Positions 1-64,000 of a stretch of 64,000 nucleotides of DNA are shown in pieces. The position numbers were made by a program, and so were the translations under genes. This stretch comes from Oscillospiraceae bacterium (GTDB lineage: Bacteria > Bacillota > Clostridia > Oscillospirales > CAG-272), in NCBI GenBank assembly GCA_015064745.1, contig SVRR01000006.1, positions 115 to 64,114 on the forward strand, in the 5' to 3' direction. Under the pieces are notes generated by a model, which did not search any database, was not told where the DNA came from, and was given only the letters and a program-made list of their open reading frames with translations. Within the stretch, counting starts at the first letter, position 1; each line of letters begins with the position of its first letter.

Positions 1-1377
1 CTTGTAGCTGCGCATAGACAGCTGTGCCTCAATGTCACGTACCAGTTCAAGCGCGACGCCGACAACGATAAGGAGCGACGTGCCGCCAAAGGCGAAGGAG
101 CTTGTGAAATACGAAACGTCAAGGATGAAATCGGGAGCTGCCGCAAGTGCCGCATTCACCAAAGGTTCCATTACAAGCGGCACGAGGATAATGGGCACAA
201 TTGCCACAACGCTGAGGAAGAACGCACCGATAAGGGTGATCTTCGACAGACTCTTACGGATATAGTCCGCGGTAGGTGCGCCGGGACGGCATCCAAGAAT
301 GGTACCGCCGTTCTTCTTCAAGTTGTTCGAGACCTCAACAGGATTGAAGGAGATCTGAATGTAGAAGTAAGAGAAGGCGATGATAAGAACGAAGAGCAGA
401 ATGGGATAGATCCATCCGTCACTTCTGAGCAGGAAGTTTACGTGCTGCCAGAAGCCTTCGGCCTTTTCCCAAGAGCTCGGCGTGGGGACCTGACAAAATG
501 CCATGATCGTCGCGGGAAGCGAGATGATGGAGGAGGCGAAGATGACAGGCATAACACCCGCCATATTGAGCTTGAGAGGCAGATTCTGACTCTGCCCGCC
601 GTACATTTTGCGTCCGACGACACGCTTTGCATACTGCACCGAAATGCGGCGCTCAGAGCCTGTGACGTAAACACAGAACACGACCATCGCAATAAGAAGC
701 ACAATATAGCCAAGTGCGAACACAAGCGAAAGAGTTCCCCAAAGTGCAGGTGCGTCGCCGTTAAAGCCAACAACGCAAAGGTGCACAAGGCGAATGATCT
801 TTCCGGGGAGACCCGAGATGATGTTCGCGAAGAGGATGATGGAAATACCGTTACCGATACCGTTCTCGTTGATCTTCTCGCCGAGCCACATCACGAGCGA
901 AGCGCCCGCACAGTAGCATGCGATGATAACGAAAGCGCCAAGCACGCCTTCCCCTTGACGGGTGGTGATCATGCCACTGTTCTTCAAAAGGAAGTAGTAG
1001 CCGATCGCCGTTACAACGGCAAGAATGACCGTTGCGTAGCGGGTAAGGTTGTTGATCTTCTTCTTTCCCTCCTCGCCCTGCTGAGCAAGACGCTCAAGGG
1101 CGGGGATAGCAACAGTCAAAAGCTGGATCACGATGGAAGCCGTGATGTAGGGCGAAATACCCAAAGCAAAGAGCGTTGCGAATTGAAGCGCGCCACCCGA
1201 AAGAGTATTCAGGTAGTCGAGAATGGTACCGCCAAAGCTGGCGGAGAAGCCGGTAGCGTTAACGAACGGAACGGGAATGACAGTACCGACACGGTACAGA
1301 AGAAGAATGATCAAGGTATAAATCAGCTTCTTGCGAATGTCAACCGTTTTCCATGCGTTTTTGAGTGTCTGCAACAT
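1..1377 (-). CDS. secY: Preprotein translocase subunit SecY (3' end just beyond window edge)
   Basis: Not in the ORF track. Manual translation from the ATG at 1377 gives MLQTLKNAWKTVDIRKKL... and ends ...IEAQLSMRSYK at position 1. Lies directly after rplO. Confidence 0.97.
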   Translation of the reverse strand, partial: MLQTLKNAWKTVDIRKKLIYTLIILLLYRVGTVIPVPFVNATGFSASFGGTILDYLNTLSGGALQFATLFALGISPYITASIVIQLLTVAIPALERLAQQGEEGKKKINNLTRYATVILAVVTAIGYYFLLKNSGMITTRQGEGVLGAFVIIACYCAGASLVMWLGEKINENGIGNGISIILFANIISGLPGKIIRLVHLCVVGFNGDAPALWGTLSLVFALGYIVLLIAMVVFCVYVTGSERRISVQYAKRVVGRKMYGGQSQNLPLKLNMAGVMPVIFASSIISLPATIMAFCQVPTPSSWEKAEGFWQHVNFLLRSDGWIYPILLFVLIIAFSYFYIQISFNPVEVSNNLKKNGGTILGCRPGAPTADYIRKSLSKITLIGAFFLSVVAIVPIILVPLVMEPLVNAALAAAPDFILDVSYFTSSFAFGGTSLLIVVGVALELVRDIEAQLSMRSYK

Positions 1378-1378
1378 A

Positions 1379-1819
1379 TCAGATCACCTCAATCTTTCCA
1401 CCCTTAGCCTCAATCTTTCCTTTTGCGGTTTCCGAAAAGATATTTGCTTTCACGGTAAGATTTTTAGTGAGTTCGCCTCTGCCAAGGATCTTTACGCCGT
1501 CGCAAACTTCGTTGATCGCGCCGCACTCAAGAAGAGCGGCTGCATCAACGACTGCACCGTCTTCAAAGATGTTAAGAACTTCGACGTTGACAATTGCATA
1601 GCACTTGCCAAACTTGTTGTAAAAGCCTCTTTTGGGAAGCTTTCTGTAAAGCGGGATCTGGCCGCCCTCAAAGCCGGGACGGACACCGCCGCCAGAGCGT
1701 GCGTTCTGACCCTTATGGCCCTTACCCGCGGTCTTTCCGTTTCCGGAACCCGGACCTCTGCCCTTACGGTAGGACGCCTGAACGGAGCCCTCCGCAGGAG
1801 AAAGTTCATGGAGCTTCAT
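1379..1819 (-). CDS. rplO: 50S ribosomal protein L15
   Basis: [12 protein letters not shown]...[24 protein letters not shown]...FEGGQ. Confidence 0.99.
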
Positions 1820-1843
1820 TTGTTTTCCTCCTTTTTATTCCGA

Positions 1844-2023
1844 TTAAACGGTTTCTACCTTAACGAGGTGACGAATTACACGGACCTGTCCGGCAAGAAC
1901 AGCATCGTTGTTAACGATGTTGAAATCGCCGATCTTGCGAAGGCCCATAGCCTCTGCTGCTGCTCTTTGTGCAGGCTTTGCGGTGATAAGGCTCTTTACG
2001 AGTACAACTTTTACCTTTTCCAT
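1844..2023 (-). CDS. rpmD: 50S ribosomal protein L30
   Basis: 59-aa ORF below the track cutoff: MEKVKVVLVKSLITAKPAQRAAAEAMGLRKIGD...IRHLVKVETV. Lies between rpsE and rplO, with a GGAGG RBS. Confidence 0.95.
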   Translation of the reverse strand: MEKVKVVLVKSLITAKPAQRAAAEAMGLRKIGDFNIVNNDAVLAGQVRVIRHLVKVETV

Positions 2024-2037
2024 GTTCCTTATCCTCC

Positions 2038-2541
2038 TTAGCCCTTCACTTTGTCCGCGGAAATACCGCGCAGAGCTGCAACTTCCTCAACAGTGCGAAG
2101 CTCCTTAAGTCCCTCAAAGGTTGCTTTCACAACGTTGATGGGGTTGTTGGAACGAAGGCACTTTGCGCGGATGTTCTTCACACCCGCAAGCTCGAGGATG
2201 GCACGGACAGTGCCGCCCGCGATGATACCGGTACCGTCCGAAGCAGGCTTCAGGATAACCTTACCTGCGCCGTAAACACCGACAATCTCGTGAGGGATGG
2301 TGTTGCCGTTCAGCGACACCGTAATCATATTTTTCTTTGCGTCCTCAATACCCTTGCGGATTGCGTCGGGCACCTCGGAAGCCTTTCCCAGACCAAAGCC
2401 AACGTGACCATCGCGGTCGCCGACTACCATCAGCGCTGCGAAGCGGGCGATACGGCCGCCCTTCACGGTCTTGGAAACACGGTTCAGAACAACAAGCTTT
2501 TCTTCGAGTTCCATGCCTGCTGCATCAAACTTTTTTGCCAT
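2038..2541 (-). CDS. rpsE: 30S ribosomal protein S5
   Basis: [11 protein letters not shown]...[16 protein letters not shown]. Confidence 0.99.
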
Positions 2542-2593
2542 GTTTTTACTCCTTTAAATGAATTCAAATTGCTTTGAATGTGTACAAACCGGA

Positions 2594-2953
2594 TCAGAAC
2601 TTCAAACCGCCCTTGCGAGCGCCTTCAGCCAGTTCCGATACACGTCCGTGATAGATATAGCCGCCACGGTCGAATACGACGGTGGTGATACCCTTTGCAA
2701 GCGCTCTCTCGGCGATGATCTCACCGATCTTAGCGGCTGCGGCCTTGTTGGAGCCAATTCCGTCGAAGGAAGCCTCGACGGTAGAAGCAGATACGAGGGT
2801 CACGCCTGCATCGTCATCGATGATCTGTGCGCTGATGTTGGCGTTAGAGCGATACACAGCAAGGCGAGGACGCTCTGCGGTACCGGAGATCTTGCTTCTT
2901 ACTCTTACGTGTCTCTTCAGACGCTGTTTGTTGCTATCTGTTCTCTTAACCAT
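2594..2953 (-). CDS. rplR: 50S ribosomal protein L18
   Basis: [10 protein letters not shown]...[14 protein letters not shown]. Confidence 0.99.
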
Positions 2954-2972
2954 TGTGTCTACTCCTTTCTAA

Positions 2973-3512
2973 TTATTTACCGGCTTTTCCGGCCTTGCGG
3001 CGGATGTGCTCACCGGTGTACTTGATACCCTTGCCAAGGTAGGGCTCGGGAGGTCTCTTCGAGCGGATCTGAGCCGCTACCTGACCGACGATCTGCTTGT
3101 TGATGCCGCTAACCACGATGGTGGTGTTGTTGGGCAGGTCAAACTTGATATCGTCGTTCTCTTCGAAGAAGACGGGGTGAGAATAACCAAGGCTAAGCAC
3201 AAGCTTCTTGCCCTGCTTCTCTGCTCTGTAACCGACACCGTTGATCTCAAGGGTCTTGGAATAGCCCTCGGTCACGCCGACCACCATGTTGTTGATGAGC
3301 GTGCGGGTAAGACCGTGGATCGCACGGTTTTCCTTCTCATCATCGGGGCGGGTTACGGTGAGGACGTTGCCCTCAACCGCGATCGTCATAGCGGGGCTCA
3401 GGCTCTGCTTCAGCTCACCCTTGGGGCCCTTAACGGTTACAAAATTCTCAGCGCCGACGGTAACCGTCACGCCTGCGGGAATGGTAATAGGTGCTCTTCC
3501 GATTCTAGACAT
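2973..3512 (-). CDS. rplF: 50S ribosomal protein L6
   Basis: MSRIGRAPI...[13 protein letters not shown]; start moved to the ATG at 3512, which follows the RBS. Confidence 0.98.
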
Positions 3513-3526
3513 CTTGATACCCTCCC

Positions 3527-3925
3527 TTACCAAACGAAGGCGAGAACTTCGCCGCCAACGTTTTCTTCTCTTGCCTTCTTGTCGGTCATAACGCCCTTAG
3601 AGGTGGAAACAATAGCGATTCCGAGGCCGTTAAGAACGCGAGGCATCTCCTCGCAGCTTGCGTAGATACGAAGACCGGGCTTCGATACGCGGCGAAGGCC
3701 GTGAATGACCTTCTGCTTGCCGGGAGCGTACTTAAGAGCAATGCGGATGATGCCCTGCTTGCCGTCGTCTACGACGTTGTAGGACTTGATATAGCCCTCG
3801 TTGAGCAGGATCTCTGCGATTGCCTTCTTCATGTTGGATGCAGGAACATCTACCGTCTCATGCTTTGCGTCATTGGCATTGCGGATTCTGGTGAGCATGT
3901 CTGCGATGACATCTGAAATTTGCAT
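3527..3925 (-). CDS. rpsH: 30S ribosomal protein S8
   Basis: [13 protein letters not shown]...[10 protein letters not shown]...GGEVLAFVW. Confidence 0.99.
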
Positions 3926-4036
3926 TTTAATATCCTCCTTGATGCAAGTTCATTATGCTTGCTACCGCGCATATCGCGCGGTGGCTGACCGGTGGTAAAA
4001 GCCCCTTGGCTTTCCTGCCGGTAGAGAGAGAATTTG

Positions 4037-4222
4037 TTACCAGCTTGCCTTTCTGACGCCGGGAATCTCGCCCTTGTAAGCGAGCTCACGGAAGCAGATA
4101 CGGCAAATTCCGTACTTACGGAGGTAGGCATGAGGTCTACCGCAGATCTTGCAACGGTTGTACTCACGAGTAGAGAACTTCTGGGGTCTCTGCTGCTTCA
4201 GCTTCATAGAAGTCTTTGCCAT
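4037..4222 (-). CDS. rpsZ: 30S ribosomal protein S14, zinc-binding type Z
   Basis: 61 aa, CKICGRPH...CRICFRELA...KASW. Confidence 0.98.
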
Positions 4223-4241
4223 TTTTATTTACCTCCCTATC

Positions 4242-4781
4242 TTATTTCGCAAAGGGCGCGCCCATCAGGGTGAGCAGCTCTTTTGCTTCTTCGTCGGTGT
4301 TCGCGGTGGTAACGAAGATGATATCCATACCGCGTACCTTTTCCACCTTGTCATACTCGATCTCGGGGAAAATGAGCTGTTCCTTCAAGCCGAGAGCATA
4401 GTTGCCTCTGCCGTCGAAGGCGTTGGGGTTGATACCCTTGAAGTCACGGACGCGGGGCAGCGCGAAGCTGAACAGCTTATCCATGAATTCGTACATGCGC
4501 TCACCGCGGAGCGTAACCTTTGCGCCGATCTTCATGCCCTCACGGAGCTTGAAGTTTGCGACCGACTTCTTAGCGAAGGTCGGAACAGCCTTCTGACCGG
4601 TGATGAGGGTGAGGTCTGCGATGATAGCGTCGATAACCTTTGCGTTTTCCTTAGCATCGCCCGCGCCGACGTTGATAACGATCTTGTCGAACTTGGGGAT
4701 CTGCATGGGGCTCTTGTACGCAAACTTGGTCATCAGGGCGGGAGCTACTTCACTCTTATAAAGTTCACTGAATCTAGACAT
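4242..4781 (-). CDS. rplE: 50S ribosomal protein L5
   Basis: KIVINVGAG...FKLREGM...FDGRGNY. Confidence 0.99.
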
Positions 4782-4796
4782 GTTTCATTCCCTCCC

Positions 4797-5123
4797 TTAA
4801 AGCTTCGCGCCGCACTTTGCGCAAACGCGAGACTTGATTTTCTTGCCGTCCTTCTCTTCGACGGCGATCTTCGCACGCACGCCCTTGTCGCACTTGGGGC
4901 AAACCAGCATCACCTTGGAGGCGTACATAGCGCCCTCGGTCTTTACGATGCTGGAAACCTCACCCTGACGGCGAGCCTTGCTGTGCTTAGATACGATGTT
5001 CGCGCCCTCGACCATTACCTTGCCCTCTTCGGGAGATACGGCAATGACCTTTCCGCGAACGCCCTTGTCCTCGCCGGAGATGACGACTACAAGGTCATCT
5101 TTCTTAATGTGAAGTGCCTTCAT
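4797..5123 (-). CDS. rplX: 50S ribosomal protein L24
   Basis: HIKKDDLVVVISGEDKG KOW motif; operon position. Confidence 0.98.
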   Translation of the reverse strand: MKALHIKKDDLVVVISGEDKGVRGKVIAVSPEEGKVMVEGANIVSKHSKARRQGEVSSIVKTEGAMYASKVMLVCPKCDKGVRAKIAVEEKDGKKIKSRVCAKCGAKL

Positions 5124-5135
5124 TTCGTCTCCTCC

Positions 5136-5504
5136 TTACAGAACTTCGGGAGCAAGCGACAGGATCTTGGTGAAGTCCTTGTCGCGGAGCTCTCTTGCGA
5201 TAGGGCCAAAAATACGGGTTCCCTTAGGGTTTCCATCTTCCTTCAGGATAACGGCTGCGTTCTCGTCGAATTTGATGTAAGAGCCATCCGCACGGCGAAC
5301 ACCCTTAACACTTCTTACGACAACAGCCTTTACTACGTCGCCTTTCTTTACGACACCGCCGGGAGCTGCCTTCTTCACGCAGGCAACTACCACGTCGCCA
5401 ATGTTGGCGTAGCGGCGACCGGAGCCACCGAGCACGCGGATACACATGATCTCCTTCGCACCGGTGTTATCAGCGACCTTCATGAGTGTCTGTTGCTGAA
5501 TCAC
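5136..5504 (-). CDS. rplN: 50S ribosomal protein L14
   Basis: [15 protein letters not shown]...GTRIFGP...SLAPEVL; GTG start. Confidence 0.99.
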
Positions 5505-5586
5505 GGTTGTTTCCTCCTTGTTTCGGCAAGCTTTGTGACCTGCCTACTGTGATTATTGTGAAACTTTAGCTTGCTGTGAAGAATGA

Positions 5587-5844
5587 TTACTTCACCTTTT
5601 CGATGATCTCAACGAGTCTCCATCTCTTGGTCTTGGAATAGGGTCTCGTTTCCATGACGGACACCTTATCGCCGATGGAGCAGGCATTCTGCTCGTCATG
5701 GGCGTGGATCTTGATGGTGCGCTTCATGATCTTGTTGTACTTGGGATGACGGACGTGGTCCTCGATTGCGACAACGATGGTCTTATCCATCTTGTTGCTG
5801 ACGACCTTACCGACTCTTACTTTTCTAAGGTTACGCTCTTCCAT
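5587..5844 (-). CDS. rpsQ: 30S ribosomal protein S17
   Basis: [14 protein letters not shown]...[11 protein letters not shown]. Confidence 0.99.
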
Positions 5845-5858
5845 GTCTTTCGTCCTCC

Positions 5859-6047
5859 TTACGCATTCTTCTCACGAAGAACGGTCATAACGCGTGCGAT
5901 GTCGTGCTTCACATCTGCAATCTTGTGAGGATTGTCAAGCTGATTGATCGCATGCTGGAAGCGGAGATTGAAGAGTTCCTTCTTCAGGTCAGCGAGCTTA
6001 GCGTTGAGCTGCTCACCGTTCATTTCTCTGAGTTCCTTTACTTTCAC
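5859..6047 (-). CDS. rpmC: 50S ribosomal protein L29
   Basis: [21 protein letters not shown]. Confidence 0.98.
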
Positions 6048-6050
6048 GGC

Positions 6051-6476
6051 TTAACCCTCCTGTGCTTCCGTCTCGCGGGTGATAAACTTACACTTGATGG
6101 GAAGTTTGTGCATGGCAAGACGCATAGCTTCCTTAGCAACGTCCTCGGCAACGCCGTCCATCTCGAAGAGGATTCTGCCGGGCTTAACCACAGCTACCCA
6201 ATATTCGGGAGAACCCTTACCGGAACCCATTCGCGTCTCGGCAGGCTTCTCGGTGATCGGCTTGTCGGGGAAAATCTTGATCCAAACCTTACCGCCACGC
6301 TTGGTGTAACGGGTCATGGCAATACGGGCAGCCTCGATCTGAGTGCCGGTGATCCATGCGGGCTCGGTTGCAACCAGACCGTACGAGCCGTTGGTCAGCG
6401 TGTTACCGCGAAGGGCTTTACCGGTCAAACGGCCGCGCTGTACGCGTCTGTATTTTACTCTCTTAGGCATTAACAT
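6051..6476 (-). CDS. rplP: 50S ribosomal protein L16
   Basis: [11 protein letters not shown]...[12 protein letters not shown]. Confidence 0.99.
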
Positions 6477-7252
6477 CAGCGGTTACCTCCCTCGGGTTTT
6501 CTACCACCGCGGAAGCCACCGTTGTTGTTACGGGGACCTCTGTTATTATCGCGGCGGCGGTCGCCATCGCGACGAGGAGGACGACGGTCGGTGCGGTCGT
6601 TTCTTCTTGCGGCGTTCTCGCTCTCAGCAAGAACCTCGCCCTTGTAGATCCAAACCTTAATACCGATCTTACCGTAGGTGGTGTTTGCCTCCCAGAAGCC
6701 GTACTCAATGTCGGCTCTGATGGTCTGAAGGGGAATCGTTCCCTCGTGGTAGTGCTCGGTGCGGGCAATTTCAGCACCGCCGAGACGACCGGAGCAGGAA
6801 ATCTTGATTCCCTTTGCGCCAAGGCGCATGGTTCTGCCGATTGCCTGCTTCATGGCACGGCGGAACGCGATTCTGTTTTCAAGCTGAGAAGCGATGCTCT
6901 CAGCAACCAGCTGTGCGTTGATGTCGGGATTCTTGATCTCAACAACATTGACAACAACAGGGCGGCCGATCATAGCCTCAAGCTCGGTACGAAGCTTTTC
7001 GATCTCCACACCGCCGCGACCGATAACCATACCGGGCTTTGCGCAGTGAATGAAAATGCGAACGCGCATTCTGTCGCGCTCGATCTCAAACTTGGGAGTA
7101 CCTGCTGCTTGGAGCTTCGCCTTGAGGTACTTTCTGATCTTGTAGTCAGACACCAGGGTATCGCCGAACTCTTCGTCCTTTGCGAACCATCTGGAATCCC
7201 ACTCTTTGATCACGCCGACGCGCAGACCGTGAGGATTTACCTTCTGTCCCAT
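6476..7252 (-). CDS. rpsC: 30S ribosomal protein S3
   Basis: [13 protein letters not shown]...[10 protein letters not shown]; Arg-rich C-terminal tail. Confidence 0.99.
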
Positions 7253-7253
7253 G

Positions 7254-7667
7254 TTATCTGACCTCCTTTTCCTTGACTACCAGCGTTACGTGGCTGGTTC
7301 TCTTTAAAATCTGGAATGCTCTACCCTGAGCTCTGGGCTGAATTCTCTTAAGCGTAGGACCGGGGCACACAAAGCACTCTGCCACATAAAGGTTCGTGGT
7401 GTCCATGCCGAGGTTCTTCTCGGCATTCTTGTGCTCGGCGTTTGCAACGGCACTCTTAAGGAGCTTCATAAGATATTCGGACGCGCGCTTGGGGGTATTC
7501 TTAAGAATTGCCATAGCGGTATCCGTATCCTTACCTCTGATGAGGTTCAGAACAATTTCAACCTTGCGCGGGGAGATTCTGACATACTTCAAGTACGCTC
7601 TGCCTTCGGGCGCGTTCTTCTCAGCAGCTTTTCTCTCTTCGAGCGCAACTCTTTTTTCTTTCTGCAT
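7254..7667 (-). CDS. rplV: 50S ribosomal protein L22 (with charged N-terminal extension)
   Basis: YVRISPRKV...KSAVANAEH...PRAQGRA..ILKRTSH. Confidence 0.97.
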
Positions 7668-7716
7668 TATTAGGCTGTGCCTCCTCTCGCGTTATTGCGA
7701 ATACGAATAGTTTTGA

Positions 7717-7998
7717 TTATTTACCGTTGTTGGACGTCTTGGAGCCTGCGTGGCCCTTGAACGTACGGGTGAGTGCGAACTCGCCGAGCTTGTGCCCGAC
7801 CATATCTTCCGTGACGTATACCGGAACATGCTTTCTGCCGTCGTGAACAGCGATGGTATGACCGACAAACTCAGGGAAAATAGTGGATGCACGGGACCAG
7901 GTCTTAAGGACCTTCTTCTCGCCCTTCTCATTCATGGCAACGATTCTGTTATACAGCTTCTCTTCCACGAAAGGAGCTTTCTTCAAACTTCTGCTCAT
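7717..7998 (-). CDS. rpsS: 30S ribosomal protein S19
   Basis: [11 protein letters not shown]...MVGHKLGEF. Confidence 0.99.
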
Positions 7999-8011
7999 CT
8001 ATCTTGCCTCC

Positions 8012-8842
8012 TTATTTGCTGTCACGGCGTTTCACGATAAACTTATTCGTTCTCGCCTTTTTGTTTCTGGTCTTCAGACCCAGAGCGGGCTTGCCCCAAG
8101 GAGTCATAGGACCTGCGTGACCGATAGGTGCACGGCCCTCACCACCACCGTGGGGGTGGTCGACAGGGTTCATAACGCTACCGCGAACGGTAGGACGAAT
8201 ACCCTTGTGACGGGTCTTACCTGCTTTACCGATCTTGATGGTGTCGTGCTCGATGTTACCGACCTGACCGATGGTTGCGCGGCAGTCAAGACGAACGATG
8301 CGAACCTCACCCGAGGGGAGACGCACCTGAGCCTCGCCGTTTTCCTTAGCCATCAGCTGTGCCTGTGCACCTGCCGAACGAACGAGCTGACCGCCCTTGC
8401 CGGGGTAAAGCTCAATGTTGTGAATGATGGTACCTACGGGAATTGCGGAGATGGGCAGGGTGTTGCCGGGCTTGATGTCGGCATCGGCGCCTGCGTATAC
8501 CGTATCACCGTCGGTGAGACCTGCGGGAGCGAGAATGTAGCTCTTCTTGCCCTCATCGTTCTCAACGAGTGCGATATATGCGGTACGGTTAGGGTCATAC
8601 TCCACACCGATGACCTTTGCGGCGCCATCAGCGCGGCGCTTAAAGTCAACGATTCTGTACTTTACCTTATTACCGCCGCCGTGATGACGAACGGTGATCT
8701 TGCCGTAACTGTTACGACCCGCATGCTTCTTCTTGGTTTCGATCAAGCTCTTTTCGGGGGTGAACTTGGTCAACTCTGCGAAAGAGGGGGTAACCATGTT
8801 TCTGCGGGAAGGAGTTGTGGGCTTATAATTCATAGTAGCCAT
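8012..8842 (-). CDS. rplB: 50S ribosomal protein L2
   Basis: EYDPNRTA...[13 protein letters not shown]. Confidence 0.99.
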
Positions 8843-8855
8843 TCTTGCTTCCTCC

Positions 8856-9152
8856 TTAGTTCAGGCTCTCGAAGAAGGCGATACCCTTGGAATCCTCGGT
8901 CAGGGTAACGATCGCTTTCTTCCACTCGCCGGTGTAGCCCGCATGGACACCAAGTCTCTTGGGCTTCTTCTTCATGTTGATGGTGTTAACGTCGGCAACC
9001 TTTACGCCGTCGAACATTGCCTCTACCGCCGCAGCGATCTCAGGCTTGTTCGCGTCCTTGGCAACCTTAAACACATAGCGCTTCTCGGAGATCATGTCCA
9101 TCGCCTTCTCGGTGATGACAGGCTTCAGGATGACATCAGAAAGATTTCTCAT
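8856..9152 (-). CDS. rplW: 50S ribosomal protein L23
   Basis: [10 protein letters not shown]...WKKAIVTL. Confidence 0.98.
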
Positions 9153-9775
9153 TTCACATATACCTCCTGGATCTTTTCAGCCGCATCCTTCGCAAGCACC
9201 AGCTTGTCGCAGTTCAGGATGTCGTAAACGTTAATGGAATTGTAGACCGTGGTCTTAACGCCGGGAATGTTCGCGCAGCTCTTTACGACCTTCTCGTCCA
9301 CCGCAGGGAGAACGATGAGAGTCTTCTTTGCGCCGCTGACGGCGTTCACCATGTTAGCCATGGTCTTGGTGGAGTAGGTCTCGGTCGCGATGCTGTCAAC
9401 AATGACGAGCTCGTTTGCGTTGACCTTGGAGGAGAAGGCGCTGAAGAGCGCGATTCTCTTCACTTTCTTGTTCATGGACACGCGATAGCTGCGGGGCTTG
9501 GGGCCGAGCGCGATACCGCCGTGCGTCCACTGAGGAGAACGGGTGGAGCCCTGTCTTGCGTGACCGGTACCCTTCTGCTTCCAGGGCTTCTTACCGCCGC
9601 CGGATACTTCGGAGCGAGTCAGCGTGGACTGGGTGCCCTGTCTCTGGTTCATAAGATATGCTCTTACTGCGGTGTGGAGGACGGCAGCGTTTACTTCTGC
9701 GCCGAAGATGACATCGGACAGTGCGATCTCGCCAACTTCCTTGCCCGCTATATCTACAACTTTCATGTTAGGCAT
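9149..9775 (-). CDS. rplD: 50S ribosomal protein L4
   Basis: [15 protein letters not shown]. Confidence 0.99.
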
Positions 9776-9793
9776 TCGTGTTTCCTCCTTCCG

Positions 9794-10426
9794 TTATGCT
9801 TTCACAGAGTCGCGGATGAATACGATGCTTCCCTTAGCACCGGGAACCGCACCCTTGACCGCGATGATGTTCTTTTCTGCGTCAACCTTGACAACTGCAA
9901 GGTTCAGGATAGTGACCTGCTCGTTACCCCACTGACCTGCCATCTTCTTGTTCTTGAAGATGCGGGAGGGGTCGGAGTTCATACCCATCGAGCCGCCGGT
10001 GCGATGTACGGGACCCGTACCGTGCGTCATTCTGAGAACTGCGAAATTCCATCTCTTGATTACGCCGGTGTAGCCGTGACCCTTGCTGATTCCGGTGATG
10101 TCGACCTTCTCGCCTGCGGCGAAGGTATCGACGGAAATCGTAGCGCCAACCGCATAATCCGCTGCGTTCTCAAAGCGGAACTCCTTGAGGTGTCTCTTAG
10201 GGGAGATACCTGCCTTCTTGAGGTGACCGAGCTCAGCGCGGGTCAGATGCTTTTCCTTTGCGTCGCAGTATGCGAGCTGAACTGCATCGTAGCCGTCGTT
10301 CTCTACGGTCTTCTTCTGTGCGATCTCGCAAGGACCTGCTTCAATCAGGGTTACGGGAATCACGTTGCCGACTTCATCGAAGATCTGGGTCATGCCCAGC
10401 TTCTTACCGATAATGCCTTTTTTCAT
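9794..10426 (-). CDS. rplC: 50S ribosomal protein L3
   Basis: GKKLGMTQIF...VKGAVPG. Confidence 0.99.
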   Translation of the reverse strand: MKKGIIGKKLGMTQIFDEVGNVIPVTLIEAGPCEIAQKKTVENDGYDAVQLAYCDAKEKHLTRAELGHLKKAGISPKRHLKEFRFENAADYAVGATISVDTFAAGEKVDITGISKGHGYTGVIKRWNFAVLRMTHGTGPVHRTGGSMGMNSDPSRIFKNKKMAGQWGNEQVTILNLAVVKVDAEKNIIAVKGAVPGAKGSIVFIRDSVKA

Positions 10427-10536
10427 TTTTTCCTCCGTTCGTTATTGGTTGATGCGTTTGAATTTTCGGTTGCCCGATCGCACCAACGTGACCACGGATA
10501 GTGGTTCAAAAGATTTTGCCTCTGCGGAATGAGGAC

Positions 10537-10845
10537 TTACGCCTTGATCTCGATCTCAACGCCGGCGGGAAGCTCGAGGCTCATGAGATCCTCGATGGTC
10601 TTCTGCTGGGGGTTCAGAATGTCAACGAGACGCTTGTGGGTGCGGGTCTCGAACTGCTCACGGCTGTCCTTGTACTTGTGCACCGCACGAAGAATGGTGA
10701 TGATCTCTTTTTCGGTAGGCAGCGGGATAGGACCCGAAACTGCACCGCCGTTTCTCTTAGCAACTTCCACAACCTTTGCCGCAGCAGCATCTACGAGGGT
10801 GTGATCGTAGCTCTTGAGCTTCACTCTGATTTTTTCCTTTGCCAT
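10537..10845 (-). CDS. rpsJ: 30S ribosomal protein S10
   Basis: GPIPLPT...[11 protein letters not shown]. Confidence 0.99.
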
Positions 10846-10859
10846 TTGATTTGCCTCCT

Positions 10860-11073
10860 TCTAAAATTTCTTTTCAGGGGGGCGATTGCCATTCACACTG
10901 CGCCGCGCGTTTCAAACACCTACGAATGAAAGCCGGGAAACAGCCTTTCCGCAAAGGCAGAACCCGGGGGAACGGTTTGACGCACGCGACGAATGTTTTC
11001 GCCCGATTTGTCGGACATACTCCACGAAAATTACCCGCTTTCGCGGCAACCTCTCGCTTCAACGCATATCAAG
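10860..11073 (-). ncRNA. Putative S10 operon leader RNA (r-protein autoregulatory leader)
   Basis: The ~230-nt 5' UTR contains GAAGCGAGAGGTTGCC...TTTTCGTGGAG, which resembles conserved Bacillota rpsJ leaders (recognised by eye, no CM search). Confidence 0.6.
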
Positions 11074-11080
11074 CCTTACT

Positions 11081-11109
11081 ATTATACAGTATTCTTCGCC
11101 AAAAAGCAA
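11081..11109 (-). promoter_or_regulatory. Sigma-A promoter of the S10 operon
   Basis: TTGCTT-N17-TATAAT. Confidence 0.8.
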
Positions 11110-11262
11110 GTCTTTTTTCATATTTTTCATTGCTATACCAAGAAAATTTTGCACATTTTTTCAATATTTTTTTGGGTATTTTGCACAAAGCGCGAAACCG
11201 TTACATTTTATTCATATGTGTGCGTTACAATAAAGATATTACATGTAAAAGAAGGAGTTCTT

Positions 11263-12270
11263 ATGAGCACTGCATCCAAAAAAGTGTGTTTCCTCGCCTT
11301 GTCATTAACGGCAATTTTTCTGCTTTTATGCACGGGCTTTTACATCTACGAGCTCTTATCCTCGTACCTTCCCTCCATCGGACAATTCGAAAAAGACGTT
11401 TTTTCGGACGTTTTCCTTCCTTTATTATATATGCTCGCTCTCGTCGCGTTTGCGGTGTTCGGTTTTCTCTTCCGCACCTCTCTTTCGGGACGCACGTATA
11501 AGAGTACGTTATCCGGTCTTTTCGCCTCCGGCTTCGCAGCATTGGCAACAGCTTTGTGGCTATTTACCTTTCTCGCCGGCTTAACTAAAAGTATGCCTAA
11601 CGGCATTTTGGCTCTTTTAAGCATTCTTCTGATCCTTTTTGGTGCTATGACGGTGGCATACCTCGTTTTGTGTGCCACCCCAAACCCCTCTCACACACTT
11701 ACGGTGCTCCTCGGTATGGCGGCGGCGGTATTTATGCTCATTTTCGCCTTCTACGCCTACTTTGACACCGCATTTGCGCTGAACAGCCCAATCAAGCTTC
11801 TTGATCTTCTTTCCGCCCTTTCCTTAACCTTGTTTTTCCTTCTCGAAACACGCTTCCGTTTCGGAGCGGTCTGTGAGGCGATATTTTATCCCGTCGGTAT
11901 GGCAGCAATATTGCTGTGCGCGTCGAACGCCATCAGCGCCTTGCTCTACAACGCCATAGAGGGGAGACCTCTTGTCGTTCATACGATGCACGACTTTCTG
12001 TTCTTAGGCTTTGCTCTCTATGCGCTCACACGATTGCTCTCCTTCGTTTTACCTCCTCTTTTCCATGAGGAAACCGCCGAGAGCCAAGGCGCAACCCCCA
12101 TGTTCGAAACGGAAGGGGGCGCAGGATATGTCCCCGCGGAATCCGATGTGCTTGCGCAGGAGACCTTTGACTTTGATGTCGCGGACACCCCCTCCGCCGT
12201 AGCTGACGGACAAGAGAATGACGATTCTCATAAAGCGGCAACCGATTTTAACACCTCTCCCGAAACATGA
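11263..12270 (+). CDS. Polytopic membrane protein of unknown function with acidic C-terminal tail
   Basis: AAGGAG RBS before the ATG at 11263; about 8-9 hydrophobic segments; abuts polA. Confidence 0.8.
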   Translation: MSTASKKVCFLALSLTAIFLLLCTGFYIYELLSSYLPSIGQFEKDVFSDVFLPLLYMLALVAFAVFGFLFRTSLSGRTYKSTLSGLFASGFAALATALWLFTFLAGLTKSMPNGILALLSILLILFGAMTVAYLVLCATPNPSHTLTVLLGMAAAVFMLIFAFYAYFDTAFALNSPIKLLDLLSALSLTLFFLLETRFRFGAVCEAIFYPVGMAAILLCASNAISALLYNAIEGRPLVVHTMHDFLFLGFALYALTRLLSFVLPPLFHEETAESQGATPMFETEGGAGYVPAESDVLAQETFDFDVADTPSAVADGQENDDSHKAATDFNTSPET

Positions 12271-12278
12271 GGAAAACT

Positions 12279-14825
12279 ATGAAAAAAACGCTGGTCATTG
12301 ACGGTAACAGTATCTTAAACCGAGCCTTTTACGGCATACGCCCATTGTATACCAAAGCAGGAAAGCCGACGAACGCTATTTACGGCATGCTAAACATTGT
12401 TTTGAGGCATTTAGAGGCGATAAAGCCGGATTACGCCGCCGTCGCCTTTGATTTGAAGGCACCCAATTTTCGCAAGCAACGCTTCCCTTATTATAAAGAA
12501 GGAAGACACGAGACACCCGAGGAGCTTCTCGCACAGTTTGGCGACGCGAAGGAATGCCTGCGTCTTCTCGGCTTTCATACCTTGGAAAAGGAGGGCTACG
12601 AGGCGGACGATATTCTTGGTACAGTAGCCCGCCTTGGCAAAGAAGAGGGTGATACGCACACCTATGTTTTGTCGGGCGACCGCGACCTCTTACAGCTGAT
12701 CGACGAACAGACGACCGTCCTTTTGGCTGCTACGGGGGACACAGTTTCCTTCGACCGCGATGCGTTTTTCGCGAAATACGGCATTGAGCCCACGGAATTT
12801 GTCGACCTCAAGGCGCTCATGGGAGACTCCTCCGATAACATTCCCGGCGTTCCGGGCGTTGGAGAAAAAACCGCAGGCAAGCTGATCGCCGAGTTCCACT
12901 CCATCGAAAATCTATACGAGAATCTTGACAGTCCCTCCATCGCCAAGGGCGTGCGTGCCAAGCTCGAAGCAGGCAAAGCCTCTGCCGAGGACTCTCTTTT
13001 TCTCGCTGAAATCTGTCGTACCGTGCCGCTTGACATCCCCCTCTCGGCGCTCGTCTATGAGGGTGTCTGTCCCAAAATGTACGATAAATGCACCGAGCTT
13101 GAATTTTCGGCGCTCATCAAGAAGCTCTCTCTCGTGCCAACCGACGATGCCTGCGCCGAAAGCACCGCCGCCATCGGCACCGCCCTTCCCTTAAAAGCAG
13201 CAAGCGCAAGCACGATCCTTGACGCTTTTACCAACGCATCCTCCTTTGCCGTCGAGTTAAAAGAGGACTCCCTTCTCTTCTCTGACGGAATAACAAATTA
13301 CCTTTATACCGAGAACCTCTCCGACATCTCGGCACTCTTCGACGGTACAAAGAAAATCATCACCTATGATGGAAAGGCTCTCCTTCACCGTCTCTTTTCC
13401 AAGGGCATCGAAACAACGCTCGTGCCGCGCGACCTTCTCCTTTACGCCTACGTGCTTTCAGGCGGCGACGGCAGCCACGCGCCCGAAGCGCTTGCGCTTC
13501 GCTATTTACAAACGGCAATCCCCCAAGGCGAGCCGTTTATCTCTGTTTTTATTCCTTTGGAAAAAGCCCTGTTGAACGAAATTGAATCCATAGGCTGCAA
13601 ATCTCTGCTTGAAGACATAGAGCTTCCGCTTTCCCCCGTACTTGCACGCATGGAGCGAGAGGGCTTCCGCATCGACACGGCGGCGCTTGAAGCGTTTGGA
13701 AAGCGCCTTGCTGACGAAATGGTGCTTCTTTCGGAAAACATCATCGCGCACGCAGGGGTGGAATTTAATATCAATTCTCCCAAACAGCTTGCCGAAGTGC
13801 TCTTTACTCACCTCGCGCTCCCTACCAAGGGTGTAAAGAAAAACAAAAACGGATATTCCACCGACGTAGACACGCTCACCGCGCTTCGTCATACGCATCC
13901 CATTGTAGATGAGATTTTAGAATATCGCAAGGTCAGCAAGCTATATTCCACCTACGTGCAGGGGCTTCTTAAAGTAGCGGACGATAACGGCAACGTCCAC
14001 ACCGATTTCAAGCAAGCACTGACGGCAACCGGAAGGCTGTCCTCGGCAGAGCCGAATTTGCAAAACATTCCCATCCGCACACCGCTCGGACGGGAGCTGC
14101 GCCGCGTATTTATTCCCAAATCGCCCACGCGCGTTTTGGTCGATGCAGACTATTCGCAGATTGAGCTCCGTCTTATGGCGGCATTTTCCCAAGACGAAAA
14201 TATGTGCGACGCATTTCTTTCGGGCACCGACATTCACAGGCGCACCGCCGCCGCGGTCTTCCGTCTGCCCGAGCCGCTTGTGCCCGACGAGCTTCGCGCC
14301 CGTGCCAAAGCGGTAAACTTCGGTATCATCTACGGCATCAGCGCCTATTCTCTTTCGGGAGATATTGGGGTGAGCGTCACCGAGGCAAAGCGGTATATGG
14401 ACGACTACTTTGCCGAGTTTCCGAGCATTAAAGCGTATCTTGACGGCGTCATCGCCTCCGCGGAGGAGACGGGATACACCACGACTCTCTTCGCAAGACG
14501 CCGCTATATTCCCGAGCTCACTTCCCGCATCTTTACCCAGCGCGCCTTCGGCAAGCGTGTCGCGATGAACAGTCCGATCCAAGGCAGTGCCGCCGACATC
14601 ATCAAGCTTGCCATGGTTCGAGTAGATAAACGCTTGAAGGCGGAGACGCTTGACGCAAAGCTGATCCTCCAAGTACACGACGAGCTTATCGTGGAGGCAG
14701 AAGAAAGCTGTGCCGAGCAGGTCCGCACCATTTTGAAGGAGGAAATGGAGGGGGCTGTATCGCTTGCCGTTCCCCTCACCGTCTCCACCGCCGTCGGCAA
14801 AAGCTGGCTGGAAGCGGAGCATTGA
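12279..14825 (+). CDS. polA: DNA polymerase I
   Basis: IDGNSILNRAFY 5'-exonuclease start; ADYSQIELR, AKAVNFGIIYG and QVHDEL polymerase motifs. Confidence 0.99.
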   Translation: MKKTLVIDGNSILNRAFYGIRPLYTKAGKPTNAIYGMLNIVLRHLEAIKPDYAAVAFDLKAPNFRKQRFPYYKEGRHETPEELLAQFGDAKECLRLLGFHTLEKEGYEADDILGTVARLGKEEGDTHTYVLSGDRDLLQLIDEQTTVLLAATGDTVSFDRDAFFAKYGIEPTEFVDLKALMGDSSDNIPGVPGVGEKTAGKLIAEFHSIENLYENLDSPSIAKGVRAKLEAGKASAEDSLFLAEICRTVPLDIPLSALVYEGVCPKMYDKCTELEFSALIKKLSLVPTDDACAESTAAIGTALPLKAASASTILDAFTNASSFAVELKEDSLLFSDGITNYLYTENLSDISALFDGTKKIITYDGKALLHRLFSKGIETTLVPRDLLLYAYVLSGGDGSHAPEALALRYLQTAIPQGEPFISVFIPLEKALLNEIESIGCKSLLEDIELPLSPVLARMEREGFRIDTAALEAFGKRLADEMVLLSENIIAHAGVEFNINSPKQLAEVLFTHLALPTKGVKKNKNGYSTDVDTLTALRHTHPIVDEILEYRKVSKLYSTYVQGLLKVADDNGNVHTDFKQALTATGRLSSAEPNLQNIPIRTPLGRELRRVFIPKSPTRVLVDADYSQIELRLMAAFSQDENMCDAFLSGTDIHRRTAAAVFRLPEPLVPDELRARAKAVNFGIIYGISAYSLSGDIGVSVTEAKRYMDDYFAEFPSIKAYLDGVIASAEETGYTTTLFARRRYIPELTSRIFTQRAFGKRVAMNSPIQGSAADIIKLAMVRVDKRLKAETLDAKLILQVHDELIVEAEESCAEQVRTILKEEMEGAVSLAVPLTVSTAVGKSWLEAEH

Positions 14826-14864
14826 GGCATAAGAAAAAAACTTTAAAAAAATTGTCCAAGCCTA

Positions 14865-14893
14865 TTGCAATTTTAAAAGTTATATGCTATAAT
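14865..14893 (+). promoter_or_regulatory. Sigma-A promoter of rpmB
   Basis: TTGCAA-N17-TATAAT with TG extension. Confidence 0.8.
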
Positions 14894-14962
14894 ACTATCT
14901 GTTGATTTATGAAACAAGGTCGCGAGAGCGACTGCATGTAAACGATTAGGAGGTAATTTCCC

Positions 14963-15148
14963 ATGGCAAAGTGCAGTGTATGCGGCAAGGGTGTTGTTTT
15001 CGGTAACACCATTTCGCACTCCCACCGTAAGTGCAACAGAACCTGGAAGCCCAACATCCGCAAGGTGAAGGCTGTGGTTGACGGAACGAACAAGACCGTT
15101 TATGTTTGCTCCCGTTGCCTGCGTTCCGGTAAGGTTGAGCGCGCATAA
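14963..15148 (+). CDS. rpmB: 50S ribosomal protein L28
   Basis: MAKCSVCGKG..FGNTISHSH...TWKPNI. Confidence 0.98.
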   Translation: MAKCSVCGKGVVFGNTISHSHRKCNRTWKPNIRKVKAVVDGTNKTVYVCSRCLRSGKVERA

Positions 15149-15155
15149 AGGCTCT

Positions 15156-15188
15156 ATAAAAAGCGCCCCGATTCGGGGCGCTTTTTAT
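15156..15188. terminator. Bidirectional intrinsic terminator
   Basis: ATAAAAAGCGCCCCG-att-CGGGGCGCTTTTTAT between convergent genes. Confidence 0.85.
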
Positions 15189-15190
15189 TT

Positions 15191-15679
15191 TTATTCTGCT
15201 TTTTTCCTTGCGTCCGACACAGCAATCAAGATGCTTGCCGAAAGAACGAGGACGGCACCGACCACCGTTCCTACGCTGAGCACTTCATCAAAGATGATAA
15301 CTCCCGCAAAAATACTGGTAATAGGCTCGATCGTGCTTAAAATAGAGGCACGCTCTCCGCCGATCAAGAAGGTTCCCATTTGGAAAAGGAGGACAGCCCC
15401 CACGTTGAGTGTCAGAGCAAATAAAAAGCAAAGTCCCCATCCGAGAAGCGAGCTCGGCAAGGTGAGATTTCCGCTTGCGAGACAGACGATAAGCATGACC
15501 GCCGAGCAAACAGCGGCAACGTAGAAGCAAAAGGTAAAGCCCGAGATCTCCTTCTTGTAGCAAAAACGAGAAAAGAGAATGATGTACACAGCGTAGGTCA
15601 CGCCCGAGAGAAGGGCAAGGACACCGCCAAGAAAACTAAAACCTGCCTTCGGGTCGTAAAACAGAAAAATTCCCGCTAT
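15191..15679 (-). pseudogene. 5'-truncated EamA/DMT family transporter (C-terminal repeat only)
   Basis: IAGIFLF...GGVLALLSGVTYAVY...RASILSTIEPITS...GAVLVL. No start codon or RBS; begins just after the ytvI terminator. Confidence 0.7.
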
Positions 15680-15690
15680 CTTGCTTGATG

Positions 15691-15724
15691 AAAAAGCTCC
15701 GCCTCAAGAGGCGGAGCTTTTTTT
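15691..15724 (-). terminator. Intrinsic terminator overlapping the ytvI stop codon
   Basis: AAAAAGCTCCGCCTC-aa-GAGGCGGAGCTTTTT. Confidence 0.8.
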
Positions 15725-16738
15725 ATCTTCATCAGAAAACAACATTTCAAAAAGAAGCAGAGTGATCATCGGAAAAACGAGCAAACCAAAAAGACCAAAG
15801 AGCCGTCCGCCCGCGTACAGAGAAAGCAAGGTCACCAGCGGATGAAGCCCATAGCCGTGTCCCAGCACGCGCGGTTCAAGAAACTGCCGTAAAACGGCGA
15901 TCACCCCAAAAAGAACGAGAAGCCCCACACCTAACACACGCGCACCGCTTAAAAGAGAAAAAACGCCCCAAGGCACCAAAAAGAGACCTACCCCCAAAAC
16001 GGGGAGAAAGTCAAGCAAAGCAAACAGTCCCGACAAAAGCAAAGGATACTTTACATCTAAAAGGACAAACCCAAAGAGCAGCAAAGCGAAGGCAACCAGC
16101 GTCAATATTCCCTGTGCACGAAGCACCGAAAGCGCGGCACGCAAGGCAGAGTCCTTAAAAAACCGAAAAACGGCATTATGGGGGGCTTTGAGGCGCGACG
16201 AGAGTGCCGCGTGAATACGGTCGAGATCAAGGCAAAAGTAAATTGCCGCGATCACGCCAACACCAAGCGTGAAGAAAAACGCAGGCAAAACGTCGGCAAG
16301 CCTCGCCACGATCGTGGGCAAGGCAGAAAGAAGCATGGAAATTCCTTCTTCCAGCGCGCTTCCCATGCTAAGCTTCTCTCCTATGATGGGAATAGAGGCA
16401 AGCCATTCACGCACACGCTCAGCAAAAAGAGAGCTATCGCTTCCGAAACGGCTAAGAAAATGGGATATTTCACGAAATATCCCGCGCACCCCAAGCACGA
16501 GCACCGTACCGAGGAGCACTGCACAGAGTGCTACCAAAAGAAGTCTTGCAACGCCCAGCGGCAACCGCGTTTTTTCCCGAAGCCATGCAGCGGGACGTCG
16601 CACGAGCATCGCAAGCCCCCAACCAAGCACAAAGGGCAAAAGAACCCCCGCAAGATATTTAAAAAACAAATAAAACAGCGCGCCGCCGCCGAGCACAAGT
16701 ACAACGATGGCTGCCGCCAAGGTAATCTTTTTCTGCAT
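15704..16738 (-). CDS. ytvI: AI-2E family permease, YtvI-like
   Basis: LLDFLPVLGVG..LVPW, RQFLEPRVLG..GLHP.VTL motifs. Confidence 0.85.
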   Translation of the reverse strand: MQKKITLAAAIVVLVLGGGALFYLFFKYLAGVLLPFVLGWGLAMLVRRPAAWLREKTRLPLGVARLLLVALCAVLLGTVLVLGVRGIFREISHFLSRFGSDSSLFAERVREWLASIPIIGEKLSMGSALEEGISMLLSALPTIVARLADVLPAFFFTLGVGVIAAIYFCLDLDRIHAALSSRLKAPHNAVFRFFKDSALRAALSVLRAQGILTLVAFALLLFGFVLLDVKYPLLLSGLFALLDFLPVLGVGLFLVPWGVFSLLSGARVLGVGLLVLFGVIAVLRQFLEPRVLGHGYGLHPLVTLLSLYAGGRLFGLFGLLVFPMITLLLFEMLFSDEDKKSSAS

Positions 16739-16805
16739 CCCCGTCCCCCCTATCACTAGTATAGATGGAGCATAGAAAAATATACAAGTGCAAATAAATA
16801 TTTAC

Positions 16806-16837
16806 AAAAAGAAGGGTGCTAAAGCGCACCCTTCTTT
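16806..16837 (-). terminator. Intrinsic terminator after the cyclophilin gene
   Basis: AAAGAAGGGTGC/GCACCCTTCTTT stem followed by T-run on the minus strand. Confidence 0.75.
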
Positions 16838-16842
16838 GCTTA

Positions 16843-17316
16843 TTATTCTTCGATATAAACGCGCTTCATTACCTGCGGCAAGCGCGGACGGTCGGAATAA
16901 TCGGTCGCAGTGGTAGCGATCTCATCCACAACGTCAATTCCCTCCACCACCTTACCGAAGGCAGCGTAGGAGCCGTCCAGGTGGGGGGCGTCCTTATGCA
17001 TGATAAAGAACTGAGAGGAAGCGGAATTGGGCATCTGCGAACGCGCCATCGAGATGACTCCGCGCGTATGCTTCAAGGGGTTGTCCCAGCCGTTCATTTT
17101 AAATTCGCCCTTGATCTGCTCACGCGCGCCCCCCATACCCGTTCCCGTGGGGTCGCCGCCTTGGATCATAAAGCCCTCAATGACACGGTGGAAGATGAGC
17201 CCGTCGTAAAAGCCCTCTTTCACCAATTTTTCAAAGTTTGCCGCCGTAATAGGCGCAGCCGCGGCATCCAGCGCAAGCTTGATCTTTTTGCCGTTTTCCA
17301 TTTCAATAACGATCAT
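16843..17316 (-). CDS. ppiB: Cyclophilin-type peptidyl-prolyl cis-trans isomerase
   Basis: FHRVIEGFMIQGGDP, SQFFI, HLDGSYAAFGKV. Confidence 0.95.
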   Translation of the reverse strand: MIVIEMENGKKIKLALDAAAAPITAANFEKLVKEGFYDGLIFHRVIEGFMIQGGDPTGTGMGGAREQIKGEFKMNGWDNPLKHTRGVISMARSQMPNSASSQFFIMHKDAPHLDGSYAAFGKVVEGIDVVDEIATTATDYSDRPRLPQVMKRVYIEE

Positions 17317-17354
17317 AAAAGCAAATCCTTTCTGCCTGATTTTTTTCTTTTTTC

Positions 17355-17420
17355 ATTTTAACAAAAAACAGCCTTTTTGTCAAGAACCCTCTTGACCTTA
17401 AGATGAATTTTTGATAGAAT
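17355..17420. promoter_or_regulatory. Divergent sigma-A promoters (cyclophilin and sbcD-like gene)
   Basis: Minus strand TTGACA-N17-TAAAAT (17383-17355); plus strand TTGACC-N17-TAGAAT (17392-17420). Confidence 0.7.
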
Positions 17421-17453
17421 AAATAAAGAAAGCAAAAAAAAGGGGGGATTCCC

Positions 17454-18527
17454 TTGAAAATCTTACATATGGCAGACTGTCACCTTGATTCTGTGATGGA
17501 ACGGCATCTGCCCGCACGCGTTGCCAAGGCACGCCGCCGTGAGCTTCTTTTAACATTTTCCGCCGCCGTCTCAGCCGCAGAAAAGGAGGGCGCATCGCTC
17601 GTGCTCATCGCGGGGGACCTTTTCGACACGCCTACCCCCTCGGAAGGTGCATTACGGTACGTGCTCGACTGCATTTCCGCACACGCGGATATGACCTTTC
17701 TCTACATTGAGGGCAATCACGACGCAGGGGCACTTTCAAACAGCGCACCTCCCCCCAACATGCTCCTCGTTCCCGCACGTAAAAGCGCCGTCTTTTCCTT
17801 TGATGACGTTAAAATCTACGCAGCGGGCTTCGGCGTCACGGAAGAAACGATTGCCGCCTTCGAATGCAAGGAGAACGAGAAGAATATCCTTTTACTGCAC
17901 GGCACGCTGACGACCTCTCGCGCGGATATACGCGAAGAAATGATCTTACGCACTGCCCTTGACAATAAAAAGGTCGATTATCTTGCCTTGGGGCATTTTC
18001 ACACCCACACCGCCATGCGTCTTTCACGCGGCGGTCTTGCTTGCTATGCAGGCACCCCCGAAGGGCGCGGCTTTGATGAAACGGGAAGATGCGGCGTGAT
18101 CTTGCTCGACACCGATACCATGAAGGCGGATTTTCTAACGACTGCCCAGCGCACTCTGCACAATATTGAAGTAGACGTTACGGGCGCCGTTACCCTGCCC
18201 GAGATCGAAAAGCGTGTGAATGCCGCGGTCGCCGCCATCCCCGAAAGCGATATGGTGCGCCTGCATTTGATAGGCGAGGTAGAGGAGCACTATTTGAAGC
18301 AGCCCGAGCAGATCAAGCTTCTGCTTGACGGACGGTTCTTCTTTGCAAGGGTCAAGGACGGCATCCGTTTGCGTATGCGTCCCACCGTCGGCGACGTTTC
18401 CTTGCGCGGAGAATTTATCAGACGCGTGCTTAGCGACAGCTCACTTTCGGAGGAGGACAAGCAGCGTGTGCTGTCTTACGGCTTGCGCGCACTTGACGGT
18501 GAGCTTCCCGAGGATACCTCTTATTAA
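17454..18527 (+). CDS. SbcD/Mre11-like DNA repair metallophosphoesterase (YhaO-like)
   Basis: HMADCH, AGDLFD, GNHD, LHG and ALGHFH motifs; TTG start. Confidence 0.92.
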   Translation: MKILHMADCHLDSVMERHLPARVAKARRRELLLTFSAAVSAAEKEGASLVLIAGDLFDTPTPSEGALRYVLDCISAHADMTFLYIEGNHDAGALSNSAPPPNMLLVPARKSAVFSFDDVKIYAAGFGVTEETIAAFECKENEKNILLLHGTLTTSRADIREEMILRTALDNKKVDYLALGHFHTHTAMRLSRGGLACYAGTPEGRGFDETGRCGVILLDTDTMKADFLTTAQRTLHNIEVDVTGAVTLPEIEKRVNAAVAAIPESDMVRLHLIGEVEEHYLKQPEQIKLLLDGRFFFARVKDGIRLRMRPTVGDVSLRGEFIRRVLSDSSLSEEDKQRVLSYGLRALDGELPEDTSY

Positions 18528-18550
18528 ATCGGAAAGGAAGGCAAACTTAC

Positions 18551-21154
18551 TTGAAGCTTTTAAATTGTCAAATTGTAAACTTTGGTTGTCTTTCCGATTG
18601 CTCGTTCAACTTTGACGATGGACTTAACATCGTATTTGCAGAGAACGGCAAGGGAAAAAGCACCTTTGCCGCTTTCTTAAAGGCGATGCTCTACGGACTT
18701 CCTTCCAATCGAAAAGCAGGGCTTGATAATGAGCGGCGTCGCTATGCGCCCTGGCAGGGCGGCACGTTTGGCGGAGCGCTCTGTTTTGAAGCAGAGGGGG
18801 TGGGATACCGCCTTGAACGTTTCTTCGGCGCAAAGGAAAAGGACGACCGTTTCGCCCTTTACCACTTAGCGACGGGAAATCCTTCCCTTCGTTATACCGA
18901 AGCTGTGGGAGAAGAATTGTTCGGCGTGGATGCCGACGGATTTGAAAGAAGCCTTTACATTTCACAAGCGCTTCCCTTTTTACCGCCCGACAACAACAGC
19001 ATCCGCGCGCGTCTCGGCTCCTTGCTTGACGCATCGGACGATCTTGGAAAATTTGAAAAGGCGGATGAGCTGTTAGATACCTCGCGCCGTCATTACCGCG
19101 CACAAGGAGAACGAGGTCTCATCCCCGAGCTTTCCCTCGCCATCCGCGACAAGGAAGAGGAAATCCAAAAAGCCAAAGCGGCAGAGGCGGGAGCCGCCTC
19201 GCTTCTTCAAGAGCGTGATGCCATTGAAAGCAAAAAGAACGAGGTAGGACAAGCGCTTGCCGAAGCCAAAGCAAAGCGTGCCGAGGCGGAAAAACGGCGT
19301 CTTTGGGAAGAGCAAAACGCAAGCTATACTTCTCTGTTAGAGCTCCGAGAAACAACAAAGCAGCAGCTTGCGCCCCTTGAAGCCTTTTTCACTCCGCACT
19401 TGCCGACCGAGGAAGAGATTCAGGCGGCGGACGCCGCGGTGACCGAATGCACGACCCTCACGGCACAGATCGCGCAAGCTAAGCTTTCCGAGGAGGATGT
19501 ATCCGTCCTCTCTGCCTTCCGCGAGACGTACGGCGATAGCGCTCCCGACGACGCCTTTATGGACCGTATGCGAGAAGCGCTTTCCCATTGGAAGCGCGAA
19601 AAAGAACGTATCCGCGTTGCGGAAGCCCGCTTACAGGAGGAAAAGAATTCCCTCCGTTTGAAGTTTGATGAGCGCACCCCCACCGAGGGAGAACGCGCCG
19701 CTATCCGCACGGCAAAAGAGGTGTTAGAAGACGCGGGCGCATTACTATACCGGGACAACGACCGCACAAAGCGTCCCCACCTTCTTATCCCTCTCTTGCT
19801 TCTTTGCGGTGTTTTTGCCGTGATTACCGTTCTCGGATTTGTTTTGTCTCTCTTAGCACTCGCCATTCCGTCGCTTGTTCTTTTGCTTGCGAGCTTTGGG
19901 TTCTCCACCTTTTTGGTTTTGCAAAAGGCAAAAACGCCAAACGAGCTCGCCAAGCGGCTCGAAGACTATCGTGTAAAGCAAAGAAGACTTGCTTTTCTTT
20001 TAGCACCCTTTGACTACGCGGAGAAGGATCCCCTCCTTGCCGCTTCCCGTTTCTTCGACGAGCTGGCAAGATACGAGCTTCTTTTAGAGGAGGAAGCCGA
20101 GCTTCGCCGTGCACTAGAGGAGTACCGTCAAAAGGAGAAAGAAGCGCGCGAGACACTCATCGCCGCTTTGGGAAGCGGCGAATGCCATAATCCCGAAGCA
20201 AAAGCGGCACGCATTGAAGCCGAGGTGCCTGTATACAGACTTCTTTTGCAGAAGAAAGCCGAGCTTGCCACGAAGTGCGAGCTTCTCACAAGGGAACGGG
20301 AGCTTGCCTCTCGCCGCGTTTCGGACTTCCTTTCAAATTATCCCTCGCTCGCCGACCTTTCTCCGCGCGCGGCACTTGATACGGTGAAGCAAAACATGCT
20401 CCTCTCCAAGCAAGCGCTCACAGCGTATACGAGCGCGCGCAACCGCTTGGCAAACTATTTACAGACCACGCGCTTCGACCCCGACGCGCCCCCGCCCCCT
20501 TACGGCGGCGATATTCGGATATTAACGGAAAGTGAAAACACCCTACAAAAGGCCTTCACCGACCTTGAAGCCCTTTCCTCTGTCAAGGAAAGCGAGCGCA
20601 AGCGGCTTTGTGAGATCGCGCTTACCATTCCCGGACTTGAAGCAGAACGCGAAAAGCTTTTGGCAGAAAAGGAAGAAGCGGAACACACCCTATCCCTCAT
20701 TTTAAGCGCCAAAGAGCTCTTAAAGGAAGCGAAGGAGGACCTCTCGACACGCTATCTAAGGGATATGGAGCTTCACTTTGACCGATATTATCAAAAGATC
20801 AAAAACGATGTCCACACCGAAATCCCCGCCGATGGCGCACGCATCTCAAGCTTTACGATGGACACATCCCTCGCCCTCTCCTGTGAAGCATACGGCGAGC
20901 GCCGCCCCATCGCCGTGCTCTCCCGCGGTGAAAGAGACCTCGTTTCCTTCTGCGCGCGGCTCGCGCTTCTTGAATCCATTTTCACCAAGGAGTCCCCTGT
21001 CCTCGTGCTTGACGACCCTTTTATCAATCTCGACGATGGAAATTACTCCAAGGCGGCAAACCTGCTTGCACATCTCGCAGAACGCTACCAGATCGTCTAC
21101 ACCGTATGCTCGACGGCGCGCCTCCCGGCAAATCTCCCGCTAAAATCTCTATAA
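18551..21154 (+). CDS. SbcC/Rad50-like coiled-coil ATPase with central transmembrane hairpin (YhaN-like)
   Basis: Walker A ENGKGKST, signature LSRGE, Walker B LVLDDPF, long coiled coil, two hydrophobic helices in the middle. Confidence 0.88.
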   Translation: MKLLNCQIVNFGCLSDCSFNFDDGLNIVFAENGKGKSTFAAFLKAMLYGLPSNRKAGLDNERRRYAPWQGGTFGGALCFEAEGVGYRLERFFGAKEKDDRFALYHLATGNPSLRYTEAVGEELFGVDADGFERSLYISQALPFLPPDNNSIRARLGSLLDASDDLGKFEKADELLDTSRRHYRAQGERGLIPELSLAIRDKEEEIQKAKAAEAGAASLLQERDAIESKKNEVGQALAEAKAKRAEAEKRRLWEEQNASYTSLLELRETTKQQLAPLEAFFTPHLPTEEEIQAADAAVTECTTLTAQIAQAKLSEEDVSVLSAFRETYGDSAPDDAFMDRMREALSHWKREKERIRVAEARLQEEKNSLRLKFDERTPTEGERAAIRTAKEVLEDAGALLYRDNDRTKRPHLLIPLLLLCGVFAVITVLGFVLSLLALAIPSLVLLLASFGFSTFLVLQKAKTPNELAKRLEDYRVKQRRLAFLLAPFDYAEKDPLLAASRFFDELARYELLLEEEAELRRALEEYRQKEKEARETLIAALGSGECHNPEAKAARIEAEVPVYRLLLQKKAELATKCELLTRERELASRRVSDFLSNYPSLADLSPRAALDTVKQNMLLSKQALTAYTSARNRLANYLQTTRFDPDAPPPPYGGDIRILTESENTLQKAFTDLEALSSVKESERKRLCEIALTIPGLEAEREKLLAEKEEAEHTLSLILSAKELLKEAKEDLSTRYLRDMELHFDRYYQKIKNDVHTEIPADGARISSFTMDTSLALSCEAYGERRPIAVLSRGERDLVSFCARLALLESIFTKESPVLVLDDPFINLDDGNYSKAANLLAHLAERYQIVYTVCSTARLPANLPLKSL

Positions 21155-21156
21155 TA

Positions 21157-21195
21157 AAAGCATCTCCGAGCGCGTTTGCGCTCGGAGATTTTTCT
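21157..21195. terminator. Bidirectional intrinsic terminator
   Basis: ATCTCCGAGCGC-gttt-GCGCTCGGAGAT flanked by A and T runs. Confidence 0.8.
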
Positions 21196-21324
21196 CTTCT
21201 TTCTTGCAAGAAAGAAGCAAAGAAACTTTAAATAGTGAAAAATCGCACGAGGCTAGGCGCCTGCAAGGGAGCTGTATTTCCATACTGCCCCCCCGCTGGG
21301 AACGAAGCATCGTGCGATTTTGTT

Positions 21325-24300
21325 TTAATCCTCGGGGAAAAGGAATTGAAGGGTGAGGTTGCGGCTATTCGGCCACAGCTGTACGCTTCTGTCAAGCAGT
21401 TTGTTCGCCTGCTTGTTTTTGCCCTCCTTGGCAATGAGGGCGCGCGCCTTTTCCTTGACGGTGTGTATACCGCCGTCTGTCCAAAGGTACCTGACGATCA
21501 TATCGTATACGTTCTTATCCGAGCAACGGAAGACCGCGCAGGGCGCCGCCTTCTCAAAGGGACGCTCGCTGACCGCCTTGGCAAAGACCTTGGCAATCTG
21601 CTCTTCGTTGTACGAGGTCAAGTATCCGCCATGGAAACGGCAATACTCATGCTTGGTTGCGCGGAATTCTTCAAGATCGCCAAAGAGCTCGGGATCGGGC
21701 TCGCGGACCGACTTGTCTTCGCCCAGCAGATTTTCCTTAGCTGTGACGCAGAAATAGCCGTAGCCAACTACGTTTTGGTCAGCATCGCCCCTCTTGGTAT
21801 TCGAGGGATCGCCCCAGGTAACGTCAAGATAGTAGCAATACTTTCCAAGCTTCACGACGTTCCACGCGTGGGTCTTGCTGACGACCTGACCGCAGCAAAT
21901 ACCTACCGATTGCAACAGATACTGTGCCGCTACCGCATAACCGACGCAAACCACCTTGTGGTCGACAAGTGCGCTGTGAAGCGAACGGAGCGTATCCTCC
22001 TCGCGTACATTCTGTCCCGCACCGCTATCAAGTCCAACGCCGTCATAATCGAGATTGAGGATCAAGCGGCGGTAAATGGTGAGCATTGCCTCGTAAGGAT
22101 CGGTCTTTCTCGTGATGCCCTTGGTAAAGAACTTGACATGAGCGCGAAGCTCTTTTCTGTGCTTTTGCACACGGGCAACGTCCACCTTGCCGTCACTACC
22201 AAGGCAACGGAAGCAGAGCATCATGCTCTTGACCTTATCTCCCACGTGGCTGTAACGGAAGCTTTCTACCCAGAAAAATTCGGGATAATCGTACAGAACG
22301 AAATAGAAGATACGGCGCACCATAGCAAGAGGCATATCAAAGCAGGGGATCGCCTCGTCGCTGAAATCGGAGATGTGACGGGCAATCTCGTTGTAAAGAC
22401 GAATCTGAGGATTTCTATCCTCCTCAGGCTCGTGAGGAATGAGCTCGCTTCCCGTCTTCAATTTCGCAAGCTTGCCGTTCTTTTCACCCTCGGGTGTTGT
22501 CCTCGGCATACCGTCGGAGGCAGTGGAGGTATCGCCCTCATCGGCGCCCGTATCGCCTGTCTCGGAAGCATCCCCGTCGGTGGTTCTGCCATCGTTGCTG
22601 TCGTCGTCGCTCGCGCGCTTGCCACGCAGATAACGCTTCCAGAAGCGAGGCACGCGGTCGGGATCGTAAAGAGCATCCAGACCTTCGTTTCCGCCACCCT
22701 CCTCATCGTCGTCACCGGGCGTGGGAAGAATATCGTCGTCATCGGGACGTGTCGCGTTTTCTACTACGTAATCGAAGGAGGTCCTTCCCGTATTTTCCGC
22801 AATATAACGCTTGATATCATCCACCAAGGGCATCCAGCTGTCCCCTATGGCTGTGCGTGTATATTCCGCGCGCTCCGCGGCACCGATGCTGTCAAGATAG
22901 CAAAGCTCCTCGTAATAAAGCTGTGCAACGGCAGAGGTGGTCACGCAATTATCGTCTCTGTGCCATACCGAGAGGAAGCCGCGCAAAACCGCCACAAAGA
23001 CACAGTCATGCGGCAGATCGCACTCGATCTCCACACGGCGATTCTCGTATGCCAAGCGATAGAAGTACTCGCTAAGCTCCTGACCTTCCTCCAAGGAGAA
23101 GGGATCGGCAAGCGTGAAGTTCACGTTTCTCGGAAGCTCTCTGTCGGCAAAATGCTCTGCCCAATAGCTCTTGACCTCTTCGACCACACGCACAAGGTCC
23201 TTATCCTCGCTGATCGCTTCAACCTGACAGCCAAAGCAGATGTATCTGTGGTCATCGTAAATGGCGTAACGTCCCGTCACGAGAGGACGCTTACAGAAGG
23301 AGCAGTGCGTGGGCTTTTCGACCGCATCCTCTTCCTTGTCCTCGCCGATCTTGCGCTCACAGTTTGCAAGAAGAGCAAGGCTTCCTTCAAGGTCGTAGAC
23401 CGAAGGCAGGGTATCCGCGCCAAAATAAATATAATGTGCGTCCCCCGCCGGAAGGGTGGGATGGCTTCCGAGCCATTTCAGATAGTCGTAAATATAGGAG
23501 AACAGCTCCTCCATGATGCGGGCACCGCCGTCATAAAGACGATCGAGAATACCGACGTCCGCATCCGCGTCATTGATGATAAGAAATTCTGCCGTCTTCT
23601 CATCCTTTGCCGCGGTGCCGTCCACAAGATAAGGGTACAAGGTTTCAACGCAGCCCTCGTAGCTCTCGTTGACCGACTCCTTTTCGATGGGCGCAAGGAG
23701 CACAGGACACACCGCAACGCAACGGTAGGTCTCGGGGAACATGGTGCGCAAGAACTCGTTAAGAACAGCGGCGAGAAGCTTTCTTGTGCCGTCCGAGCAC
23801 TTTTGACGCGAAACAAGGCGAACAGAAAGGATCTTACCGTCCTTGAGGCGTCTTGCCTGCTCGTTTACCGTACGCTCGTCAAGATTCGGGTTACCGCCGA
23901 CACCATCCTTAAAGTTAAGCGTCTGGCTGTTCGCCATCAAGCGATAGAAGCCGTAGGTCTCACCGAGGATCTCCGCGCTCTCGTATCCGATGTTGATCTC
24001 CGCAAGCGTTCCCATGCTGTAATGGTGTACGCCGTGAAGAGCTCCCGCATCCTTGCGTCCCGAAACGGTATAGCGACGCAGGAAAGCGGTATCGAGACAA
24101 GAGTTGTTGGTAATGTTCTCTTGGCGCAGATAAATGGTGTGTTTGTCTCCCGAGATCTTCTCAATTTCATACTCGTGGTTGTCATAAATGATATATTGAC
24201 CCGGCAAATACTGCTGATACACGCGATCGGGGAAGGTATCAAGCGTGCCAATGACCGTACCGTGCATCGAAAGCTCGACACGCGCATTGTTGGCAAGTAG

Positions 24301-26787
24301 CTTTTCAAAGACCTCCTCAATGCGGAGGAAGGAGATGTGCAGCTCGCTGCGAAGCACGTATCCGTCCTTCTTCTCAGGCTGAATGATGCTGTAATAGTTG
24401 TAAACGGGCTTTTTGGCAACCGTGTACTCAACCACCTTGCCGCCACTCTTGCTTTCCTTCTTTTCCGCGATCATCTTGGGATCGAACATCAACTCGGAAA
24501 GCAGGAATGCTACGCGGGCATTGAGGTCGTACGCCGGCTTCATACCCTTTTCCTTCATCGCGGCATCAATGCGCTCAGAGAAGCGAGAGATGGGCATGCC
24601 CGAATCGTCCGCCGTTGCTTCGCAAAGCAAACGCAAAAGCAAAATCTTGTCGGTATCTGCATGCTCGGTCGCGCGAGGCTTAATCAGGTCGGATTGGTTG
24701 ACGTACATCTCCACGCGGTCTCCGAAATACTCACGGAGCAGGTAAGGGCGGCTGAGAATGTGCAGAATGGACGCTTCTCTGCCGTGGAAGCGCGTGTACG
24801 CATAAATGGCGGCAGCGAGATTGCATCGGTCGTCCGTGCAGATCATGTAATTGACGCGCGGCACTTCCTTATGGAAGTGATTGATCTCAACGTCGTGCGC
24901 CATAAAATTCTGCTTCTCGGCAGGTGTAAGCGGAACGCTTGTCAAAATACGAATACCGTCCACATGAGCACCGTACGCCGCCTCGGCGATCAAGGACTCA
25001 ATGGTGGTCTCGCTTTGACCGTCCTTGTTATAGAGGACGTTGCTTTCGCGGTTCCACAGCATGTAGGAAACGTGCTCGTTTTCCTCAGCACTGTTGCAGT
25101 CAACGATCTCCTCGTCGATGCAGAAGAACTTGCGAAGGCTTGCCGAGAAGCCCTGCAAAACGTCGCGGGAAAGGAACATGAAACGGATCCTTCCGTTCGT
25201 TGCTTCCTTTAAGCGACAAGCCATAATAGCGCAAAGATAGCTGTTCAGATTAAGGATCTTATCCGCGTCCACGAAGACAGCGTTGCACGCCTCCTCAAAG
25301 AAGCCGGGATAGTTTTCCACAAGATTGTCGGTCGCAAAATCCTCAGGCACACCCACAAGAACGTCCGCCTCGTTGAGGTGATGCGCGTCGGCACTGTAAA
25401 CGCGCCAGGTCTCCTCGCGCGTCACTCCCGTGATTTCTGTGAGTCGGTTACCGATGTATTGCTGGAGCCCTACCACCTTGCTTCTGTCCGAGACGATAAA
25501 GATGATCCTCTGTCCCGAAAGCAAGCGCATATAGGCATAGGAGATGATGTATTCGCCCAGCTGAGAATAGAAGGACGAGCCGAAATACACGTGTCGGTTA
25601 TTGAACACCGCGTCAAGACCACCCATATAGCTTTGAATGACCTTGCCATAATTGTTTTTCATATAGACGCTGATGTACCCCATCGCGTCCTTATAGATCT
25701 CGTTGGTACAGCGGTATTCCGCGACCTCCTTCGATTCGGTGGCAGGAAAATAGCGAATGCTGTGATACTTGGCAAAGCGGCGCAAAATGTCACAGCGAAG
25801 CTTGTCAAGACCGATCTTTTTCTGTTCCTTCTCTTCCTTTTCCGCAATCTCAATCACTCTTTTGGTCGAGACAGGAGGCTTGCAGGGGGAGCGGAAGGTA
25901 TTGCAAAGCTCTTGCAAAAAGATAAGAGAAATGAAAGGATAGATGTACATCTTGGCGGTGAGCCAGTTGAGAACGGTGTACACGAAGGCAGGCATGGGGA
26001 AGAAAACGCCTAACAGCAAAAGGAAGAAGAGCACGGCATAAAGCGCCTCTACAACGTAGATAAAGAACTGTACGACCGAGGTTGCGGCATGTACAAAGCG
26101 GCGCGAGTGCTTTAAGTCGGGCGCTTCAAAGAAGATGCCCCAAAAGCCCATGTAGACACGGTAGAGGAAGGGATGCTCCTTTTTGAACTTTTCATCCTCC
26201 GCATGCGTCTTGCGGGTGGCGAGCGCCTTTTCCTCCTCGTCTTGCGCGTTTGCGGTATCCGCGGTATCCTCCGTCTTCTTGCGTCTTGCGCGGAAGAAAA
26301 CGGAAATGCGGCGCGGCTTTTTCGCCGTATCGCCTGTCGCCGTCGACTGCTCCTCACCGTCGTTCTTTTTCTTCTTTTTCGACTTTTTCTTTTTCTTATG
26401 GAAGCCAAAGCAAACGCCGAGCGCTCCCTTGACAAACGCTTTGAGGAACAAAAGCAGGTAAAGCGTCACAAGATTCAAAAGCAGGACCTTGAAGACGACC
26501 GAGCTTCCGAAAGCAAGCGCGGAGGATGCCTTGGAAAGAAGCTTTGCAATAAACGGAACGGAAGCGACCGTGCTTGCGATGTTGAAGATTGCGCCGTAAA
26601 CGACAGCAAGCGCCACAAATTCAAGCACCGCCAAAACAACGAAGAATGCGTTTAAACGGTTGTTGGGCGCTTCATAACGCAGAGCGTAAAAGCTCGAAAA
26701 GCGTCGTAGCTTTTTAGGCAGGGGAAGAAGAGGGAGAAAAAGGAGCAATACTGCTGCAATGATAATAAGAACCTTTACTGCTGTCAT
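21325..26787 (-). CDS. 1820-aa membrane-anchored multidomain protein: TM helices, degenerate SF2-helicase-like region, Zn ribbon, transglutaminase/papain-like C-terminal domain
   Basis: N-terminal TM segments; CSFC...CFGC; VCVGYA...HAWN...LDVTW catalytic triad; remnants of helicase motifs without a Walker A. Confidence 0.8.
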   Translation of the reverse strand: MTAVKVLIIIAAVLLLFLPLLPLPKKLRRFSSFYALRYEAPNNRLNAFFVVLAVLEFVALAVVYGAIFNIASTVASVPFIAKLLSKASSALAFGSSVVFKVLLLNLVTLYLLLFLKAFVKGALGVCFGFHKKKKKSKKKKKNDGEEQSTATGDTAKKPRRISVFFRARRKKTEDTADTANAQDEEEKALATRKTHAEDEKFKKEHPFLYRVYMGFWGIFFEAPDLKHSRRFVHAATSVVQFFIYVVEALYAVLFFLLLLGVFFPMPAFVYTVLNWLTAKMYIYPFISLIFLQELCNTFRSPCKPPVSTKRVIEIAEKEEKEQKKIGLDKLRCDILRRFAKYHSIRYFPATESKEVAEYRCTNEIYKDAMGYISVYMKNNYGKVIQSYMGGLDAVFNNRHVYFGSSFYSQLGEYIISYAYMRLLSGQRIIFIVSDRSKVVGLQQYIGNRLTEITGVTREETWRVYSADAHHLNEADVLVGVPEDFATDNLVENYPGFFEEACNAVFVDADKILNLNSYLCAIMACRLKEATNGRIRFMFLSRDVLQGFSASLRKFFCIDEEIVDCNSAEENEHVSYMLWNRESNVLYNKDGQSETTIESLIAEAAYGAHVDGIRILTSVPLTPAEKQNFMAHDVEINHFHKEVPRVNYMICTDDRCNLAAAIYAYTRFHGREASILHILSRPYLLREYFGDRVEMYVNQSDLIKPRATEHADTDKILLLRLLCEATADDSGMPISRFSERIDAAMKEKGMKPAYDLNARVAFLLSELMFDPKMIAEKKESKSGGKVVEYTVAKKPVYNYYSIIQPEKKDGYVLRSELHISFLRIEEVFEKLLANNARVELSMHGTVIGTLDTFPDRVYQQYLPGQYIIYDNHEYEIEKISGDKHTIYLRQENITNNSCLDTAFLRRYTVSGRKDAGALHGVHHYSMGTLAEINIGYESAEILGETYGFYRLMANSQTLNFKDGVGGNPNLDERTVNEQARRLKDGKILSVRLVSRQKCSDGTRKLLAAVLNEFLRTMFPETYRCVAVCPVLLAPIEKESVNESYEGCVETLYPYLVDGTAAKDEKTAEFLIINDADADVGILDRLYDGGARIMEELFSYIYDYLKWLGSHPTLPAGDAHYIYFGADTLPSVYDLEGSLALLANCERKIGEDKEEDAVEKPTHCSFCKRPLVTGRYAIYDDHRYICFGCQVEAISEDKDLVRVVEEVKSYWAEHFADRELPRNVNFTLADPFSLEEGQELSEYFYRLAYENRRVEIECDLPHDCVFVAVLRGFLSVWHRDDNCVTTSAVAQLYYEELCYLDSIGAAERAEYTRTAIGDSWMPLVDDIKRYIAENTGRTSFDYVVENATRPDDDDILPTPGDDDEEGGGNEGLDALYDPDRVPRFWKRYLRGKRASDDDSNDGRTTDGDASETGDTGADEGDTSTASDGMPRTTPEGEKNGKLAKLKTGSELIPHEPEEDRNPQIRLYNEIARHISDFSDEAIPCFDMPLAMVRRIFYFVLYDYPEFFWVESFRYSHVGDKVKSMMLCFRCLGSDGKVDVARVQKHRKELRAHVKFFTKGITRKTDPYEAMLTIYRRLILNLDYDGVGLDSGAGQNVREEDTLRSLHSALVDHKVVCVGYAVAAQYLLQSVGICCGQVVSKTHAWNVVKLGKYCYYLDVTWGDPSNTKRGDADQNVVGYGYFCVTAKENLLGEDKSVREPDPELFGDLEEFRATKHEYCRFHGGYLTSYNEEQIAKVFAKAVSERPFEKAAPCAVFRCSDKNVYDMIVRYLWTDGGIHTVKEKARALIAKEGKNKQANKLLDRSVQLWPNSRNLTLQFLFPED

Positions 26788-26792
26788 CGTCC

Positions 26793-28790
26793 TTATATTC
26801 TCCTTTCTTCAAAAATGTCTTCAATCACGTCAATGGTGAACACCTTATAAATGCGGTTCATACGGAAGGACTCGTTGAGCTTAAACTCGTCGTCATCCAA
26901 AGCAACCTCTCCATCCGCCTTGTGTGCCACCTGCATGCTGGTCAGCATACCGAGCAGGACGTCGCGCACACGCTCAAGCATTTCTCGGTGCTCTTCAATA
27001 TGGCGATTGATCTCACGGTTTGCCTCGTACAGCATAGCAAGCTCCGCAAGCTCATAGTGAATGCTCTCCACGGCAGGCAAATATATGATATAACGGTTTC
27101 TTAAACGGAAGATCGCCTGTCTTTGTTTGACAAGGCATTTCTCGTGCAGGTCGGTCATCTCCAGCTTTGCCGAACGGATATCCCGTAAAATGGGGATCAC
27201 GTGTAAAAGCGCCGAAAGAAGGAAGACTCCGCCAAATACAGCCATGGCGACGGAAAGAAGGACTACCGCGCCAAGCTTCGAATCCTTAATTTGGAAAACG
27301 AAATAGGGAACGAGCATGGCAAGCATTACAAGCACAAAGCATACGACATTGGTGCGTACGTATTTCTCAATACGCGCCTTGCCCGAAAGATATTTGTCGC
27401 GCGCGTCATTTGCCTTAGCAAATTCTTCGGTGTAATCGGCACCGTCATAATCGGCATCGATCGCCGCCTTTAAAATACGGCGCATGGTAACCTTTTTCTT
27501 CTCTACGGCATTTTCATATTCAAGCCCCGAGGGGTACTTGCTTTGCTTCTTTGCGTCACGCAAAATGGCACGGGTGTCCTGCTCGGTGGCGTGATTGCGC
27601 ATCTCGTCGCGCGTTTGCTTGTAAGCGCTCATATAGGTCGCAAGCTCCCGCTTTTCATCCGCACTCTTGGTGCCGGGCGGCACGGAGGCAAGCTCACGGA
27701 TCTTATCGTAGCGCGCTTCAAAGCTCGTCCCCTTCGCGGCGGCGATGACGTCCATCTTTTCCTCATCGCTCATGGTATCGACGCAAATGCTGTCGGAAAC
27801 CGTTTTGCGCGTTTCGAGCACGTAGAAGCCGTTGGAGTTGCCGCTTTGACGGACATATTCAAGGGCGCTTTGCACCTTGCCATAGGAATGACGAAGTGTG
27901 TCGAAGAAGCGCTCCTTATTCATTTTCGGCACGTCCACCACGTCGTCTCTCTTATCAACGGCGATATCCATTTCCTGCTCGTAGGAACGGATAAGAGCCA
28001 AGGAGAGGTTGAGGTTATCGAAGGCAGCGCGGCTTTCGCTCCTCGCCGATGCCGTACCCGCTACATACGTACGTGAGCGCGAGCCGAAGGCACGATAAGC
28101 GATGTCGTACTTTTCGGAAAGATTGCGATAAAAGGTATCGAAGGTCGCGTCCTTCGCCTTGCCGATATCCTTACAAAATTCATCGGCACGGAAGGTAAGC
28201 TTTCCTCCGCGGTATTCGACCGTAAACATCTCGTAACGGGGGAGCTCTTTTACATCCTCAGACGCTTCCGCTTCTGCCTTTTTCGTACTCTTCTTTTCGG
28301 CTTTGACAGGCTCTTCGGGCATGCGGACGGTCTTTTTCGCCTCTACAATACGGTCATGCTCATCGTCAAGACCGAGGAGAGTCGCAAGCTGCTCCTTCTC
28401 CGCCGCATTCTCACGAATGGTATTCTTTTCCGTGTATTGAATATAGAACACCTCAAGGCCGTCAAAGCCGAGCTGCGCACGGCGAAGCGGCGTATAGAGA
28501 TGGTCATGGAGATATATTTCTATCAACGATTTATATATCGCAAGATACTCGCTGACGGGATTTTCTTCGGGATACAGCGTCTTATCGAACGCCAAAAAGT
28601 CAACGAGCACGACTACACGGTATTCCCCTGCGGTCATCGGCTGTTGACGCTTGACGATCTCCTCCGCGCAATCCTCAATAGCACTCAAAGGGCTGCGCAT
28701 CCATGAGATCTTATTGTATCCGACCAACTCAAAAAGAAGATCGGTTTTGAGAACCTTATTCTCCGATGTATTGATAACGTATGTTAACAT
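26793..28790 (-). CDS. Hypothetical coiled-coil protein with C-terminal TM hairpin
   Basis: 665-aa ORF with RBS; two hydrophobic helices flanked by helical charged regions; 5 nt from the next gene. Confidence 0.85.
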   Translation of the reverse strand: MLTYVINTSENKVLKTDLLFELVGYNKISWMRSPLSAIEDCAEEIVKRQQPMTAGEYRVVVLVDFLAFDKTLYPEENPVSEYLAIYKSLIEIYLHDHLYTPLRRAQLGFDGLEVFYIQYTEKNTIRENAAEKEQLATLLGLDDEHDRIVEAKKTVRMPEEPVKAEKKSTKKAEAEASEDVKELPRYEMFTVEYRGGKLTFRADEFCKDIGKAKDATFDTFYRNLSEKYDIAYRAFGSRSRTYVAGTASARSESRAAFDNLNLSLALIRSYEQEMDIAVDKRDDVVDVPKMNKERFFDTLRHSYGKVQSALEYVRQSGNSNGFYVLETRKTVSDSICVDTMSDEEKMDVIAAAKGTSFEARYDKIRELASVPPGTKSADEKRELATYMSAYKQTRDEMRNHATEQDTRAILRDAKKQSKYPSGLEYENAVEKKKVTMRRILKAAIDADYDGADYTEEFAKANDARDKYLSGKARIEKYVRTNVVCFVLVMLAMLVPYFVFQIKDSKLGAVVLLSVAMAVFGGVFLLSALLHVIPILRDIRSAKLEMTDLHEKCLVKQRQAIFRLRNRYIIYLPAVESIHYELAELAMLYEANREINRHIEEHREMLERVRDVLLGMLTSMQVAHKADGEVALDDDEFKLNESFRMNRIYKVFTIDVIEDIFEERRI

Positions 28791-28935
28791 TCTTCAGGTC
28801 CTTTCTTCGGGAAGGATGTCCTTCCCTGCTCATAAGAAACAGGAAAATTGACGGCGCCCCGCCCCAAGGCTTTCACCTTGAGGCTGTCCCTACGGACACG
28901 GGGCGCTGTTTTGACGGCAACGCCGTCGGGGAAGA

Positions 28936-31900
28936 TTATTCTTCGGAGTTTGCGGGAGCTGCGGGAGCCGTTTCTGCCACAGGCGCCGCCTCGACAGGAG
29001 TCTCCTTCTTGGGAGCTACGTCAATACCGCGGCTCTTGCGCACGTTGCTCACGCATCTTGCCATGCGATCCTCTTGGAAGGCGTTGAAGTTGAAGGCTCT
29101 CTTCGCCCACTTACCCTTGCCGGGCTCGGCGGAGGGAACGATCTCCATGAAGCATCCTGCGCGGTTTGCAAATTGAAGCATCATCTTTGCCGTATCAAGC
29201 GCGGTAGCCTCGGGAATATCCTCGTCACAGAACATCTCGGCGATGAAGTAATCAAGCTCCCACATATAGACCTCGGCAAAGAGATCGTCCGTGCTGCTGA
29301 CGACGCGCTCACAGAGATCCCAAAGAAGATCGCTGACGACAGCGAGAATCTTCTCGGCATCGTTGCAGTCGTAGCCGCCGCGGCTTTCTTCCTCAACCTT
29401 AACGGCATAAGCGAACTCGAAGAGGCTCTTGTTCAGCTTCTTTTGAAGCACCGTGCGGGCAGAAGAGCCTGCGGGCGCATTGTTAAGGAGATTCTCAAAG
29501 ATGTTTCTGCGGAGCATGGAGAGATACTTGGTGGTAGTGAGCTTTGCCTTTGCGGCAGGAATCTCGTGCGCAAAGCCCGTCTTGGGAAGAACGGAGAGCT
29601 GATCCTCGACATTGCGGTCGAACTCTTGGCACCATTTCTCGATCTTATCGTCCTGAGGACGGAGCCATGCGATAAGACCGATCAGATTGTTTTCGTCGAC
29701 AAATCTACCGTCGCCGACGATCTTCTCGCCCGCAAAGCGGAAGGCTCTGTCGGAATACTCGGCGCTGTACGAGATCTCACCGTTCATGATAGCGTAAAGA
29801 AGCGCCTTAAAGAGCTTCTTGTCTGCCTCAGCCTCGAGATCGGGGTTGATGTAAGGCAGGTAGCCGCGCTTGTGCCAGTTGAAGCCAAGGTGCGGGAACA
29901 TGCTGTCGTTCTTCTGGTCTTCGCCGACCTTCACAGCTTCAAGATAACGCTTGTAATAGCCGTCCTCGCCGCTCTTCTCGTTGACCTTCACGATATCCAC
30001 CGAGTTAACGCTCATGAGCGCGCGGCAGATAAAGATGGTGTTCTCGGGAACGGTGTCCTCGATACGAACAAAGGATTCGGGGCAGAATCTGGTTACAAGG
30101 TCATCGGTGCATGCGGCGCTGGGCGCGATGCCGAAGCGGTCGGTGTTCTTCTGCAAGTAATCCTCAACCTTTTTCGGAGCAAGAACGACACCCTGCGTCT
30201 TATGCATACCGCCGGACTTCACTTGAAGTGCGGGCTTCGCCATCTCGAAGGCAGTCAAAATAGCCGTCTTTGCCGCATCGTATTCCTTGCCGCGGTTTTC
30301 CTCGGCAAGCACCTCGAAAACGTTTCTCGCGCGCAGAGCAACGCAATAGTCGCCCTTCGCAATCTGCTTGAGGTTGGAAGCCTTCATGGTATCGAACACA
30401 GCGGTGGCATCCACACGCTCATCCTCGGCAACGGTGCCCTTCTTTGCGCAGGACATCTTGTAGGCGATAGCGAATACGCCTTCGCCTGCCGTGCTGATGC
30501 CCTCACGCTCGTCAGCCATACTGTCCTCCATCATCAGCTCGTAATGACGGCGGCGCTGTTCAATGGAAGCACCCACGTATACACAAGAGGTGTCGGCACC
30601 CTTTGCCTTATCCTCCTCTGCTCTCTTGACCTTTTCCTTAAGGCGATCCTTCTGCTCGGCAAAGCGGCCGAAGAAGGAACGGTAGCTCTCGATCATGGCG
30701 TCAATGCGGCCCTTAAGCGTCTCAATGGTGCGGCGGAGAACCATCTCGCCGGCATCGTTCTTGAGGGAGGTGAGCAGCATATCGCCGTCCTTGATCAAAG
30801 CCTCGCTATCGACCGAATAGTCGGTCTTCTGTGCTTTGTATGCCTCTGCCGCGGAGGGATCAAGGAAGGTGCTGAAGCGCGAGGTCTCGCCCTTTAAGTA
30901 AGCACTCTTTGCCGCACGGCTGCCGAGCTGCAGCGTATCAACGTCGCCGCATTCAAGGAAGTCGTGAGGAAGATCGCCGATCTCGTAAGCACCGACGTCA
31001 CGCCACTCCTTACCGCGAAGAGCCGCACCCTCTCTCTCAAGGAGGAGACGGAAGGAGCAAAGCTGAAGCATAGCGGCAACGGGATGGATGTAATAGCCAT
31101 CCTTCGCAAGCACGTTCTCGGTGAAGGAAAGCTTTTGGTTGGCAAGAGGATCCTTCTTGGGATCCATAGGAAGGATCGCATCGGCAACAACGTTCAGCTG
31201 GCTATTGACCTCATCCACTGCCATTTTATAATACGAGTTGAGGCTCTCGTAGATCTCGTTTGCGATCTCTACGACCTGATTTCCCTTAGCCTCCTTCTCG
31301 CTCTTACCCGCAAACAGACCTGCGGCATCCACCTTGGTGATGTCGCTGATGGCATCCAGCTGATCCTTGTTGTCGGGAGCGAGGGCGATGAGCGCCTTCT
31401 TGATCTCCTTCCAATATTCTTCAAGAATATTATAAGGAACGAATTTGCCATCCTTTTCGATGGTGGGCATTACCGCATCCTTCAACATCTCGGTGACGTT
31501 ACAGGTGGGCGTGCGCTCCTCCGCATCCTTAGCGTCGGTAAAGAGCTTTGCGTAATCCTTAACGGTGAGGTGATACTCCTTGCGCATCTCCTTTGCCTTC
31601 TGACGCTTTTCGGCAATCTGTGCCTCGGTTGCATTGTGAAGCACGAGCCATGCGCCTTCGGCATCGTCCTGCGTCTTGCGCCAAGCAAAGTATTCTAACA
31701 TCTCGTCGATAGGATAGTGGATCTCCGAGGAGCCGATACCCGCGAACATACAGTTGTGACCCGTTTCGTTGGCACGCTTTTTCTCCTCATTCGACCAGAT
31801 GGAGTCAAGCTCACCGCCTGCCTTGGTGCAGATGAGGGAGTAAAGAGTGTTTGCAAGTGCCTCGTCGTGCGCGATGATGGAAGAAACGTTGACGATCTTC

Positions 31901-32730
31901 TCCATCATACAAACACGTTCAAAGGGAGCTGCCTCAGGAGACCAGAAAGCAGGGTCTTGAGAATCAAACAGCACACCTACGGGGCTGTCCTTGGTGCCGA
32001 GACGGAAGCGGACGGGGGTACGGCCCGCGCTTGCGGTCTCGTTCTTACCGTCATCATAATCGCTTCTGTTCAAGCCGTAAACGACCTGGTTGATCGCGTT
32101 CAGCTCACGCAAAATAGCATACGCATTTGCGTAAATGCTGGTAATGTTTGTGCGGTCACCGCTCTGCTTGCCCTCGTAGATATCGGGGCAGGCAAGAAGC
32201 GCTCTCGCGTGAATTGTGGTCTTTTCGCCAAACTTCTCACGGATGACCTTCTTTACGTAAAGGGTCAGAGGAATGAAGGAGCCGGAGCCCGTACCGCCCG
32301 CGAGAGAAGCAACGGTGTAGATGTCAATGTCGATTGAGGGATTGGTCTTGTCCGCCAGCTTCTCGATTGCCTGCTCGAGAATGGTTCTTTGTCTTCCGTT
32401 CATGGCATTGAGGAAGGCGAGATAGGACTGCTTTCTCCACTGACCTGCGCCGATGGAAATGTTATTGCTGTCAAAGATGGAATCCGAGGGGAAGAAATCG
32501 CCCCATACGGATTCGCCAAGGCGCTCCTTTACCGTCTTTACGGTTACGTTATCCGAAAGGGAAACGATGGTTGCGGCATCGATATTCTTTTCGTCAGCCA
32601 TGTTGGTATCAAGCACGATGGAAACGATGTTGACATCGTTTTGCTTGCCCATCTTGTTGATCTTCTTTTGCAGCATGTTTGCCGCGCGGCTGCCGGTACC
32701 ACCGACGCCAAGGATGAGGACACTCTTCAT
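28936..32730 (-). CDS. Tubulin/FtsZ-like GTPase (Tubulin_2/FtsZl1-type), paralog B, 1264 aa
   Basis: ILGVGGTG (T1), GAGQ (T3), SLAGGTGSG tubulin signature, YANAYAILREL; AAGGAG RBS. Confidence 0.9.
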   Translation of the reverse strand: MKSVLILGVGGTGSRAANMLQKKINKMGKQNDVNIVSIVLDTNMADEKNIDAATIVSLSDNVTVKTVKERLGESVWGDFFPSDSIFDSNNISIGAGQWRKQSYLAFLNAMNGRQRTILEQAIEKLADKTNPSIDIDIYTVASLAGGTGSGSFIPLTLYVKKVIREKFGEKTTIHARALLACPDIYEGKQSGDRTNITSIYANAYAILRELNAINQVVYGLNRSDYDDGKNETASAGRTPVRFRLGTKDSPVGVLFDSQDPAFWSPEAAPFERVCMMEKIVNVSSIIAHDEALANTLYSLICTKAGGELDSIWSNEEKKRANETGHNCMFAGIGSSEIHYPIDEMLEYFAWRKTQDDAEGAWLVLHNATEAQIAEKRQKAKEMRKEYHLTVKDYAKLFTDAKDAEERTPTCNVTEMLKDAVMPTIEKDGKFVPYNILEEYWKEIKKALIALAPDNKDQLDAISDITKVDAAGLFAGKSEKEAKGNQVVEIANEIYESLNSYYKMAVDEVNSQLNVVADAILPMDPKKDPLANQKLSFTENVLAKDGYYIHPVAAMLQLCSFRLLLEREGAALRGKEWRDVGAYEIGDLPHDFLECGDVDTLQLGSRAAKSAYLKGETSRFSTFLDPSAAEAYKAQKTDYSVDSEALIKDGDMLLTSLKNDAGEMVLRRTIETLKGRIDAMIESYRSFFGRFAEQKDRLKEKVKRAEEDKAKGADTSCVYVGASIEQRRRHYELMMEDSMADEREGISTAGEGVFAIAYKMSCAKKGTVAEDERVDATAVFDTMKASNLKQIAKGDYCVALRARNVFEVLAEENRGKEYDAAKTAILTAFEMAKPALQVKSGGMHKTQGVVLAPKKVEDYLQKNTDRFGIAPSAACTDDLVTRFCPESFVRIEDTVPENTIFICRALMSVNSVDIVKVNEKSGEDGYYKRYLEAVKVGEDQKNDSMFPHLGFNWHKRGYLPYINPDLEAEADKKLFKALLYAIMNGEISYSAEYSDRAFRFAGEKIVGDGRFVDENNLIGLIAWLRPQDDKIEKWCQEFDRNVEDQLSVLPKTGFAHEIPAAKAKLTTTKYLSMLRRNIFENLLNNAPAGSSARTVLQKKLNKSLFEFAYAVKVEEESRGGYDCNDAEKILAVVSDLLWDLCERVVSSTDDLFAEVYMWELDYFIAEMFCDEDIPEATALDTAKMMLQFANRAGCFMEIVPSAEPGKGKWAKRAFNFNAFQEDRMARCVSNVRKSRGIDVAPKKETPVEAAPVAETAPAAPANSEE

Positions 32731-32798
32731 TTTTGTTCTCCTTGTTTCTTTGTTTGTTTATATATAATTTAAATAATGAAAGCTTTGGCTGTCAAACG

Positions 32799-35700
32799 TC
32801 ATGCGTTTGCCTGTTCCTCACCCATGGGAACGGGGGTAGAAGCATTGGAGTCACTCTCGCTCTTGGCGCGACTTCTCGCTACGCGGTCAAGAGAGGACAT
32901 ACGGTATTCAAGAAATTCCGCGAAATTGAAATCTCTCTTTTCCCATTTTTTGCTGGGATCGCGGCTGGGAACGATCTCCATAAAGCTGCCCGCACGATTC
33001 GCGAAATGCAGAAGCGTTTTGACCACGGCAACACGGTCGCCGTCATCTTCGGGCATATCATCGTCAAGATACATCTCGGCAACAAAGTAGTCGAGCTCCC
33101 ATTCGTAAATTTCCTTGAACTGATCCTTGTCGCTGCTGACGACGCGCTCGCAAAGCTCCCAAAGGAGGTCGCTGACCACCGAGAGGATCTTTTCTCCGTC
33201 GTTACAGTCGTAGCCGTAATGACCCTCCTCCTCGGTCTTGATGCGATACGCAAACTCGAAAATATTCATATCGAGCTTCTTCTTGATCTTCGCGTATTTC
33301 TTTTCGTCCTCGGGGCTTGCCTTTTCCTTACCCGCCGTTTTAAAGAGATTTTCAAAGATGTTGCGGCGAAGCATCTTCAAATACTTCGTCAAGGTAAGCG
33401 CTGTCTTCGCCTTTCCGATCTGATGGACAAAGCCGGTAGACGGAAGCGACGAAAGCTGCTCCTCTACGTCACGGTCGAACGCATCGCTCCACTGCGCGAT
33501 CTTATCATCCTGCGGACGGAGCCACGCGATCAGCCCAACGAGATTGTTATCATCCACAAACCTACCGTCACCCACGATCTTCTCTCCATCGTAGCGGAAA
33601 GCAAGGTCGCCGTATTCCTTCTTGAAGGAAAGCTCGCCGTTCATGATAGCGTAAAGCAAAGCCTTGACCATTCTCTTGTCGGCGGCAACCTCAAGCTCGG
33701 CGTTGATGTAGGGGAGATATCCGCGCTTGTGCCAGTTGAAGCCAAGGTGGGGGAGCTTACTGTCATCGGAGTAGCCCGAGCCGTCTCCGCACTTGGAGTA
33801 ATCGGAGCCTGCCATCTTGACCGTTTCAAGATAGTACTTATAATATCCGTCCTCAAGGTTGTTCTCGTTGACCTTGATAATGTCAATGGAATCCACGCTC
33901 ATGAGCGCGCGGCAAACGTAAATGGTATTGGCGGGAATGCCCGCTTCCAAACGCACAAGGGCATTTTGGCACCACTTACCGATAAGATCGTCCGCGCAAG
34001 CACGCGCGTCGCCGCCGCCAACCGACAGATCGAACACGTGCGAGTTCGCTTCAAGGTATTCCTCAAGCTTTTCGGGCACGAGCACAACGGCCTGCTCCTT
34101 TTGCATTCCCGTCTCATTGACGCGAAGGGCGGGCTTTGCCATTTCGTACGCCGTTGCGATGATCTTTCTTCCGATCTCGCTTTCCGCGCCCGCGTTCTCG
34201 TCCGCGATCACCTCAAGAACGTTCTTTGCGGCGATCTCCTGATAGTAATCGGAGCGCTTGATGGATGCTTTATTCGCTTCATACATAGCGGAGAAGACGC
34301 TCGTGGTATCTACCTTAATGTCATCCTCTGCCTTAAAGCGCTTAGCGCATGCCATGCCGTAGGCGATGGAGAAAACGCCCTGCCCGGCGATTCCGCCCTC
34401 GGCACCGCCCGACATCATGTCGCCGACAAGTCTCTCGTAATGCTTTCTGCGGCTCTCAACCGAAGCGCCTACGTAAATGCAAGAGGTCTCGGTGGAGGCG
34501 GAGCGTTCAATCTCCGCTCTCTTCACGCGATCGGAAAGGCGTGACTTCTGCTCGGTAAAGCGGCGGAAGAAGGCGCGGTAGGATTCAATCAGCGCGTTCG
34601 CACGGTCGGCAACCTGTGAAAGCACACGGCGAAGCAGCATTTGAACGGCTTGATTTTTGAGGGAGGTCAAAAGAAGATCTCCATCCTTGATGAGCGCCTT
34701 GTTATCGATCTCGTAGTCGGTTCTCTCCTTGGCATATGCCTGCTTTCCGTTCTCGGAAAGCATTTCGGTAAAGCGCGCTCTCTCCTTTTTCAGGTAAGCG
34801 CTCTTGCCCGTTCTTGCGCCGAGATCAAGAATGCTGACGTCGTCGGTGCATTCCAGAAGCTCAAAGGGCAGGCTTCCCACCTCAAAGGTGGAGAGATCCT
34901 TCCAATCGCGGCTATCCATGCGGGAAAGCTCCTCGGCGATAGCAAGACGCAAGGTGCAAAGCTGCATCATTGCCGCCACGGGATGCACATGCACACCGCC
35001 GCGCGCGAGCACGTTGTTTACAAAGGAAAGGTCAAGGCTTGCCGTGGGATCCTTTTTCATGTCAAGCGGCAGGATAGCGTCGGCGCAAATACCAATCTGG
35101 CTGCGGATCGCCTCGACTGCCTTCTGATAATAATCGTTGAGGTAATCGTAAACCTCCTCCGCGTTGTTGGCGACCTGCTGTGCCGCGGTCTCCTTCGCGG
35201 TCTTGGGGGCTAAAAGCATCGGATTCTTTACGGGATTGATATCCGACGCGATCTGTCCCGCGATATCGCTGTGATCGGGAATAAGCGCTTCCAGTGCCGC
35301 CTTCAAGCGAGTGAAATACTCGTTGAAGACGAACTTTTGCTCTTCCTTGCCGTCGCGGCGCTCATAATATCGCGTCGCCGCGCGAATGATCTCGGTGATA
35401 TTGCCCGTTTCGGTGCGCTCCTCTGCCTTCTGCGCTTCTAAGAAGAGCTTCGCGTAATCCTCGGTGGTGAGATGGTATTCCTTACGCATCTCCTTGGCAA
35501 GCTTGCGCTTTTCGGCAATCTGTGCCTCGGTCGCGTTGTGGAGAAGCAGCCACTCGCCCTCCACATCGTCACGCGTTTTGCGCCACGAAAAATATTCGAG
35601 AAGGGTATCGATCGGATATTGGATTTCAGAAGAGCCTATGCCGGCGTACATGCAGTTATGACCCGTTTCGCCCGCGCGCTTCTTTTCCTCGTTGGACCAA

Positions 35701-36629
35701 ATGCCGTCAAGCTCCCCGCCCGCTCTCGTGCAAACGAGGGAGTAAAGGATGTTTGCCATCGCCTCGTCATGCGCGGCGACCGAGGAAACGTTAATGATCT
35801 TCTCCATAAGACAAACACGCTCAAAGGGGGCTGCCGTAGGAGAATGATACCTCTTGCTTTTGGAATCAAAGAGGACACCGACGGGGCTATCCTCACTTCC
35901 GAGGCGGAAATTAACGGGCGTTCTTCCGCGGCGCGCGTTTTCGCCCTTACCGCTGTCATATTCCTCACCGTTCAGCCCATACACGACCTGGTTGATACCG
36001 TTGAGCTCACGCAAAATAGCGTACGCGTTTGCGTAGATGCTGGTAATATTCATACGGTCGCCGTTCTGCTTTGCCTCGTAAATATCGGGGCAGGCGAGCA
36101 TAGCTCTCGCTCTTACGGTAGCGTTCGGGAACATCTGACGCAATCTCTTTTTCACATACAGCGTCAAGGGGATAAAGGAGCCCGAGCCCGTACCGCCCGC
36201 AAGAGAGGCTACGGTGTAAATGTCGATAGAAAAGGTTGCCTGCGTCTGGTCGACCAGCTTTTGCAGGGCATTATCAAGATCGTTTCTGCGGATCGAGTCG
36301 TTCATCGCGTTTAAGAAGGCGAGGTAGGACTGCTTTCTCCACTGACCGGCACCGATGGAAAGATTATTCTCATCGTACTTATGATCTCTCGGAAACCACT
36401 CGTTGCACTGTGCGCCGAGACGGTTACGCACCATCCCCACCGTCGCGTTCTCCGAAAGAGAGATGACCGTGGCGGCATCGATGTTTTTCTCATCCGCGGC
36501 ATTGGTGTCAAAGACCACGGAGACGATCTTAACGTCCTCGGTCTGACCCGCGCGAGAGATCTTCTTTTGCAAGAGGTTAACTGCTCGGCTGCCGGTACCG
36601 CCAACGCCGAGAATAAGAACACTCTTCAT
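32799..36629 (-). CDS. Tubulin/FtsZ-like GTPase (Tubulin_2/FtsZl1-type), paralog A, 1276 aa
   Basis: Same motifs as paralog B; start set at MKSVLILG (36629) after the AAGGAG RBS. Confidence 0.9.
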   Translation of the reverse strand: MKSVLILGVGGTGSRAVNLLQKKISRAGQTEDVKIVSVVFDTNAADEKNIDAATVISLSENATVGMVRNRLGAQCNEWFPRDHKYDENNLSIGAGQWRKQSYLAFLNAMNDSIRRNDLDNALQKLVDQTQATFSIDIYTVASLAGGTGSGSFIPLTLYVKKRLRQMFPNATVRARAMLACPDIYEAKQNGDRMNITSIYANAYAILRELNGINQVVYGLNGEEYDSGKGENARRGRTPVNFRLGSEDSPVGVLFDSKSKRYHSPTAAPFERVCLMEKIINVSSVAAHDEAMANILYSLVCTRAGGELDGIWSNEEKKRAGETGHNCMYAGIGSSEIQYPIDTLLEYFSWRKTRDDVEGEWLLLHNATEAQIAEKRKLAKEMRKEYHLTTEDYAKLFLEAQKAEERTETGNITEIIRAATRYYERRDGKEEQKFVFNEYFTRLKAALEALIPDHSDIAGQIASDINPVKNPMLLAPKTAKETAAQQVANNAEEVYDYLNDYYQKAVEAIRSQIGICADAILPLDMKKDPTASLDLSFVNNVLARGGVHVHPVAAMMQLCTLRLAIAEELSRMDSRDWKDLSTFEVGSLPFELLECTDDVSILDLGARTGKSAYLKKERARFTEMLSENGKQAYAKERTDYEIDNKALIKDGDLLLTSLKNQAVQMLLRRVLSQVADRANALIESYRAFFRRFTEQKSRLSDRVKRAEIERSASTETSCIYVGASVESRRKHYERLVGDMMSGGAEGGIAGQGVFSIAYGMACAKRFKAEDDIKVDTTSVFSAMYEANKASIKRSDYYQEIAAKNVLEVIADENAGAESEIGRKIIATAYEMAKPALRVNETGMQKEQAVVLVPEKLEEYLEANSHVFDLSVGGGDARACADDLIGKWCQNALVRLEAGIPANTIYVCRALMSVDSIDIIKVNENNLEDGYYKYYLETVKMAGSDYSKCGDGSGYSDDSKLPHLGFNWHKRGYLPYINAELEVAADKRMVKALLYAIMNGELSFKKEYGDLAFRYDGEKIVGDGRFVDDNNLVGLIAWLRPQDDKIAQWSDAFDRDVEEQLSSLPSTGFVHQIGKAKTALTLTKYLKMLRRNIFENLFKTAGKEKASPEDEKKYAKIKKKLDMNIFEFAYRIKTEEEGHYGYDCNDGEKILSVVSDLLWELCERVVSSDKDQFKEIYEWELDYFVAEMYLDDDMPEDDGDRVAVVKTLLHFANRAGSFMEIVPSRDPSKKWEKRDFNFAEFLEYRMSSLDRVARSRAKSESDSNASTPVPMGEEQANA

Positions 36630-36698
36630 TACGTTTCTCCTTAGTTTTTCAGAGTTTTGGTGCGCCCTCCGCCCCGGGGGGCGGGAGCGCATTTGCCA

Positions 36699-39600
36699 TT
36701 ACTTCGTCTTCCCTACCGAACGGGCGGAGACGAAGAGATAAAATTTGTTTTTAAGGACAAGGCCTCTCGTACCCGTTAGGGGCTGGTCGATGTTTGCCTT
36801 GCTCGTTTTCTGGGTGATCTTGACCAAAATGCCCGACATCGAAATCTTGTTGAAGTTAAAGCTTGTGCCGGGTCTCAAAGCCGCCCAACCCTTGTTTTTC
36901 AAGGTAGTGGAAACGATCAGTCCGTTCGGCTTGATCTCACCCTCCATACACTTGATGCCCGCGACAACGCAAACACCCGCGTTTTGGTGATATTTCAGCG
37001 TGCCCTCGGTCGTGGGAATATCCTTCGACCAGAAGCAGAGCCCCACGAAGGGAATGAGTCTCTTAAGGATAAGATACTCGCGAAGTCCGAGTCTCTTGAT
37101 GACGATGACCTTACCCTTTAACTCAGTCTCCTCTTTGTCGTAGTCGACGATGGGAACTCGAACGAATACGCCCTGCGGAATACGCTTGACCTTACCGAAG
37201 GTGAGCACCAGGAGGACGAGCTGAATGATGTAAAGGATCAGCAGAATACGCCATACGTAGGAAACGATGCTCGCGTCTTGGAGTGAGATCACGCCCACCG
37301 CGTTCACGTTGCCGTAATGCACGTCCATATCAAGGCCTGTTCCGAAAACCAGCATCGAGGTCACAAGTCCGCGCAAGAGGAAGAACTGTCCCGCGATGGG
37401 ACGAACGGTAAATACCGCCGTGTCTCCCACGCTCGCCACCGTGCACTCTGTGCGCACGGGCGACAAGATGGATTTGTAGGAAGAGTGATCAAGATACATG
37501 GTACCGTCGTCGAGCGCGCTTTGCAGCTCTTCGGCGGAAAGGGGTACGCCGTCGCGCAACACCTTGAAGGAAATCGTGCTTTGGTTTTTCTTCAAAGCAA
37601 AGCGGTCTACTTTACCCGTAGGCTCAAGCGGCACCACCTCGAAAACGGTGTCGGTGAGGGTGAGCTTGTGCTTGCTTTGCACAGTCTCCGTCGTCGCTCC
37701 TTGGAAGCTGGCAGTCAAAACAACATCGTATTCGCCCGTTTTGCTTGCAAGGTCCCCGAGCGTTTCTGCCGTAGGAACGTAGGTGAGAACGTTGCCGTTC
37801 ACCGAAGCGTGCTTGGTTACGTCAATGCCGCCTACCGTTAAGCGGTACGTAAGGAGCGCGTTCGCAAAGGGGATATTCACCTTCTCGGCATCCGTGCCCG
37901 CCGTGAGGGTGAAGCTATACCCCTCGGCATTGTTTATGACACCGTGGAGCGTCTTGGAAAGACTGTCCGCCCCCGTGCTCGTCAAAGTCAGTCCCGAGGG
38001 ATAGTAGCCGATGGGAACATCGATGGCGCGCGGGTTACCGTCCGCATCCTTGACCGATGCTTTAACGGTGTAGGTGCCGTACTCCTCCCCCGCCGTATTC
38101 AGAGTGACGGTGAAGGTACCGTCGGTATTCTTCTGCATAGAGAAGCCCGTGTACGCCGTTCCGTCCTCCTTCACGACCGACACCGAGGGAGAGAACGCCT
38201 CAAGCGCGGAGAGAGAGGAAAGCGCGGTGTTTTGGTTATAGACCGTAAAGGGAATCTTGAAGGTGGTAGTGTTCTCTATCGCAACGTCACCGTTCTCAAT
38301 GCGGAAGAAGGTGGGATTTTCCAGCACCACGCAGGGGAAGGATGTGTAAAGCGTATACTGACCGCCCAGCATGGTGACGGAGATGGCCATCTCCTTCTTT
38401 CCCTCCACGAGCGTGATGGGTTCGCCGGGCGCGTAGCTCTTGGTGTTGTAGGTAACGCGTGCCGAGGAGGCTCCGCCCATCAAGGAGGGGTCGACCGCCG
38501 TTCCCGTGCCCTGCTCTACGATGCGGTAGGAGAGATACACGGTGTCGTTCTTCTTCATGCTGCTGTTGATGTAAGCTGCGTCGACCTCCTTGCGGCCGTT
38601 GCCGTCTGCCACCTCGATTACCGGCTCAAGCACGAGCGCAGGCTCAAGGAGCACCGAGACGACAGCGGCGCTGCCGGGCGCATCGTCCAAGGAGAGGACG
38701 ATCTCACCGCCCGTAAAGGGCGCGTTCGCGCCGCGGCTGAGCACGGCGGTAAAGCCGCCCTTCATCGCGGTCGTGGTGGTATCAAAGCCCGCCTTCTGGC
38801 TTGCCCCGATGGGAGTGCCGTTGTAGGTGGCGGAAACAAAGCGTGCGTTGGTGTTGGTCGCCATGACCGTAACGGTACGCAGACCGAAGCCAATGCTGTC
38901 TAGGGGAATGCGGACGGTCGTGCCGCTAACCGTGACGTTTTCAAACGGATATCTGCCCGTAATGCGGTTGGCAACGTTCTTCATCACCTCACCGATGGAA
39001 GATGTGTCGGGTGCCTTGTACGCCACGAAGTTCGCCTTGTCCTTCAAGCTGTCGGCTTGGCTCAAATCGAGGGAGTCTCTGTCAAAGCCGATGTAGATGC
39101 TTTGGAAGAAGGCGTATTTGGAAAGGTCATCGTCAAATTTATCCGCCGCAAGCTTGATATTGCCTTCCAGCGTGCTTGCGGTACAGCAGTTAAAGGCACC
39201 GTCCGTGAGGACCACGAGGAAATATTCGTTCTCGCTCTTCTCGTCTGCCGCGATCTTGGAGGTCTCCTTCATGCCGTAACGGCGGACGAGCTGCTCTACG
39301 GCGACGGCAATACCCGCGTCGGGTGTACCGCCCTCGGGACTTGTGGAAAGAAAGCTCGACGCGCTCGTCATCACGCGCGTGATCTCCGCTTCTCTGTCCT
39401 CAGCTCCCAGATCGACCTCAATGACTGCGGGGTCTTGCCAGTTCGTCACCTCTGTCCAAGAGTTCTTTTGGTTCATCGGCGTAATGATCAGCGTATCGTT
39501 CTTGCCGAGGGTAGCCATCAGCGTTTGAAGCGCATACCTTGCGTAATCCCAGCGGTCGCCTACCATTGAGCCCGAGTTGTCAAACAATACGGAGACGACC

Positions 39601-39716
39601 TTGTTTTTCGTGTAGCTTGTCTGCCCGTCTGCGGCAGATGCCGACCCGATGGGCAGCATTGTTACGAGGAGAAGCACCGCAAGCAAAAGCGACAAGAGTC
39701 TGACCTTGGTTTTCAT
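36699..39716 (-). CDS. Exported, membrane-anchored von Willebrand factor A domain protein
   Basis: Signal peptide MKTKVRLLSLLLAVLLL...ASA; MIDAS DNSGS, GGTP, LTDG; Thr/Val-rich beta stalk; TM YVWRILLILYIIQLVLLVLTF; basic cytoplasmic tail. Confidence 0.88.
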   Translation of the reverse strand: MKTKVRLLSLLLAVLLLVTMLPIGSASAADGQTSYTKNKVVSVLFDNSGSMVGDRWDYARYALQTLMATLGKNDTLIITPMNQKNSWTEVTNWQDPAVIEVDLGAEDREAEITRVMTSASSFLSTSPEGGTPDAGIAVAVEQLVRRYGMKETSKIAADEKSENEYFLVVLTDGAFNCCTASTLEGNIKLAADKFDDDLSKYAFFQSIYIGFDRDSLDLSQADSLKDKANFVAYKAPDTSSIGEVMKNVANRITGRYPFENVTVSGTTVRIPLDSIGFGLRTVTVMATNTNARFVSATYNGTPIGASQKAGFDTTTTAMKGGFTAVLSRGANAPFTGGEIVLSLDDAPGSAAVVSVLLEPALVLEPVIEVADGNGRKEVDAAYINSSMKKNDTVYLSYRIVEQGTGTAVDPSLMGGASSARVTYNTKSYAPGEPITLVEGKKEMAISVTMLGGQYTLYTSFPCVVLENPTFFRIENGDVAIENTTTFKIPFTVYNQNTALSSLSALEAFSPSVSVVKEDGTAYTGFSMQKNTDGTFTVTLNTAGEEYGTYTVKASVKDADGNPRAIDVPIGYYPSGLTLTSTGADSLSKTLHGVINNAEGYSFTLTAGTDAEKVNIPFANALLTYRLTVGGIDVTKHASVNGNVLTYVPTAETLGDLASKTGEYDVVLTASFQGATTETVQSKHKLTLTDTVFEVVPLEPTGKVDRFALKKNQSTISFKVLRDGVPLSAEELQSALDDGTMYLDHSSYKSILSPVRTECTVASVGDTAVFTVRPIAGQFFLLRGLVTSMLVFGTGLDMDVHYGNVNAVGVISLQDASIVSYVWRILLILYIIQLVLLVLTFGKVKRIPQGVFVRVPIVDYDKEETELKGKVIVIKRLGLREYLILKRLIPFVGLCFWSKDIPTTEGTLKYHQNAGVCVVAGIKCMEGEIKPNGLIVSTTLKNKGWAALRPGTSFNFNKISMSGILVKITQKTSKANIDQPLTGTRGLVLKNKFYLFVSARSVGKTK

Positions 39717-39823
39717 AAAGTCTTTCCTTCCCAATTACATTTAAACGTTCTACGATACCCCGGCAGGTTTCTCTCTTTAATATTAAAGACAAAACCTTAT
39801 TAAGGGACACAATCCTACATTAC

Positions 39824-39852
39824 ATTATACTAATTAACGCGTACAAAAGCAA
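39824..39852 (-). promoter_or_regulatory. Sigma-A promoter of the vWA-tubulin operon
   Basis: TTGCTT-N17-TATAAT, the same hexamers as the S10 promoter. Confidence 0.75.
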
Positions 39853-39997
39853 CACTTTTTGAAAGATTTTCATCATTTTTGTCATTTTGTCGAAATATCT
39901 GTTCATTTCTTGTGCGTTTTGCCTACATTCTGCCATGAATTATCTACCACCATTCCCTGTTTTTGTAAACTTTCTGCGTCATTTTTAAAAAAACAAC

Positions 39998-40031
39998 AAA
40001 AAAAGACCGAAACTCTGATTTCGGTCTTTTT
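39998..40031 (-). terminator. Intrinsic terminator after metA
   Basis: AAAAAGACCGAAA-ctctga-TTTCGGTCTTTTT. Confidence 0.8.
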
Positions 40032-40047
40032 GTAAATTGAAGTTGTC

Positions 40048-40977
40048 TTATTGCGACTGATTATCCATCGTATCCAGATCGTACGGTGTGGTCTGATAGA
40101 CAAAATAGTTTAGCCAATTGGAGTAAAGAAGATTGGCGTGCGCGCGCCAAAGAACGAGGGGAGGATTCTCATGATTATCGTTCGGGAAGTAATTTTCGGG
40201 AACTCGAATGGGCTTGCCCTGCGAAAGATCGCGGAAGAATTCCTTGGCAAGCGTATCGGGATCGTACTCCGAATGCCCCGTGATAAAGATCTGTCTTCCC
40301 TCCTTCGCCTTGACGGCGTAAACGCCTGCCTTGGGGGAGACGGAAAGCACGGTAAGCGCAGGGCAAGCGGCAATGTCCTCTTCCCTCACCTCAGTATGGC
40401 GGGAATGCGGAACGAAAAAGGTATCGTCAAAGCCGCGGAAGAGCATGGACTTGCGATCAAGCACCGTGTGCTCGAATACGCCGAACATCTTTTCTTTCAA
40501 GGGATACTTCTTGATGCCGTAATGGTAATACAGCGCCGCCTGTGCGCCCCAGCAGATATGGAAGGTGCTGTGCACGTGGGTCTTGCTCCATTCCATGATC
40601 TCGCAAAGCTCATCCCAGTACTCGACCACTTCAAATTCCATCTGCTCGACGGGCGCTCCCGTGATGATAAGACCGTCGAACCTTTTTTCCTTCACGTCGT
40701 CGAAGGTCTTATAAAAGGCAAGAAGATGCTCCTCGGAGGTGTTCTTGGACTTATGGGTCTTGGTATGCAAAAGCGTCAGCTCCACCTGAAGCGGAGAGTT
40801 ACCGAGCAGGCGCGAGAGCTGTGTCTCGGTGTCGATCTTGGTCGGCATGAGGTTCAGCACCGCAATCTGTAAAGGTCGGATGTCCTGCGTCTGCGCTCTT
40901 GTTTCGGTCATGACGAAAATATTTTCCTCTGCCAGCGTTTTTGTGGCGGGCAGCTCGTTGGGTATGCGAATCGGCAT
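40048..40977 (-). CDS. metA: Homoserine O-acyltransferase, MetA family (probably acetyltransferase)
   Basis: MPIRIP..LPA, LNLMP.K, ICWGAQA; the Glu in GAPVE is the acetyl-CoA specificity determinant. Confidence 0.96.
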
Positions 40978-41201
40978 AGCTCTTCGCTCCTTTCTTGGCA
41001 AGGGAAGAACGTGGGGGCTTTTGAGGAAAGCCCCCACACCCCAAACCTCTTTGTGATATTTTTTGAAATTGAGGGAAGGCAAAGGCTGCTGAAAAACAGA
41101 GCAAAAGCACTTTCAAATCTTGCTCACAATGACCGCTTCCCTTTCCTTCTTAAAAGCTTTTTGCTCCAAACCTTTTCTCGAAAAAGTTTGGGGAAACTCC
41201 G

Positions 41202-42488
41202 TTAAATTTCAGCCAGTGCTTGCTCAATATCCGCAATCAAGTCTTCCGCTGCCTCAATACCGCAAGAAAAGCGTACAAGATCCGCTGAAACACCGCAAGC
41301 GGCAAGCTCGGCGTCGGAAAGCTGGCGGTGGGTGGTGGATGCGGGGTGCAGGCAGCAGCTGCGCGCGTCCGCGACGTGGGTCTCAATGGCGGCAATGCGA
41401 AGTCCCGTCATAAACTTCTCCGCGGCGGCTCTGCCGCCCTTGACGCCAAAGCTGACGACACCGCAGGTACCGTTCGGCATATACTTTTTCGCAAGCGCGT
41501 AATCCTCGTCGCCCTCAAGCGCGGGGAATTTGACCCAGGAGATCTTCTCGTGGGCGGCAAGATACTTCGCTACGGCAAGACCGTTCTCAAAATGCTTTTT
41601 CATGCGAACGTGCAAGCTTTCAAGCCCAAGTCCGAGAATAAAGGCACTCATCGGGGACTGCGTTGTACCAAGGTCACGCATCAGCTGTGCCGTTGCCTTG
41701 GTGATGAATGCGCCCTCTTTGCCGAAGCGCTCGGCGTAGGTAATGCCGTGATAGCTGTCGTCGGGCGTGGTAAGACCGGGGAAACGCTCGGCGTGTGCCA
41801 TCCAGTCAAAATTACCGCCGTCGACGATCGCGCCGCCAACGCAGGAGCCGTGACCGTCCATATACTTGGTGGTGGAATGGGTGACGATATCCGCACCCCA
41901 TTCAATGGGACGGCAATGCGCGGGGGTCGCAAAGGTGTTATCGATGATAAGGGGAACGCCATGCTCGTGCGCAACCTTAGCGAACAGCTCAATGTCAAGA
42001 ACGTTTAACGCGGGGTTGGCGATGGTCTCGCCAAAGAGCGCCTTGGTGTTCGGACGGAAAGCAGCGTGAAGCTCCTCTTCGGTCGCCGTGGGGCTAACGA
42101 AGGTAAAATCAATGCCCATCTTCTTCATCGTGACCGAGAAGAGGTTGAAGGTACCGCCGTAGATGGCAGAGGAAGCAACCACGTGGTCGCCTGCATTTGC
42201 AATATTGAATACGGCAAAGAAGTTTGCCGCCTGACCCGAAGAGGTCAGCATAGCGGCAGTGCCGCCCTCCATCGCGCAAATCTTTGCCGCCACCGTATCA
42301 CAGGTGGGATTCTGTAAACGAGAGTAAAAATAGCCGGACGCCTCAAGGTCAAAGAGCTTACCCATGTCCTCACCCGTCGCATACTTAAAGGTAGTGCTTT
42401 GCACGATGGGGATTTGTCTCGGCTCACCGTTGCCGGGGGTATAACCGCCCTGCACGCAAACGGTATCAATATGTTGTTTCTTCTCCAT
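41202..42488 (-). CDS. metY: O-acetylhomoserine aminocarboxypropyltransferase/sulfhydrylase
   Basis: YSRLQNPT, SSGQAA, DNTFATP, HSTTKYMDGHG (PLP lysine). Confidence 0.93.
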   Translation of the reverse strand: MEKKQHIDTVCVQGGYTPGNGEPRQIPIVQSTTFKYATGEDMGKLFDLEASGYFYSRLQNPTCDTVAAKICAMEGGTAAMLTSSGQAANFFAVFNIANAGDHVVASSAIYGGTFNLFSVTMKKMGIDFTFVSPTATEEELHAAFRPNTKALFGETIANPALNVLDIELFAKVAHEHGVPLIIDNTFATPAHCRPIEWGADIVTHSTTKYMDGHGSCVGGAIVDGGNFDWMAHAERFPGLTTPDDSYHGITYAERFGKEGAFITKATAQLMRDLGTTQSPMSAFILGLGLESLHVRMKKHFENGLAVAKYLAAHEKISWVKFPALEGDEDYALAKKYMPNGTCGVVSFGVKGGRAAAEKFMTGLRIAAIETHVADARSCCLHPASTTHRQLSDAELAACGVSADLVRFSCGIEAAEDLIADIEQALAEI

Positions 42489-42571
42489 AATTTAGGCTTC
42501 CTTTCAGGAAAATATCTCTAAATGCAAATATTTGTTTGCAGAAATAGAAACCGTTATTTACATTTCAAGAG

Positions 42572-42604
42572 GAAATCAAGGCTGTTTGCACGCAAACAGC
42601 CTTG
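42572..42604 (-). terminator. Terminator after ilvE
   Basis: CAAGGCTGTTTGC-ac-GCAAACAGCCTTG perfect stem, with a short T tract. Confidence 0.65.
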
Positions 42605-42639
42605 TCTATTTATCGAAGCCGATCGACCCTTTTGTTCAA

Positions 42640-43707
42640 TCAGACTTCTTTTCTCCAGCCGAAGGGATCGTCACGGCGTCCCCATTGGATGCCGGTGATC
42701 TCGTCGTACAGCTTTTGGGTCAGCTCACCGATATCGCCCTTACCGATCTGCATCACGTCATCCATGTAACGGAGCTTACCGACGGGGGAAACGACGGCGG
42801 CGGTACCCGTGCCGAAGACCTCTTCCAGAGAGCCATTCTTCGCGGCAGCGACCAGCTCGTCAACCGAGATGCGGCGCTCCTCTACCTCATAGCCCCATGC
42901 GCGGCAAAGGGTCAGAACGGAATTACGGGTAACGCCGGGGAGGATCGAGCCGTTAAGCATCGGCGTGACGATCTTGCCTGCGATCTTGAAGAAGATGTTC
43001 ATTGCGCCAACCTCTTCAATATACTTTCTCTCCACACCGTCAAGCCACAGAACCTGCGAATAGCCGTCGTCGTGCGCTTTGACCTGCGCGATAAGAGAAG
43101 CTGCGTAGTTACCGCCCGTCTTGGCAAAGCCCATACCGCCCTTGACGGCACGGACGTACTCGTCCTCGATCCAAATACCTACGGGAGCAAGACCGCTTTC
43201 ATAGTATGCGCCCGAGGGAGAAAGAATGACCATAAAGAGATAGGTCTTAGAGGGAGCAACGCCAAGGAAATCGTCGGTAGCGATCACGAAGGGACGAATG
43301 TAAAGCGAGGTGCCGGGCTCGGTGGGGATCCAGTCCTTATCCACTTCAACGACGGCGCGTACAGCCTCTACGAAGTCCTCTTCGGGAATGTTCGGGATGC
43401 AAAGACGGTCGTTCGACTGATTGGCACGCTTTGCGTTCATGTCGGGGCGGAAAAGGTATGCTTTTCCGTCGTCACCCATATACGCCTTCAATCCCTCAAA
43501 CATCTCCTGACCGTAGTGGAAAACCATGGACGCGGGAGAGAGAGAAAGGTTCTGATAGGGAATGATGCGAGCGTCATGCCAGCCCTTGCCTTCCGTGTAG
43601 TTCATCACGAACATATGGTCGGTGAAAATATGTCCGAAGCCAAGCTTTTGACCCTTCGCGGGCTTTGCCTTGGGGGCAGTGGTTTTTTCGATCTTGATAT
43701 TCAGCAT
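42640..43707 (-). CDS. ilvE: Branched-chain amino acid aminotransferase
   Basis: HYGQEMFEGLKAY, SLYIRP, AKTGGNYA, ILPGVTR. Confidence 0.97.
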   Translation of the reverse strand: MLNIKIEKTTAPKAKPAKGQKLGFGHIFTDHMFVMNYTEGKGWHDARIIPYQNLSLSPASMVFHYGQEMFEGLKAYMGDDGKAYLFRPDMNAKRANQSNDRLCIPNIPEEDFVEAVRAVVEVDKDWIPTEPGTSLYIRPFVIATDDFLGVAPSKTYLFMVILSPSGAYYESGLAPVGIWIEDEYVRAVKGGMGFAKTGGNYAASLIAQVKAHDDGYSQVLWLDGVERKYIEEVGAMNIFFKIAGKIVTPMLNGSILPGVTRNSVLTLCRAWGYEVEERRISVDELVAAAKNGSLEEVFGTGTAAVVSPVGKLRYMDDVMQIGKGDIGELTQKLYDEITGIQWGRRDDPFGWRKEV

Positions 43708-43731
43708 GTTTTTTGCCTTCTTTCTGTCGAA

Positions 43732-44271
43732 TTATTCTGCGTAGTTATAGCCCGTTTCGATTGCTTTGAGATTGATCTCAAGCAGATCGGCGTGTTTTGC
43801 CGAAACGACCTTGGAAAGAGCATCACGAATGCCCTCGTAGGACACAATGCCCGTTTCACGGATCAGCTTGCCTACCATGATCATGTTGGCAAGCGTGGGG
43901 AAGCCTGCTTCCTTTGCAAGGCGGGTGGCGGGAATGTAGAACGCTTCTACGTCGGCGCGCTCTACCTTACGCTCAATGAGGGTGGAATCCACGAAGATCT
44001 TACCGCCCGCGACGGTCGCGCTCTCGTACTTGTCAAGCGAGGGAAGATTCATCACCATCAAAACGTCGGGATTGGAGACGATGGGCGAGCCAACGGGCTC
44101 GTCGCTGATAATGACGGAGCAGTTTGCCGTACCGCCGCGCATTTCGGGGCCGTAGGAAGGAAGCCAGCTTAACTGCTTGCCCTCAAGAAGTCCCTTGTAC
44201 GCGAGGAATTTACCTGCGAACAGAACACCCTGTCCGCCGAAGCCTGCAATCAAAAGATTGGTCGTTTTCAT
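43732..44271 (-). CDS. 2-oxoacid:ferredoxin oxidoreductase gamma subunit
   Basis: [18 protein letters not shown]; ATGA overlap with the beta subunit stop. Confidence 0.95.
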
Positions 44272-45020
44272 TGTGCGTCCTCCTTCGTCTTGTCGCGGTA
44301 TACGCCGAGAGGATAATAGGGGATCATCTTCTCTTCCACCCATTCCAGCGCCTTGTCGGGCGTCATACCCCAGTTGGTGGGGCAAGAGGATACCACCTCA
44401 ATAAGAGAGAAGCCGCGTCCCTCGACCTGGTTGCGGAACGCCTTCAGAATTGCCTTCTTCGCGTTCTTTACGTTCTTCACGTTATTGACGGCAACGCGCT
44501 CGATATAGGTAGGCGCGTCAAGCGCGGAAAGAAGCTCAGCGACCTTCACGGGAAGACCAGTCAGCTTAGGATCGCGTCCGTAGGGAGAGGTCTGGGTGAC
44601 CTGACCGGGAAGCGAGGTGGGCGCCATCTGACCGCCCGTCATACCGTAAATGGCGTTGTTGACGAAGATGATGGTGATATTTTCGTTTCTTGCGGCGGCG
44701 TGCACCGTCTCTGCCATACCGATGGAGGCAAGGTCGCCGTCACCCTGGTAGGTAAATACGATGTTATCGGGACGACCGCGCTTGATACCCGTTGCAACGG
44801 CAGGAGCACGTCCGTGTGCCGCCTCGATCATATCACAGGTAAAGTAGTCGTACGCCATAACGGCACAGCCAACAGGGGCAACGCCGATCGCGCGTCCCTC
44901 AATGCCAAGCTCATCAATTGCCTCAGCCACAAGACGATGAATGATACCGTGGGTACAGCCGGGGCAGTAGTGGAAGGGCACATTTGCCAAGGACTTTGGT
45001 TTTTCAAATACAACGCTCAT
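44268..45020 (-). CDS. 2-oxoacid:ferredoxin oxidoreductase beta (TPP-binding) subunit, VOR-type
   Basis: YCPGCTHG, GDGD, NNAIYGMTGGQ. Confidence 0.95.
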   Translation of the reverse strand: MSVVFEKPKSLANVPFHYCPGCTHGIIHRLVAEAIDELGIEGRAIGVAPVGCAVMAYDYFTCDMIEAAHGRAPAVATGIKRGRPDNIVFTYQGDGDLASIGMAETVHAAARNENITIIFVNNAIYGMTGGQMAPTSLPGQVTQTSPYGRDPKLTGLPVKVAELLSALDAPTYIERVAVNNVKNVKNAKKAILKAFRNQVEGRGFSLIEVVSSCPTNWGMTPDKALEWVEEKMIPYYPLGVYRDKTKEDAQ

Positions 45021-45023
45021 TGC

Positions 45024-46079
45024 TTATTCTCCTTTCACCATCGCCTCGATCTTGGCATAGACCTCTTCGGGCGTGGGGATCATACCGCCTGCGCGGTTGC
45101 AAAGGGATACGGGTCTTGCGCAACGAATGGCAAGCTCAATATCCTCGATCATCTGACCCATCGAAAGCTCAACGGAAAGGAACGCCTTGACCGTCTTTGC
45201 CGCCTCGGCAAAGGCTTTCTTCGGGAAGGGCCAAAGGGTGATAGGACGGATCATACCGACGCGCATACCGTTCGCGCGCGCCTCGTTGACAGCGTTCTTT
45301 GCCACGCGCGAAGCAATACCGAACGCAACGACGCAATACTCGGCATCCTCCATCAGGTAAGACTCGTACATTGCTTCGGTCTCTTCGATCTTCGCGTAAC
45401 GCTCGTAGCGCTTGAAGTTTTCCACTTCCAGCGTTTCGGGCTTTAAGAAGAGAGAGTTGACGATATTATGGGGTCTCTTGCACTCGGTACCCGTCAGCGC
45501 CCAGGGCTTATCAAAGGTACGGGTCTCGCCCGAGGGAAGCTCTACGGGCTCCATCATCTGACCCATCGTACCGTCGGCAAGGATCATCGCCGTCATACGG
45601 TACTCGTCTGCCTTTTCAAATCCAAGAACGGTAAGGTCAGCCATTTCCTGCACCGAAGCGGGAGCATACACAAGCATATGATAGTCGCCGTGACCGCCGC
45701 CGCGCGTTGCCTGAAAATAATCGGACTGGGAGGGCTGAATGCCGCCGAGACCGGGGCCGCCGCGCTGTACGTTGACGATAAGGGCAGGAAGATCCGCACC
45801 TGCAAGGTAGGAAAGTCCCTCGCTCTTAAGAGAGATTCCGGGGCTGGAGGAGGAGGTCATAACGCGAAGACCCGCACCCGCAACACCGTAAACCATATTG
45901 ATGGCGGAGATTTCGCTCTCTGCCTGAAGAAACACGCCGCCGATCTTGGGCATGCGCTTTGCCATATACGCGGCAATCTCGGTTTGGGGAGTAATAGGAT
46001 AGCCGAAATAATGACGGCATCCGGCAAGGATCGCCGCCTCGGCGATTGCCTCGTTACCCTTCATAAGTACTTTAGCCAT
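45024..46079 (-). CDS. vorB: 2-oxoisovalerate:ferredoxin oxidoreductase alpha subunit (VorB-like)
   Basis: KGNEAIAE, GYPITPQTE, QAESE, SSSSPG, QPSQSDY. Confidence 0.9.
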   Translation of the reverse strand: MAKVLMKGNEAIAEAAILAGCRHYFGYPITPQTEIAAYMAKRMPKIGGVFLQAESEISAINMVYGVAGAGLRVMTSSSSPGISLKSEGLSYLAGADLPALIVNVQRGGPGLGGIQPSQSDYFQATRGGGHGDYHMLVYAPASVQEMADLTVLGFEKADEYRMTAMILADGTMGQMMEPVELPSGETRTFDKPWALTGTECKRPHNIVNSLFLKPETLEVENFKRYERYAKIEETEAMYESYLMEDAEYCVVAFGIASRVAKNAVNEARANGMRVGMIRPITLWPFPKKAFAEAAKTVKAFLSVELSMGQMIEDIELAIRCARPVSLCNRAGGMIPTPEEVYAKIEAMVKGE

Positions 46080-46091
46080 TGTCTTCCCTCC

Positions 46092-46298
46092 TTACTTCTC
46101 AACGCGGATAACGCAATCGGGGCACATGGTTGCACAGAAGGCACAGCCGATGCATTTCGATTCGTCGGTCATCTCCGCAGGAGAATGTCCTTTTTTGTTG
46201 ATCTTGTCCTTTGCGATCACGAGGATCTTCTTGGGGCAAGCGGTAACGCAAAGTCCGCAGCCCTTGCAAAGGTCGGTGTCAAATGTCACTTTAGCCAT
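46092..46298 (-). CDS. 2x[4Fe-4S] ferredoxin delta subunit
   Basis: CKGCGLCVTACP and CIGCAFCATMCP. Confidence 0.95.
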   Translation of the reverse strand: MAKVTFDTDLCKGCGLCVTACPKKILVIAKDKINKKGHSPAEMTDESKCIGCAFCATMCPDCVIRVEK

Positions 46299-46313
46299 TT
46301 TAATATCCGTCCT

Positions 46314-46970
46314 TTATGTTATTTTTTTCTGTAAGCGTAGGTGAAATGCTTCGGGAAGCACACCCGATAGGCGCGCATCCGCCGCAGTAAAGAGAAGCGG
46401 AAGTCCCGTGATCTCGGAAAGCCGTTCGGCTTCCTTTTCCATCATTAAGACATCCTCTCCCTTTGTCTCTTCGCCAAGATTTGAGTTGTGCACGATGGCG
46501 GTAAAGGGAATCTTCGCTGCCAATTCGATCTCTCGCATCACTTCAAGTGCCGCCTCTGCCGTGGGAGTAAGGGGGCGATAGAAGTTGGCGACAAAAATGC
46601 TTTCATAGTTTCCTTCTTCGAGAATAGCGGGCGCGTATCTGCCGAGCGCCAAGGCACCGCGGTCGTCACCGCCCACGTCAAGCACCGCATAGCGGCTCTT
46701 ATCTTCCGTGAGGGCGTATAGCTCCGCCGGCAAGGCAGGCACGTCCACGTTGCTGTTTGCGTAGGCGGAGGAGATGAGGCGAACACCCGCCGTCTTCAGG
46801 TCCTCCGCGCTGTCCTTGGTGCGGAAATAGGGATTGACGATATCAAGGTCCGCGATGGTCACGGGCAGACCTTTCTCCGCAAGATGTAAAGCGTAGTTTA
46901 CAGCAATGTTGGTTTTTCCGCTGCCGTAATGTCCCGAAAAAAGGGTAACGCGTTTGGGGATTATGTTCAT
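46314..46970 (-). CDS. P-loop ATP-binding protein (MinD/CobQ-like) associated with VOR operons
   Basis: GHYGSGKTN, DLDIVNPYFR, LDVGGD. Confidence 0.85.
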   Translation of the reverse strand: MNIIPKRVTLFSGHYGSGKTNIAVNYALHLAEKGLPVTIADLDIVNPYFRTKDSAEDLKTAGVRLISSAYANSNVDVPALPAELYALTEDKSRYAVLDVGGDDRGALALGRYAPAILEEGNYESIFVANFYRPLTPTAEAALEVMREIELAAKIPFTAIVHNSNLGEETKGEDVLMMEKEAERLSEITGLPLLFTAADARLSGVLPEAFHLRLQKKIT

Positions 46971-46983
46971 ATTCTTTGCTGAT

Positions 46984-49284
46984 TTACAGCTTGTTGCGAA
47001 TAATTTTTCCGCTTGTCGTCTTGGGAAGCTCCTCACGGAACACGACGATACGGGGGTATTTATAGGGTGCGGTCTTCTGCTTAACGTACTCTTGGATCTC
47101 CTTTTTGAGGTCATCCGAGGGCTCGGTGCCCTTGGTTAAGACGATAGAAGCCTTGACGACCTGACCTCTGACGGGGTCGGGCGCGGCGGAAACGCCGCAT
47201 TCAAGAACGTAGGGAAGCTCCATGATAACGTTTTCGATCTCAAACGGACCGATGCGGTAACCGGAGGACTTGATCACGTCGTCCACACGTCCGACGTACC
47301 AATAGAAGCCCTCTTCGTCGCGCCATGCGGTATCGCCCGTATGATACAGTCCGTCGTGCCAAGCCTCACGCGTTTTTTCTTCGTCGAGGTAATACCCCGC
47401 AAACAAGCCGCAGGGCGCGCCGTTTTCGGTATGCACAACGATCTCGCCCGTTTCACCAATGCCGACACTCTTGCCGTCGGGGTCGACGATATCCACGTCA
47501 TAAAGCGGCACGGGCTTACCCATCGAGCCAAGCTTATGCGCGTCACCGATGAGGTTACCGATCATAAGCGTACCCTCGGACTGACCGAAGCCCTCCATGA
47601 TCTTGACACCCATCAGCTTTTCCAGCTGGCGGAAGACCTCGGGATTAAGTGCCTCGCCTGCCGTAGTGGCACGCTCAACCGAAGACATATCGTACTTGCT
47701 GATGTCCTGCTTTATCATCATGCGGTACATGGTCGGGGGAGCGCAGAAGGTGGTAATATGATATTTCGCAAAGAGAGGCAGAATATCTGCCGCCGAGAAA
47801 CGGTCGAAGTCGTAAACGAAGGTGGCTCCCTCCGCCATCCACTGACCGTAAAGCTTGCCCCACATTGCCTTCGCCCAGCCCGTATCCGAGATGGTGAAGT
47901 GCAATCCCTCGGGATTGACACCGTGCCAATACTTGGCGGTGAGGAAATGTCCGAGCGCGTACTTATAATTGTGCGCCGCAATCTTGGGGTAGCCCGTCGT
48001 GCCCGAGGTGAAGAACATGAGCATGAGGTCGTCTCCGCATGCCGTCTGTTCGGTACGGTCAAAGTGGGTGCTGTAAAGCTTATATTCATCGTCGAAGCTA
48101 CGCCAGCCCTCCCTCTCTCCGCCTACCATAATGCGGTTGACGACCGAGGGGCACTCGGCAAGCGCTACCTCTGCTTCAAGAACGGTTTCCTCATCCGAGG
48201 TGCAAAGGATCGCCGAAACACCTGCCGCACCAAAGCGATAGGAGAAGTCGTGCGACTTTAACTGGTTGGTTGCGGGAATGGCAATAGCGCCGAGCTTATT
48301 GAGACCGAGCATGGCAAACCAGAATTGATAATGGCGCTTAAGCACCAGCATGACTCTGTCGCCCTTCTTGATGCCGAGCGATTTGAAATAGTTTGCGCAC
48401 TGTGCCGAGGCACGCTTCATATCAAGGAAGGTAAAGCGACGCTCGTTCTTCTCTTTATCGAGATAGAGCATGGCAAGCTTTTCGGGCTTGGTTTTCGCGA
48501 GCTCATCCACGATATCATAAGCAAAATTGAATTTTTCGGGATTTTTGAAGGAGATCTTCTTTAAAACGCCGTTTTCGTCCTCGACGGTATCCACCCACTT
48601 GTCGTAAACACGCTCGGAAGGCTCAGCGACCGCCTCGCGGCGCGGCTTATCGACCACCGCTGCCTTGGCAGGCACAAGCTCGGGGATGGGCTCGCCCGTG
48701 GGATTCAGCACCATCGCGTAGAAGGTACAGTCGCGTCCGCCGACAGCCTTCATACCGTGAGGCGTCGAGCTGTCATAATAAATGCTGTCACCCTCGTGAA
48801 GCACGACCTTATAATCGCCGACCTGTACGCAAAGCGAGCCCGAAATGACGATATCGCATTCCTGTCCGTCGTGGGTTGTGACCTCGATCTCGCTTTCCTC
48901 GTTCTCCGCCGTATACGCGGCTCTGACAAACAGCGGCTCGGCAATACGATTGCGGAAGGCAGAGGCAAGGTTGTAGTACACCATACCGTGTGCCTGCTCG
49001 ATGCGCTGTCCTTCCCCGCTTCTCGTTACAGTATAAGCGGCAAGGCGAGGGCTGGTACCCTCAATGATGTCGGTAACGTCCACGTTGAACGCCTGCGCGC
49101 AACGGTAGATAAAGGCAAAGTTTAAGTCACTCTCTCCCTTTTCACACGCAAGATATTCCGCTTCGGTGACGCCCGTCTTTTTCGCCATCTCACGAACGGT
49201 CAGCTGCTCGATCTCGCGAAGCTCTCGAATACGCGCCGCCATTTCCTTGATCTTGGCGTCAAGACTCTTGTTTTGTTGTCCCAT
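46984..49284 (-). CDS. XRE-HTH-cupin-acyl-CoA synthetase fusion (Val T-box paralog)
   Basis: N-terminal HTH and cupin (H.GQE, YYDS.TPH); FTSGTTGYPK, EGFGQSE, YHTGD, GRVDDVIKSSGYRIGP. Confidence 0.92.
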   Translation of the reverse strand: MGQQNKSLDAKIKEMAARIRELREIEQLTVREMAKKTGVTEAEYLACEKGESDLNFAFIYRCAQAFNVDVTDIIEGTSPRLAAYTVTRSGEGQRIEQAHGMVYYNLASAFRNRIAEPLFVRAAYTAENEESEIEVTTHDGQECDIVISGSLCVQVGDYKVVLHEGDSIYYDSSTPHGMKAVGGRDCTFYAMVLNPTGEPIPELVPAKAAVVDKPRREAVAEPSERVYDKWVDTVEDENGVLKKISFKNPEKFNFAYDIVDELAKTKPEKLAMLYLDKEKNERRFTFLDMKRASAQCANYFKSLGIKKGDRVMLVLKRHYQFWFAMLGLNKLGAIAIPATNQLKSHDFSYRFGAAGVSAILCTSDEETVLEAEVALAECPSVVNRIMVGGEREGWRSFDDEYKLYSTHFDRTEQTACGDDLMLMFFTSGTTGYPKIAAHNYKYALGHFLTAKYWHGVNPEGLHFTISDTGWAKAMWGKLYGQWMAEGATFVYDFDRFSAADILPLFAKYHITTFCAPPTMYRMMIKQDISKYDMSSVERATTAGEALNPEVFRQLEKLMGVKIMEGFGQSEGTLMIGNLIGDAHKLGSMGKPVPLYDVDIVDPDGKSVGIGETGEIVVHTENGAPCGLFAGYYLDEEKTREAWHDGLYHTGDTAWRDEEGFYWYVGRVDDVIKSSGYRIGPFEIENVIMELPYVLECGVSAAPDPVRGQVVKASIVLTKGTEPSDDLKKEIQEYVKQKTAPYKYPRIVVFREELPKTTSGKIIRNKL

Positions 49285-49314
49285 ATTTTCTCCTTTTTCG
49301 AGGGGGAAAAGAAT

Positions 49315-49592
49315 AAACAAAGCCCGCCTCAAAGACGTAAAATACTTTGAGACGAGCTATAATCTCTTATATCCCGCGGTACCACTCAAATTGCACCCTT
49401 ACGGGCACCACTCTCGGACTCATACAAGCCCTATGCCTTTACGCAGCAATCACGGAGAGGTTCTACGGCACCCCTTGGGACACTTTCTTCCTCTCGGCTC
49501 GGAAGCTACAAGCAAACGCGCGGTCTTTACCGACTTACACCATCCGTCGGCTCTCTGTAAAAGCCATCGCTATGCCCTCTTCGTCACAGCCT
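49315..49592 (-). ncRNA. T-box riboswitch, probable Val (GUA) specifier
   Basis: GA motif, AGAGA and GGTGTAA loops, T-box AATTTGAGTGGTACCGCG (49392-49375), terminator at 49317-49358; GTA at 49509-49507. Confidence 0.92.
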
Positions 49593-49611
49593 TTTATTCT
49601 TTTGTGATAAC

Positions 49612-49640
49612 AGTATATCAAGTCTTTTTGGTTTTGTCAA
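49612..49640 (-). promoter_or_regulatory. Sigma-A promoter of the Val T-box leader
   Basis: TTGACA-N17-TATACT with TG extension. Confidence 0.85.
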
Positions 49641-49680
49641 GAGTTTTTTTGAAATTTCCTATATTATATAAATCCCAAGC

Positions 49681-51945
49681 TTACAGCTTGTTTCGGATGA
49701 TTTTTCCGCTGATGGTCTTGGGAAGCTCATCACGGAAAATGACGATACGGGGATATTTATAGGGAGCCGTGTGCGTCTTAACGTACTCTTGGATCTCCTT
49801 TTTCAGCTCCTCTGTGGGCTGTGTACCCTTCGTTAAGACAATAGACGCCTTGACGACTTGTCCTCTCACCTCATCGGGTGCGGCGGAAACACCGCATTCA
49901 AGAACATAGGGAAGCTCCATGATGACGTTTTCAATTTCGAAAGGACCGATACGGTAGCCGGAGGATTTAATGACGTCATCGATGCGGCTGACGTAATAGA
50001 AGAAGCCGTCCTCGTCGCGCCAAGCAACGTCACCCGTGTGGTACATGCCGTCATGCCACGCCTCGCGCGTTCTTTCCTCGTCCCCATAGTAGCCAAGGAA
50101 GAGACCGCAGGGCGTGCGCTTATCGGTGCGGATAACGATCTCACCGTTTTCGCCCGTGCCGACGCTGTTGCCATCCGAATCCACGATGTCGATATCATAA
50201 AGCGGCATCGCGCGACCCATCGAGCCCAGCTTAGAGGTGGTCCCCGCCATGTTGGCAATGGTAAGGGTGGTCTCCGTCTGACCGAAGCCCTCCATAATGG
50301 AAAGTCCTGTCGCCTTCTTAAACTGCGAGAAGACCTCGGGATTTAACGCTTCCCCCGCTGTCGTTGCATGACGGATAGAGGAAAGATCGTAACGGGAAAG
50401 ATCCTCCTTGATCAGCATGCGGTACATCGTGGGCGGTGCGCAGAAGGTGGTAATGTGATATTTCGCAAAAAGAGGCAGAATGTCGGCGGCATTGAAGCGG
50501 TCGAAGTCATAGGTAAAGACAGCGCCCTCCGCCATCCATTGACCGTAAAGCTTGCCCCAAAGTGCCTTGCCCCACCCCGTCTCGGAGATGGTCAGGTGCA
50601 AGTCGGAGGGGCGAATATCGTGCCAATATCTTGCAGTTGGAAAATGACCGAGCGCATATTTATAGCTGTGCGCGGCGATCTTCGGATAGCCCGTCGTACC
50701 CGAGGTAAAGAACATAAGCATAGGGTCGGAGCCGCAAGCGGTATCCTCGGTGCGCTCATAATGCGTGCTGAAAAGGGTATACTCCTCCTCAAAGGAATGC
50801 CAGCCCTCTCGCTTACCCCCAACGATGATCTTAGTCGTCAAGGCGGGCGCATCCTCGGTAGCAATATCGACCTCACCCGCTGTTTCATCTCCGCCGACAC
50901 AAAGGATCGCCTTGACGCCCGCCGCATTAAATCGGTAGGAAAAATCGTGCGATTTCAACTGATTGGTCGCAGGAATAGCAACAGCACCCAGCTTATGGAG
51001 ACCGAGAATGGCAAACCAAAATGCGTAATGACGCTTAAGCACCAGCATGACCTTGTCGCCCTTCTCAATGCCGAGCGATTTGAAATAGTTGGCTGCGCGG
51101 GCAGAAGCACGCTTGATATCGCGGAAGGTGAAGCGGCGCTCGACCTTATTCGCGTCAAGATGAAGCATAGCGAGCTTGTCGGGATATTTGTCGGCAAGCG
51201 CATCCACCGTATCAAAGGCGAAATTGTATTTTTCCTCGTTTTCAAAGGCAATGTCGGTGAGCACGCCCTTTTCATCCTCGGTGCATTTGATAAAGTCGCT
51301 GATGAGGAGCTTCTCTCGTCTGCCCGAAACGGCGATATTCTCTACGTTCGCCTTCTCGTCGACCCCATCCTCTCCGGGGAGCACGACGGCACAGAAGACG
51401 CATTCGCGACCGCCGACGGCGATCATACCGTGAGGGGTGCCGCTTTCATAATAGATGCTGTCCCCCTCCTCAAGCACGACCGTGTGGTCGCCGACCTGTA
51501 CCTTAAGAGAACCCGAAATGACAAGGTCAAACTCCTGTCCGCCGTGCGTCGTCAAATGGATGGGCTTGTTTTGCAGCTCTTCCGAATATTCGTAGCGCAC
51601 GTAATACGGCTCGGCGATCTTACCGCGGAACATCGGCGCAAGATTCGAGATCTCAATACCGTCCTCCTTTGCGGTCAGCTGTCCCTTTCCCTTTCGCGTT
51701 ACGGTATAGGAGGAAAGCTTTGCGCTTCTGCCCTCAAGCAGATCGCTCATATCCACACCGAAGACCTGCGCGCATTTGTGAATAAAGGTAAAGGGAAGGT
51801 CGCTCTCACCCGCCTCATAGCTTGCGTAAAGAGTCTCATTCACGTCGGTCTTCTCTGCCATCTCGGCAGCCGTAAAGCCCAAGATCTCACGCAAGTCGCG
51901 AATACGGGACGCAACCTCCATCAAGGAATTTTCCATGTTTCTCAT
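49681..51945 (-). CDS. XRE-HTH-cupin-acyl-CoA synthetase fusion (Ile T-box paralog)
   Basis: Same architecture and adenylation motifs as 46984-49284; near-identical C-terminus. Confidence 0.92.
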   Translation of the reverse strand: MRNMENSLMEVASRIRDLREILGFTAAEMAEKTDVNETLYASYEAGESDLPFTFIHKCAQVFGVDMSDLLEGRSAKLSSYTVTRKGKGQLTAKEDGIEISNLAPMFRGKIAEPYYVRYEYSEELQNKPIHLTTHGGQEFDLVISGSLKVQVGDHTVVLEEGDSIYYESGTPHGMIAVGGRECVFCAVVLPGEDGVDEKANVENIAVSGRREKLLISDFIKCTEDEKGVLTDIAFENEEKYNFAFDTVDALADKYPDKLAMLHLDANKVERRFTFRDIKRASARAANYFKSLGIEKGDKVMLVLKRHYAFWFAILGLHKLGAVAIPATNQLKSHDFSYRFNAAGVKAILCVGGDETAGEVDIATEDAPALTTKIIVGGKREGWHSFEEEYTLFSTHYERTEDTACGSDPMLMFFTSGTTGYPKIAAHSYKYALGHFPTARYWHDIRPSDLHLTISETGWGKALWGKLYGQWMAEGAVFTYDFDRFNAADILPLFAKYHITTFCAPPTMYRMLIKEDLSRYDLSSIRHATTAGEALNPEVFSQFKKATGLSIMEGFGQTETTLTIANMAGTTSKLGSMGRAMPLYDIDIVDSDGNSVGTGENGEIVIRTDKRTPCGLFLGYYGDEERTREAWHDGMYHTGDVAWRDEDGFFYYVSRIDDVIKSSGYRIGPFEIENVIMELPYVLECGVSAAPDEVRGQVVKASIVLTKGTQPTEELKKEIQEYVKTHTAPYKYPRIVIFRDELPKTISGKIIRNKL

Positions 51946-51969
51946 ACGTATGCTCTCCTTTCACGGGAC

Positions 51970-52225
51970 AAACAAAAATCCGTCCCAAAGAATTCTTTGA
52001 GACGGATAATATCCGCGGTACCACTCAAATTGTACTCTTACGAGTACCACTCATCGAGCTCTGACAAGCTCTGTGCTTTCACGCAGCCATACGGAAAGAC
52101 CTACTTGCTTTTGCTTTGGGACTTTCAGCTCGGAAGTGATAAAATGGAGGCACGCTTGCTGTCGGATTTCCACCGTCACCGACTCTCTATGAGGGCGTTT
52201 GCCGCATTCGTCTTCGTCATAGCCT
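51970..52225 (-). ncRNA. T-box riboswitch, probable Ile (AUC) specifier
   Basis: GA motif, AGAGA and GGTGGAA loops, T-box AATTTGAGTGGTACCGCG (52031-52014), terminator at ~51971-52008; ATC at 52140-52138. Confidence 0.92.
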
Positions 52226-52242
52226 TTATAAATTATAAAAAA

Positions 52243-52271
52243 ATTATAGCACCGCTTTTTCCATTTGTCAA
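52243..52271 (-). promoter_or_regulatory. Sigma-A promoter of the Ile T-box leader
   Basis: Perfect TTGACA-N17-TATAAT with TG extension. Confidence 0.9.
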
Positions 52272-52297
52272 GGGGTTTTTCGATTTTTTTGATTTTT

Positions 52298-53401
52298 TTA
52301 GAAGGTCACGCCCGTTAAGTCCGCGATGATCTTATTCATTTCGCCAAGCTTATCGTAAATAATATCCGCAAGATAAAGCTGACAGCGCGTTCTGACGAGG
52401 TTGTGTCCGCGATATAACGTCTTAAAGTACTGATCCCCCGTGATATAGTCATCGAGAAAACGAACGGCAAGCTCTAACGTCATGGTGAAAACACCAAGGG
52501 AAAGCGTTTTGATCTCGGTAGGCGTAAGCGCGCCGCCAAGTGCTGAGAGAAACCCCTCCGCAAAAGCACGAAAACGCTCCATATCCAAGGAAACGCGCGA
52601 AAGATCGGGTTCGTCCTCCGGCGCGGTGTTGGCGGCAAAGCGAATGGCGTCGCCAAAATCGTATGCCACAAGCCCCGGCATCACGGTATCAAGGTCAATG
52701 ACAGTCTTAGCCTCTCCCGTATCCTTATCAAAAAGAACATTATTGATCTTGGTATCGTTGTGCGTTACACGCAAAGGAAGCTCCTTCGAATCGATCAATT
52801 CATTCAGCCGACAGGCAAGAGAACGGTAGGCGCGAATGCGGGCGATCTCCTCCTTCACCTCATCCGCGCGACCGCAAGGATCTTCGTTTACGTGGCGCAA
52901 GAAAACGGCAATACGGCTTCTTGTGTCGTGAAAGCCGGGTATGGTCTCATAAAGCGCCGTCGCATCAAAATCGGAAAGCATCGTTTGGAAGTTGCCGAAC
53001 GCCTCTCCCGCCGAGCGAAGCAGGGCAAGATCGTCGCAAGAATTGTGTGTCACAGTGTTGGGAACGAACTCCGAAACGCGCCAAAAGCCTTGCTCCTCTA
53101 TGTAATAGTTTTTGCCGTCCGACGTATGCGCAAAATGCAACACTCGATCACGGCTCTCCCCCTGCATCTCTAACTTATCCGCAATATGAGAGGTGATCTT
53201 CTCAATGTTTTTCATAATGCGCTTGGGGTTTTTGAAAACGAAAATATTGATTTTTTGGAAAACGAAACGACGCGCTTTTCCTTCATTGGTCATAATGACA
53301 TCATATGTCGCGTTAATGTTACCGTTACGGATAACCTCATAATCCGTAACATCACCCGAAAGACAAAAAATCCGAGCAAGCTCCGAAAACTTTTGCTTCA
53401 T
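52298..53401 (-). CDS. Aminoglycoside-phosphotransferase-fold kinase (N-acetylhexosamine kinase/MdsC-like)
   Basis: GNINATY, HNDTKINN, IDLDTVMPG, DFGD. Confidence 0.85.
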   Translation of the reverse strand: MKQKFSELARIFCLSGDVTDYEVIRNGNINATYDVIMTNEGKARRFVFQKINIFVFKNPKRIMKNIEKITSHIADKLEMQGESRDRVLHFAHTSDGKNYYIEEQGFWRVSEFVPNTVTHNSCDDLALLRSAGEAFGNFQTMLSDFDATALYETIPGFHDTRSRIAVFLRHVNEDPCGRADEVKEEIARIRAYRSLACRLNELIDSKELPLRVTHNDTKINNVLFDKDTGEAKTVIDLDTVMPGLVAYDFGDAIRFAANTAPEDEPDLSRVSLDMERFRAFAEGFLSALGGALTPTEIKTLSLGVFTMTLELAVRFLDDYITGDQYFKTLYRGHNLVRTRCQLYLADIIYDKLGEMNKIIADLTGVTF

Positions 53402-53431
53402 CCTTTACCTCCGCTATTCCACTCTTTTACC

Positions 53432-53460
53432 ATTATATACCAAAACTTCAAAAAAAGCAA
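53432..53460 (-). promoter_or_regulatory. Sigma-A promoter
   Basis: TTGCTT-N17-TATAAT. Confidence 0.7.
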
Positions 53461-53478
53461 GTCTTTCGCCCGATTTTT

Positions 53479-54279
53479 TCAGTCGCCGATTCTGCAACCG
53501 AAAAGCCGTTCCGCGTTCTTATAGAGGATACACGCCTTTTCTTCCTCTGTCAGCGCGAGAGAATCAAATCTCGCAAGCTCTTCATCCATCCGCCACATGG
53601 GATAATCGGTCGCAAAGAGCACACGCTCTTTGCCGTACGCTCTGATGATCTCGGTCGCCCTCTCGGGGGAGAGCGCGTAAAGAGAGGAAGAAGTATCGAC
53701 GTAAAAATTTTTGTACGAGGTGAGAAGCGCTACCGCCTCCTCCCAAACGGACCAGCCACCGAAATGTGCGCCGATCACCGTCAAAGAGGGGAAAACGGAA
53801 AGAACGGAAGAAAGCCGACGGGGATTGGAAAAATCGTATCTATGATCACCCGCATGCAGGAGCACGGGAAGCCGCCCCTCACACAGCTCATAAATTTTAA
53901 GACATTTGGGGGCGTCCACCCTGAATTTTTGAATATCGGGATGCAGCTTCACGCCGCGAAGCCCAAGCGCGATAATATTCTCTATATCCTCTTCGATCGT
54001 CTCACTGTCGGGGTGCACCGTCCCGAGCCCGATAAAGCGTCCGCCGCTTTCTGCCGCTGTTTCGGCAATAAAACGATTAATGCTCTCTGCTTGACGCGGG
54101 GTCGTTGCGACCGAAAATATAACGCCGCCCGAAATTTTCACCCCATCGTGCACGGAGATAAGATCAGAAAGCGTGCCGCCATACACAAGAGGAAGATCGT
54201 AAAATTTGCCTGTCCCCGCCACGGCACGCGCGGCAATGGCCTCGGGATAAATATGACAGTGACAGTCGATGCGCTTCAT
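53479..54279 (-). CDS. Amidohydrolase family protein (TIM-barrel metal-dependent hydrolase)
   Basis: IDCHCH, GVKLHP, HAG, AHFGG, LFATDYP. Confidence 0.9.
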   Translation of the reverse strand: MKRIDCHCHIYPEAIAARAVAGTGKFYDLPLVYGGTLSDLISVHDGVKISGGVIFSVATTPRQAESINRFIAETAAESGGRFIGLGTVHPDSETIEEDIENIIALGLRGVKLHPDIQKFRVDAPKCLKIYELCEGRLPVLLHAGDHRYDFSNPRRLSSVLSVFPSLTVIGAHFGGWSVWEEAVALLTSYKNFYVDTSSSLYALSPERATEIIRAYGKERVLFATDYPMWRMDEELARFDSLALTEEEKACILYKNAERLFGCRIGD

Positions 54280-54473
54280 TACGCTCTCCTTTCAGACTTT
54301 TCAGACACGCCGCTTTTTCAAGGCTTCTTTATTCTTTTTGTAGCATAGCATCTTGCCTTTTCTTTGTCAAGGAAGTTTTTCGCGTTTTAACATTTTATTC
54401 ACTCTTTTCTTTCGAGCTTTCCTCATCCCAAAAAAATAACCTTAAAAAAAAGAAAAAAATTTTGTCTTTTGAC

Positions 54474-54502
54474 TTTACAATTTTCTTTTTTTTTGCTATA
54501 CT
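54474..54502 (+). promoter_or_regulatory. Sigma-A promoter
   Basis: TTTACA-N17-TATACT with TG extension. Confidence 0.65.
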
Positions 54503-54559
54503 ATTTCTGTTAAAGAATTTTTATCTGCCCACGTGGGCTAAAAGGAGTGAATATTTACT

Positions 54560-55753
54560 ATGAGCCGTATGGTCGGTACCGTCTCCCGTGGCGTTCGTGC
54601 GCCCATCATTCGTCAAGGAGATGACATTGTTTCTATCGTAACCGAGTCGGTGCTCGCATGTGCTGAAAGCGAAGGCTTTGCACTTCGTGACCGTGACGTC
54701 GTAGCGATGACGGAAGCGGTGGTTGCGCGCGCGCAAGGCAACTATGCCTCGGTAGACAACATTGCAAAGGATGTCAAGGCAAAGCTCGGCGGCGACACCG
54801 TGGGTGTGATCTTCCCTATTCTCAGCCGCAATCGCTTTGCCATCTGCCTGCGCGGCATCGCAAAGGCGGTAAAAAAGATCGTTTTGATGCTTTCTTATCC
54901 TTCCGACGAGGTAGGAAATCACCTTATTTCGCTTGACGCTGTCGATGAGGCGGGCATTAATCCCTACAGCGACGTTCTCTCTCTCGAAAAGTACCGTGCG
55001 CTGTTCGGCTACGAGGTGCATCCCTTTACGGGTGTCGACTACGTGGCTTACTACGAGGAGCTTATCCGCGATTGCGGTGCTGACGTGGAGATCGTATTCG
55101 CCAACGATGCGCGCAAGATCCTCGCCTACACAAAAAACGTCATCTGCTGTGATATTCATACGCGTCATCGCACCAAGCGTATTTTGCGCGCGGCAGGCGC
55201 CGAACGCCTTTACGGTCTTGACGAGATCATGAATGCCCCCGTGGACGGCTCGGGTTATAACGCGGACTTTGGTCTTCTGGGCTCTAACAAAGCAACCGAG
55301 GACGAGGTCAAGCTCTTCCCCCGCGACTGCCAGGCTGTCGTAGACGCCATCCAAGAGAAGCTCATCGCGGCTACCGGCAAGCATATTGAGGTCATGGTTT
55401 ACGGTGACGGTGCCTTCAAGGATCCCGTCGGTAAGATCTGGGAGCTCGCAGACCCCATCGTTTCCCCCGCCTATACGGCAGGACTTGAAGGAACGCCCAA
55501 CGAGCTTAAGCTGAAATATCTTGCCGATAACGAATTCGCTTCCCTTTCGGGCGAAGCGCTCAAGGAAGCAATCAAGGGAAAGATCCAAGAGAAGGACGGT
55601 AACCTTGTCGGAAAAATGGCATCCGAGGGAACGACACCGCGCCGTCTTACCGACCTGATCGGTTCTCTTTGCGACTTAACCTCCGGCTCGGGAGATAAGG
55701 GCACGCCCATCGTTCTTATTCAAGGCTATTTCGATAACTACACCAACGAATAA
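54560..55753 (+). CDS. Coenzyme F420-0:gamma-glutamyl ligase (CofE)-like protein
   Basis: GVRAPIIRQGDD, TEAVVARAQG, GSLCDLTSGSGDKGTPIVLIQGY. Confidence 0.8.
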   Translation: MSRMVGTVSRGVRAPIIRQGDDIVSIVTESVLACAESEGFALRDRDVVAMTEAVVARAQGNYASVDNIAKDVKAKLGGDTVGVIFPILSRNRFAICLRGIAKAVKKIVLMLSYPSDEVGNHLISLDAVDEAGINPYSDVLSLEKYRALFGYEVHPFTGVDYVAYYEELIRDCGADVEIVFANDARKILAYTKNVICCDIHTRHRTKRILRAAGAERLYGLDEIMNAPVDGSGYNADFGLLGSNKATEDEVKLFPRDCQAVVDAIQEKLIAATGKHIEVMVYGDGAFKDPVGKIWELADPIVSPAYTAGLEGTPNELKLKYLADNEFASLSGEALKEAIKGKIQEKDGNLVGKMASEGTTPRRLTDLIGSLCDLTSGSGDKGTPIVLIQGYFDNYTNE

Positions 55754-55773
55754 ATTTTATTTACGAGGTGCCT

Positions 55774-55959
55774 ATGAAAAAACTGATTGCGCTTTTGCTT
55801 GTCTTATTGTTGGTATGTGCCCTTTTTGTCGCTTGTGGACCTGACAACGATGACGATTCGGGAATTTCCGGTGGCGGCTTAGGCGGCAATAACAACGAGC
55901 CCGACCTTCCCCAAGGCAGCGACAACGCAGGGGATGACTTAATTTGGGATCTTGTCTGA
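55774..55959 (+). CDS. Small lipoprotein with Gly/Asp/Asn-rich mature part
   Basis: GAGG RBS; MKK plus hydrophobic core and lipobox FVAC. Confidence 0.7.
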   Translation: MKKLIALLLVLLLVCALFVACGPDNDDDSGISGGGLGGNNNEPDLPQGSDNAGDDLIWDLV

Positions 55960-56018
55960 ACTAAAAAAGCAAAAAACATGGCTTCGCAGTTTCCAAAAGG
56001 ATATGCGAAGCCATATTT

Positions 56019-56282
56019 TTATTCTTCCAAAACGCCGAAGGAACGGAGCGAAGCCAAGAAGCGATCCGTATCTGCCCTCGCCGTCTCCATGTCGATCTCA
56101 TATTCCTCCGCAAGCGCGGAAACAAGCGCGTCCTCATCGGTTTCGGTCAGCATTCTTTCCCAAAGAAATTTTCCCGTGCCGTTCAATTTTAACATACTCG
56201 CGAAGGTGTGGGTGGGGTCAAGGGGCACGACTACCGTGCTCCCCGCAACTTCTCTTATAATAAAACCGTTTTTTATCTTCAT
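56019..56282 (-). CDS. PqqD family protein (RiPP recognition element-like)
   Basis: FIIREVAG..VVVP, LNGTGKFLWE, EYEID...AR.D...F. Confidence 0.88.
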   Translation of the reverse strand: MKIKNGFIIREVAGSTVVVPLDPTHTFASMLKLNGTGKFLWERMLTETDEDALVSALAEEYEIDMETARADTDRFLASLRSFGVLEE

Positions 56283-56325
56283 GCTTTTACCCTTCTTTTC
56301 TGAAACACATTGTGTTCTACAACGT

Positions 56326-57048
56326 TTATTGATCCAAAGATATATCGATCCCTGTCATGGTGCGGAAGGACAGCGCTGCGGCCTCGGAAGAAATATTGCA
56401 AAAAAGGTGATAGATGGGTACCTGCTTTATCAGTGTGTCCGCAAGGCGAAGCGTTTCACTTACACCTTGCGCGGTGGGTGGCTTTAACATCTGCGCAAAA
56501 ACGCGCGGAAGCAGCTCTTTTTGCGCAACGGAAAGAATTTCGTTTTGCTCGCCGCGAGACAGGAAGCAAAGACCTTTTAAAGGGGCGCTGACGTTTCTTT
56601 GCCACCCCTCTTTTCCGCAAAAAGGACTGCCGTATGCTGTAACGACACCGTCCTTGATACGCAAAAAGGGCTTATCACCGTTGATGATGTTCACACGCTT
56701 GCCGAAGCATTTTCTCCAAAGCGCAATGTGGGTGCTTTTTCCCGTACCGCTGGGGGCAGCAAAGGCATAAGCGGCACCGTCGACCTCGACTACTGCGGCG
56801 TGGAAAAGGATAGCCCCGCGGCTTGCCGCCTCGTTTGCCACGCAGCGGAAGATCGCAAAGCTTTCGGCATACGCCGATGAGAACGAAGGATTTTCCCTCA
56901 TAATGTCGGCAAGCTCACTGTCATCTACCGACACACGAAAATCGGAGACGTCCTCTGTCTCGACCAAATAGTCGCGGCAAGTGCTTGCCGTCAGCGGATA
57001 GCGCGCCTCAATCTCAACAAGAAGCTCGGCAATACGGTATTTCGGCAT
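56326..57048 (-). CDS. HPr-kinase-like P-loop protein
   Basis: FHAAVV, APSGTGKST, INGD, YGSPFCG. Confidence 0.8.
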   Translation of the reverse strand: MPKYRIAELLVEIEARYPLTASTCRDYLVETEDVSDFRVSVDDSELADIMRENPSFSSAYAESFAIFRCVANEAASRGAILFHAAVVEVDGAAYAFAAPSGTGKSTHIALWRKCFGKRVNIINGDKPFLRIKDGVVTAYGSPFCGKEGWQRNVSAPLKGLCFLSRGEQNEILSVAQKELLPRVFAQMLKPPTAQGVSETLRLADTLIKQVPIYHLFCNISSEAAALSFRTMTGIDISLDQ

Positions 57049-57077
57049 AATTTCCACCTCCCGCGAACAAACATTTT

Positions 57078-57112
57078 TCAAAAAAGGGCTTTCGCAAAAA
57101 CGCGAAAGCCCC
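57078..57112 (-). terminator. Terminator after msmX
   Basis: GGGCTTTCGC/GCGAAAGCCC stem plus T6. Confidence 0.8.
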
Positions 57113-57123
57113 TCGCTTTTGAT

Positions 57124-58257
57124 TTAGTGAACGATGCAACGCTCGGTATCCTTGTCAAAGATGTGGATTCTCTCCGCATCGATAGCAACCTTGATCTTGT
57201 CGCCGGCGCGGGACTGAGAACGGGAGGAAACGCGGGCAATGAGCATTTTGCCGTTGGTAGCGTCCTCTTGTCCTTCAAAGCCAAGGTAAAGGTAGATCTC
57301 AGCACCCATAAGCTCGGTAACCTCAACGTCTGCGTCCATCAAGCTGTCGGGCATGTTGGAGATGTGCATGGGGTCATCGTGGATATGCTCGGGACGGATA
57401 CCCATAACGACCTCTTGATCGATATACTCAAGAAGCGCGGGGTTAGAAGCCTTCTCCGCGGGAAGCTTCACCGAGGTGGTGCCGAATTCAAGATACAGGT
57501 CGTCACCCTTCTTCACGAGCTTCGAGGTCACGAAGTTCATCTGAGGGCTTCCGATAAAGCCTGCAACGAAGAGGTTGCAGGGATAGTCGTAGAGGTTCTG
57601 AGGAGTATCTACCTGCTGGATAAGACCGTCCTTCATAACGACGATACGAGTAGCCATCGTCATAGCCTCGGTCTGGTCATGCGTAACGTAGATAAAGGTG
57701 GTACCAACCTTCTTGTGGAGCTTGGTAAGCTCGGTTCTCATCGAAGCACGGAGCTTTGCGTCAAGGTTGGAAAGAGGCTCGTCGAGAAGGAAGACCTTAG
57801 GCGAACGGACGATTGCACGACCGAGTGCCACACGCTGCTTCTGACCGCCGGACAGAGCCTTCGGCTTACGGTCGAGAAGGTGGTTGATGTCGAGGATCTT
57901 AGCAGCCTCCTCAACGCGGCGCTTGATCTCTTCCTTGGAGACCTTGCGGAGCTTAAGACCGAACGCCATGTTCTCAAATACGGTCATGTGAGGATAAAGA
58001 GCGTAGTTCTGGAACACCATCGCGATATCGCGATCCTTAGGTGCTACGTCATTTACGAGCGTATCGCCGATAAAGAGCTCACCCTCGGTGATTTCTTCAA
58101 GACCTGCGATCATACGGAGGGTGGTAGACTTACCGCATCCGGAAGGACCTACGAAAATGAGGAACTCCTTGTCCTTGATCTCAAGGTTAAAGTCGGATAC
58201 AGCGGTAACGCCACCGGGATACTTTTTGTAAATGTGCTTTAAAGAAAGACCTGCCAT
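57124..58257 (-). CDS. msmX: Multiple-sugar ABC transporter ATP-binding protein (MsmX/UgpC)
   Basis: [31 protein letters not shown]; stand-alone gene. Confidence 0.92.
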
Positions 58258-58473
58258 TGTGTACTCCTTTTTTTGTCCGAAGACTATTTTTTTACCTTAT
58301 ATATTATACCAAACAAACATCAACTTGAAAAGTGGTTTTTTCCCCAAATTTTCGTATGTGCATTTGGTAAACATGCACAAATTGTGTTTTTCTTTGTGAA
58401 TTTGCAGCGAAATCTTACCGCCTACCATTCTAATTTATTAGAATTCGGCAAACACAGCGATGTCGCGCAGAGA

Positions 58474-60642
58474 TCATTTCGTTTCGGAAAGACCCTTTCT
58501 GGTAAGCGAAATACGCTTTCTTTGCATATCCACCGCCTTGATCTTCACGTCAATAACGTCACCCACCGAGAACAACTCGCGCGGATGCTTTACGAAGCGA
58601 CGGTCGGACATCTCGGAAACGTGCAAAAGTCCGTCCTCATGCACGCCGATATCCACGAAGCAACCGAAGTCCACCACGTTGCGCACGGTTCCCTTCAGCA
58701 CCATGTCGGGCGTAAGATCCTTCATTTCAAGAACGTCGGTACGGAGCACGGGCGCGGGCGCATCATCGCGGATATCTCTGCCCGGCTTTTCAAGCTCGCC
58801 GATGATATCAAGAAGCGTCGGTTCTCCACAGCCCAGCTCCTCGGCAAGACGGGAAAAGCCGACCTTCTCCGCCTTGAAGCGAAGCAGCTTCATTCCCTCG
58901 CCGCGCACGTCCTGCTCGGTATAATCAAAGCGGGCAAGAAGCGCCTTGGCAACGCCGTAGGATTCGGGGTGCACGCCCGTATTGTCAAGGATCTCATCGC
59001 CGCCAACGACGCGTAAGAAGCCGGCACACTGCTCGTACGCCTTTGCGCCCAGCTTGGGCACCTTGAGAAGCTTTGCACGCGACTTAAATTCTCCGTTCTC
59101 CTCGCGATAGGCAACGATATTCTTCGCGATGGTCTTATTGATGCCGGACACATAAGAAAGGAGCGAGGCAGACGCGGTATTGAGGTCAACGCCCACGCTG
59201 TTTACGCAATCCTCCACCACACCGCCGAGCGTTTCGGCAAGGCGCTTGGGGTTCATATCGTGTTGATACTGACCGACGCCGATCGCCATGGGATCGACCT
59301 TAACAAGCTCTGCAAGAGGGTCTTGCAGGCGGCGCGCAATGGAAACGGCACTGCGCTCGTTGACGTCAAGATCGGGAAATTCTTCTTGCGCAAGCTTGGT
59401 CGCGGAATACACCGAGGCACCCGACTCGGATACGATGGTATACGCCACGGGCAGGCTGTTTTCACGGATCAGATCGGCAACGAATTTCTCGCTCTCACGG
59501 GATGCCGTGCCGTTACCGATGGCAATAATGTCAACCTTATATTTACGAATAAGCTCGAGAAGGGTGCGAGAGGCTCTCACCGTATCCTCGCGCGGCTTGG
59601 TGGGATAAATAACCGTAGAGGTCAAATATTTACCCGTCTTATCCACAATGGCAAGCTTACAGCCATGCGCATAGCCGGGGTCAAAGCCCAGCACCGTCTT
59701 GCCCTTGACGGGCGCGATCAGAAGCAAATTCTTCAAGTTTTCGCCAAAGACCTTGAGCGCGCCCTCTGCCGCCGCGTCGAAAAGCTCGGCGCGGATCTCG
59801 CGTTCAAGCGAAGGGAAAATCAAACGAGAATAGCTGTCGGTCGCCGCCGCGTGAATAAAGGGGGCGACGGGCGACGAGGGATTTTTGGTGCAGGAAGCAC
59901 AAAGCTTGCCAACGGCAACCGTTTCGTCTGCCGCAAGGTCGACCTTTAAGAAGCCCTCCTTCTCTCCGCGGTTGAGCGCGAGAATACGGTGCGGACGCAT
60001 CTTGGTGATGGGCTCGCTGTATTCGTAATAATCGGCGTAGACCGAGTCCTCCTCCTTCGCGGCGGCGGCCTTGATGGCACCGTCCCCCGAAAGATAGGTA
60101 CGAAGCACCTGACGGTATTCCGCCGTCGTCGAGATGTCCTCGGCAATGATATCCGACACGCCCGCAAGCACGGACGAAACGTCAGGAAGACCGTTCTCTT
60201 CATTCACGTATGCCTCGGCAAGCGCTTCTAAGGACTCTTCCAGCTTGTCGGGCTCCGCAGTTACGAGTGCGGCAAGCGGTTCAAGCCCCCTCTCGCGTGC
60301 CACGGAAGCGCGCGTCTTTCTCTTGGGACGGTAAGGAAGATAAAGGTCTTCTAATGCCACCTGCGTTTCCGCCTTTTCGATGGCGGCAAGAAGCTCGGGG
60401 GTCATCTTCTCCTGTCCTTCAATAGAAGAGATGATCTCAGCGCGTCTTTCGTCCAAATTACGCAAATAGCGCAAACGGTCCTCTAACGTACGGAGCGTAT
60501 CGTCATCCATGCTTCCCGTGACCTCCTTGCGGTAGCGGGCAATGAAGGGAACGGTATTTCCCTCGTCAAGCATTTCGACCGCACGGGTGACGTGCTCCTC
60601 CGAAAATTTCAGTTCTTCTGCAAGCTTTGCAATAATGTTCAT
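58474..60642 (-). CDS. tex: Tex family RNA-binding transcriptional accessory protein
   Basis: TVPFIARYRKE, GFDPG, IGVGQYQHD, C-terminal S1 domain. Confidence 0.96.
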   Translation of the reverse strand: MNIIAKLAEELKFSEEHVTRAVEMLDEGNTVPFIARYRKEVTGSMDDDTLRTLEDRLRYLRNLDERRAEIISSIEGQEKMTPELLAAIEKAETQVALEDLYLPYRPKRKTRASVARERGLEPLAALVTAEPDKLEESLEALAEAYVNEENGLPDVSSVLAGVSDIIAEDISTTAEYRQVLRTYLSGDGAIKAAAAKEEDSVYADYYEYSEPITKMRPHRILALNRGEKEGFLKVDLAADETVAVGKLCASCTKNPSSPVAPFIHAAATDSYSRLIFPSLEREIRAELFDAAAEGALKVFGENLKNLLLIAPVKGKTVLGFDPGYAHGCKLAIVDKTGKYLTSTVIYPTKPREDTVRASRTLLELIRKYKVDIIAIGNGTASRESEKFVADLIRENSLPVAYTIVSESGASVYSATKLAQEEFPDLDVNERSAVSIARRLQDPLAELVKVDPMAIGVGQYQHDMNPKRLAETLGGVVEDCVNSVGVDLNTASASLLSYVSGINKTIAKNIVAYREENGEFKSRAKLLKVPKLGAKAYEQCAGFLRVVGGDEILDNTGVHPESYGVAKALLARFDYTEQDVRGEGMKLLRFKAEKVGFSRLAEELGCGEPTLLDIIGELEKPGRDIRDDAPAPVLRTDVLEMKDLTPDMVLKGTVRNVVDFGCFVDIGVHEDGLLHVSEMSDRRFVKHPRELFSVGDVIDVKIKAVDMQRKRISLTRKGLSETK

Positions 60643-60684
60643 GTCGTTTTCCTTTATATTTGCCTTCTTTTGAAGGATATTTAC

Positions 60685-61389
60685 TTATTTTTGTGCAAGA
60701 AGATGCGCCGTCTCCTCCTCGGTCAGATAGCGCCACGCACCGGGCGACAAGCCTTCATCCAGCGGAATACCGCCGAAGGAGATGCGCGCAAGCGAAGTAA
60801 CGGTGCAGCCCTCTCTTTGCATCATGCGCTTGATCTGATGGTATTTTCCCTCGGTCAAGACGATCTCGCCCGCCGTCCGTCCGTCATCAAGCGCCAAGGC
60901 GGCAGGCTTGCAAATTTCATCGCCCAGCCGAACGCCCGCGAGGAAGCGTGCCTCCGCGCCCTCGGGGAGAGGCGCGTCAAGCGTGAAGGCATAGACCTTT
61001 TCGACGTGATGCTTCGGGGAAAGCAGCCTGTGTGCCGTCTGTCCGTCGTCGGTAAGCAGCATAAAGCCTGTCGTATCCTTATCCAGTCTGCCGCAGGGAA
61101 AAAGTCCGCGGCGTTTTAATTCCTCGGGAAGCAGCTCGGTGACGACGGGCAAGCGCCCATCGGTCGTTGCACTGATATATCCCTCGGGCTTATTCATCAT
61201 CACGTAGACGAATTTGGAGAAGCCAACGCGCTCGCCGCGAAAGAAGATCTCCGCCTTCGCTTCATCCACCTTCATATCGGCGCGTGAGGCGGGCACGCCG
61301 TCAACGACGATCTCACCGCGTGAAACGGCACGGGCACAGTCGCGGCGGGAAAGGAGCCCCGCATCCGAAAAAAGCTTATCGAGCCGCAT
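60685..61389 (-). CDS. rsuA: 16S rRNA pseudouridine synthase RsuA family
   Basis: MRLDK S4 domain, NKPEG, GRLDKDT, EGKYHQIKRM. Confidence 0.92.
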   Translation of the reverse strand: MRLDKLFSDAGLLSRRDCARAVSRGEIVVDGVPASRADMKVDEAKAEIFFRGERVGFSKFVYVMMNKPEGYISATTDGRLPVVTELLPEELKRRGLFPCGRLDKDTTGFMLLTDDGQTAHRLLSPKHHVEKVYAFTLDAPLPEGAEARFLAGVRLGDEICKPAALALDDGRTAGEIVLTEGKYHQIKRMMQREGCTVTSLARISFGGIPLDEGLSPGAWRYLTEEETAHLLAQK

Positions 61390-61465
61390 TTTTCTCCCCC
61401 TTTCATCTTCTCTTATTCATTGTACCATTTTCCTTGGCAAAAGTAAAGTTTTTTTGGAAAAATAC

Positions 61466-61494
61466 TTGCAAAAACAGAAAAAATATGCTATGCT
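61466..61494 (+). promoter_or_regulatory. Sigma-A promoter of folT
   Basis: TTGCAA-N17-TATGCT with TG extension, just upstream of the riboswitch. Confidence 0.65.
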
Positions 61495-61506
61495 ATACCC
61501 ACAGAA

Positions 61507-61599
61507 CAGAGTAGACGTTGCCGCGTCAAGTGTCCTTGGGACGGGGAGTTGCCCAAGGAACGAAGGTTTTTCCGCGGTGGCATCGTCGCATCCCGCTGC
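61507..61599 (+). ncRNA. THF (tetrahydrofolate) riboswitch
   Basis: AGAGTAG...GCGTCAAGTG-TCCTTGGG-ACGGGGAGTTG-CCCAAGGA-ACGAA...GCGG...GCATCCCGCT matches the THF aptamer consensus; lies upstream of an ECF S component. Confidence 0.92.
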
Positions 61600-61679
61600 A
61601 AAACACAAGAAGATATCTTCTTGCATCGGGCAAGTGTTTACGCACGCTTTATTCTGATGTCAAGGAGGTATTTTTATTT

Positions 61680-62306
61680 ATGAAAAGCAACGCAAAGATC
61701 CTTTCCAACCACGTTCACCGTCTGGTGCTCGACGCCATGCTCGCCGCCCTCTTCTTCGCCCTTTCGATGTTCTCGGTCGATCTCGGCTTTATCAAATTTA
61801 CCGTGGCACCCCTCGCTATTCTGATCGCGGGACTTCTCTTTGGTCCCGTGGACGGTGCTGTCGTCGGTCTTATCGGTGCCTTTCTCGAACAGCTCATCAA
61901 ATACGGTTTCAGCGTCACGATGCCGCTTTGGATCCTGCCTGCCGTCGTTCGCGGTCTTTTGATCGGCGCCCTCGCTCTTCTCATGCGCCGTTATTTCCAA
62001 AAGCGCACGGACGGTCGCTTTACCCCCGCCAAGGCGGGCAAGAACGCCTCGCTTTTCGTCGTGTTTACCGTCGTCTGTGCCATTCTCTCTGCCATCGTCG
62101 TGACGATCTGCAACACCCTTCCCCTCTACGTGGATTTCAAGGTGTTCGGCTGGTCGAGCGAAAATCCTCTCCTCTGGGGTGCGCTTTCCGCCCGTTTTGT
62201 TTCCGGCATGCTGACCTCTACCATTTTAGGCCTTATCACCCCTCTCGTCGTCATCCCCGCCTCCGCGGCGATCGAACGCATGAAAAAGCCTTACCTTTGG
62301 AAATAA
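61680..62306 (+). CDS. folT: Folate ECF transporter S component
   Basis: AMLAAL, GLLFGP..G motifs; hydrophobic; THF riboswitch upstream; AAGGAGG RBS. Confidence 0.85.
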   Translation: MKSNAKILSNHVHRLVLDAMLAALFFALSMFSVDLGFIKFTVAPLAILIAGLLFGPVDGAVVGLIGAFLEQLIKYGFSVTMPLWILPAVVRGLLIGALALLMRRYFQKRTDGRFTPAKAGKNASLFVVFTVVCAILSAIVVTICNTLPLYVDFKVFGWSSENPLLWGALSARFVSGMLTSTILGLITPLVVIPASAAIERMKKPYLWK

Positions 62307-62316
62307 AGGAGAAACT

Positions 62317-62799
62317 ATGTCACATAAAAAAGAAATCTACACCACCGTACTCAAGGCACTCCCCAACACCAACTGCTTCATTGACCGAAGCACCACCGCA
62401 GAGGACTACAATCGATTGGCGGCAGCGTTTTATTACTTGTTCAACAGTGATATTCTGACCAAGGGCGACTACGTCCACGTCTTCGGCGTCCTTTCCGAAA
62501 AGCTTCCCATCTACGAAAGGGGCGGCGATAAGGAAAAATTCAAGGAGCTTGCCGTCACCTATGCCGAGTTTGGCTATCCGAAAAACCCCGATATCCGCCG
62601 CGTTATTTGCGACTTTATCGACCATATCGACGGAATTTCGGGTGCTCTGCTTGCAAGATCCGTCAACGCTCTTCGCGCTCGGTTAGAAAAATGCTCCGAC
62701 TTTGTCGGCACGGAAGCGCTCTCCCACGGCTTTACGCTCACACCGCTGACAGAAAAAGAGCTCGCAACCATCAAAAGCATTATTCTTGTTGGAAAATAA
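62317..62799 (+). CDS. Hypothetical protein co-transcribed with folT
   Basis: AAGGAG RBS overlapping the folT stop; 160 aa. Confidence 0.75.
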   Translation: MSHKKEIYTTVLKALPNTNCFIDRSTTAEDYNRLAAAFYYLFNSDILTKGDYVHVFGVLSEKLPIYERGGDKEKFKELAVTYAEFGYPKNPDIRRVICDFIDHIDGISGALLARSVNALRARLEKCSDFVGTEALSHGFTLTPLTEKELATIKSIILVGK

Positions 62800-62870
62800 A
62801 AACAAAAAACAGTAAAAACTCTCTTGTCAAGAATTTAATAAAACAGGCGTTTTTTGTAAAAACGCCGCCA

Positions 62871-62907
62871 AAAAAGCCGATTTTCATGATGAAAATCGGC
62901 TTTTTTC
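62871..62907. terminator. Bidirectional terminator
   Basis: AAAAAGCCGATTTTCAT-g-ATGAAAATCGGCTTTTT. Confidence 0.8.
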
Positions 62908-63020
62908 AACCTTAATTTGAAACAAGACAAAAGAAACAGCAAAAGACGAACCCCGCCCTACGGTTTTTAAATTTCTTGTTTGTTTGCGGTTATGCCTAAA
63001 TGCGACGCCCTGTTTTTGTT

Positions 63021-63749
63021 TTAAGAACGGAACGGCTCAATCATTTTTACCGAAAACTCCTTTGCAACCTCCCGTCCCGCCTCACTTGACGCACCGATGA
63101 GATCCACACCAAAAAGCTTTACGACAGCAATAGCGCTTTCGTCCAAGCGATCGAAGAAATACGCAAGCTCACGCATCGCTTTGATGCCGACGCGGCAAAT
63201 TTCAAAGTCGTTCGCAATCTCTTCCTTGTCAAGAATCGGCTCCTTCGCGGGATCAAAACCTTCCCATACATCCCGTTCGCTTTCACTTCCGTACTCGTAA
63301 CCACGCTTTTCAAAATATTCTCTTGCCGACCTTGTTTTGCTGTGCACAAGCTTATCGCGCGCTCCGAAGATCACCTTCAAATGAGAATAAAGCGCCGTGC
63401 TTTTATCGATTTCCGTGTGCAGCAAAAGCTTGGCGATCAACTGTAATTTTCCGAGCGTCGACAGACGCTCGAAATTATCGTAGAAGAAATCGTCACTTGT
63501 ACAAGCGGCACCGTAATCGTTCACGAACGCTTCGATTGCCATTGCGGAAAACACTATTGAGATCATCACGCTTCTATAAAAACGTGAAGCCGCATGCTCG
63601 GGAAGCGCAAGCTCACGAAAATCCGCCGCACGAAACGCTTCTATACACCTCTTTGCCTCGCAATAATGTGCCATTGCGATCTCTCCGTAATCGGAAATAT
63701 AAAAACCGATCCTTCCCTCCTCGGGGTATATCCTTCTTCTTTTTCCCAT
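63021..63749 (-). CDS. Hypothetical protein with HEPN-like motifs
   Basis: AMAIEAFVN helix and RDKLVH (R-x4-H). Confidence 0.6.
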   Translation of the reverse strand: MGKRRRIYPEEGRIGFYISDYGEIAMAHYCEAKRCIEAFRAADFRELALPEHAASRFYRSVMISIVFSAMAIEAFVNDYGAACTSDDFFYDNFERLSTLGKLQLIAKLLLHTEIDKSTALYSHLKVIFGARDKLVHSKTRSAREYFEKRGYEYGSESERDVWEGFDPAKEPILDKEEIANDFEICRVGIKAMRELAYFFDRLDESAIAVVKLFGVDLIGASSEAGREVAKEFSVKMIEPFRS

Positions 63750-63768
63750 ATCCTTTTCCCCTTTCCCG

Positions 63769-63802
63769 TAAAAGAACCCCACGCAAAACGCGTGGGGTTC
63801 TT
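63769..63802 (-). terminator. Terminator after nifJ
   Basis: AAGAACCCCACGC/GCGTGGGGTTCTT stem plus T-run. Confidence 0.8.
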
Positions 63803-63809
63803 AAGAGAA

Positions 63810-64000
63810 TTACTTGTAGAATTCGCCGAGCTTCACGAGACGCTCATACTTTGCCTTTGCATTGGCTTCTGCCTGCTCAAAGAGCTCTGCGGCTCTCTCG
63901 GGGAATGCCTGTGCAAGACGTGCATAACGAGCTTCGCTCATGATGAAGTCCTGATAGGAAGCGGTGGGAGCCTTCGAGTCAAGGGTGAAGGGATTCTCGC
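63810..64000 (-). CDS. nifJ: Pyruvate:ferredoxin (flavodoxin) oxidoreductase, C-terminal end (partial)
   Basis: Manual translation gives ENPFTLDSKAPTASYQDFIMSEARYARLAQAFPERAAELFEQAE...YK*. Confidence 0.9.
   Translation of the reverse strand, partial: ENPFTLDSKAPTASYQDFIMSEARYARLAQAFPERAAELFEQAEANAKAKYERLVKLGEFYK

Follow-up and report, generated by a model that had tools for sequence, protein, structure and literature searches.

Two adjacent genes, A and B, in the window (the whole stretch of 64,000 nucleotides analysed here) encode GTPases of the FtsZl1 family (Pfam Tubulin_2) of Makarova and Koonin (2010), not of the canonical tubulin/FtsZ family. Because nearly every version of the operon carrying them keeps two such genes, A and B very likely work together, which supports the view that they are two cooperating subunits. 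We put it at about an even chance that the two are distinct, non-redundant parts of a single GTPase machine at the membrane, the product of a five-gene operon.

The operon and the integrity of its paralogs

On sequence grounds, genes 1–5 form one operon. They lie on the minus strand in the order surface vWA/Ig protein, A, B, p665, and p1820 with intergenic gaps of 5–145 nt, and strong terminator-like hairpins sit only at the two ends (Table 1). Transmembrane segments are absent from A and B and present in the products of genes 1, 4, and 5. Gene 1, the ORF of which is open up to a TTG at 39734 with the ATG at 39716 as the likely start, encodes an N-terminal signal/anchor helix, a vWA-like domain, Ig-like repeats, one transmembrane helix (827–845), and a tail of about 165 residues. 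Its MIDAS motif (DxSxS...T...D) is complete, with D52, S54, S56, T137, and D178 invariant in 16/16 aligned relatives. VWA_2 of Pfam was matched by three and VWA by two of 16 family members (best E = 4e-4); in the window's own protein the vWA domain was not Pfam-significant, and only a weak Big_13 match was obtained. The p665 protein is composed of an N-terminal soluble part, two adjoining transmembrane helices (483–524), and a C-terminal helical part; it showed no match to a known family and was found in 45 related loci with our own HMM. [quoted passage not shown] Its profile matched a transglutaminase-like domain protein (PDB 9crn_A, E = 2e-34), and Transglut_core of Pfam matched 10 of 15 family members. 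The HExxH motif is absent from p1820 and 14 relatives.

Table 1. Features of the five-gene operon and its borders in the window (RBS, ribosome-binding site; AF2, AlphaFold2 model).
Feature	Position	Strand	Evidence or remark
Gene 1, surface protein, vWA-like and Ig-like	36699..39716	−	translation, MIDAS alignment, hydrophobic segments
Gene 2, paralog A, FtsZl1/Tubulin_2 GTPase, 1276 aa	32799..36629	−	RBS, Pfam, BLASTP
Gene 3, paralog B, FtsZl1/Tubulin_2 GTPase, 1264 aa	28936..32730	−	RBS, Pfam, BLASTP, AF2
Gene 4, p665, 665-aa two-helix membrane protein	26793..28790	−	translation, hydrophobic segments, own HMM
Gene 5, p1820, 1820-aa membrane protein	21325..26787	−	translation, profile search, alignment
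Terminator-like hairpin, 12 pairs, two-way	21162..21189		directly 3' of gene 5; likely operon end
Terminator-like hairpin, 14 pairs	40000..40031	−	between upstream homoserine O-succinyltransferase gene and gene 1; likely upstream border

The ORFs of A and B are open over 32799–36692(−) and 28936–32730(−), respectively, and a strong ribosome-binding site lies 5' of the ATG of each (at 36629 and 32730). Because AAGGAG precedes the ATG at 36629, A was assigned to 32799–36629 with 1276 aa, the same coordinates and length as in an earlier note on this DNA. BLASTP aligned A and B colinearly from residue 1 to approximately 1235, with 750/1259 identical residues (60%), 73% positives, and 30 gaps. The T1 and T4 GTP loops, of the FtsZ/tubulin type with a GGGTG(S/T)G-like signature, are intact and identical between the two; GVGGTGS and AGGTGSGS occur in both and are invariant within the first-copy clade. 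Synonymous sites are saturated (NG86 dS 1.86, dN 0.34). The earlier note had described intact, colinear proteins with shared motifs, full GTP-binding loops, and diverged synonymous sites, and each of these features, including all the motifs it listed, was recovered here.

Both genes are full length and open in five or six species and are under purifying selection, with omega values of 0.037–0.15 for A orthologs and 0.03–0.19 for B orthologs; the closest ortholog pairs gave omega of 0.03–0.04 at dS of 0.44–0.52. In trees that were quick or FastTree reconstructions with long branches, the orthologs of A and those of B from five or six species-level genomes fell into separate, well-supported clades, and in a 44-row tree the two clades were each starred (98–100) with 4–5 species rows apiece. 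The dN/dS and phylogenetic analyses that the earlier note had proposed gave omega far below 1 for both copies and a split of A from B. Eighty-nine sites are fixed within each paralog clade yet differ between A and B; they span the whole length, with peaks of 11 and 12 sites at residues 51–100 and 901–950.

It is very improbable that either copy is decaying or redundant, or that the pair is an artefact of assembly or binning. The bin is not clean: the assembly to which the window belongs contains four tubulin-like copies, the second pair of which lies on another contig (C24), where the whole region recurs as a co-binned copy. Ribosomal proteins L2, L4, and L3 and PolA are likewise encoded a second time on this contig, with 68–85% nucleotide identity, and it is therefore most likely, judged from these duplicates, a co-binned contig of a sister species and not a second locus of one genome. 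The same A–B arrangement is found in independently assembled genomes, and the A–B junction is bridged by contig pieces from two public runs of different studies, so that the pair is not an assembly repeat, as the earlier note had also held. Together with the open genes in several species and the low omega of both, the bridged junction refutes decay or artefact as far as sequence data allow.

Fold and family of A and B

Tubulin_2 (PF13809) matched A with 123 bits (E = 2e-35) and B with 115.2 bits (E = 5e-33), far above the cut-off of 27, and the match spans profile positions 1–349 of 356. Membership of the canonical tubulin/FtsZ family was rejected, as PF00091 scored 26.3 and 25.2 bits for the pair, below its cut-off of 33.

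The N-terminal AF2 model of B (residues 1–545, pLDDT 86) shows an FtsZ/CetZ/tubulin-like GTPase fold in residues 1–337. Comparison with CetZ, FtsZ, and tubulins by VIA gave Z of 16–17 and rmsd of 2.8–3.5 Å over 200–220 aligned residues, the best matches of the N-terminal 337 residues being CetZ (3zid_A and 4b46, Z = 17.2) and Mycobacterium tuberculosis FtsZ (6y1v_A, 17.0). In a Foldseek search the best of 33 matches at E ≤ 0.001 was FtsZ (E = 2.5e-5); the Foldseek alignments ran over about 310 columns, with TM of only 0.40–0.45. The likeness to FtsZ and CetZ is at the level of the fold, whereas the identity to B is 13–20%, the alignment halts past the FtsZ core helix region, and the A/B family has several insertions of its own, which are also noted in PMC2875224. 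In the VIA comparison only the N-terminal GTPase domain superposes, model residues 1–337 on FtsZ residues up to about 230. The VIA alignments, which end there, contain no counterpart of the C-terminal (intermediate) domain of FtsZ/tubulin, and neither FtsZ_C nor Tubulin_C of Pfam matched A or B. In FtsZ and tubulin, this C-terminal (activation/intermediate) domain and the T7 loop complete the longitudinal contact. Makarova and Koonin (PMC2875224) stated that T6-H7 is not identifiable in FtsZl1 and that the family may not form filaments.

Past residue 337, B is modelled as a helical stalk followed by a family-specific C-terminal domain and a disordered tail from approximately 1241. The C-terminal model (residues 520–1264, pLDDT 87.5) is mostly helical and includes one helix of about 69 residues (model residues 119–187). 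The C-terminal part of about 900 aa is restricted to this family, and the fold search found no solved structural relative of it. The earlier note had called this region an unannotated domain, but it is not new in itself: Makarova and Koonin (2010, PMC2875224) gave FtsZl1 an FtsZ-like domain, a coiled coil, and a C-terminal domain made of helices, and A and B resemble that description in their FtsZ-like N-terminus, long helices, and helical C-terminal domain.

Eukaryotic alpha/beta-tubulin and BtubA/BtubB are heterodimers. The earlier note had likened A and B to such pairs, and the likeness stands in that they are adjacent paralogs of the superfamily, both with GTP loops and a GTPase fold, in distinct ortholog groups. 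However, the analogy is weakened because A and B belong to FtsZl1/Tubulin_2 and only the GTPase domain superposes in the VIA comparison. They also differ in having no matched C-terminal domain and in being three times longer and membrane-linked, and a dimer or polymer of A and B is a prediction. No experimental study of FtsZl1 was found in the literature searched.

Paired copies in related genomes

Sequence surveys place the cassette family in many gut Clostridia, where it is common in uncultured ones. A homolog was present in 10 of 213 congeneric species genomes, and 10/10 hold two or three adjacent copies in the same five-gene cassette. Sixty-four loci were kept from the best 80 of 345 confirmed genome-contig matches, and their gene maps were drawn from our own ORF calls and HMMs. 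The tubulin-like genes were bounded on both sides in 46 of these 64 loci from the best 80 matches; within this set, 38 cassettes contain two tubulin-like genes, two contain three, and six contain one. The combination of single-copy relatives and relaxed selection, which the earlier note had named as evidence against its reading, was not seen, since 40 of the 46 cassettes are multi-copy and omega is low.

The first copies keep GVGGTGS, GASQWRK, and AGGTGSGSFI nearly unchanged. In contrast, 34 second copies form one clade, the branching of which mirrors that of their first-copy partners, with T1 eroded to GGFG, GGYG, GQMG, or GKDG and T4 to GGTGSA or GGTSSA; these copies also do not have the segment aligned to residues 305–321 of B, which has a near-invariant Ser-Asn. 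In most cassettes the second copy is a fast-evolving form with eroded GTP loops, and the paralogs turn over, whereas the pair in the window is a younger, lineage-specific re-duplication with intact loops in both copies. The earlier note had proposed an old, retained duplication; both its age and its retention are supported, with intact copies under purifying selection in separate clades, but the pair is not the ancient one of most cassettes.

It is also conceivable, though rather unlikely, that the roles are split without co-assembly, A and B each forming its own homo-oligomer or filament with different partners, places, or times as sub-functionalised isoforms. Because they are 60% identical with identical GTP loops, the two could equally form homo-oligomers, and with complete loops each is a self-sufficient GTPase on paper. 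The 89 paralog-specific sites, moreover, are not clustered in the GTPase domain, and two subunits are dispensable in principle because a single copy occurs in 6/46 bounded cassettes (from the best 80 of 345 matches). On the other hand, the degenerate GTP loops and lost segment of most second copies fit a dependent partner better, and the strict adjacency and co-divergence of the copies point to partnership.

The proposed machine and known systems

If A and B are cooperating subunits, the machine would need two different tubulin-like subunits, which would build a heterodimer or else a mixed filament or oligomer on the cytoplasmic side of the membrane. This assembly would be driven by the binding and hydrolysis of GTP and be tethered or triggered by way of the operon's membrane proteins, with p1820 supplying the output enzyme in its transglutaminase-like domain. 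The purpose of the machine, the least certain step of this explanation, may be envelope or membrane remodelling, or a conflict or defence response in which the vWA protein senses a signal at the surface.

Parts of this organization have been published before: cassettes of the single-gene type, and conflict systems with two tubulins. Operons that combine FtsZl1, vWA, and membrane proteins were described by Makarova and Koonin (2010, PMC2875224), and the window shares with them a vWA gene upstream and membrane proteins downstream. In Additional file 5 of that paper, vWA-FtsZl1-B5-B12 neighbourhoods are given for Ruminococcus lactaris ATCC 29176 and 'Bacteroides' capillosus ATCC 29799, where B5 has 658–678 aa and B12 is a membrane-associated protein of 1418–1435 aa with a Zn finger. 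The order of B5 and B12 is that of p665 and p1820, and by order and size alone they are putative homologs. These listed neighbourhoods have one FtsZl1 gene, whereas the window cassette has two, and B12 bears the annotation of a zincin protease in that file, whereas p1820 has a transglutaminase-like triad and no HExxH. Tandem or paired FtsZl1 genes did not turn up in a word search of the main text of PMC2875224.

Another possible, though doubtful, reading is that the cassette is an NTP-dependent conflict system (anti-phage or anti-invader) resembling the GTPase-centric systems with tubulins that were described by Kaur, Burroughs, Iyer and Aravind (2020, PMC7159879). It concerns purpose and is compatible with hetero-assembly. 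In it, the tubulin-like pair would form an assembly that sets a threshold, the trigger would come through the extracellular vWA protein, and the transglutaminase-like peptidase or cross-linker would be released as the effector. In that paper, Firmicutes systems combine two genes for coiled-coil-fused tubulin domains with extracellular vWA proteins, and the tubulin genes are read as regulated cytoskeleton-like assemblies in conflict systems. With these GAP1-N2 DO-GTPase systems the window shares two tubulin-type coiled-coil genes and a membrane protein whose vWA domain is extracellular. The distribution of the family is also patchy (10/213 congeneric species; 21/401 genomes of the order with any Tubulin_2), the second copies evolve fast with paralog turnover, and the upstream neighbours vary: among 30 upstream genes at 15 loci, TIR-LRR genes lie beside two cassettes and a RAMP gene beside one. 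However, the defining DO-GTPase and GAP1 genes had no Pfam match in the five cassette proteins and 17 neighbouring window proteins, a Walker A motif is lacking in genes 1, 4, and 5, and the second vWA-YtkA gene of those systems is likewise absent from the cassette. A giant transglutaminase-like membrane protein does not figure in their description, the sole mention of 'transglutaminase' in PMC7159879 being for VMAP proteins. PADLOC-DB 2.0 returned nothing credible for the five proteins (two weak matches, E = 0.008 and 0.003, with no significant stretch), and the operon lies among housekeeping genes in the window (ribosomal proteins, polA, sbcCD-like, and methionine genes) with no mobile-element genes around it. 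At a locus in the same order (L007), a DO-GTPase2-linked Tubulin_2 is the single tubulin-like gene.

More tentatively, we propose a hitherto uncharacterised heteromeric tubulin-superfamily machine in which a conserved catalytic FtsZl1 must pair with a paralog that repeatedly decays to a pseudo-GTPase or, in the window, has given way to a new duplicate of full strength; the machine would be linked through the membrane with a vWA sensor at the surface and with a transglutaminase-like effector. Few branches of the tubulin/FtsZ superfamily are as divergent as FtsZl1, and the question of its polymerisation, raised in 2010, is made concrete and testable by the two-paralog cassettes. They offer a contrast between an intact-degenerate pair in most cassettes and an intact-intact pair in the lineage of the window, and frame the questions of whether the paralogs bind each other, whether one activates the GTPase of the other, and how the two pair types behave. 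If true, obligate FtsZl1 pairing would parallel, in bacteria, the way in which the alpha/beta-tubulin dimer came about and would show how hetero-oligomeric cytoskeletal GTPases arise and are renewed via duplication.

The tandem pair and its genes

Five large ORFs follow one another on the minus strand of the window, and the neighbouring tubulin-like genes A and B are the second and third of them (see the table). AAGGAG ribosome-binding sites lie 6-8 nt 5' of the ATGs at 36629 (A) and 32730 (B), and the two genes were therefore taken to start at these codons. The earlier note had described two full-length, colinear paralogs sharing a series of motifs; BLASTP confirmed this, with 750 of 1259 positions identical (60%) from end to end, and all of the quoted motifs were found in both A and B. 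Its statement that the pair is no assembly repeat also holds, since the same A-B layout recurs in other, independently assembled genomes and the A-B junction is crossed by short contig pieces of two public runs from different studies, none of which spans the whole stretch. Antisense ORFs occupy equivalent places within A and B and are probably shadows of the coding frame.

Coordinates of the cassette genes and of further features in the window and in related loci (L-numbers) of other genomes
Feature	Sequence	Coordinates	Strand	Length (aa)
Gene 1 (surface vWA/Ig protein)	window	36699-39734	minus	
A, open frame	window	32799-36692	minus	
A, gene as assigned	window	32799-36629	minus	1276
B	window	28936-32730	minus	1264
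Gene 4 (p665)	window	26793-28790	minus	
Gene 5 (p1820)	window	21325-26787	minus	
Antisense ORF in A	window	32733-34544	plus	603
Antisense ORF in B	window	29074-30897	plus	607
HTH/cupin/AMP-binding paralog	window	46984-49332	minus	782
HTH/cupin/AMP-binding paralog	window	49681-51945	minus	754
Different neighbourhood with a single Tubulin_2 gene (length: that gene)	L007	4278-12632		1190
First tubulin-like gene, overlapping ORFs	L063	4082-7890		895 + 379
Middle tubulin-like copy	L021	7017-9869		950
Middle tubulin-like copy	L022	7368-9941		857
TIR + BspA-type LRR proteins	L038	3356-5002		
TIR + BspA-type LRR proteins	L042	2400-4043		
RAMP (CRISPR type III-like) protein	L075	4667-5671		

Both A and B are under purifying selection. 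Nei-Gojobori estimates from the aligned codons of six A genes and five B genes, the dN/dS comparison suggested in the earlier note, gave omega values of 0.037-0.15 among the A orthologs and 0.03-0.19 among the B orthologs, with 0.03-0.04 for the least saturated pairs (dS 0.44-0.52). Between A and B, dN was 0.29-0.37 and dS 1.07-1.89, a saturated range in which omega is not meaningful. Across the A and B clades 559 columns are identical, 89 hold a residue fixed within each paralog and different between the two, and in 155 further columns the residue sets of A and B are disjoint.

The window's own assembly contains four Tubulin_2 genes. The second pair lies on a further contig, C24, all 30.6 kb of which are syntenic with window 6771-42855 (contig 6885-42969), with a nucleotide identity of 66-85%. 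The assembly has no other large duplicate between contigs. With the corresponding locus in another species of the genus, C24 shares 89.6% identity. Because it also bears second copies of the genes for ribosomal proteins L2, L4 and L3, as well as PolA, the possibility of two loci in one genome was rejected; most likely C24 comes from a sister species and was co-binned here, and its genes were used as one further ortholog pair.

Protein family and predicted structure

A and B belong to the family Tubulin_2 (PF13809; 123 bits for A and 115 bits for B, cut-off 27), which is the FtsZ-like 1 (FtsZl1) group; their scores with the canonical Tubulin/FtsZ model (26 and 25 bits) are below its cut-off of 33. 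FtsZl1 proteins consist of an FtsZ-like N-terminal domain, a coiled coil and a helical C-terminal domain (Makarova and Koonin 2010, PMC2875224), and their genes usually share an operon with genes for a vWA protein and for membrane proteins (PMC2875224). Santana-Molina et al. 2023 (PMC9871819) put the group aside as divergent 'FtsZ-like'.

The AlphaFold2 model of B 1-545 (122-row alignment) had a pLDDT of 86.3. Foldseek placed FtsZ, CetZ and TubZ at the top (best E 2.5e-5; 33 matches at E <= 0.001), and VIA-align matched the model to CetZ, FtsZ and tubulins with Z of 16-17, an rmsd of ~3 A and 200-220 residues aligned. These matches indicate that the N-terminal GTPase domain of B, as modelled, is of the FtsZ/tubulin type. 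The VIA alignments span only model residues 1-337 against FtsZ residues 1 to ~230, and VIA-align found no counterpart of the FtsZ/tubulin C-terminal domain in the B 1-545 model.

The remainder of the protein, modelled as B 520-1264 (pLDDT 87.5), is mainly helical. A Foldseek search of the PDB with these 745 residues had no hit at E <= 0.001 (best E 0.1, TM <= 0.14). VIA-align against 48,161 chains reached a best Z of 6.4, with helical hairpins only, in model residues 23-247; the model exceeds the size advised for this program, and a sub-domain may still have a known fold. A whole-family profile searched against PDB sequences recovered designed helical bundles only, at E 0.002 or worse. With B 880-1240 as the query, phmmer found only 101 proteins among 1.84 billion representatives, nearly all of them 1080-1350 aa long and matching at the same C-terminal place, the short ones being fragment-like. 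The matches being confined to such proteins, the C-terminal domain is specific to the FtsZl1 family. The earlier note had called this region an unannotated domain; it has no credible solved relative, and its existence was noted in 2010. No hydrophobic segment is present in A or B.

Paired copies in related genomes

Among 213 species genomes of the genus, 10 contain a B homolog (E <= 1e-20), and in all 10 the same cassette of five genes holds two or three copies side by side. At the level of the order, 401 genomes were sampled; 21 of them contain any Tubulin_2 gene (E <= 1e-10), in most cases a single one. At least one of these, the single gene at L007, belongs to a different system: its neighbours are a weak match to DO-GTPase2 (E 5.5e-5), a membrane protein of the Colicin_V family and a protein with an F5/8 type C domain, and this locus is probably of the GTPase-centred system type of Kaur et al. 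2020. A pattern scan of one genome per species yielded 345 confirmed matches, and the best 80 of the 345 correspond to 64 loci, which overlap in part with the separately fetched loci; gene maps of loci were drawn with our own HMMs, built from the window cassette and a few relatives. The tubulin-like genes are bounded by homologs of gene 1 and gene 4/5 in 46 of these 64 loci, the other 18 being cut by contig ends. Two tubulin-like genes are present in 38 of the 46 bounded loci, three in 2 and one in 6. The two overlapping ORFs at the start of one of the bounded three-gene loci, L063, look like one gene with a frameshift or sequencing error.

The first and second copies in these cassettes are unequal. 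GVGGTGS (T1), GASQWRK and AGGTGSGSFI (T4) are nearly invariant in first copies. In 34 divergent second copies, T1 is often GGFG, GGYG, GQMG, GKDG or GESG, and T4 often GGTGSA or GGTSSA; the stretch corresponding to B 305-321 is missing from these copies. In first copies and single-copy forms this stretch carries a near-invariant Ser-Asn, and we guess it to be the T7-loop equivalent. Between A and B, six of eight compared motif segments, including the T1 and T4 loops, are identical, and each of the other two differs by one residue. The middle copies of the three-gene cassettes in the genus (L021 and L022) are short and very divergent, with degenerate T1 loops (GGNG and GGMG, respectively).

In a FastTree phylogeny of 113 copies, the 34 second-position copies (716-1166 aa) formed their own clade with long branches, apart from all first-position copies, and the branching orders of the first- and second-copy clades mirrored each other. 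A second tree, built from 44 copies with IQ-TREE ('quick') and with the single-copy cassettes as its root, put all copies from multi-copy cassettes into one group (100) and thirteen first-position copies into one clade (100). The window-type genes formed another clade of 11 rows (100) outside it, made up of the A and B clades plus two additional copies from a cassette with three genes. A and B are separate clades across five or six species, which answers a question raised in the earlier note. The AU test rejected a tree with all first copies together (delta lnL 600, p 0.0002), a group that was named after seeing the tree. The position of the window-type clade and the AU test tentatively suggest that the A/B duplication is younger than the ancient first/second split but took place before the five or six species sharing it diverged; the deep order is tentative because the trees are quick ones with long branches. 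Old gene conversion could mimic a young A/B duplication, and the saturated dS argues against recent conversion only.

The operon and a possible two-subunit machine

In the product of gene 1, an N-terminal signal or anchor helix is followed by a vWA-like domain and Ig-like repeats, then by a single transmembrane helix and a tail of ~165 aa. All 16 of the 16 relatives keep the MIDAS residues (D52, S54, S56, T137 and D178) unchanged, and Pfam support is weak (VWA_2 in 3/16, VWA in 2/16). p665 has two adjacent transmembrane helices; no match was found in Pfam, NCBIfam or PDB sequences, and the ESM Atlas gave unnamed Bacillota clusters only (0.87-0.88). p1820 combines about five N-terminal transmembrane helices, a zinc ribbon of four invariant cysteines and, at the C-terminus, a transglutaminase-like domain whose Cys-His-Asp is invariant. 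A profile matched this domain to PDB 9crn_A (E 2e-34), and 10/15 relatives have a hit to Pfam Transglut_core. B12, the analogous protein in the 2010 supplement, is annotated there as a zincin protease (PMC2875224); a zincin motif in p1820 was ruled out, HExxH occurring in 0/15 members. After the zinc ribbon, a conserved block without HExxH (residues ~1225-1300, with E1255 and W1275) may, in view of that annotation, be an inactive or different metalloprotease-like domain.

Strong terminator-like hairpins lie only outside both ends of the five-gene set, and its neighbours in the window are housekeeping genes (a ribosomal protein operon, polA, SbcCD-like and methionine biosynthesis genes). A sixth conserved gene upstream was rejected, the upstream neighbours of 15 loci being varied; 3 of the 15 share a gene for 613-663 aa, which also occurs, unlinked, in the window's own genome. 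In an empty-site comparison with five congeners lacking the cassette, the homoserine O-succinyltransferase and SbcC-like flanks were on separate contigs or not found. Elsewhere in the window, two adjoining paralogs each encode HTH and cupin domains together with an AMP-binding enzyme and the C-terminal domain of that enzyme. TIR and BspA-type LRR proteins are encoded 5' of the L038 and L042 cassettes, with one unassigned gene before the vWA gene, and a RAMP protein upstream of the single-copy cassette of L075; these may be defence-island neighbours.

The FtsZl1 family, its architecture and its vWA link have been known since 2010, and a different, GTPase-centred system with two tubulin genes was described in 2020. 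For two cultured Clostridia, the 2010 paper gives in its Additional file 5 a single-copy cassette of vWA, FtsZl1, B5 and B12 (PMC2875224), with the same gene order and similar sizes; B5 and B12 are likened to p665 and p1820 by order and size. The 2010 main text makes no mention of tandem genes or heterodimers (PMC2875224). In the literature searched, we found no account of the two-copy cassette as the usual form in gut Clostridia (such loci may be listed in the source data of the 2020 paper), of the conserved/degenerate split of the copies, of the re-duplication giving two intact copies in the window lineage, or of the transglutaminase-like nature of the giant membrane protein.

The purpose of the cassette might be sought in conflict or defence in the sense of Kaur et al. 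2020 (PMC7159879), who describe systems of Firmicutes in which two genes with tubulin domains go together with extracellular vWA proteins. Those systems are defined by DO-GTPase and GAP1 genes, both absent from the window cassette, and PADLOC gave nothing credible. At the level of the proteins, A and B might instead form separate homo-oligomers with split roles. Complex prediction with A 1-360 and B 1-360 (121-row alignments, without controls) gave no answer (score 0.00 in both runs) and has no weight for binding in either direction. A machine that needs two different subunits fits the data, and we therefore take it as the most likely reading, with roughly an even chance, that A and B assemble with each other on the cytoplasmic side of the membrane. 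The interpretation in the earlier note is thus supported in part; a true alpha/beta-type filament is less likely than some hetero-oligomer, because the canonical second domain was not found and polymerisation of the family has been doubted since 2010.

Under the preferred hetero-assembly, the cassette would encode a machine needing two different tubulin-like subunits, which in most lineages would be a conserved GTPase and a degenerate partner and in the window lineage two intact GTPases. Links would run from the membrane-bound A-B assembly to the vWA protein on the surface, to p665 and to the transglutaminase-like protein as its output.
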